IMG/VR virus record: IMGVR_UViG_3300036987_000495 | Span: 1 to 26,306 of that record | Source: a virus | Taxonomy: Duplodnaviria > Caudoviricetes | Reading direction: 5' to 3' (one strand) | Length of the DNA stretch: 26,306 bases | Shown: positions 1 through 26,306 of the stretch, one piece after another | How the letters are laid out: every line of letters starts with the position of its first letter | Position numbering within the stretch: position 1 is the stretch's first letter | Made by a program: the position numbers and the translations under genes | The notes under the pieces: generated by a model | What the model saw: only the letters and a program-made list of their open reading frames with translations | Databases searched by the model: none | Told to the model about the DNA's origin: nothing

Positions 1-405
1 AATTGTTCCTGTACTATTACGTTTTGTATGAATGAATCTTAAATAATTAACAGGAATAACAGAACTTGTTTTTACCTTTAATGTTTTTGCTCCTGTACTT
101 GGATCGGTTGTTATCGTTGATGGAGCTAAATTTGCAAGATTTTCTAAATTCCATGTAATGATTCCTGTTTTGAATTTTACCTCTTCGTCAGTAATTATAT
201 TAAATAACTTACCTCTATTTGCACTTTTAATAGCTTTAACACTTGGCTTATAACTTACTTCTGCACCTGAATCAATTGCCCCAACGTTTACCAATGCAGC
301 AACAATTGATTCTTCAGTAGCAGTCTCAGGATTTGCCACCGCACCTAAATATAATTCCCCACTACCGACAACTAGCGGTTCAAAATCGACTAAATCTAAA
401 CTCAT
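1..405 (-). CDS. Major tail (tube) protein, 3'-truncated by window edge
   Basis: Not in the ORF track. ATG at 405 with RBS GAGGTG; open to position 1 (MSLDLVDFEPLVVGSGELYLG...VGAIDSGAEVSYKP...). The N-terminal G-x-G-x-L-Y pattern and the position after the tail-completion genes fit a tail tube. Confidence 0.75.
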   Translation of the reverse strand, partial: MSLDLVDFEPLVVGSGELYLGAVANPETATEESIVAALVNVGAIDSGAEVSYKPSVKAIKSANRGKLFNIITDEEVKFKTGIITWNLENLANLAPSTITTDPSTGAKTLKVKTSSVIPVNYLRFIHTKRNSTGTI

Positions 406-418
406 TTATAATCACCTC

Positions 419-799
419 TTAATTTGTTTTTATTTGGAAATATAAAACAATCTCAAAATTATTAGTGGCAGGATTTTTAAATTGCCCACCACCATTAAGT
501 AACTTTGTCATTCGAACAAAACTATCACTATCTTTAATGATTTTTTCCCCCCTGGGATCATCAAGTAAGGCTTTTAATCTACTTTGAATAGCAACTAATT
601 GGCTCAAATCTTTTCCAATTAATCTAAATTCAAACTGAAAATTACCTATGTAGCCACCCGATAAAGGTTTATAGAAATATACAATATATGGATCAACATT
701 CAATTCTTCGGGTTTTTCCACTAAAAAAATAGACTCCTGATCATTTAGGAGTGCTTTTAATTGTGTATCAGATATTAAAATTTTTCTTATTAGTTTCAA
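419..799 (-). CDS. Putative tail terminator / tail completion protein
   Basis: 126 aa, lies between the HK97-gp10-like gene and the tail tube; PYIVY motif typical of tail terminators. Mainly synteny. Confidence 0.6.
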   Translation of the reverse strand: MKLIRKILISDTQLKALLNDQESIFLVEKPEELNVDPYIVYFYKPLSGGYIGNFQFEFRLIGKDLSQLVAIQSRLKALLDDPRGEKIIKDSDSFVRMTKLLNGGGQFKNPATNNFEIVLYFQIKTN

Positions 800-1101
800 G
801 GAGTCATTACCTCCTTTATTTTTTGCTTAATTTTCTCCAAATTCATATCAACGGCAGGTTCAAGATAGGGTTTTTTTCTGGCAGCATATACAGCATACTC
901 TACATTAGTCCCTACTGAACCTTGAGTTTTCTTATCATCACTTTTAACTTTGTGGGTAATTGATCTCTTTAACGTTCCTGTTTTAACTGGACAAAGCAAT
1001 TTTCCATCTGCTTCTACCATCAAGCATATCTCTTCTGCTGCTCTTTCCCTGCGTTTTCTCATATCTTGTATTGCTTCTTCAACTGTCATTTTTTTACTCA
1101 T
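796..1101 (-). CDS. HK97 gp10-like head-tail joining / tail completion protein
   Basis: Motifs CPVKTGTLKRSI, VGTNVEYA and PYLEPA are characteristic of the HK97-gp10 family. Confidence 0.85.
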   Translation of the reverse strand: MSKKMTVEEAIQDMRKRRERAAEEICLMVEADGKLLCPVKTGTLKRSITHKVKSDDKKTQGSVGTNVEYAVYAARKKPYLEPAVDMNLEKIKQKIKEVMTP

Positions 1102-1399
1102 CGTTAATCATCCAATCTAAAAAGTCATCCCAACAGATGACCTTAACAATCTTATATTCATCACCTTGATATTCGACTTTTACACCATTTCTTATATCAG
1201 TGTGTATATCACTAAAAACTCTAAATTTAACATCTTCGTCAAATCCATAGTCTCTATATAATCTATCTCTGCTATATGGCTGAACATCACAAGAGATAGT
1301 TTTTAAAGTACTATCTTCTCCGGCATGATATATACCATCATCATCAATTGTTCCAGGAGTTGTTTGTAAGATTTCAATTTCTTTGTTATAGAACATCAA
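1094..1399 (-). CDS. Putative head closure (stopper) protein
   Basis: 101 aa, beta-rich (CDVQP...YG...YKIVKV), directly after the adaptor gene. Confidence 0.65.
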   Translation of the reverse strand: MMFYNKEIEILQTTPGTIDDDGIYHAGEDSTLKTISCDVQPYSRDRLYRDYGFDEDVKFRVFSDIHTDIRNGVKVEYQGDEYKIVKVICWDDFLDWMINDE

Positions 1400-1695
1400 C
1401 CTATCACCTTAACCTTTGGCAAAGGCAAACAAGATTTTATTGATTCTGGTATACCATCAACCAAAGTTTGACTTCTGCTCCCTTGAGTTTGTTGGATTAG
1501 TCCCTCATTATTTCTATTTTTATAAAAGAAAATAGCCAAATCAACAATAATATCATTAAGGGATTCTGGAATTTCATCTATATTGCAATATTGCTTAATG
1601 GCAATTTGGGACTTATTAAGGTAATGATTCAAAATATTATCTTTGAACTCATCATAAATTCCCAAAAGTTCTTTCATTAATTCAAGCATTCGCAT
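1396..1695 (-). CDS. Head-tail connector (adaptor) protein, SPP1 gp15 / HK97 gp6-like; true start may be MLELMK at 1689
   Basis: Pattern LMKELLGI...D.IL..YL....AIKQYCN...N.EG.....GSRS.T...IP, plus position after the capsid genes. Confidence 0.85.
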   Translation of the reverse strand: MRMLELMKELLGIYDEFKDNILNHYLNKSQIAIKQYCNIDEIPESLNDIIVDLAIFFYKNRNNEGLIQQTQGSRSQTLVDGIPESIKSCLPLPKVKVIG

Positions 1696-1913
1696 CCCTC
1701 TAATCGCTGGAGTTCCACTAATATCTCATCCTTTTTTTTGTTGGTAATGTCTATTCCTTTTTCCATTGCATACTTACGTAGTTCCTGCCAACCTAAAAGT
1801 AAGTATTCCGGTTTATCATTTTCCACTTTTTTATTACATTCGCTTTTATGAAGCCAAAATATTTTTTCACTGGTACAATAAAACCCACAATTACAATTAA
1901 AAATATTTTCCAT
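1677..1913 (-). CDS. Small capsid-adjacent protein: N-terminal Cys/His cluster plus C-terminal HeH/Rho-N-like helix pair
   Basis: CNCG...H..EC, then WQELRKYAMEKGIDITNKKKDEILVEL; RBS GAGGTG upstream. Confidence 0.55.
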   Translation of the reverse strand: MENIFNCNCGFYCTSEKIFWLHKSECNKKVENDKPEYLLLGWQELRKYAMEKGIDITNKKKDEILVELQRLEGCECLN

Positions 1914-1969
1914 ATAATCACCTCAAACTGAATAAAGGGAGGAATTAACCTCCCCAAACTATTTTCACT

Positions 1970-3076
1970 TTAACCAAGCATACGACAAGCAAGTTCTTGT
2001 TGAAGAGTTTTTACACCATATAAAACATCAAAACTTATAGTGTTGATCTTACTTGACATGGTATAACCCATCGTTACCCTAATAGACAAATTATTATAAT
2101 TAGCTACATATCCAGTAGCACCACCAAGAGGTAATGCTTGAGGACGATTTACTAATGCAAAAGCATTCTTGTGGAAACCAATAGAAGAAACGTGATTACC
2201 AACTATTGTAATAGTTTTAGCTGTTACATCAGCAGCAAGAGCAGGATATACATTAAAGGTTCCTGTCCCATCGGCAGCAGTTGTCTTGTCTTCAGTTACT
2301 ACATATGTTCCAGCAGTATCAGCAAATGAGACGATGTCACCTTTCTTAACAGTTTTTGCATTTCCACCAGAGGCTACAGTTACAAGAGTAGCATCTGTAG
2401 AAATACTAACTGTACCAGTAGCAGCAGCATCTAAACTACCCTTTGTATGAGTTTGGATATTTTGATCCATATAAGTATCAAAACTTAATATTCTTCCCAT
2501 ATTTGCTTCTCTGAGTGCCTGAGTGCTACCACTCTTATCGGCTCCAGCTATAGCATCAAGGATTACCAATTTTGCTTGTGCTTCAGGGTCGATTACAAGC
2601 CTTCTATTTGCAAAGGGTACTTTATTAGTATTAAGAACTTTACCTACATTTGCAATATTAGCAAGAGCAGCCGGAGTAGTTCCAGCAGTACCAGTATAAT
2701 AAGGAATATCTACATAAAGCTTTGCAAGGTCTTCATCTATCTTTTGTGCTAAAGCTTGCATTGCACCTTCTATAACCTGACTACCAAAATCCTGGATATT
2801 TAAAGACAATTGTTTCGAAGTAACCTCTACGGTAACGTCAGCAATTTTATCCAATTTAACAGGTACATTAGATTCGGCAATAACTTGTGCAGAAGTAGTA
2901 GTAGTAAATTCCTGTGCAGTAAACACAGCAGGTTTCCTTACATTTACAGTGTCACCTTTATTAGCAAATTCATCACTGAAATCGGTGTGAACAAGACTAC
3001 CTAATACAAGATTATTCTGAAGTCTCATAAGACTTTCTTTTGCTATTTCATTAACGGTTAAAAATGTATTACTCAT
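1970..3076 (-). CDS. Major capsid protein (HK97 fold, P22-coat-like family)
   Basis: 368 aa after the scaffold gene; MSNTFLT..IAKE.L..L.NNLV, KGDTVNVRKP and C-terminal FDVLYGVKTL fit the P22 coat-protein family. Confidence 0.88.
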   Translation of the reverse strand: MSNTFLTVNEIAKESLMRLQNNLVLGSLVHTDFSDEFANKGDTVNVRKPAVFTAQEFTTTTSAQVIAESNVPVKLDKIADVTVEVTSKQLSLNIQDFGSQVIEGAMQALAQKIDEDLAKLYVDIPYYTGTAGTTPAALANIANVGKVLNTNKVPFANRRLVIDPEAQAKLVILDAIAGADKSGSTQALREANMGRILSFDTYMDQNIQTHTKGSLDAAATGTVSISTDATLVTVASGGNAKTVKKGDIVSFADTAGTYVVTEDKTTAADGTGTFNVYPALAADVTAKTITIVGNHVSSIGFHKNAFALVNRPQALPLGGATGYVANYNNLSIRVTMGYTMSSKINTISFDVLYGVKTLQQELACRMLG

Positions 3077-3102
3077 AAAAATATCATCCTTTCAAATTTA
3101 AA

Positions 3103-3690
3103 TTATTTTTTGTCTCTATCATTAAAATATTTGGCATACTCTTCCATAGACATCTTGCTTATATCAACTGATTTATCTGAACTGTAATCAGAAGGAGGCT
3201 TATACCCGCCCCTTACCCTTTGTTCCACTGTTTCAGTGATATGTTTGTTAAAAATTTCTTCAAGCTTACTCAGATTTGTAGTAGTAGATTCCTCATCTTC
3301 ACCCAAAAAGAAAGAAACTAGCTCTTTAGGTAGTTTCTTTTCATCGGCTTTAATTAAGCCCTTATTCATTAAGATTTGTCTTTTTTCTTCTTCTTCTTTT
3401 TGATTTAACCTTTGCTCAAGTTCTCTAATTTTCTTCTGTTCCGGTGTTTCTGATGGGTTACGTTTGGCAACCTCTTCATTGATCAGTTTTTCAAGATTAT
3501 TACTTTTCCAAGTCTCTAACCCCTTGGTAAAGTGACTATCAATCTTAGGTTGAATAACTTTCTTTCCTTCTTCTGTATCAAGGAACTTATTTACTCTATC
3601 AGGTGTTATAGTCAAACCCCCAATATAATTTTGAACATCTTCACTTTGAGCATTTTGTTGAATCCATGCTTGTACTTCACTAAAATCCAT
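3103..3690 (-). CDS. Capsid scaffolding protein (DUF4355-like); start reassigned to MDFSEV at 3690
   Basis: RBS GGAGG at 3701-3705 fits the ATG at 3690. Sequence DSHFTKGLETWK.NNLEKLI..E...ETPEQK.IRELE, coiled coil, immediately before the capsid gene. Confidence 0.82.
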   Translation of the reverse strand: MDFSEVQAWIQQNAQSEDVQNYIGGLTITPDRVNKFLDTEEGKKVIQPKIDSHFTKGLETWKSNNLEKLINEEVAKRNPSETPEQKKIRELEQRLNQKEEEEKRQILMNKGLIKADEKKLPKELVSFFLGEDEESTTTNLSKLEEIFNKHITETVEQRVRGGYKPPSDYSSDKSVDISKMSMEEYAKYFNDRDKK

Positions 3691-3775
3691 TAAATTATTA
3701 CCTCCATTTTTGTCCTTTTGGTTCTCGCCCAAAAGTACTAAATATAAAAATAAGCTTGTTGAATTATCACTAAGC

Positions 3776-4015
3776 TTATCTCTTGCGCTTTTTGAAATTA
3801 TTGTTATTTTGTTTATAAATCTTTTGTTCAAACTCTTTACAATTTAAAATAATAGAATTTTTTGTTTTCTGGCATTGATACTTTTTACCACATTGATCAC
3901 AGATATGACCAAACTCTTTTTTCGATTTGTCTGAGATAAATTCGTTTACTGGCTTAATATCAAAGCTTGATGACTTCCTTTTTCTGTCTTTTGAAGTTTG
4001 TGTTTCTTCTAGCAT
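3776..4015 (-). CDS. Hypothetical basic protein with CxxC...C...C (possible Zn ribbon)
   Basis: ICDQCGKKYQC...LNCKEF; overlaps the stop of the upstream gene. Confidence 0.5.
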   Translation of the reverse strand: MLEETQTSKDRKRKSSSFDIKPVNEFISDKSKKEFGHICDQCGKKYQCQKTKNSIILNCKEFEQKIYKQNNNNFKKRKR

Positions 4016-4245
4016 TGATTTCGAATGTCTCTCACAATATTAAGACATTGTTTTCTGTTTAGATTATAGTTTTTAAGCCAATAATCATTTCTAAATTTAG
4101 TCAATGTTTCCATTGTTTTCTCATCTTTGACAAAGTAGAAAACACAACTATTATCTACATTTTTAGCTTCGATATACTCAATCCCTTCACTCAAAAAATA
4201 CGCTGCCAGATTAAGATTCTTAGTTACAAAAATATTATTTTCCAT
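4009..4245 (-). CDS. DUF5659-like small phage protein; start reassigned to MENNIF at 4245
   Basis: RBS AAGGAG at 4255-4260; pattern TKNLNLAAYFLSEG......VFYF.K. Confidence 0.65.
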   Translation of the reverse strand: MENNIFVTKNLNLAAYFLSEGIEYIEAKNVDNSCVFYFVKDEKTMETLTKFRNDYWLKNYNLNRKQCLNIVRDIRNQC

Positions 4246-4264
4246 TAAATTTTTCTCCTTTATT

Positions 4265-5152
4265 TTAAAATTTATTAATACCTTTTGATTTAGCCCAGGA
4301 ATTATAATCAGTATAATCAATTATCGATTTATCACCTTGATTTTCCCGTTTCTTAGTTGGAGTCCAGCCTTTGACAACAGGTATAAGACAACATCTACAA
4401 TTTGGATGATTTGGAGGTTTGGGATAATCTGAATCTATGTCAAAGATTTTACCATCCAATGAAGCACATTTTTCTGACGTCTTTTTATCCAAAGTTGCAT
4501 CCCACAGTACTTTCTGAACTACACCAGATTCCTTATAAATATTATCTTGTGCCTGGGAAACTACTTTTGCCATTTCAGTTCTTATTAATCTCTGAGATTC
4601 ATAAGCAGAACTACCAAAATTATTTTTAATATCTCTGGCTAATTTATCAATACTGTGACCTTGGATAATTCCTCTTTCAACTGATAATCTAACCCTATTG
4701 ACCAACAATTCCTTATTATTCCATATTCTATCACTAAACATTTTCCCCTCAATAGGAACATTAACGGCAGCTTCAACCATTTTGGGATTAAGCAAGGCAA
4801 AATTAAGAGTAGTTTCAATTCCCTTATCAATAGTAAAAGCAGTCGTATAATACGACTCCTTATAAATCTCAGATAAGATTTTAGTTGTATGTTCCAAATC
4901 AATATTGCCTAACTCTTTAGCCAGTTCTGCTAATTGTTTTTCCAATTGTTTTAGGTATGTATATCTTTGTTGCTTACTCATCTTAAGCTTTCCGTCAACT
5001 GCAAATTTAACATATAATTTAGCTATTTCTTCTCTGGTTTCGGTCAATGCTCGTTTATAAGCCTGAAGAATAGGTTTACTATCTTTATCTGCTTTTTTCT
5101 CCAACAATTTAATAAGATCTAATGTTTCATCCCGTAAATCAGCCATTTTCAT
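4265..5152 (-). CDS. Minor head protein (SPP1 gp7 / phage Mu gpF family)
   Basis: FSDRIW, RLIRTE, WDATLDKKTSEKCASLDG, PPNHPNCRC signatures. Confidence 0.92.
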   Translation of the reverse strand: MKMADLRDETLDLIKLLEKKADKDSKPILQAYKRALTETREEIAKLYVKFAVDGKLKMSKQQRYTYLKQLEKQLAELAKELGNIDLEHTTKILSEIYKESYYTTAFTIDKGIETTLNFALLNPKMVEAAVNVPIEGKMFSDRIWNNKELLVNRVRLSVERGIIQGHSIDKLARDIKNNFGSSAYESQRLIRTEMAKVVSQAQDNIYKESGVVQKVLWDATLDKKTSEKCASLDGKIFDIDSDYPKPPNHPNCRCCLIPVVKGWTPTKKRENQGDKSIIDYTDYNSWAKSKGINKF

Positions 5153-6416
5153 CTACCTTATCTAGGTCAATATTCATTTCCTCCTCTTTTTCTTTCTTAA
5201 TTTGTTGTTCTTCAAGAGTAACATTATCAATAAATGAAAATTGTGCTCTTGCAGTCTTCTTGCTAATAAGATCTTCCGGCACTTGACTTAGGATTTGGGC
5301 CATCATTAAATCATCTTGTGGTAATGATGGAGTAAATTTAGGTTCAATTAATTTATAGTCAAGCTGCCTATTCTGCAAAATATATAAATATTTGAACAAA
5401 AACCTAATCCTATCCTTAATCAAATTGTGCATTGAATTTGTATTAGATTTACATTTATTTTCCAAAGTTAATTGCCTTGTCCTCATTGCTAATGAAGAAT
5501 TATTGCTAGGAACCTGTTCGTTATTATTGATATGGCAGCTTAATTCGTACATATTTTGTTTTATTTCTTTAAGTGTATTCATGACAAAACTTTCATTAAT
5601 AGATTTCGTCAACCATTCTATAATAACCTTATCGCCCTTTCCCTTGAGAATACCCATTTTCTTCATATTAGGAAGATCTTCTTCATCAAACTCTGCATTC
5701 AATATTTTTAAATACGCTTGTCTGTATTGACTAATCTCATGGCTTAAATCACTCAAGTTAGTCTCATAAGCATCCTGAAGCGTGTAAATATCTTCAAATA
5801 AGGTATCCTTTTCATTATCGTCAACTAAACAAACACCTACCGGAATCTCACCAAAAACATGATTATCTTCACCAGTGAAAGCATTATTCTTATAGTGATA
5901 AATCGTATTATCACTGTAGATATCCATATATATTGATGATGTCTCATCTAATGGTTTCCTGAATATGTGAAGAAACAACTTTAATTCATCATCTTCTATG
6001 TACGGATAACCTTCTAATGGCGAAATTATTCGAGAAGAAAACTGTGCATATTTATCGATGTAATATAATTCAAAGCTTTTACCATAGAGTAAAGCCCTCC
6101 TAAACAACTTCTTGTCATGATCCTTCTTCCAGTGAGCAAGTTGGTATTTGACTACTTCTTCCAGGTTTTCATTAACATCTAAATTGATGTAAGTAATTGG
6201 AACAGAAAGGATATAATCTGCTTCCTCTTTAATAAACCGTTTTAGATAGTTATTTTTGATTTTACTTGTAGAAGTAGTATCAATACTGGATTTCTCTATT
6301 ACCACATCACTATTATTCTGATAATACCTTTGCATCATTTGATAATATGGCAATTGAACAAGATAATCTTCATAGCATCTATCTATAAACTTTTTTAATT
6401 CTAAATCAATAGACAT
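5139..6416 (-). CDS. Portal protein (SPP1 gp6-like)
   Basis: 425 aa after TerL; NYLKRFI.EEADY, YG.SFELYY, HVFGEIPV, LQDAYE...SD, SSLAMR, FT.SLPQD motifs. Confidence 0.92.
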   Translation of the reverse strand: MSIDLELKKFIDRCYEDYLVQLPYYQMMQRYYQNNSDVVIEKSSIDTTSTSKIKNNYLKRFIKEEADYILSVPITYINLDVNENLEEVVKYQLAHWKKDHDKKLFRRALLYGKSFELYYIDKYAQFSSRIISPLEGYPYIEDDELKLFLHIFRKPLDETSSIYMDIYSDNTIYHYKNNAFTGEDNHVFGEIPVGVCLVDDNEKDTLFEDIYTLQDAYETNLSDLSHEISQYRQAYLKILNAEFDEEDLPNMKKMGILKGKGDKVIIEWLTKSINESFVMNTLKEIKQNMYELSCHINNNEQVPSNNSSLAMRTRQLTLENKCKSNTNSMHNLIKDRIRFLFKYLYILQNRQLDYKLIEPKFTPSLPQDDLMMAQILSQVPEDLISKKTARAQFSFIDNVTLEEQQIKKEKEEEMNIDLDKVDENG

Positions 6417-6431
6417 TTTTTCACCTACCTT

Positions 6432-8147
6432 TTAAAATAATTTGCTTTTATCCAGGAATTCAAGCTTATGGATTGGTTCTTCTAAGGTATCTATTCTATT
6501 AACAAATTCACTTAAACAATCGGCAAAATCATCATGTGCCGTATATTCCTGTCCTGAAAAATCCATTAATTGATCTAATGCTTCCGGTTGAACTCTTTCA
6601 ACACAAAAAATGACTCTGCCATTATTGACAGAATCCACAATTGTACTAATTTTTTGATTTTTGTTTTGTCTCTGCATTTCGTTTATGATTTTAATATTCC
6701 TATGAGATAATTCAGGATCTTTTTTTATCTCTTGTTCAATTCTTCCGGCATCCATGCCGCTGAATGTGTTTTTTTCAATATAGATCGTATTACAACCTTC
6801 AAATTCCTTAAGTAAATCTAAGACATGGTTAATATACTTATCAAATTCCGTTCTGGCATCAAGTTTTAATAGTTCACCTTTACGGACATATTTAAAATCA
6901 TTTGCTATAGAGCCAACAATAAAAGCAAAATAATCACTTTTTTTAGTATCTGTGCTGGCACAATCCACACAGAGCATTGTTTTCTTAAAATAATTAGATT
7001 CTACTTCTTCTTTAGATTGAATACGGTTTGATTTAAACCATTTATCACCGATCTTTGAAGCATCGTTTTGTAATTCCTGTTTGAAGGAAATACTGTCCTC
7101 ATAATAATCAATTGCTAAAGATAAACAGTCCCACTTATCAGGCCAAAGAACAGGATACTGCAAGTTATTTTGATTCTGATAATAGTATTCTTTTGCAAAT
7201 GCAACAGGATCACTTAACTTATTATCAAAATATATCCTTTTGAACTCTGACCAATAAGGATCATCATTATATAATTTATCCACATCATCCACTAGAACAG
7301 CTTTTTTGAGTATATGTTTATAGTCTTTGTTTTTCAGTAAACGAGACATTAAACAATCTCTATGTAAAATAGTTCCTAAAACAATAAATTTAGTTGCCAT
7401 TTTAATTTTCTTACCACTACGATAAACAGCTTCATCTCCGGCAAATTTAGCATCATCCATCCATGTTCTATATTTCTTTTCTCTTGCTTCTTGAGTAATT
7501 ACATCTGCTTTAGATTGATAATCATCGGCAATTATACAAAATGGTCTGTGATTTCCATATTTCTTTCCCCTCATACTACTTGCCGAACTTATCGCCTGAA
7601 TTTTTGTATGATTAGATAATTCTAACTCCAATTTATTTACCGTAAATCTTTTAGTATCTATTAATTGACCAAATGCTTTGATAATATATTGATTTTCTTC
7701 AAATGCTTGCCTTGTAATAGCTATAAAATCAATTGCATCTTGCTCAGTTTTTCCTGCTACTAAAGTGTAAGGAGATATACCATAAGCATGAAGCCATACA
7801 GATATTGCAAAATCAAATATTGTGGTTTTTGCCGTTCCTCTTGGAAGAATAGCACATAGCTTATCGTATTTGTCATGGATAAATAAATCTTCAGCTTCTT
7901 GCCACATTTCCATATGTATTGAAGCTAATTCTCTGTTTTGATTATCTGGTTTTATTCGGAAAGTATTTTGTAAGAAATATAAACAAAAGAATGAGATAGA
8001 TTTTCTTCCTAAACTCCAGGCTAAACCATGATCTCCCCATAGATTCTTTTTGTTATTTATCATTAGTTCCTGAGCTTTTTCTAAACCATAGAAATCAGTT
8101 AAATATTTTAAAAGAAGCAATCTATCTTCTTTATCGTTATCGTATAT
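6432..8147 (-). CDS. terL: Terminase large subunit; probable non-canonical ATA start at 8147 (ORF track starts at TTG 8120)
   Basis: Walker A LPRGTAKTT, Walker B IIADD, RNase H-like nuclease VDCAS...SDY...EKN...HDDFAD. Strong RBS AAGGAGGTG lies 7 nt before an in-frame ATA. Confidence 0.92.
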   Translation of the reverse strand: MYDNDKEDRLLLLKYLTDFYGLEKAQELMINNKKNLWGDHGLAWSLGRKSISFFCLYFLQNTFRIKPDNQNRELASIHMEMWQEAEDLFIHDKYDKLCAILPRGTAKTTIFDFAISVWLHAYGISPYTLVAGKTEQDAIDFIAITRQAFEENQYIIKAFGQLIDTKRFTVNKLELELSNHTKIQAISSASSMRGKKYGNHRPFCIIADDYQSKADVITQEAREKKYRTWMDDAKFAGDEAVYRSGKKIKMATKFIVLGTILHRDCLMSRLLKNKDYKHILKKAVLVDDVDKLYNDDPYWSEFKRIYFDNKLSDPVAFAKEYYYQNQNNLQYPVLWPDKWDCLSLAIDYYEDSISFKQELQNDASKIGDKWFKSNRIQSKEEVESNYFKKTMLCVDCASTDTKKSDYFAFIVGSIANDFKYVRKGELLKLDARTEFDKYINHVLDLLKEFEGCNTIYIEKNTFSGMDAGRIEQEIKKDPELSHRNIKIINEMQRQNKNQKISTIVDSVNNGRVIFCVERVQPEALDQLMDFSGQEYTAHDDFADCLSEFVNRIDTLEEPIHKLEFLDKSKLF

Positions 8148-8275
8148 GTTTTATCACCTCCTTGAGCTTGAAAATTTTATAAAAAATCTGTTTAGCTTAC
8201 CCCCTCGCCATTCCATTTCTTGGGAATTAGAAACCCTACCCCCTAAATAATTCCATTTATTTTTTCGTCCAATGT

Positions 8276-8303
8276 ACTGTATATAACTTGACTTATACGC
8301 AAT
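8276..8303. other. dif-like 11-6-11 tyrosine-recombinase core site, with a third arm copy at 8373-8383
   Basis: ACTGTATATAA-CTTGAC-TTATACGCAAT (arms are 8/11 inverted). ATTGCGTATAA at 8373-8383 is the exact reverse complement of the right arm. Directly upstream of the recombinase gene. Confidence 0.7.
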
Positions 8304-8316
8304 ATAAATATAGAAT
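8288..8316 (+). promoter_or_regulatory. sigma-A promoter of the recombinase, overlapping the core site
   Basis: TTGACT (8288-8293) - 17 bp - TAGAAT (8311-8316). Confidence 0.6.
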
Positions 8317-8405
8317 TGACCTATAAATCAATCCTTTTCTGCCCATAAATACCCCATTATTAGCTACTCTTGATTGCGTATAACTAATTGAAAGGATGAA
8401 TCTAA

Positions 8406-9257
8406 ATGAACCAATTATTAAAAGACTTCCTCAACTCATCTAAAGTTTTAAAGAAGTCCTTGAATACTCGCAAAGCATATGAAAGAGATCTAACTCAATT
8501 CGAACAATATCTTAATCAATATGATGTTTCTCTTTCCAATCTGAATGATATGGTAGTACAAACATACCTTAATCAAATGATAACCAAGGAAGGTAAACCT
8601 TCTTCCCCTGCTACTAAGAACAGAACATTTGCTAGTATTGCTACCTTCTGCCATTGGTCTAATCAATCTGAAGCTATACAGGATATTGATATTCCTAAAG
8701 TTCCTCATATATCTAAACAACCAAGCAAAGGTTTAACCAAAGATGAAGTTACTAACCTTCGTCTTAAAGTTGCTAATGACCATAATCCAAATAGAATAAG
8801 GAATCTAGCCATAGTTGATCTTCTTATTTATTCAGGCTTTCGGGTATCTGAATTAGCCTCATTAAACAGGAATGATATTAAATATCACAAAGGAACTTAT
8901 ACTATCACCGTTAATAAAACTAAAAACAACGAAATTAAAAAAGCTTATCTTAATTCAAAACAATTTAAATACATTAAGAAATATATTGAAAGTCGTTCTG
9001 ATAATGATGAAGCTTTATTTATTTCCGGCAGAATGGGAAGAATATCTATTCGAATGGTTCAAACCATTATTAATAAATATGGTTTAAATGTTCACATGCT
9101 CCGGCATACGTTTTGTTCTATTCTAGCTAGGAATAAAGTAGATATCTTTACTATTGCATCTTTAAGCGGTCACAGAGATATCAATGTTTTACGTCGCTAC
9201 TGTAATCCAACTCAAGAAGAAATGGCAGAAATGGTTTCTAAGGCATTTAATTTCTAA
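8406..9257 (+). CDS. Tyrosine recombinase (Xer/TnpI-like resolvase type, no arm-binding domain)
   Basis: 283 aa; SAM-like N-domain (SLNTRKAYERDL); catalytic R (SGFRVSEL), K (TKNN), HxxR (HMLRH), H (SGH), Y (RRYC). Confidence 0.93.
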   Translation: MNQLLKDFLNSSKVLKKSLNTRKAYERDLTQFEQYLNQYDVSLSNLNDMVVQTYLNQMITKEGKPSSPATKNRTFASIATFCHWSNQSEAIQDIDIPKVPHISKQPSKGLTKDEVTNLRLKVANDHNPNRIRNLAIVDLLIYSGFRVSELASLNRNDIKYHKGTYTITVNKTKNNEIKKAYLNSKQFKYIKKYIESRSDNDEALFISGRMGRISIRMVQTIINKYGLNVHMLRHTFCSILARNKVDIFTIASLSGHRDINVLRRYCNPTQEEMAEMVSKAFNF

Positions 9258-9259
9258 CC

Positions 9260-9682
9260 CTACTTAACCAATGTCAAATTAGCAATCTCTTCATCTAAAT
9301 CCTGCAGCGGATCAACATGTTCACCTTGACCATCATCATTCTTAACTTCTACCTTTGATGTATTCTTTCCATCCATTTTCTCAACCATGAATTGATTGGC
9401 TGCTAAACAAGTACGTTTATCTGTATAATCATCACAGATTTTATCAATATTCTCTAAGTATTTTTTATATCGACCTTTGATAAAGGCCAATCCCTCGTCT
9501 TTTATTTCAGCCCTACGAGAGTCGATTTCCGCAATTATATTTTTATCACCTAACCAATCATAATATGTAGCTTTCTTAATTCCAATTTCAGCTTGAATAT
9601 CAAGCCTACTACAACCTAATATAAGCATTGTCACAAATCTTTCTATATTCTCAGGAGTCTTATATAATTTTCCTGTTGCCAT
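9260..9682 (-). CDS. Probable terminase small subunit (N-terminal HTH, phBC6A51-like)
   Basis: HTH-like SRLDIQAEIGIKKATYYDW, helical middle, GKNTSKVEV tail; RBS GGAGGTG; upstream of TerL. Confidence 0.65.
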   Translation of the reverse strand: MATGKLYKTPENIERFVTMLILGCSRLDIQAEIGIKKATYYDWLGDKNIIAEIDSRRAEIKDEGLAFIKGRYKKYLENIDKICDDYTDKRTCLAANQFMVEKMDGKNTSKVEVKNDDGQGEHVDPLQDLDEEIANLTLVK

Positions 9683-9716
9683 AATTTCACCTCCACACTG
9701 TCCATTTAGTCATAAT

Positions 9717-9740
9717 AAAAAAGAGCCAAAATATTGACTC
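9717..9740 (-). terminator. Intrinsic terminator between the moron and terS
   Basis: Minus strand GAGTCAA-TATT-TTGGCTC followed by TTTTTT. Confidence 0.7.
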
Positions 9741-9775
9741 ACTCTAAATAAATCTTAAGTATTTATTTTAATTTA

Positions 9776-10498
9776 CTAAAAACTTTTAAAATCAACCAGA
9801 GAAATTTGAGAATCAAAATCATTTTGTGCTAATTTCTCAAGTAACATTTCAACATCTCCACGGATTCTAAGTTTATATAGCCCTTCCTTAGTGAGACACT
9901 GAACTCCTATATCACAAATCGTACTTATGCATTGTGTCGTAGGAACTATAGAATGAAACATATTCAGTATTTTCGTGAAAATTGAATATAAGTTATTATC
10001 AAAATCGTGAGTCATCAGGTTATTTTCCTCAAAACTCATAGCTATTTGCGGATTTTCAATATATTCAATTGGGTAAAGAATATGAATTTTATTCTTTCCT
10101 AATAAAGCAATATCATCATTGAAATGATCCTTTGATAAAAAGCCAACTCTCATTAATACTCCCTTTACCTCTGAAAATCCAATCCATGAACAAGCTAGTA
10201 CGCTTCTATTTATGTATTTTAAAGATAAAGGCTTCTGATTTTCAAATTCTTCTAGAGTTTGCTTATAAACACTAACTATTTTGTCTGTATCTGTGATATT
10301 CAATACTTCAATTTTTTCTTTGAATAATTCTAAAAAGTCATGTAAACCTACACCGGCATACCATCCCATTAAAGGTAGGTTATGAAGTTTTTCATTATTG
10401 TCACTAAATCCAAACTCGTTATGTTTTCCATAGGACACTCTTGAATCAGTTGCAATAATTGAAATGACATCAGAAACATATGTTATCACTATACTCAT
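9776..10498 (-). CDS. Hypothetical protein with proteasome-beta / Ntn-hydrolase-like N-terminus
   Basis: (M)SIVITY...IIATDSRVS...NNEKL...YAGVG parallels the T-x-x-G...LAADSR...K...AG pattern of Ntn proteasome-type subunits. Confidence 0.5.
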   Translation of the reverse strand: MSIVITYVSDVISIIATDSRVSYGKHNEFGFSDNNEKLHNLPLMGWYAGVGLHDFLELFKEKIEVLNITDTDKIVSVYKQTLEEFENQKPLSLKYINRSVLACSWIGFSEVKGVLMRVGFLSKDHFNDDIALLGKNKIHILYPIEYIENPQIAMSFEENNLMTHDFDNNLYSIFTKILNMFHSIVPTTQCISTICDIGVQCLTKEGLYKLRIRGDVEMLLEKLAQNDFDSQISLVDFKSF

Positions 10499-10659
10499 TA
10501 CATCATTTTCCTAAACATTTTCATCATCATTTCAAACAAAAACTTATTCTTAGCCCTATTCACCATCTTACCAGGATTTCCACTCATTAAAACCTCAACA
10601 TTTTTAACCCTGGAATTGACCTTATTCATGCTTCTAACCATTTTATTTAATTGTTTCAT
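10498..10659 (-). CDS. 53-aa basic Met-rich peptide, translationally coupled to the next gene
   Basis: Below the ORF-track cutoff: MKQLNKMVRSMNKVNSRVKNVEVLMSGNPGKMVNRAKNKFLFEMMMKMFRKMM. RBS GGGAG, TATAAT at 10680-10685, TAATG stop/start overlap. Confidence 0.7.
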   Translation of the reverse strand: MKQLNKMVRSMNKVNSRVKNVEVLMSGNPGKMVNRAKNKFLFEMMMKMFRKMM

Positions 10660-10711
10660 TTAATCATCTCCCATAAACAATTATACTTCAAATGGAAGAC
10701 AATTCCTTGAA

Positions 10712-10999
10712 TTATTTCTCATAATAGCCGGTATTCCATTTTCTCATTTCAACCTTCATACCATTATAAATCCGATAACAAGTATGATTTAATTCAGACT
10801 TAACTAAATCTTCCATAGCAAAATAATGTTCACCAAGAATCTCATTAAACCTTTCTTCAGTCAAAGGTTTTTCTTTTGGTTTAGATTTTTTCTTCGGTCT
10901 TATTGATTCTTCTTTTTCTAGAAATATGTTTTCTGCTTTTTCCAGTTTATCTTTCATCTCTTCCAATTTACCCATATCATTATCTTTAATCATCTTCAT
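10712..10999 (-). CDS. Hypothetical protein
   Basis: 95-aa ORF in operon orientation; exact start uncertain. Confidence 0.55.
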   Translation of the reverse strand: MKMIKDNDMGKLEEMKDKLEKAENIFLEKEESIRPKKKSKPKEKPLTEERFNEILGEHYFAMEDLVKSELNHTCYRIYNGMKVEMRKWNTGYYEK

Positions 11000-11090
11000 T
11001 CCCCCATGTTTGAATTAGTTCGCAGTCATCACTATTACAAATAAAAGAGTTATCCCAAAAACATTTATCACAATATGTATATATCTTCAT
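10986..11090 (-). CDS. 34-aa Cys-rich peptide
   Basis: MKIYTYCDKCFWDNSFICNSDDCELIQTWGNEDD; RBS GAGGTG at 11095-11100; overlaps the next gene's start. Confidence 0.5.
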   Translation of the reverse strand: MKIYTYCDKCFWDNSFICNSDDCELIQTWGNEDD

Positions 11091-11102
11091 TAAACACCTC
11101 AC

Positions 11103-11413
11103 TTAAAAATAAACCACAAGAGTATAACGCCCTCTTGTGAGTGGCTTAAGGAGGTCTGGTAACCTTATTTTTAATGTCCCATGGTTTACCTTGCAGCCGT
11201 ACTTCCCCAGACTGATAGGGACAATATATGATTATTTAAATGCAAAAAGAAAAAGGTGCATCAACCTGCTGAATTGACACACCTCCTAGGACTACTCACC
11301 CAGGACTAGCAATTCTTCTTTGTTTAAGGAGGGTCAGGCTCGAACTGAACGAAATTGCAAAACGGCTCCATATAATAATGAGAATACCTATATTAAAAGT
11401 CCCATTAAGGAAC
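11103..11413 (-). ncRNA. Candidate structured RNA / attenuator leader
   Basis: About 310 nt non-coding and GC-richer than its flanks, with several stems. Two minus-strand terminators (11105-11139 and 11244-11284, the latter with G-U pairs that only work on minus). Confidence 0.4.
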
Positions 11414-11415
11414 GA

Positions 11416-11964
11416 TTAACCACCATATTCAATTTCAACTAAATCAGCATTTCGATTCTTAATAAAATCCATCTTGATCTTATTAGACTTGATATATTTT
11501 TCTTGGTCATCCTCACTGTTAATATAATCCAGATTTCTAAGAGAAAAATACAATTCCCTCTCGTCACCGGAATTTACGAAGACATTAAAATTCAACGGTC
11601 TTTTATCAACACAATTAGCCGATTTGAAATCTATCTCATAATCTTTATTTTTGTTTTTAAAATAATTACAAATAAGATATACCAATTCATCTTTAATACT
11701 TGGAACATTATATAATTCTTCCCAAGATGAAAATATCTCATTTAACTCAACAAATTTTAACTCTGATTCATCACATTGCCGGATAACATCAAATGTAAAA
11801 TTACCTTCACCATATGTATCCCAGTCCTTTTGAAGTGCCTGGTTAATATGGATTCCTTTATTCAAATCTCTAATATGTTCTTTCCATCTTCTGGATATAT
11901 CTAAACTTCGACCTATGTAAATTTTATTATTATTTTTGTTAGTAATCCTGTAGATTCCAATCAT
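11416..11964 (-). CDS. GIY-YIG endonuclease
   Basis: GIYRITNKNNNKIYIGRS...RRWKEH...H.N..LQ.DW..YG...F.F...E...YN. Confidence 0.9.
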   Translation of the reverse strand: MIGIYRITNKNNNKIYIGRSLDISRRWKEHIRDLNKGIHINQALQKDWDTYGEGNFTFDVIRQCDESELKFVELNEIFSSWEELYNVPSIKDELVYLICNYFKNKNKDYEIDFKSANCVDKRPLNFNVFVNSGDERELYFSLRNLDYINSEDDQEKYIKSNKIKMDFIKNRNADLVEIEYGG

Positions 11965-12031
11965 TAATCATTTGTCACTGTTCCTTTCCGTTTATGCTTT
12001 TAAGATGTCCCACAACAGGACACCATGAACA

Positions 12032-12232
12032 TTAATTAAATAGCTCTTGAGCATATGTTCTATCATAACTATTTATCATAGCTCCAACTCTTGAATTGGA
12101 TTCAAATTCTAAGTAAACCTTATCTTCATCAATAATTAACTTCTTACCAGTTGACAAATTGACTAATACCAATTCACCATCTTCTTTTTGAACTCTAAAT
12201 TTGCTGGTCATTGATATAATGCTATCTTTCAT
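12032..12232 (-). CDS. Hypothetical protein
   Basis: 66 aa with RBS AAGGT; in operon orientation. Confidence 0.6.
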   Translation of the reverse strand: MKDSIISMTSKFRVQKEDGELVLVNLSTGKKLIIDEDKVYLEFESNSRVGAMINSYDRTYAQELFN

Positions 12233-12254
12233 TATTTACCTTCTTTCTTATGTA

Positions 12255-12612
12255 TTGGGGGAAACGTAATTTTGCGAGCAAAATTCCGATAACATTTCCC
12301 CCAAACCCCCTTTGTATTTAAAATATTTAATTTTTATTTTGCTGTTTTGAAACTAGTGAAAAAACTATATTTATTAATTTGTTTTTTTAAATTAATAAAT
12401 AATATACCTAAATAGGTGAAGCTTTAGCGAACCTATTTAGAGCAAGTCGCGTAGTTCGCGACGAAGCTAACCTTCCTCGTCGTTCTCTTTTATGATTTTT
12501 TGTTTTATGATTTAATAGTTTAATATCTTTTCCATATTATTAATCTAATGGTACTTTTAATATTTTACCCCCCTATTCCTATATATAAATACTATAAGGG
12601 AATGGGGGGGTA
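12255..12612. repeat. Cluster of at least six inverted repeats; candidate replication origin
   Basis: TTGGGGGAAA/TTTCCCCCAA (12255-12304) enclosing AATTTTGC-GA-GCAAAATT; 13-bp AT stem 12368-12401; CTAAATAGGT/ACCTATTTAG 12408-12440; GTCGCG/CGCGAC 12446-12462; TACCCCCC...GGGGGGTA 12566-12612. Directly downstream of the helicase-like gene. Confidence 0.6.
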
Positions 12613-12616
12613 TTAT

Positions 12617-14806
12617 CTAACTTACTTTCTGATAAATACCTTTTCTCACCATATATTTACTAAGCAATTCTTTTAGATGAGTATTCTTTTCTTTTGCTTT
12701 ATCAAATTGTTTTCTTGTAATACCAATTTCTATTAACATTTTTGAAGATTTTATTTCATCACCATTCCAACTATTATTAATCCAATTAACTATTTTCTGT
12801 GAAATGGTTTCTTCTTTAGTATCTCTACCCAAAATTTTACTTTCCTTAAAGCAATCCAATTCATCTTTAATCTTATTTAGATTACACCCAGGCAGCAATT
12901 GATAAATCATTGAGAAAATAATTGATTTATTAGCGAATAAATTTACTTCAATTTTTTCCTCAGTGCAAGTATAATGTCTGAGTTTTGTTCTATGTACTTC
13001 TTGGTAAAAATTAGTTACTATACTGAAATATTTGAATTGGTTTAAATTATCTAAACCAAATTCATAATTTTTATAACCGGATTTATAAACGTCATTTCCA
13101 TATGTAGTTTTACTTCTATCTTTAATTAAAAATTTTTCAGATAGTTTTTCCGCTTTATCCTTATCAGCACAGTATTCTAATACTTTATCCCAATCTGTTT
13201 TAATACTGAGATATTGAATAACATATTCATAATCTGGTAATGTATCCCAACCGAACTGAAACATAATATTACTATTTTGCATGTAGTTTTTTCCTTTAGT
13301 ATTACCAAAATAATGAGTTGTGTTTTCATCAAGCATAGATATGAGTTTTTTATTATAAAGGTATTTAGCTATATCAACAGCTTTGGTTTTATATGTCACT
13401 ACATAAGCTTTATTATTAAACCCTTGCCATAATCTCTGATTAACAAATTTAGCACAAGCAAAAGCTAAATATTTTTTATTGTTAAATTCAGTTTTGGATA
13501 ATTTATTTTTCATATAAGCATTAATAATAACATTTTTATAAGATCTTATATTATCTATATCCAAAAATTTAATACTATTATTATCATACATTTTTAAATA
13601 GAGTGGATCATATAAGGCAGTGCCATCAAATATTATGGTTTTAAATGTATCAGAATAAATATCTTTAAAATCTTTACTGCCTATGGTTGAAATAAACTCA
13701 ATATTCTTTTCATAGACATAGAAACCACCTCTAACTAAAACAGTATGTATATGGTTAAGTTCACGCTTAAAATTATTTCCCATATATTTTTCCCAAAGCA
13801 GCATAAAATCTTGATCTGTCTTGCATATATTTCCATTGTCTGTATTGGATATGATAAATCTTTTATAGGATTTTCTTAATTGTTGCATCTTATCAATAAT
13901 CTTATTTTGTATTTTATTAAACATATTTTCAAACAGAGTTTTCTCGGCAGTATCTTCATATGTACATTGGCTTATTGCTGTTGATATTTCATTAAGTAAA
14001 GCTTTATTAACTTTGACAGTATCTAAAACATCTGGACGCTCATCAATTAATAAAATTGTTCTTTTTTTATTTGGTATATCTTTTTTATCTTTATCTTCTT
14101 TAGTTTCTGGTTCATTATTATAAACTGAATACTGCTTAATATAAGTGCCAGATTCTCTTAATCGAGAATTGGTAATAAGCAATATAGGATATTTCTTTTG
14201 TTCATTTTGCTGTTTAGAAATTTTACAATCTTTAAAAAACGAACAATTATTTGAGGTACATATTTTACTATCACTTTGTTTTATTTTTTTATTTAAGCAA
14301 ATATCTTCATTCCAACTTTCCAGAATATATGTAAAACCACCATAACCATTTTCTTCTAATAATCTTTGTGTTTCTCTTAGACTTTCTAGTCTATCAGTCA
14401 CAAGAATAAGTCCATCAGATGTTATCTTATTTTTATATAGTTCAATAAACTTTTTCAGAATTTCCAAGGATATGGAACTTTTTCCAAAACCACAGGGAGC
14501 AGGATTTCCCACAACAATATTTTCTTTAAGTTCACCAAAGATTATTTTTGCTGTTTCTTCTGCAAATTTAATTTGTTCTTGAATAGCTCCACCCCTTAAA
14601 GAAAATGTTTGAATAAAATTATCAACGACATCTTTCACTGACTGTTTGGCTTGATCATCAAGAGTTACTAATTCATCGGCATTATAAACAATTTTTGATA
14701 ATTCAATTATATTGTTCATATAAGCATTGCCGTCTAGTAGTTTTTCACCAATTACCTTATATTGAGTGTTATACTCAATTTCTTTAATTAAGATTTTTTC
14801 TCTCAT
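12617..14806 (-). CDS. SF2-helicase-like replication / origin-binding protein
   Basis: Walker A APCGFGKS; four-Cys insert (C...CTSNNC...DC); Walker B LLIDERP; motif III-like FDGTA; motif VI-like YQEVHRTKLR; C-terminal wHTH-like tail. Confidence 0.7.
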   Translation of the reverse strand: MREKILIKEIEYNTQYKVIGEKLLDGNAYMNNIIELSKIVYNADELVTLDDQAKQSVKDVVDNFIQTFSLRGGAIQEQIKFAEETAKIIFGELKENIVVGNPAPCGFGKSSISLEILKKFIELYKNKITSDGLILVTDRLESLRETQRLLEENGYGGFTYILESWNEDICLNKKIKQSDSKICTSNNCSFFKDCKISKQQNEQKKYPILLITNSRLRESGTYIKQYSVYNNEPETKEDKDKKDIPNKKRTILLIDERPDVLDTVKVNKALLNEISTAISQCTYEDTAEKTLFENMFNKIQNKIIDKMQQLRKSYKRFIISNTDNGNICKTDQDFMLLWEKYMGNNFKRELNHIHTVLVRGGFYVYEKNIEFISTIGSKDFKDIYSDTFKTIIFDGTALYDPLYLKMYDNNSIKFLDIDNIRSYKNVIINAYMKNKLSKTEFNNKKYLAFACAKFVNQRLWQGFNNKAYVVTYKTKAVDIAKYLYNKKLISMLDENTTHYFGNTKGKNYMQNSNIMFQFGWDTLPDYEYVIQYLSIKTDWDKVLEYCADKDKAEKLSEKFLIKDRSKTTYGNDVYKSGYKNYEFGLDNLNQFKYFSIVTNFYQEVHRTKLRHYTCTEEKIEVNLFANKSIIFSMIYQLLPGCNLNKIKDELDCFKESKILGRDTKEETISQKIVNWINNSWNGDEIKSSKMLIEIGITRKQFDKAKEKNTHLKELLSKYMVRKGIYQKVS

Positions 14807-14852
14807 TTACTGCAATCACTTTATCTCCCTTCTTTTGTGTTTTAAATAACAC

Positions 14853-15035
14853 CTAAGTTTTAAATTCTCTAATAATTTTTTTTAACTCTGGATTATCTTT
14901 AAAAATAAACACCGTTCTATCTGGATTATCTTTATTTGGTTTTATATCAATAATTTGATATCCAAGTTTTAATAAATGACGTGCTAGTTTAGCTGTGAAG
15001 ATTAGCTTTACATTTCTTTCTTGAACTGTACCCAT
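14853..15035 (-). CDS. DUF5659-like small phage protein
   Basis: IFTAKLARHLLKLGYQIIDIKPNK.NPDRTVFIF; RBS AAGGAG. Confidence 0.7.
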   Translation of the reverse strand: MGTVQERNVKLIFTAKLARHLLKLGYQIIDIKPNKDNPDRTVFIFKDNPELKKIIREFKT

Positions 15036-15063
15036 TCTGATTCGACTCCTTTTTAGTGAATAT

Positions 15064-15097
15064 AAAAAGCAACCATTCCAACCCTAAAATAGTTGCT
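15064..15097 (-). terminator. Intrinsic terminator upstream of the replication genes
   Basis: Minus strand AGCAACTATTTT-AGGGTT-GGAATGGTTGCT-TTTT (stem with G-U pairs). Confidence 0.6.
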
Positions 15098-15152
15098 CAT
15101 AACGTTTCTAAACTAAATATGTACCGGATGCCGGTTACTAGAAGGTATTAAA

Positions 15153-15353
15153 CTATTTCTTACCTATCAAGTAGTTTAATAAAGAATTAAACTGATGATC
15201 CGGCAATTGCATCCTACCTTTACGAAAATGGCAAATTATGGTTTCGCATATATTTACCTTTTTCGACAGAAAGCGAACCTTCACACCCGTTTCCTTTATA
15301 TAGCTTTCCAAGGATTCTCTAAGTCCATCTTGTTCTTTTATGTTAAATGCCAT
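15153..15353 (-). CDS. Small XRE/Cro-like HTH protein
   Basis: GVKVRFLSKKVNICETIICHFRKG...L HTH pattern; RBS AAAGGA. Confidence 0.7.
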   Translation of the reverse strand: MAFNIKEQDGLRESLESYIKETGVKVRFLSKKVNICETIICHFRKGRMQLPDHQFNSLLNYLIGKK

Positions 15354-15584
15354 ATTATCTTCCTTTCTTTTAAATTTTAATTTACAACCTATACATTAAG
15401 AGATATAAATATCTTCTATTATTTTATTTGTTTTAAAATACTTGAAATATTCTCTTTCCCCTATATACACTTTTATTAATTTATTGAATTTACTTATTCA
15501 TACCCCTAAGAAACACTAATAACATAAGTGTTTTAAGGTATTTAAATAATAAGTTTAGGATTAATCAAAAGGACGAATTTCTTT

Positions 15585-18500
15585 TCAGATAATTACTTCA
15601 ACTTCTTCAGTCTTTATTTTATTTTTATTGTAATTTTCTTTTTTATTTCTTCTTTCGTTTTCCTCAGCGCATGATGGATTACTACAAGTTTTAGCATTAC
15701 GAACCTTAATAAATTTATCTCCGCAAATCTTACATTTCCCTATTGGCTTCCCCTCATACTCAGCTAAACTTACTAAAGGTTTCCAGACATTTTCAACTAA
15801 AAAACATATATCATCTTGGTTTTTGTCTAAGTCAACAATAGATATAACTGATAAAATCTCGGAATCTATTTTAATTTCAATTAATTTGTTTTGGTTAAAT
15901 TTATTAAGTAGTGCTTCTGTATTAGTTATTCTGGCAAAATTGTTTAAGGTGTTAATATTCAATTTTCCATTTTTCTTAAATTTGGTATTTTTATAGAGCT
16001 TTATCTCATGTTTTTTATATAACTTAGAAAGACAAACCAACACATAATACAAGTTCTTTTCATTATCCGTAAATGAATTTATTTTCTCATATTCTTTGTT
16101 AGTAATAATTACAGATTCTGGTTTCAGCCTATCATCTATTTTTTGATTTAGCTCTTTGAATAATAGTTTATCCTCATCTTTATAAGCATATCTCGTTCTT
16201 GCTTTAAGTTCTCTATTGCTCTTTATATTATTTTTTATATTTCTAAGTAGCTCCCACCCAAAACAATTCCATAAGATAACTCGACTTTTATCTTTTCTAT
16301 ACTCTTGGCAATATTCGATATCTACCAAATAATCAACACATTTTCGAACATTACCATTAAACAACTCAATCATTTTATTTCTAAAAATATGATAGGTTAT
16401 ATCGTATTTACTGAAAAACTCATTATCCGGTTCTTCTCTTTTCATTTTGTTTAACTCTTCATTTATACGTTTAATGTCTTTTCTTGCTCTATATAATAGG
16501 ATTTCCAAGTCTTTATAGAGTTTACTTGACCTATCAACCCAAAAATCTCTACACAATATGGCATAATTAAATTCCTCATCCGTAAAATATTCATACTCGT
16601 TGTAACCGGCATTTTTTTGAATGTATTTAGAGATCCTATCCACCACACCATTTCCACATTTAGCAACTGCTGTTTTAGTTTTTCCCTTTGCCCATTGGAA
16701 AAAGTATGGTGATTTTTCTTTAACCAATAAATCATATAGTTCTTTGTCTTTTTTTGGTAGTTCAATGTTTTGACCTGTTTTTGGAAAGTCAATAGTAAAA
16801 TTATTTAGTGCCTGAAGTCTGGCAATGAATTTCATATCTAATTTGAAACCTTCATTATACGCCATACTTAAATATTTTGTTAACGCATTGCTGATATCTC
16901 CAATTTGATTTCCTTCAAATGCCTTTCTTAAGGTATCCTTAATATTTTCTTGGTTTATTTCTCTTGCTTTAGCTTTTGGCATATCATAGTAAACAGGTAG
17001 ACATTTTTTCCTAACGTTTTTAATTAACTCCTGGGACGTTGCGATGTAACAAATATCGCCATCACAATCATTTTTCATTTGCAATTGAGCCAAATCATGA
17101 ACAGAAACATAGGTTGCATTACCCTTAAACCAATCTTGACATTCTTCTGACTTAGTTAATTTTCTAACACAGTGTTCCGATGGATGTAAGTGTGGACTTC
17201 TGAGAAGATCAACCTTTTTAATATCTGTATCATTATGATATGCATTGTAAACATGACCTTTAGGAATAAGCCCTTTAGGATTTTCTATATTCAGAAATAA
17301 CCTCTGACAAAAAGCATAGACATCCGGAAATATGTAACTGTAGTAACCTGGGCTTAAAATTCTGCCACCTTTAGCATCTTTCCGAATACTTTTAACAACA
17401 TTCTCGATTTGAGTTTTAGTATGTTGATCTTGGAGCAATTGAGGATAGATTAGTAGAGCTTCTTGAAATGGCATTAAATTTTTATTATCTTCAGTAGCAC
17501 CTAAAGCTTTAAATGCTGCTTCTTTGTTTTTATGTAAGTTTTTTATATAGTCAATAGTAGGTTGACATAAGCTTGCAATAGTATCTTTATCCTCAACAGG
17601 GATATTCAAGGTATTAAGGTACTGATAACTTAACTCCTTATATTCTTGTGGGGGATTTTCAAGACCGCAAATATAAAATTTGGAATTGATTTCTTTCATT
17701 TTATCCGAAAAGGATTCCCAACTATTATAATGACCACTCATTTTAAACTGACTACTTATTAAAATAACCCATACATCTTCCTTTTCTATATCATGGTCTA
17801 TATCATAAATATCACGAACTATAGTATTACCGGCAATTTCTTTGGCAAATGTCAAGAAGTCGAATTCAACCAATGCACCTTTGCACCATTTATTTCTAAA
17901 TTGCCAATTACCACTTATACCCTTAATTCTTCCAGAGAGAAAAAGACCTGCCCCATCCATATGGTTTACTTCGACATCTGCCATTTTATTAGTAACTGAC
18001 AGTTTTTTATTGTTGGTATCTATGTAGGTTACTTTTTCATTTAATATAGTTTTAAAGTCATTTACCACCACTATTTTTTCATATGGTATTTCTATTGGAA
18101 TTCCAGCACTCATGACTAAAGCTTTGTTTGCCAATAGTTTTCCTGTATTAATGCCATTATTTTCATTGATTTGCTTCTCTGTTAATCCCCCCATAAGATA
18201 GTTATTATATTTTTTCAATGCTTTTTCTGAAATAAAGGTAAGATCTTGTTTTCGTTGCTGACCAGCTCCCGAGGTAAAGAATACAAATTTCTTCTTGGCA
18301 TAATTAATTTTGCGTTTTAATTTTCTTTTCTTAAGGTTAGGAAAATCTATAGATTTCGATTTCATATATGTAGCAAAATAAAATCCATTATCCATTATCT
18401 GATTAAATATGTCATCATGTTGAACTTTAATAATGATAATGTCTTCGATAACTGTTCTTTGTTTAGTCTCTTGGTTAACAAATAAGTTCAACAAATCATT

Positions 18501-18740
18501 AGTAAACCAAGAGACTTGATTTTGATATGTAAGATGCTTTGAGTTGATCCTTCGAGTGCCAGTAAAGCTTTTTATTTTTTCATATAGTTTTTGTTTAGCT
18601 TCTACTTTTTCTTTGGCAGATGCATTTTTATAGGCATTGTAAAGTTGATTCTCTTCCTTAGTAAAAAATTTGAATGTGGTATATTTATACAAATTATATT
18701 GTGGTAATTTTAGCTTCTTAATAGCTTGCTCCTTTGTCAT
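15585..18740 (-). CDS. Single-subunit two-barrel RNA polymerase, cellular RdRP / SPbeta YonO-like family, with C-terminal Zn finger
   Basis: Ordered family motifs: FFTSGAGQQRK, MDGAG, QFRNKWCKG, SQFK, LSYQYL, RSPHLHP, catalytic DCDGD (DxDGD, nt 17055-17069), IGDISN, TIDFPKTG. C-terminal CKIC...CSNPSC. Strong RBS AAGGAGG. Confidence 0.9.
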   Translation of the reverse strand: MTKEQAIKKLKLPQYNLYKYTTFKFFTKEENQLYNAYKNASAKEKVEAKQKLYEKIKSFTGTRRINSKHLTYQNQVSWFTNDLLNLFVNQETKQRTVIEDIIIIKVQHDDIFNQIMDNGFYFATYMKSKSIDFPNLKKRKLKRKINYAKKKFVFFTSGAGQQRKQDLTFISEKALKKYNNYLMGGLTEKQINENNGINTGKLLANKALVMSAGIPIEIPYEKIVVVNDFKTILNEKVTYIDTNNKKLSVTNKMADVEVNHMDGAGLFLSGRIKGISGNWQFRNKWCKGALVEFDFLTFAKEIAGNTIVRDIYDIDHDIEKEDVWVILISSQFKMSGHYNSWESFSDKMKEINSKFYICGLENPPQEYKELSYQYLNTLNIPVEDKDTIASLCQPTIDYIKNLHKNKEAAFKALGATEDNKNLMPFQEALLIYPQLLQDQHTKTQIENVVKSIRKDAKGGRILSPGYYSYIFPDVYAFCQRLFLNIENPKGLIPKGHVYNAYHNDTDIKKVDLLRSPHLHPSEHCVRKLTKSEECQDWFKGNATYVSVHDLAQLQMKNDCDGDICYIATSQELIKNVRKKCLPVYYDMPKAKAREINQENIKDTLRKAFEGNQIGDISNALTKYLSMAYNEGFKLDMKFIARLQALNNFTIDFPKTGQNIELPKKDKELYDLLVKEKSPYFFQWAKGKTKTAVAKCGNGVVDRISKYIQKNAGYNEYEYFTDEEFNYAILCRDFWVDRSSKLYKDLEILLYRARKDIKRINEELNKMKREEPDNEFFSKYDITYHIFRNKMIELFNGNVRKCVDYLVDIEYCQEYRKDKSRVILWNCFGWELLRNIKNNIKSNRELKARTRYAYKDEDKLLFKELNQKIDDRLKPESVIITNKEYEKINSFTDNEKNLYYVLVCLSKLYKKHEIKLYKNTKFKKNGKLNINTLNNFARITNTEALLNKFNQNKLIEIKIDSEILSVISIVDLDKNQDDICFLVENVWKPLVSLAEYEGKPIGKCKICGDKFIKVRNAKTCSNPSCAEENERRNKKENYNKNKIKTEEVEVII

Positions 18741-18832
18741 CTATTTATCTTTCTCCTCCTTATATTAAAAGGCAGCTACAGGTACTTAATTATGGCTGCC
18801 AGCAGGTTATTTTAGTTTCCATAGTTTAGTTT

Positions 18833-18872
18833 GTGAAGACAGGAGAATTTAACCCCTGTCTTCACTTATTTT
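18833..18872 (+). terminator. 11-bp hairpin with a U-tract on the plus strand only
   Basis: GTGAAGACAGG/CCTGTCTTCAC followed by TTATTTT on plus. On minus it is followed by AAACTAAAC, so it is not a canonical terminator for the phage operon. Confidence 0.55.
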
Positions 18873-18888
18873 AAAGAATTTTTCTGGT

Positions 18889-19365
18889 TTACTTTTTCAA
18901 TATTATAGGTTCAGGCATATTAATATTAGGTCTATATTTTTCCATAATATTATTTTGAGATAAAATCTCTTGTAATTTATCCTTATCAAATTCAAGTTTA
19001 ATAGCTTCATTATCATCAAGCAAACGATGTAATGGTTTAGGTTTTAATTCGTCTATATTTATTTGACCTAAATTTTTTAGTTCTGCTAACGTATTTTGAC
19101 TTAATTCCAGATTTTTTAATTGATTAACCGATAAGTAGTAGACTTGCTTAATATCATCTGGATCAATCAATATCCAATCTATCGCTAGCATATCGTCTTG
19201 AGTAGGATTCCATTGTTCACTTGAATTCTCAAAAGGAATTTTTTGAGTAGTTATTATAAACTTACCGTTTTTCAATTCAACCCATTTTTTTCCTTGCCAT
19301 TCCGTTCTGGTTAATATTTTATTATCCTTAAGATTAGTTAAAGCATTTTCAAAATCAAAATTCAT
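18889..19365 (-). CDS. DUF2829 / Tad2-like domain protein with ~90-aa C-terminal extension
   Basis: F..AL..LK....LTR..W.G...W.PTQ.DMLA.DW signature in residues ~1-67; RBS AGGAGG. Confidence 0.75.
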   Translation of the reverse strand: MNFDFENALTNLKDNKILTRTEWQGKKWVELKNGKFIITTQKIPFENSSEQWNPTQDDMLAIDWILIDPDDIKQVYYLSVNQLKNLELSQNTLAELKNLGQINIDELKPKPLHRLLDDNEAIKLEFDKDKLQEILSQNNIMEKYRPNINMPEPIILKK

Positions 19366-19393
19366 TATTTTCTTCCTCCTAAATTATCTATTT

Positions 19394-19489
19394 TTAATAA
19401 CTGATATTTTTTATTGGCTTATTGCTTGCGCCAACTTGCAATAAGTCTTCTTTTTTACCTGGACTTCTACAATGATTAAACCAATTCAT
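19394..19489 (-). CDS. Possible 31-aa peptide
   Basis: MNWFNHCRSPGKKEDLLQVGASNKPIKNISY; purine-rich RBS AAAGGGGTGA; no homology recognised. Confidence 0.35.
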   Translation of the reverse strand: MNWFNHCRSPGKKEDLLQVGASNKPIKNISY

Positions 19490-19601
19490 TAGCACTCACC
19501 CCTTTCTCACAAATGAAATTCTGCACTAAGTTCCTGATAGAACGTTATGCCATATTTTTCCTTACTGCGACGTTGAGTTGAAGAAATTTATATTCACAAT
19601 A

Positions 19602-19630
19602 TTGACAACTAAGTTTTGTGCCACTATAAT
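19602..19630 (+). promoter_or_regulatory. Perfect-consensus sigma-A promoter, antisense to the early operon
   Basis: TTGACA (19602-19607) - 17 bp - TATAAT (19625-19630). Confidence 0.8.
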
Positions 19631-19709
19631 AAAACTACCACATAATATACTTATATAGGGTTTTCTAAATAATGGTAATGAATCTCAGGAGTAAAATTGA
19701 ATAATAATG

Positions 19710-19736
19710 TTAGCACTCAGTAATGGCGAGTGCTTA
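19710..19736. promoter_or_regulatory. CIRCE element (HrcA operator)
   Basis: TTAGCACTC-AGTAATGGC-GAGTGCTTA versus consensus TTAGCACTC-N9-GAGTGCTAA: 17/18 identities with the exact 9-nt spacer. Confidence 0.85.
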
Positions 19737-19739
19737 TTT

Positions 19740-19767
19740 ATAATATCATACCTTGATTAATAGTCAA
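19740..19767 (-). promoter_or_regulatory. sigma-A promoter immediately upstream of CIRCE, directed into the Tad2-like and RNA polymerase genes
   Basis: Minus strand TTGACT - 16 bp - TATTAT with extended -10 TG; CIRCE begins 3 nt after the -10. Confidence 0.7.
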
Positions 19768-19784
19768 GGCTTTTGGATTTGGGC

Positions 19785-19815
19785 AAAAGGTAGTCGTAAT
19801 GACTACCTTTTTTTT
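19785..19815. terminator. Bidirectional intrinsic terminator
   Basis: AAAAGGTAGTC-GTAAT-GACTACC-T8; T8 on plus, T4 on minus. Confidence 0.8.
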
Positions 19816-20041
19816 ATTCCAGCCAGTAACAAAACCTTGTAAGTAACTCAACTATTTTCCTTTTGATTCCATTAATAATACAAGTGACTAAATCTTCTTC
19901 TGGCTCATCGAAAAAATAATCGTCATCGTAATCGAAAAAATCTTCCTCAGGATAATAATCATTTGAATAATAATTTTTATATTGTCTCTCGATATCGATA
20001 ATATGGTCATTGAGTGGAAAATCAATCACCTTCGCTGCCAT
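19814..20041 (-). CDS. Small acidic/aromatic early protein
   Basis: 75 aa with DYYPEEDFFDYDDDYFFDEPEED; coupled to the upstream gene by TAATG. Confidence 0.65.
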   Translation of the reverse strand: MAAKVIDFPLNDHIIDIERQYKNYYSNDYYPEEDFFDYDDDYFFDEPEEDLVTCIINGIKRKIVELLTRFCYWLE

Positions 20042-20694
20042 TAAGCCACCTTCTTCCAGATAACAATATGGTTCTCACCAGTGAAATTTTCATGTTCTTG
20101 AATAACTTCATCTATATCCACATATTCAAGATGAAATTTTTCATCCAGTCCCATTTCTTTAGCTTTTTTTGTTAGTATTTCTAGATATCTTTCAGTGTTA
20201 TATAAATTCTTATTTCCACGACATCCCGGACTAAAAGTTTTGTACGCAGAATAATACCAAGTTTTTTTATCCCATTTATGAACACTGTCTTTGCGAGCAA
20301 AATTTCCTTTGCTATCTTTTATCACCCATATAAAATATTTACCATCATCAAAATCAAAGGTTTCACTAATGAATGGGTATCTTGGTATGTTCATATTAGT
20401 TTTTTCAGATTCTTCATACATAACTTTAACCATATCTATTTCTAATATATGGAATTGCTTTTCCAATTGAAATCTTTTATTAAGTGATTTAAGTTCGTCT
20501 AATTCAGCTTGAGCAATCTCTAAAGTTGAACTTGAGTAAAAACCATTAACCAAAAATTTTGCGTAAGTATAGCTAACCTGTTTAGTGTCTTCATCATAAG
20601 AGATTGATCTACTTGAGACATAATTTCCTTCTTGGTCTTTCAATACGAAAGTTGTTTCTTTATTGATTTGTTTCAACATAGCAATTTTTAACAT
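20041..20694 (-). CDS. Hypothetical early protein with an internal domain duplication
   Basis: FVLKDQEGNY...YTYAKF...EKQFHILEID versus WVIKDSKGNF...YSAYKTF...DEKFHLEYVD; RBS GAGG. Confidence 0.75.
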   Translation of the reverse strand: MLKIAMLKQINKETTFVLKDQEGNYVSSRSISYDEDTKQVSYTYAKFLVNGFYSSSTLEIAQAELDELKSLNKRFQLEKQFHILEIDMVKVMYEESEKTNMNIPRYPFISETFDFDDGKYFIWVIKDSKGNFARKDSVHKWDKKTWYYSAYKTFSPGCRGNKNLYNTERYLEILTKKAKEMGLDEKFHLEYVDIDEVIQEHENFTGENHIVIWKKVA

Positions 20695-20736
20695 TTTTGA
20701 TTCCTCTCTTTCATTTTGTTTTGCTTCCTTGAAATG

Positions 20737-20842
20737 ATAATATCATCATTATATATTGGTGTCAATTCATTTAATCATGATATTTAATCATGGTATTTAT
20801 TATATTTATTTCTTTGACTATAATTATCATCTATTATATAAT
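20737..20842. promoter_or_regulatory. Divergent sigma-A promoter pair (lysis/lysogeny switch) with a tandem 13-bp repeat between them
   Basis: Minus: TTGACA (20765-20760) - 17 - TATTAT (20742-20737) with extended TG. Plus: TTGACT (20814-20819) - 17 - TATAAT (20837-20842). ATTTAATCATGAT/ATTTAATCATGGT at 20769-20794. Confidence 0.75.
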
Positions 20843-20862
20843 CTTATCAAGGGAGTGATATC

Positions 20863-21603
20863 ATGAGCGAAATCAAATTATCAGATCATATAAGGGATTC
20901 TTTAAGAACAGAAAGATTAAAAAATAAAATCAAAGGAACAGATATATGTAAATTATTAGATAAGCATCAAAGTTTTGTCAGCCATATTGAAAATCATATT
21001 GTAAAAAGTGTGCAATACGATGATTTAAAAAAAATTTTTGGTTTCATATTACAAATTGAAGATCCTCAATTAAGTAAGTATCTTGATGAATTAATAAAAA
21101 TAGATGATACAGAAAAACCAAATCAAAAAAATACCATTAAAAAAAATGAAGAACCTAATTATCAAAAATTATATGAAGATAGACAAGAAGAACAACTTGA
21201 AAAACTCCAGGATATAGTTGAGATATTTAGGGATGAGATGTCATATTATCCCCCTGATTATGATGATTGCGAAGACGATAATATTTTTGAAACCGTAGAT
21301 AAGTTTTTAACAACTTATATTGATATAATGTTAAACAGCGAATCTGAAATATCCCAAAGTTTTTACAACTTTATGAAATTACCATTGCAAAAATTAAATC
21401 CTGTTCAATTTCACAAGTTAATTGATTACGCAAATAATTTATTAGAATATGAATATGTATTTGAGAGTGGACAAAATTCAAAAACACAGAAATACCCTCA
21501 TTATAGAGCAAGATATAAAAAAGAGTTACTCAATAAATTAAATGGAACAAAAAATAATAATTCCAATGAAGATGAATCAGAAGACTCTTCCGAAGATACA
21601 TAA
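20863..21603 (+). CDS. XRE-family HTH repressor candidate
   Basis: LRTERLKNKIKGTDICKLLDKHQSFVSHIEN...LKKI HTH; divergent from the early operon; acidic helical C-domain with no recognisable S24 peptidase. Confidence 0.75.
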   Translation: MSEIKLSDHIRDSLRTERLKNKIKGTDICKLLDKHQSFVSHIENHIVKSVQYDDLKKIFGFILQIEDPQLSKYLDELIKIDDTEKPNQKNTIKKNEEPNYQKLYEDRQEEQLEKLQDIVEIFRDEMSYYPPDYDDCEDDNIFETVDKFLTTYIDIMLNSESEISQSFYNFMKLPLQKLNPVQFHKLIDYANNLLEYEYVFESGQNSKTQKYPHYRARYKKELLNKLNGTKNNNSNEDESEDSSEDT

Positions 21604-21628
21604 GACTAAATATAATTTATCCCCAACC

Positions 21629-21654
21629 AAGCACCTCTTAGAAGGTGCTTTTTT
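21629..21654 (+). terminator. Intrinsic terminator of the repressor gene
   Basis: AAGCACCT-CTTAGA-AGGTGCTT-TTTT. Confidence 0.8.
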
Positions 21655-22387
21655 ACTTTCGAATTAAAATTTCACGCAAATATCCTTCCAAAAATTAGGT
21701 AAATCCTCCCCAAGGGGATGAAATTAAGCTCTCCTGACTCAATTACAAAGGAAATAAATATAACTTGAGTCATATAGCTTATATACTCTACCTTTAATTT
21801 GAACCAGGTTATTGGTAATTATGACATATCTTAGTGTAATCACAGGCAAAAAAAATAAACCACCATGCTATAAACGCAGAGTGGTTTGGTTATTCCCGGT
21901 TAATCTAATGAGAGAAATATAATTGTAGATTCATAGTATATACGGTATTTGTATAGTAATAAATATAAAAATCTTTTGGACATCGTAATTGTCAATTGAT
22001 GCTGCTGCTTCATTATATCCTAATATTGACGGGGTAATATTTCCGGCTAATGACAAAAAGCTGCCAAATTAGCTTATTAATAGCTTTAAATTAAGCCAAT
22101 TTCTTTAATGTAATTTGGTCATTATATCCGGCAACACTTGGACAGGCAATTTTGCCAGCTTGTTTTTATTCGGACTTTTTAACTAGCAAAGTAGTATTTT
22201 GCTATTATTTTGTCCGATCTGCTTAGTAATGAAAATAATATATCCCAGGATAACGGTCACACAGATTTATGTATAAAAATAATTAATCATCAAGAAACTT
22301 GAAAAGAATATATATGGTTAGCTTTTTTTACTGCCACATTAGCAATTTTTTAAAAGAAACATTTAGAGACTAATAAACCCAAATTCT

Positions 22388-23542
22388 TTAATCTTGTATT
22401 GCTGTTACAATTCCATTGTCTAAATATATATATCGATAATTGTCATAAACCCATTGTTCACTTGTTCCAGAAGCATAGGTACTCCGATTAATTTTTTTAG
22501 GTTTTCCCCATGTTGAATTCCTTACTTCATCGGCACTCATTCCAATTGCTGGTTCCTTTTTAACAGTATAAGAAGTAGTTTTACTAATAAAATCATGCTC
22601 TTCAATATTACCCCAGCTATTCGTATCCTTAACCTTTATTTTTCCCCCATACGTATCATTAACATATAATATCTCTCTGTCATCACCGGCTTCCGAAAAA
22701 CCAAACATGTTATCTTTTGTTGGACTCCAATAATAAGTAAATGTATATTTAGGTCCCAATTCTGGAGATGCAGATTCTATCTTCCCTTGAGGTTTAAGAG
22801 TGTAAACATCAAAAACTTTATTACCTATACTACTAGAAAACCCCCAGCTACCCTCAATTTTATAATAAACAGAATTTAGATACACGTTTGTGTCTTTATA
22901 ATCACCAACTTCTCTAAACAAGTCGCGAGCTTCAACAAAATATTTTTTGTTGAATAACTTTACAGCTTCATTAAAAATAGCAGCATTAAGATTATTTTTC
23001 ATTTCATTCAGCAACTGATTTGAATCTAAATAATCATTTCCGACAAAACCAATCAATCGATAAGATGTACGAATATCGTCAAGTTTTTGATTGGTTTTAT
23101 AATTATCGTAAGTTTTTAACGCTTCTCCATAATATGCCTGCTTTAATAGTTCTTTTGTGTCTGAGTACGTTTCTGTATTTTTTAGATAATCTATTGATTT
23201 TTGATAATCCTTATTATTTAAAGCTTCTTTTCCCGCCAAATAATTTGCTTCTACTTCTAAATTGGTTGAATTTTTATACCTTTGCATATTTTTAAAAATC
23301 TCAATAGCGCTATCATAGTATTTGTCTTTAACAAAAGATTGAGCTTTTCTATATTGAAGTTCTTTTGTAATCAATGGAGAACTTGCCCAACCAGCTATCA
23401 GAATTACAATGATTGCAGCACTAATAATACCAAGACGAATTCGTTTTTTCTTAGTTTTAATTGCAAGTTGTTTACTTTCTATCTCAACAGCTTTTTTAAT
23501 TTCATCTTCCTTGTCTTGTATAACTTGTTCATCATTATCCAT
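22388..23542 (-). CDS. Membrane-anchored helical (TPR-like) repeat protein with a small C-terminal alpha/beta domain
   Basis: One TM segment after a basic run (KKKRIRLGIISAAIIVILIAGW); repeats ending in YKNS/YSDT/YLDS/YKDT; C-terminal IGMSADEV..STWGKP..IN...EQWVY...YIYLDNG.V.AIQ. Confidence 0.8.
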   Translation of the reverse strand: MDNDEQVIQDKEDEIKKAVEIESKQLAIKTKKKRIRLGIISAAIIVILIAGWASSPLITKELQYRKAQSFVKDKYYDSAIEIFKNMQRYKNSTNLEVEANYLAGKEALNNKDYQKSIDYLKNTETYSDTKELLKQAYYGEALKTYDNYKTNQKLDDIRTSYRLIGFVGNDYLDSNQLLNEMKNNLNAAIFNEAVKLFNKKYFVEARDLFREVGDYKDTNVYLNSVYYKIEGSWGFSSSIGNKVFDVYTLKPQGKIESASPELGPKYTFTYYWSPTKDNMFGFSEAGDDREILYVNDTYGGKIKVKDTNSWGNIEEHDFISKTTSYTVKKEPAIGMSADEVRNSTWGKPKKINRSTYASGTSEQWVYDNYRYIYLDNGIVTAIQD

Positions 23543-23693
23543 TAATACATACCTCCCTCCAAGTAATAACTATATCATTAGAACTGGCAGAAACTTGTCG
23601 AAATCTAGTAGATTTGGCAAAAACAAAAACCCTCACTCGGAGGGAAATATTTTATCAATTAATGGTATTGATGCTTCTGAACAAAGTAAACAA

Positions 23694-23963
23694 CTAAATC
23701 AGACTATATACCAGATTTGCCCCATAAAGCACCTTAATTATTCTTAACTGGCTTTTAAATTCCTTTTAGCAGCATAAATTAGATAGATACTAATTAAGCC
23801 AATTCCGATGAGTTTATAGTAATGTAAAGAGTTATGGTTAATGAAATATTTTGTAATTGGATTACTTTCTACGGCTCCCTGGGATAAAGCTAGTAAGGTT
23901 GTTAGATAATCTAAGATGTTTAATAAGCAGAGAAGTAGGAGTAGTTGGTAATACTTTTCTCAA
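23694..23963 (-). pseudogene. Frameshifted small membrane-protein gene (DUF5658-like)
   Basis: RBS GGAG plus TTG at 23963. Removing one A near codon 3 and adding one near 23755 restores MRKYYQLLLLLCLLNILDYLTTLLALSQGAVESNPITKYF...YKLIG...QLRIIKVLYGANLVYSLI*, with the D..TT...G..E.NP signature. Confidence 0.65.
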
Positions 23964-23976
23964 GGTTTGCTCTCCA

Positions 23977-24843
23977 CTAATTTCTTTTCTTAAGTTTAAC
24001 CTGCTTATCAAATGTTTGAATTGACCCATTTAATACATTTTTTAGAATAAATCCTACAATATTCTCCCCGTCGATTTTTATTTCTTCAACACTCTCTATA
24101 ATGGATATTTCTGCTTCAATCCTATCAATTTTTATGAACGGAAATGTTAATGAAGTTGTTTCAATGTATATATATTCATCAAATTTCTTAGAAATTAAAA
24201 CTGGCCCGAACTTCTTAAAATTATCATTTGAAAAGAAACTATCAACAACATCTTTAATAGTCATAATTGGTTGGAAATTTAAATCGTATAAAAATATCTC
24301 ATTTGTCATACCAGCTATCTGTATTTTTTCTGTTATCTTCTCTAGTCCTTTTTGTTGCAATTGTTGTTTAACCCACTCTTCATCGTGAACAATGTTAAGA
24401 TTTTTAGTACGTGGAACTAATGCATGTAGTAATATAACTATTGTTTTAATCTTTCCTTCCCAATCTGCTTCCGTAGGTTCTCTTAATTCGTAAAGAAGAA
24501 TTCCATTTGCCTTAGCTACATCTATTGCACCATTTTGATAACCTGTTCTTGTGACAAAAATTCCTCTTGGTTGTCCAGGAAGATCATCTAATATTGCTTT
24601 GAATTGTAGTATTGCCCCTTGCGGAACAGTAGACTTCCAATCTTTTGCTTGAACAATTGTACAGTATCTGATTCCCCCAACTTCAAACTCCCAAAAAATA
24701 TCTATCTGATGACTTGTTGTTTTTCCTTGAATCATAACGTTATGCTGAACATTTATTGTTTTGACTGAATCCTGATTTAGAATTTCGTTGAAAATCTGCT
24801 GAGCCAAATTCTCATAAGAAATACCGGTATTTTTCTTCAACAT
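23977..24843 (-). CDS. Mrr-like PD-(D/E)xK restriction endonuclease domain protein
   Basis: G..YE...HQIDI...IVQAKDW...V....F...L.D...GIFVT..GYQ.GA...A...GI.L in the N-terminal ~120 aa; RBS GGAGG; no methylase adjacent. Confidence 0.85.
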   Translation of the reverse strand: MLKKNTGISYENLAQQIFNEILNQDSVKTINVQHNVMIQGKTTSHQIDIFWEFEVGGIRYCTIVQAKDWKSTVPQGAILQFKAILDDLPGQPRGIFVTRTGYQNGAIDVAKANGILLYELREPTEADWEGKIKTIVILLHALVPRTKNLNIVHDEEWVKQQLQQKGLEKITEKIQIAGMTNEIFLYDLNFQPIMTIKDVVDSFFSNDNFKKFGPVLISKKFDEYIYIETTSLTFPFIKIDRIEAEISIIESVEEIKIDGENIVGFILKNVLNGSIQTFDKQVKLKKRN

Positions 24844-25237
24844 TAATCCTCCAACTTAACGATTCATAGTATCATTACTACATAAATTATATAACAATTA
24901 TAATATTGAAGTATATATATCATGATATAAAACCCAAAAAACACTTAATGTTCCAGGGGTAATCTAATAAAGTCAAAAATCAATTCTGTGCCAAAATTCA
25001 ATGGTAATTACTTTAGTTTTAGAAGTAATACTCCTTTGGGAATATAAATCTATACCAAAAAACATATGACTCTTATTTTCTTAATAAAAAACATGGACTA
25101 GAATCATTTAAATGACATTGTAAGCCGTTTTTACGTTTAGGTAACAGGAAAATATATGCTAAAATATCCGAAGGCTTAGAAGGGCATATTAGAGGGTGTT
25201 TGTTTATGAAATGAGAAAAGACCCCTGCGAGAGAGGT

Positions 25238-26185
25238 CTATGAAGAAGATACTTTTTTTAATTGTGGTTGAATAAAATCTTGATATTCTTTTATATAAAA
25301 TAATGCTAATTCCAATTTAAACCTTATTTCAAACGGAGGTAAAATATTCTCAATGATTACTTCTTTCGTCGCAAGATCTGTTTCTTCACAAATTTGAATT
25401 CCGTAAGTAGCTATGTTTAAAATCGCAAAGAGATAATTTTGATCATCAATTTCCACACTAATATTTTTTGATAATAATGAACCTATGTTATTATGTTCTT
25501 TATCTTTATTATCAGGTAAGTATTCACCTTTTTTATAACCTGTTCTTTTATCAGCCATAAATACTTGATTTTCAGTACGATTAATTATTAGTTTAATTGC
25601 AGATTTAGGATGAGTGGTTAACTCTCCTATTCCTAGACAACCATGAATGCCTGATTTATGTAACCATTTCCATTTTTCATCTTCAAATAGGGTTTTATAT
25701 ATTATACTAACGCTAATAGATTCTCTTTTTACACCTAGAAATTTATGTAGACATATAGTGAGTTCTTCAGCTAAATCTTTAATTTGATTATGTGGTTTGG
25801 TAATATGAATAAAGGGATTTGTATTATCAATGCTAATCTGATTTAAAATATAATCCTTAAATCTATCAGCCTTTTTGTTTGTTATGGAGTTTGTACTCGA
25901 TAATATATCTTGTAATACTGTTCTACTTTTTGTATTAATTTTATCCATTCTAAAATCATAAAAACTTTTTAAAAAAATAAATAGTAATGAAATTATCAAA
26001 ATAAACCAAAAACAACAATAACACCATTTAACTAAATTGCCATTTGAATCATATAACCCTAGGTTTTTACCGGCAATTTGTATGATATTAAACCAATAAC
26101 TAGTTACTGTTATAGATAAAAAAGTTATGAACCAATGTTCTACAAAAAACCGATGAATTTTATCTAGTTTACTTAACTCTTTCAT
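25238..26185 (-). CDS. Hypothetical protein: two N-terminal TM helices plus a soluble, possibly GAF-like domain
   Basis: Hydrophobic segments at ~17-35 and ~53-72; C-terminal GSLLSKNI...AILNIATYG strand pattern; terminator at ~25216-25239. Confidence 0.6.
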   Translation of the reverse strand: MKELSKLDKIHRFFVEHWFITFLSITVTSYWFNIIQIAGKNLGLYDSNGNLVKWCYCCFWFILIISLLFIFLKSFYDFRMDKINTKSRTVLQDILSSTNSITNKKADRFKDYILNQISIDNTNPFIHITKPHNQIKDLAEELTICLHKFLGVKRESISVSIIYKTLFEDEKWKWLHKSGIHGCLGIGELTTHPKSAIKLIINRTENQVFMADKRTGYKKGEYLPDNKDKEHNNIGSLLSKNISVEIDDQNYLFAILNIATYGIQICEETDLATKEVIIENILPPFEIRFKLELALFYIKEYQDFIQPQLKKVSSS

Positions 26186-26306
26186 CTTTAGAATTTAGCG
26201 GATAAGCATAAACTAAAATATTTTCAGGAGAAACATTTCTTGTGGAAAATTTAATCCCAAATTCCACTAATATTTCCTTAAAAAGATACCATAATTCTCT
26301 TAGCAT
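26169..26306 (-). CDS. Small ORF (at least 45 aa, possibly 5'-truncated) overlapping the next gene's start
   Basis: MLRELWYLFKEILVEFGIKFSTRNVSPENILVYAYPLNSKDERVK; open from the window edge. Confidence 0.45.
   Translation of the reverse strand: MLRELWYLFKEILVEFGIKFSTRNVSPENILVYAYPLNSKDERVK

Follow-up and report, generated by a model that had tools for sequence, protein, structure and literature searches.

The stretch of groundwater phage DNA analysed here (26,306 nt, referred to as the window) carries a single match to CIRCE, the operator of the heat-shock repressor HrcA, placed at the predicted start of the transcript that would carry a Tad2-like gene and the gene of a YonO-like RNA polymerase. 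The original prediction had read this arrangement as a link between the phage polymerase and proteotoxic stress. The observation itself was confirmed and the interpretation is partly supported, being weakened by the absence of CIRCE from relatives, by a mismatch that was not seen in hosts and by a competing explanation for the same bases at the RNA level. We tentatively favour the reading that the repeat serves chiefly as an RNA switch at a promoter of the phage family, with HrcA supplying at most a weak extra input.

The CIRCE-like inverted repeat is located at 19710-19736 (no strand assigned) and, as had been claimed, agrees with the motif at 17 of 18 positions around the exact 9-nt spacer. 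A motif scan of the whole window gave this one site, with one mismatch. No match at up to three mismatches was obtained in any of 100 shuffled windows, and the chance expectation for sites with at most one mismatch is about 1e-5. Assembly chimera is unlikely, given an assembled contig covering 6400-20975 with zero differences to the window (the run is possibly the window's own source), and there were no variant contigs in the one sequencing run examined. It is improbable that the repeat is a captured or once-functional operator which is now decaying or neutral. Its single occurrence, the mismatch unseen in hosts and the lack of conservation would fit such a history, but no host chaperone gene has left a remnant at the locus, the GC content there (0.31) is like that of the phage elsewhere, the promoter sits where the family normally has it, and the leader is well structured.

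The repeat begins 3 nt past the -10 of a predicted minus-strand sigma-A promoter, P1 (19740-19767), in agreement with the original prediction. P1 is TG-extended and scores 10/12, with a -35 of TTGACT at 19767, a 16-nt spacer and a -10 of TATTAT ending at 19740; its predicted +1 is 19733-19734. The promoter scan is insignificant by itself (44 promoter-like sites versus 40.7 expected), and P1 is supported by the presence of a promoter at the matching position in two relatives. The CIRCE mismatch is at 19735, in the promoter-proximal arm and directly before the predicted +1. Arm complementarity begins at 19734, ie at the predicted start, and the mismatched base is predicted to be untranscribed.

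The close rival to an RNA switch, and a plausible one, is a recently gained and selected HrcA operator that serves as a second lock on P1, with RNA pairing secondary. Proteotoxic stress would then raise expression of the Tad2-like protein and the polymerase several-fold after repression by the phage itself has been relieved. The quality and exact spacing of the match, at the chance level given above, argue for this, and the 3-nt distance from the -10 is one short of the value most often seen in viral loci (4 nt, in 17 of 45 pairs of promoter and site), although 3 nt itself occurs in 0 of the 45. In other phages CIRCEs recur ahead of non-chaperone genes, terminase operons included (the L136 group and L147), and some host groES CIRCEs have a lone half-site nearby. 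The host group of this phage almost surely has HrcA, which is nearly universal there: CIRCE is present in 399 of 401 Bacillota genomes, and the hosts of both syntenic relatives encode hrcA. Against an HrcA operator stands the variant, a transversion, which was found in none of about 950 host sites in the 401 Bacillota genomes, in none of a second set of 162 genomes and in 0 of 127 viral sites. An operator alone would also leave unexplained the complementarity of the spacer to a ribosome-binding element downstream, and it is conserved in no relative read.

Other large phages have two to four CIRCEs in gene-poor regions, and in one (L155) four sites are arranged at a 49-nt period. Such arrays would favour a decoy, in which phage DNA, as it replicates, would titrate HrcA and so raise host GroE and DnaK for virion folding, as the original prediction had also proposed. 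That reading suits the arrays better than it does the window, where one imperfect site on a promoter start would be a poor design, and relatives needing the same folding help have no CIRCE. We consider a decoy very unlikely.

The original prediction had staked itself beforehand on the presence of CIRCE in related phages, and among the relatives covered here this expectation failed. Two syntenic prophages (G262, a small prophage of about 32 kb, and G420) have in common with the window the promoter position, a hairpin close to +1, the ribosome-binding element and the order from the Tad2-like gene to the polymerase; neither has a CIRCE, and in both a GC-rich hairpin of unrelated sequence directly follows the matching promoter. 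CIRCE was likewise absent from all 97 loci of polymerase relatives, SPbeta-type YonO-like loci included, and from L089. The latter is the sole close polymerase relative with upstream DNA in the viral and metagenome collections, where most such relatives end inside the polymerase gene; the comparison leaves out the DNA upstream of seven polymerase relatives at 59-66%, one of them from Dehalobacter sp. TeCB1. Scans based on Tad2 (with 23 of the 64 parts covered in the alignment scan) led back to the G262 prophage and otherwise gave only short-form Tad2 genes that lack CIRCE. Among 301 sampled genomes of another class, none had the long-form Tad2-like gene. L255, which came up through a different gene, was discarded as a relative because it is not syntenic. 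Since the two syntenic relatives keep the promoter without CIRCE, the repeat is likely to be a local RNA switch and not a shared stress trigger.

The evidence for pairing at the RNA level comes from folding prediction. A ribosome-binding and start element at 19487-19506 (minus strand) is conserved in both relatives, where it is a bare start-stop (window versus G262, 15/16), and it contains a perfect CIRCE half-site at 19489-19497, so that the window has one full CIRCE and one half-site. The transcribed left arm of the repeat is predicted to pair with this element, 230 nt downstream, over 10 bp that include three bases of the spacer. The energy predicted for this duplex is -19.3 kcal/mol, compared with -9.0 kcal/mol for the local hairpin. 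The complete 255-nt leader is predicted to be closed (z -2.3, with 3 of 200 shuffles equally good). The predicted pair probability of the ribosome-binding helix is 0.98 at 37°C and 0.95 at 55°C, and an RNA thermometer was rejected on the ground that the helix is not predicted to melt in the heat-shock range. No Rfam family matched at the gathering score.

An RNA switch would account for complementarity which starts at the predicted +1, for a mismatch confined to a base predicted to be untranscribed, and for pairing that extends through three bases of the spacer, on which a DNA operator would place no constraint. The lack of CIRCE in the two relatives with hrcA-encoding hosts, and the variant unseen in hosts, point the same way. 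So do the hairpin that follows the matching promoter in both relatives and their copy of the ribosome-binding element. Other observations oppose it. The exact 9-nt spacer and the outer three matching bases are unnecessary for RNA pairing, the start site is a prediction, and genuine CIRCEs occur within other phages. At position 2, where the window has its mismatch, genuine heat-shock promoters tolerate a transition (6 sites, in 5 of the 162 genomes), and chlamydial HrcA is described as binding sites with one to four deviations (PMC13750654). The duplex energy is marginal compared to shuffled sequences, being equalled or bettered by 20 of 300 for the window, 30 of 300 for G262 and 222 of 300 for G420, and in G262 the pairing partner lies elsewhere in the leader; these shuffle results do not establish conservation of the RNA lock.

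A predicted sigma-A promoter scoring 12/12 faces P1 on the plus strand at 19602-19630. It had been missed in the original prediction, as had the half-site and a hairpin at 18771-18800 described below. The opposing promoter scores 11/12 in G262, and the candidates in G420 reach only 9/12. The predicted antisense RNA is about 180 nt long (19637-19815) and overlaps the first 100 nt or so of the P1 leader; its folding z of -3.55 includes its own terminator and is not independent support. That terminator, a hairpin at 19785-19815, had been described as insulating P1 from the genes upstream. Insulation was not established, as the hairpin has eight U on the plus strand and four on the minus strand and is called by the terminator scan for the plus strand only. 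Its plus-strand U-tract would terminate the antisense RNA, and on the minus side the hairpin would weakly terminate the two-gene operon upstream. Leaders that are controlled by antisense RNA and have metastable 5' hairpins are familiar from hok/Sok-type systems. The window resembles these in having a head-to-head antisense RNA over a leader that is predicted to refold and hide its ribosome-binding site; it differs in that its small open reading frame encodes no hydrophobic toxin and in that the relatives' element is a bare start-stop.

The course of events under the RNA switch may be as follows. P1 would be the promoter kept by the phage family for the Tad2-like and polymerase genes. The nascent transcript is predicted to form the local hairpin first, and once about 245 nt have been made its first 10 nt would close the ribosome-binding element by pairing with it. 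Antisense RNA from 19602-19630 could free the element again by covering this 5' end, or collision between the two transcription units could silence P1. Transcription that reads through the hairpins, which are poor in U, would extend into the polymerase gene and, by analogy to YonO, lead to late gene expression. Silence in the lysogen would rest on a repressor of the phage, the antisense RNA and the RNA lock, and not on HrcA.

The repressor in question is probably an Xre/HTH_3-like protein (20863-21603, plus strand), divergent from an early operon of two genes (217 and 75 aa; 19814-20694, minus strand) upstream of P1; the operon has positional counterparts of weak similarity in the relatives. 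A palindrome over the P1 -35 (19748-19769, no strand assigned) is accompanied by a 13-mer that agrees at 12 of 13 positions with a tandem repeat of the repressor control region. Spotted post hoc, it is a candidate site for the phage repressor. A 10-mer common to P1 and the repressor region has five matches versus 0.67 expected, which was likewise defined post hoc and is not a fair test.

These features bear on the strongest form of the original prediction, that HrcA release alone triggers the lytic cycle independently of SOS. Stress de-repression of the polymerase holds up at most as a weak, lineage-specific modulation; as the sole trigger it is most improbable. No LexA-like box was found near the control region, and the repressor gave no hit to a peptidase S24 or self-cleavage domain, both of which would favour an SOS-independent route, as would the description of YonO as essential for SPbeta late genes (PMC5467207). 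The divergent repressor and early operon upstream speak against it, and the relatives run the same layout without CIRCE. Bacillota groESL operons have high basal expression. HrcA control is reported as shallow, 4-6-fold (PMC13750654), which would be too leaky for silencing a polymerase.

The genes proposed downstream of P1, ie a small open reading frame, a Tad2-like gene and the RNA polymerase, were confirmed (PF11195 and PF05183 for the latter two), all on the minus strand. The first (19394-19489, 31 codons) has no known family; its product is not hydrophobic, and a type I toxin was rejected on inspection of the polar and basic 31-aa sequence. Tad2 proteins form a family of anti-Thoeris sponges. 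The Tad2-like gene (18889-19365; E 4e-11, 43.6 bits versus a PF11195 cut-off of 25) shares with them an N-terminal domain of about 66 aa above the Pfam cut-off. Unlike them, its 158-aa protein has a C-terminal extension of about 90 aa and matches the solved Tad2 chains only marginally (E 0.44-0.9); a sponge role, with an oligomer taking up immune nucleotide signals, is putative. The long form precedes the polymerase in both relatives. The strongest hairpin on the way to the polymerase (18833-18865, 13 bp, no strand assigned) indeed lacks a U-tract on the minus strand, and its plus-strand tail is U-rich; there is none at the corresponding place in the two relatives. The hairpin after the Tad2-like gene (18771-18800, minus strand) lies directly above the polymerase ribosome-binding site and is homologous in all three phages, followed by four U in the window and by no U-run in the relatives; compensatory pairs numbered 0 of 11 in the three sequences.

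The polymerase (15585-18740; PF05183, E 1e-15) is a YonO-like single-chain enzyme of 1051 aa. Its catalytic DxDGD is at residues 558-562, and D558, D560 and D562 do not vary across alignments of 8 and of 21 proteins. It has 33.4% identity to YonO of the Bacillus phage SPbeta over residues 14-841 (E 3e-93), and shares with it the DxDGD triad, a temperate phage of Bacillota and head and tail genes downstream. From YonO and the gene order we infer that it transcribes the phage late genes. It differs from YonO in being about 200 aa longer at the C-terminus, and the loci differ in that SPbeta-type ones have no CIRCE and the relative G262 is small.

Compared with class I heat-shock operators (groESL, hrcA-grpE-dnaK), the site is alike in its 9-9-9 repeat at 17/18 just past a sigma-A-type -10. 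It is unlike them in its mismatch, in the opposing antisense promoter, in the predicted pairing of its left arm with a ribosome-binding element far downstream and in the lack of the repeat at orthologous promoters; moreover, with no chaperone or protease gene downstream of the CIRCE the locus falls outside the class I heat-shock operons. Phage phi29 carries sites for Spo0A and Spo0J. LexA acts on the P1 promoter of phage GIL01 (PMC4551915), and CtrA sites occur in alphaproteobacterial phages as a signature that recurs across phage lineages (PMC9437464). The window resembles the LexA, CtrA and Spo0A cases in placing a host factor site on a phage promoter, which could couple development to host state; those cases were shown by binding and reporter work, whereas the HrcA site here is predicted and confined to one lineage. 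The original prediction knew of no comparable phage circuit, and none for HrcA/CIRCE was found in a literature search with limited reach into subscription papers; the available part of PMC4534711 deals with host hrcA transcript levels and phage chaperones, with no phage operator.

Phages are thus known to read host regulators of DNA damage, sporulation and the cell cycle, and a case involving the GroE/HrcA folding sensor was not found in the literature. If HrcA acts here, chaperone load would set the timing of the phage's late-gene polymerase. It is also conceivable, though less likely than not, that the 27-bp element is doubly used, its DNA binding HrcA and its RNA locking the ribosome-binding element. 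In concert with the antisense RNA, it would then make expression of the polymerase and of an anti-immunity sponge depend on the state of protein folding in the host, and would exemplify, at the level of a promoter, a broader and apparently undescribed exploitation of HrcA by phages. Should the repeat be an RNA switch, it cautions that a near-perfect operator match can originate at the RNA level, and it shows a possible gating of YonO-like polymerase expression that is unaddressed in the available part of the YonO paper (PMC5467207).

The original prediction placed a 17/18 match to CIRCE, the DNA site of the host heat-shock repressor HrcA, with the exact 9-nt spacer, 3 nt past the -10 of a minus-strand sigma-A promoter, and both observations were borne out. 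The match (19710-19736) has a chance expectation of about 1e-5 sites, and none of 100 shuffled windows contained any match at up to three mismatches. The predicted promoter P1 (minus strand, 19740-19767) scores 10/12, is TG-extended and presumably, by usual promoter spacing, starts at 19733-19734. Promoter-like sites are not enriched in the AT-rich region around P1 (44 observed, 40.7 expected), so its support is its position in relatives. A palindrome spans the -35. P1 also contains a 13-mer that agrees at 12/13 with a tandem repeat close to the Xre-like gene, a post hoc observation. A perfect CIRCE half-site, ie one 9-nt arm (expected 0.005 per 1000 nt), overlaps the start of the 31-codon ORF at 19489-19497. 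A misjoin between repeat and polymerase is unlikely, since a single contig of a groundwater metagenome run, which may be the window's own source, covers 6400-20975 with zero differences.

The best promoter match between 15000 and 21500 lies on the plus strand (19602-19630, 12/12) and faces P1. The hairpin at 19785-19815, earlier read as a terminator insulating P1, is present, but it carries 8 U on the plus strand and only 4 U on the minus strand; it would therefore mainly terminate the predicted antisense RNA, and upstream transcription may pass. A second hairpin (18771-18800), followed by 4 U, stands just above the polymerase ribosome-binding site.

Nearly every Bacillota genome sampled (399 of 401) has CIRCE at no more than one mismatch, approximately 950 sites in total (from 1,752 plus about 150 rows, two rows a site), and none of the 401 has the window's variant. 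Position 2 varies at six sites in 5 of the 162 genomes of the class of G262, host of a syntenic prophage, by a transition every time; groES follows one of these sites and an htpG-like gene another. Some change at position 2 is thus tolerated, yet the window's own is unseen. In a viral scan permitting the variant, all 127 sites were perfect consensus. According to the available part of one paper (PMC13750654), chlamydial HrcA binds sites with one, two and four deviations, and because of this tolerance binding at the window repeat is, by analogy, possible. In the same part, a measured HrcA-controlled gene rises 4-6-fold on heat, a range too shallow for HrcA alone to silence a polymerase. The earlier proposal that heat de-represses the polymerase by releasing HrcA is thus hardly credible as the sole trigger.

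An exact CIRCE scan of a viral collection (47 of 64 parts covered) gave at least 120 loci, an estimated 170 or so, with 57 flank clusters. Seventeen clusters (72 loci) have a match to GroES, GroEL, HtpG, ClpB or Hsp20 no more than 700 nt away, from queries that omitted DnaK and HrcA, and 14 clusters have loci too short for classing. Among the remaining 26, seven have a phrog_5767 'sigma factor' gene nearby (contigs of 140-176 kb in several cases, and 2-4 CIRCEs in some) and two precede terminase operons. The YonO-like polymerase family had no match among the 150 flanking ORFs scanned of 236 selected. A selected HrcA operator acting as a second lock on P1 is possible, if doubtful: phages do carry CIRCEs apart from chaperone genes, which keeps this reading alive, but these are rare and, in the scanned material, perfect. 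HrcA would then work at P1 as a host regulator on a phage promoter, in the manner of LexA on GIL01 (PMC4551915) and CtrA on alphaproteobacterial phages (PMC9437464), as far as the available parts of those papers describe them. No phage HrcA circuit was found in the literature searched, whose coverage was without most subscription papers.

One to four CIRCEs occupy gene-poor regions near the phrog_5767 gene in L104, L111, L112, L119, L154, L155 and L163 (also L117 and L132); L155 has four with a 49-nt period (2952-3125). Other palindromes, which we take to resemble Rex and LexA boxes, are repeated in the same regions, which are candidate operator or decoy arrays. Perfect CIRCEs lie just upstream of Hsp20 genes in phage-like context (L098, L121, L150, L160, L168, L192, L202 and L210; L153, L158 and L161), some of them beside genes for endolysin, DNA polymerase or exonuclease; in the L098 cluster the site is 4 nt after a -10. 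These are apparently phage chaperones under host HrcA. Perfect CIRCEs are also found ahead of terminase operons in L136, L151, L167, L169, L195, L203 and L147, in each case with no chaperone match inside 700 nt; in L147 the site directly follows a TTGACA hexamer. Strong promoters of almost the same sequence, each bearing a CIRCE with one mismatch, occur in L267, L269 and L270 (twice in genome G540), which have no match to the chaperone queries.

Conservation was assessed at 97 polymerase-relative loci drawn from three collections; three loci are one contig, 84 extend 1.5 kb or more upstream, and most are distant from the window polymerase (about 32%). The original prediction proposed a scan for CIRCE upstream of YonO-like genes in related phages, and none was found in the 97 loci, where the best match anywhere has at least five mismatches, or in either of two syntenic prophages. 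L089, the sole close relative with upstream DNA (polymerase 62%), has other genes upstream and no CIRCE in 3.8 kb. The syntenic prophages are integrated in G262 (contig C38; terminase 55%, Tad2-like 41%, polymerase 30% against the window) and G420 (contig C134; Tad2-like 59% over 97 aa, terminase 51% over 131 aa, polymerase 23%), hosts which both encode hrcA. CIRCE is absent at up to five mismatches from the matching region of G262 and at up to four from 20 kb of G420. Since the repeat fails as a CIRCE operator on both the variant used by hosts and conservation at orthologous promoters, it is not yet classifiable as one. That it is a relic is improbable, and that it is a decoy very improbable; the likelihoods expressed here for these, the heat trigger, the second lock and an RNA switch are judgements, not computed.

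Both relatives share the order two-gene operon, hairpin, sigma-A promoter, GC-rich hairpin, ribosome-binding element, Tad2-like gene, hairpin and polymerase, with additional small genes inserted in G262. Their two-gene operon is weakly similar to the window's (E 0.009-0.38), and the promoters score 10/12 (G262) and 11/12 (G420), with the GC-rich hairpin directly past the start. The ribosome-binding element, a bare start-stop in both, precedes the Tad2-like gene by about 70-90 nt, and the window half-site is its window version (15/16 to G262). An opposing promoter scores 11/12 in G262, and candidates in G420 only 9/12. A U7 terminator in G262 and a hairpin with U-run in G420 follow the matching promoter; its RNA may end early in both, and read-through there is putative. 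A homologous hairpin stands after the Tad2-like gene in all three phages; in the relatives no U-run follows it, a point in favour of transcription continuing into the polymerase, though its compensatory pairs number 0/11. The relatives also have a 21-22-codon leader ORF before the Tad2-like gene (L222 9840-10110; L228, reverse strand), with C-terminal ends alike, that part being missing from the window. Although the sequences differ, the start region of this ORF pairs in both for 17-20 nt with a segment farther downstream, and a start-stop element follows; this may be an attenuator-like RNA.

We tentatively favour an RNA switch with weak HrcA input at most, a reading somewhat short of an even chance. 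Arm-to-arm complementarity starts at 19734, the predicted transcript start, and the mismatch lies just upstream. The ribosome-binding element is the predicted partner of the first 10 nt of the P1 transcript, three spacer bases included; this duplex comes to -19.3 kcal/mol and the local hairpin to -9.0. In predicted folding the whole 255-nt leader is closed (z -2.3, 3/200 shuffles), and prefixes gave the local hairpin up to 230 nt and the switch at 245 nt. The transcript would thus form the local hairpin first, its 5' end then closing the ribosome-binding element as a predicted RNA lock; the ribosome-binding helix did not melt by 55°C in predicted folding. Against the switch, duplex energy is reached by 20/300 shuffles of the window, 30/300 of G262 and 222/300 of G420, and RNA pairing leaves the exact spacer and outer bases unexplained.

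The complete 26,306-nt record (GC 30%) carries terminase, portal, head and tail genes and also encodes a GIY-YIG nuclease, a small tyrosine recombinase, the 1051-aa polymerase and the Tad2-like protein, with an Xre-like regulator divergent from a two-gene operon. Among named sequences, those of Clostridium and Clostridioides phages match the terminase best (46-59%), and the polymerase has a named close match from Dehalobacter sp. TeCB1 (62%); the host is probably a member of the Bacillota. The short recombinase (8406-9257) separates the small terminase gene from the large one, as in both relatives (L223 5224-5769; L228), with the window's copy on the opposite strand; a separate integrase is found elsewhere in the relatives. 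Beyond the repressor, 22388-26185 holds cargo-like genes, possibly for defence or exclusion: a membrane-anchored repeat protein, an Mrr-type nuclease (PF04471) and a 315-aa membrane protein without assigned family. The repressor region and P1 share a 10-mer, of which a palindromic copy is found at 24917-24928, upstream of the Mrr-type gene.

The window polymerase is a YonO homologue, 33.4% identical to SPbeta YonO across residues 14-841, with an aspartate triad (558-562) invariant in both alignments. Polymerases of the three syntenic phages are only 23-30% alike at the same place (window 15585-18740; L222 11097-13991; L228 7251-9956, minus), with terminases at 51-55%, which suggests a polymerase gene swapped between subfamilies. 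YonO transcribes SPbeta late genes and is required for plaques, according to the available part of PMC5467207. We infer that transcription from P1 would read through to the window polymerase, and that this enzyme would have a late-gene role.
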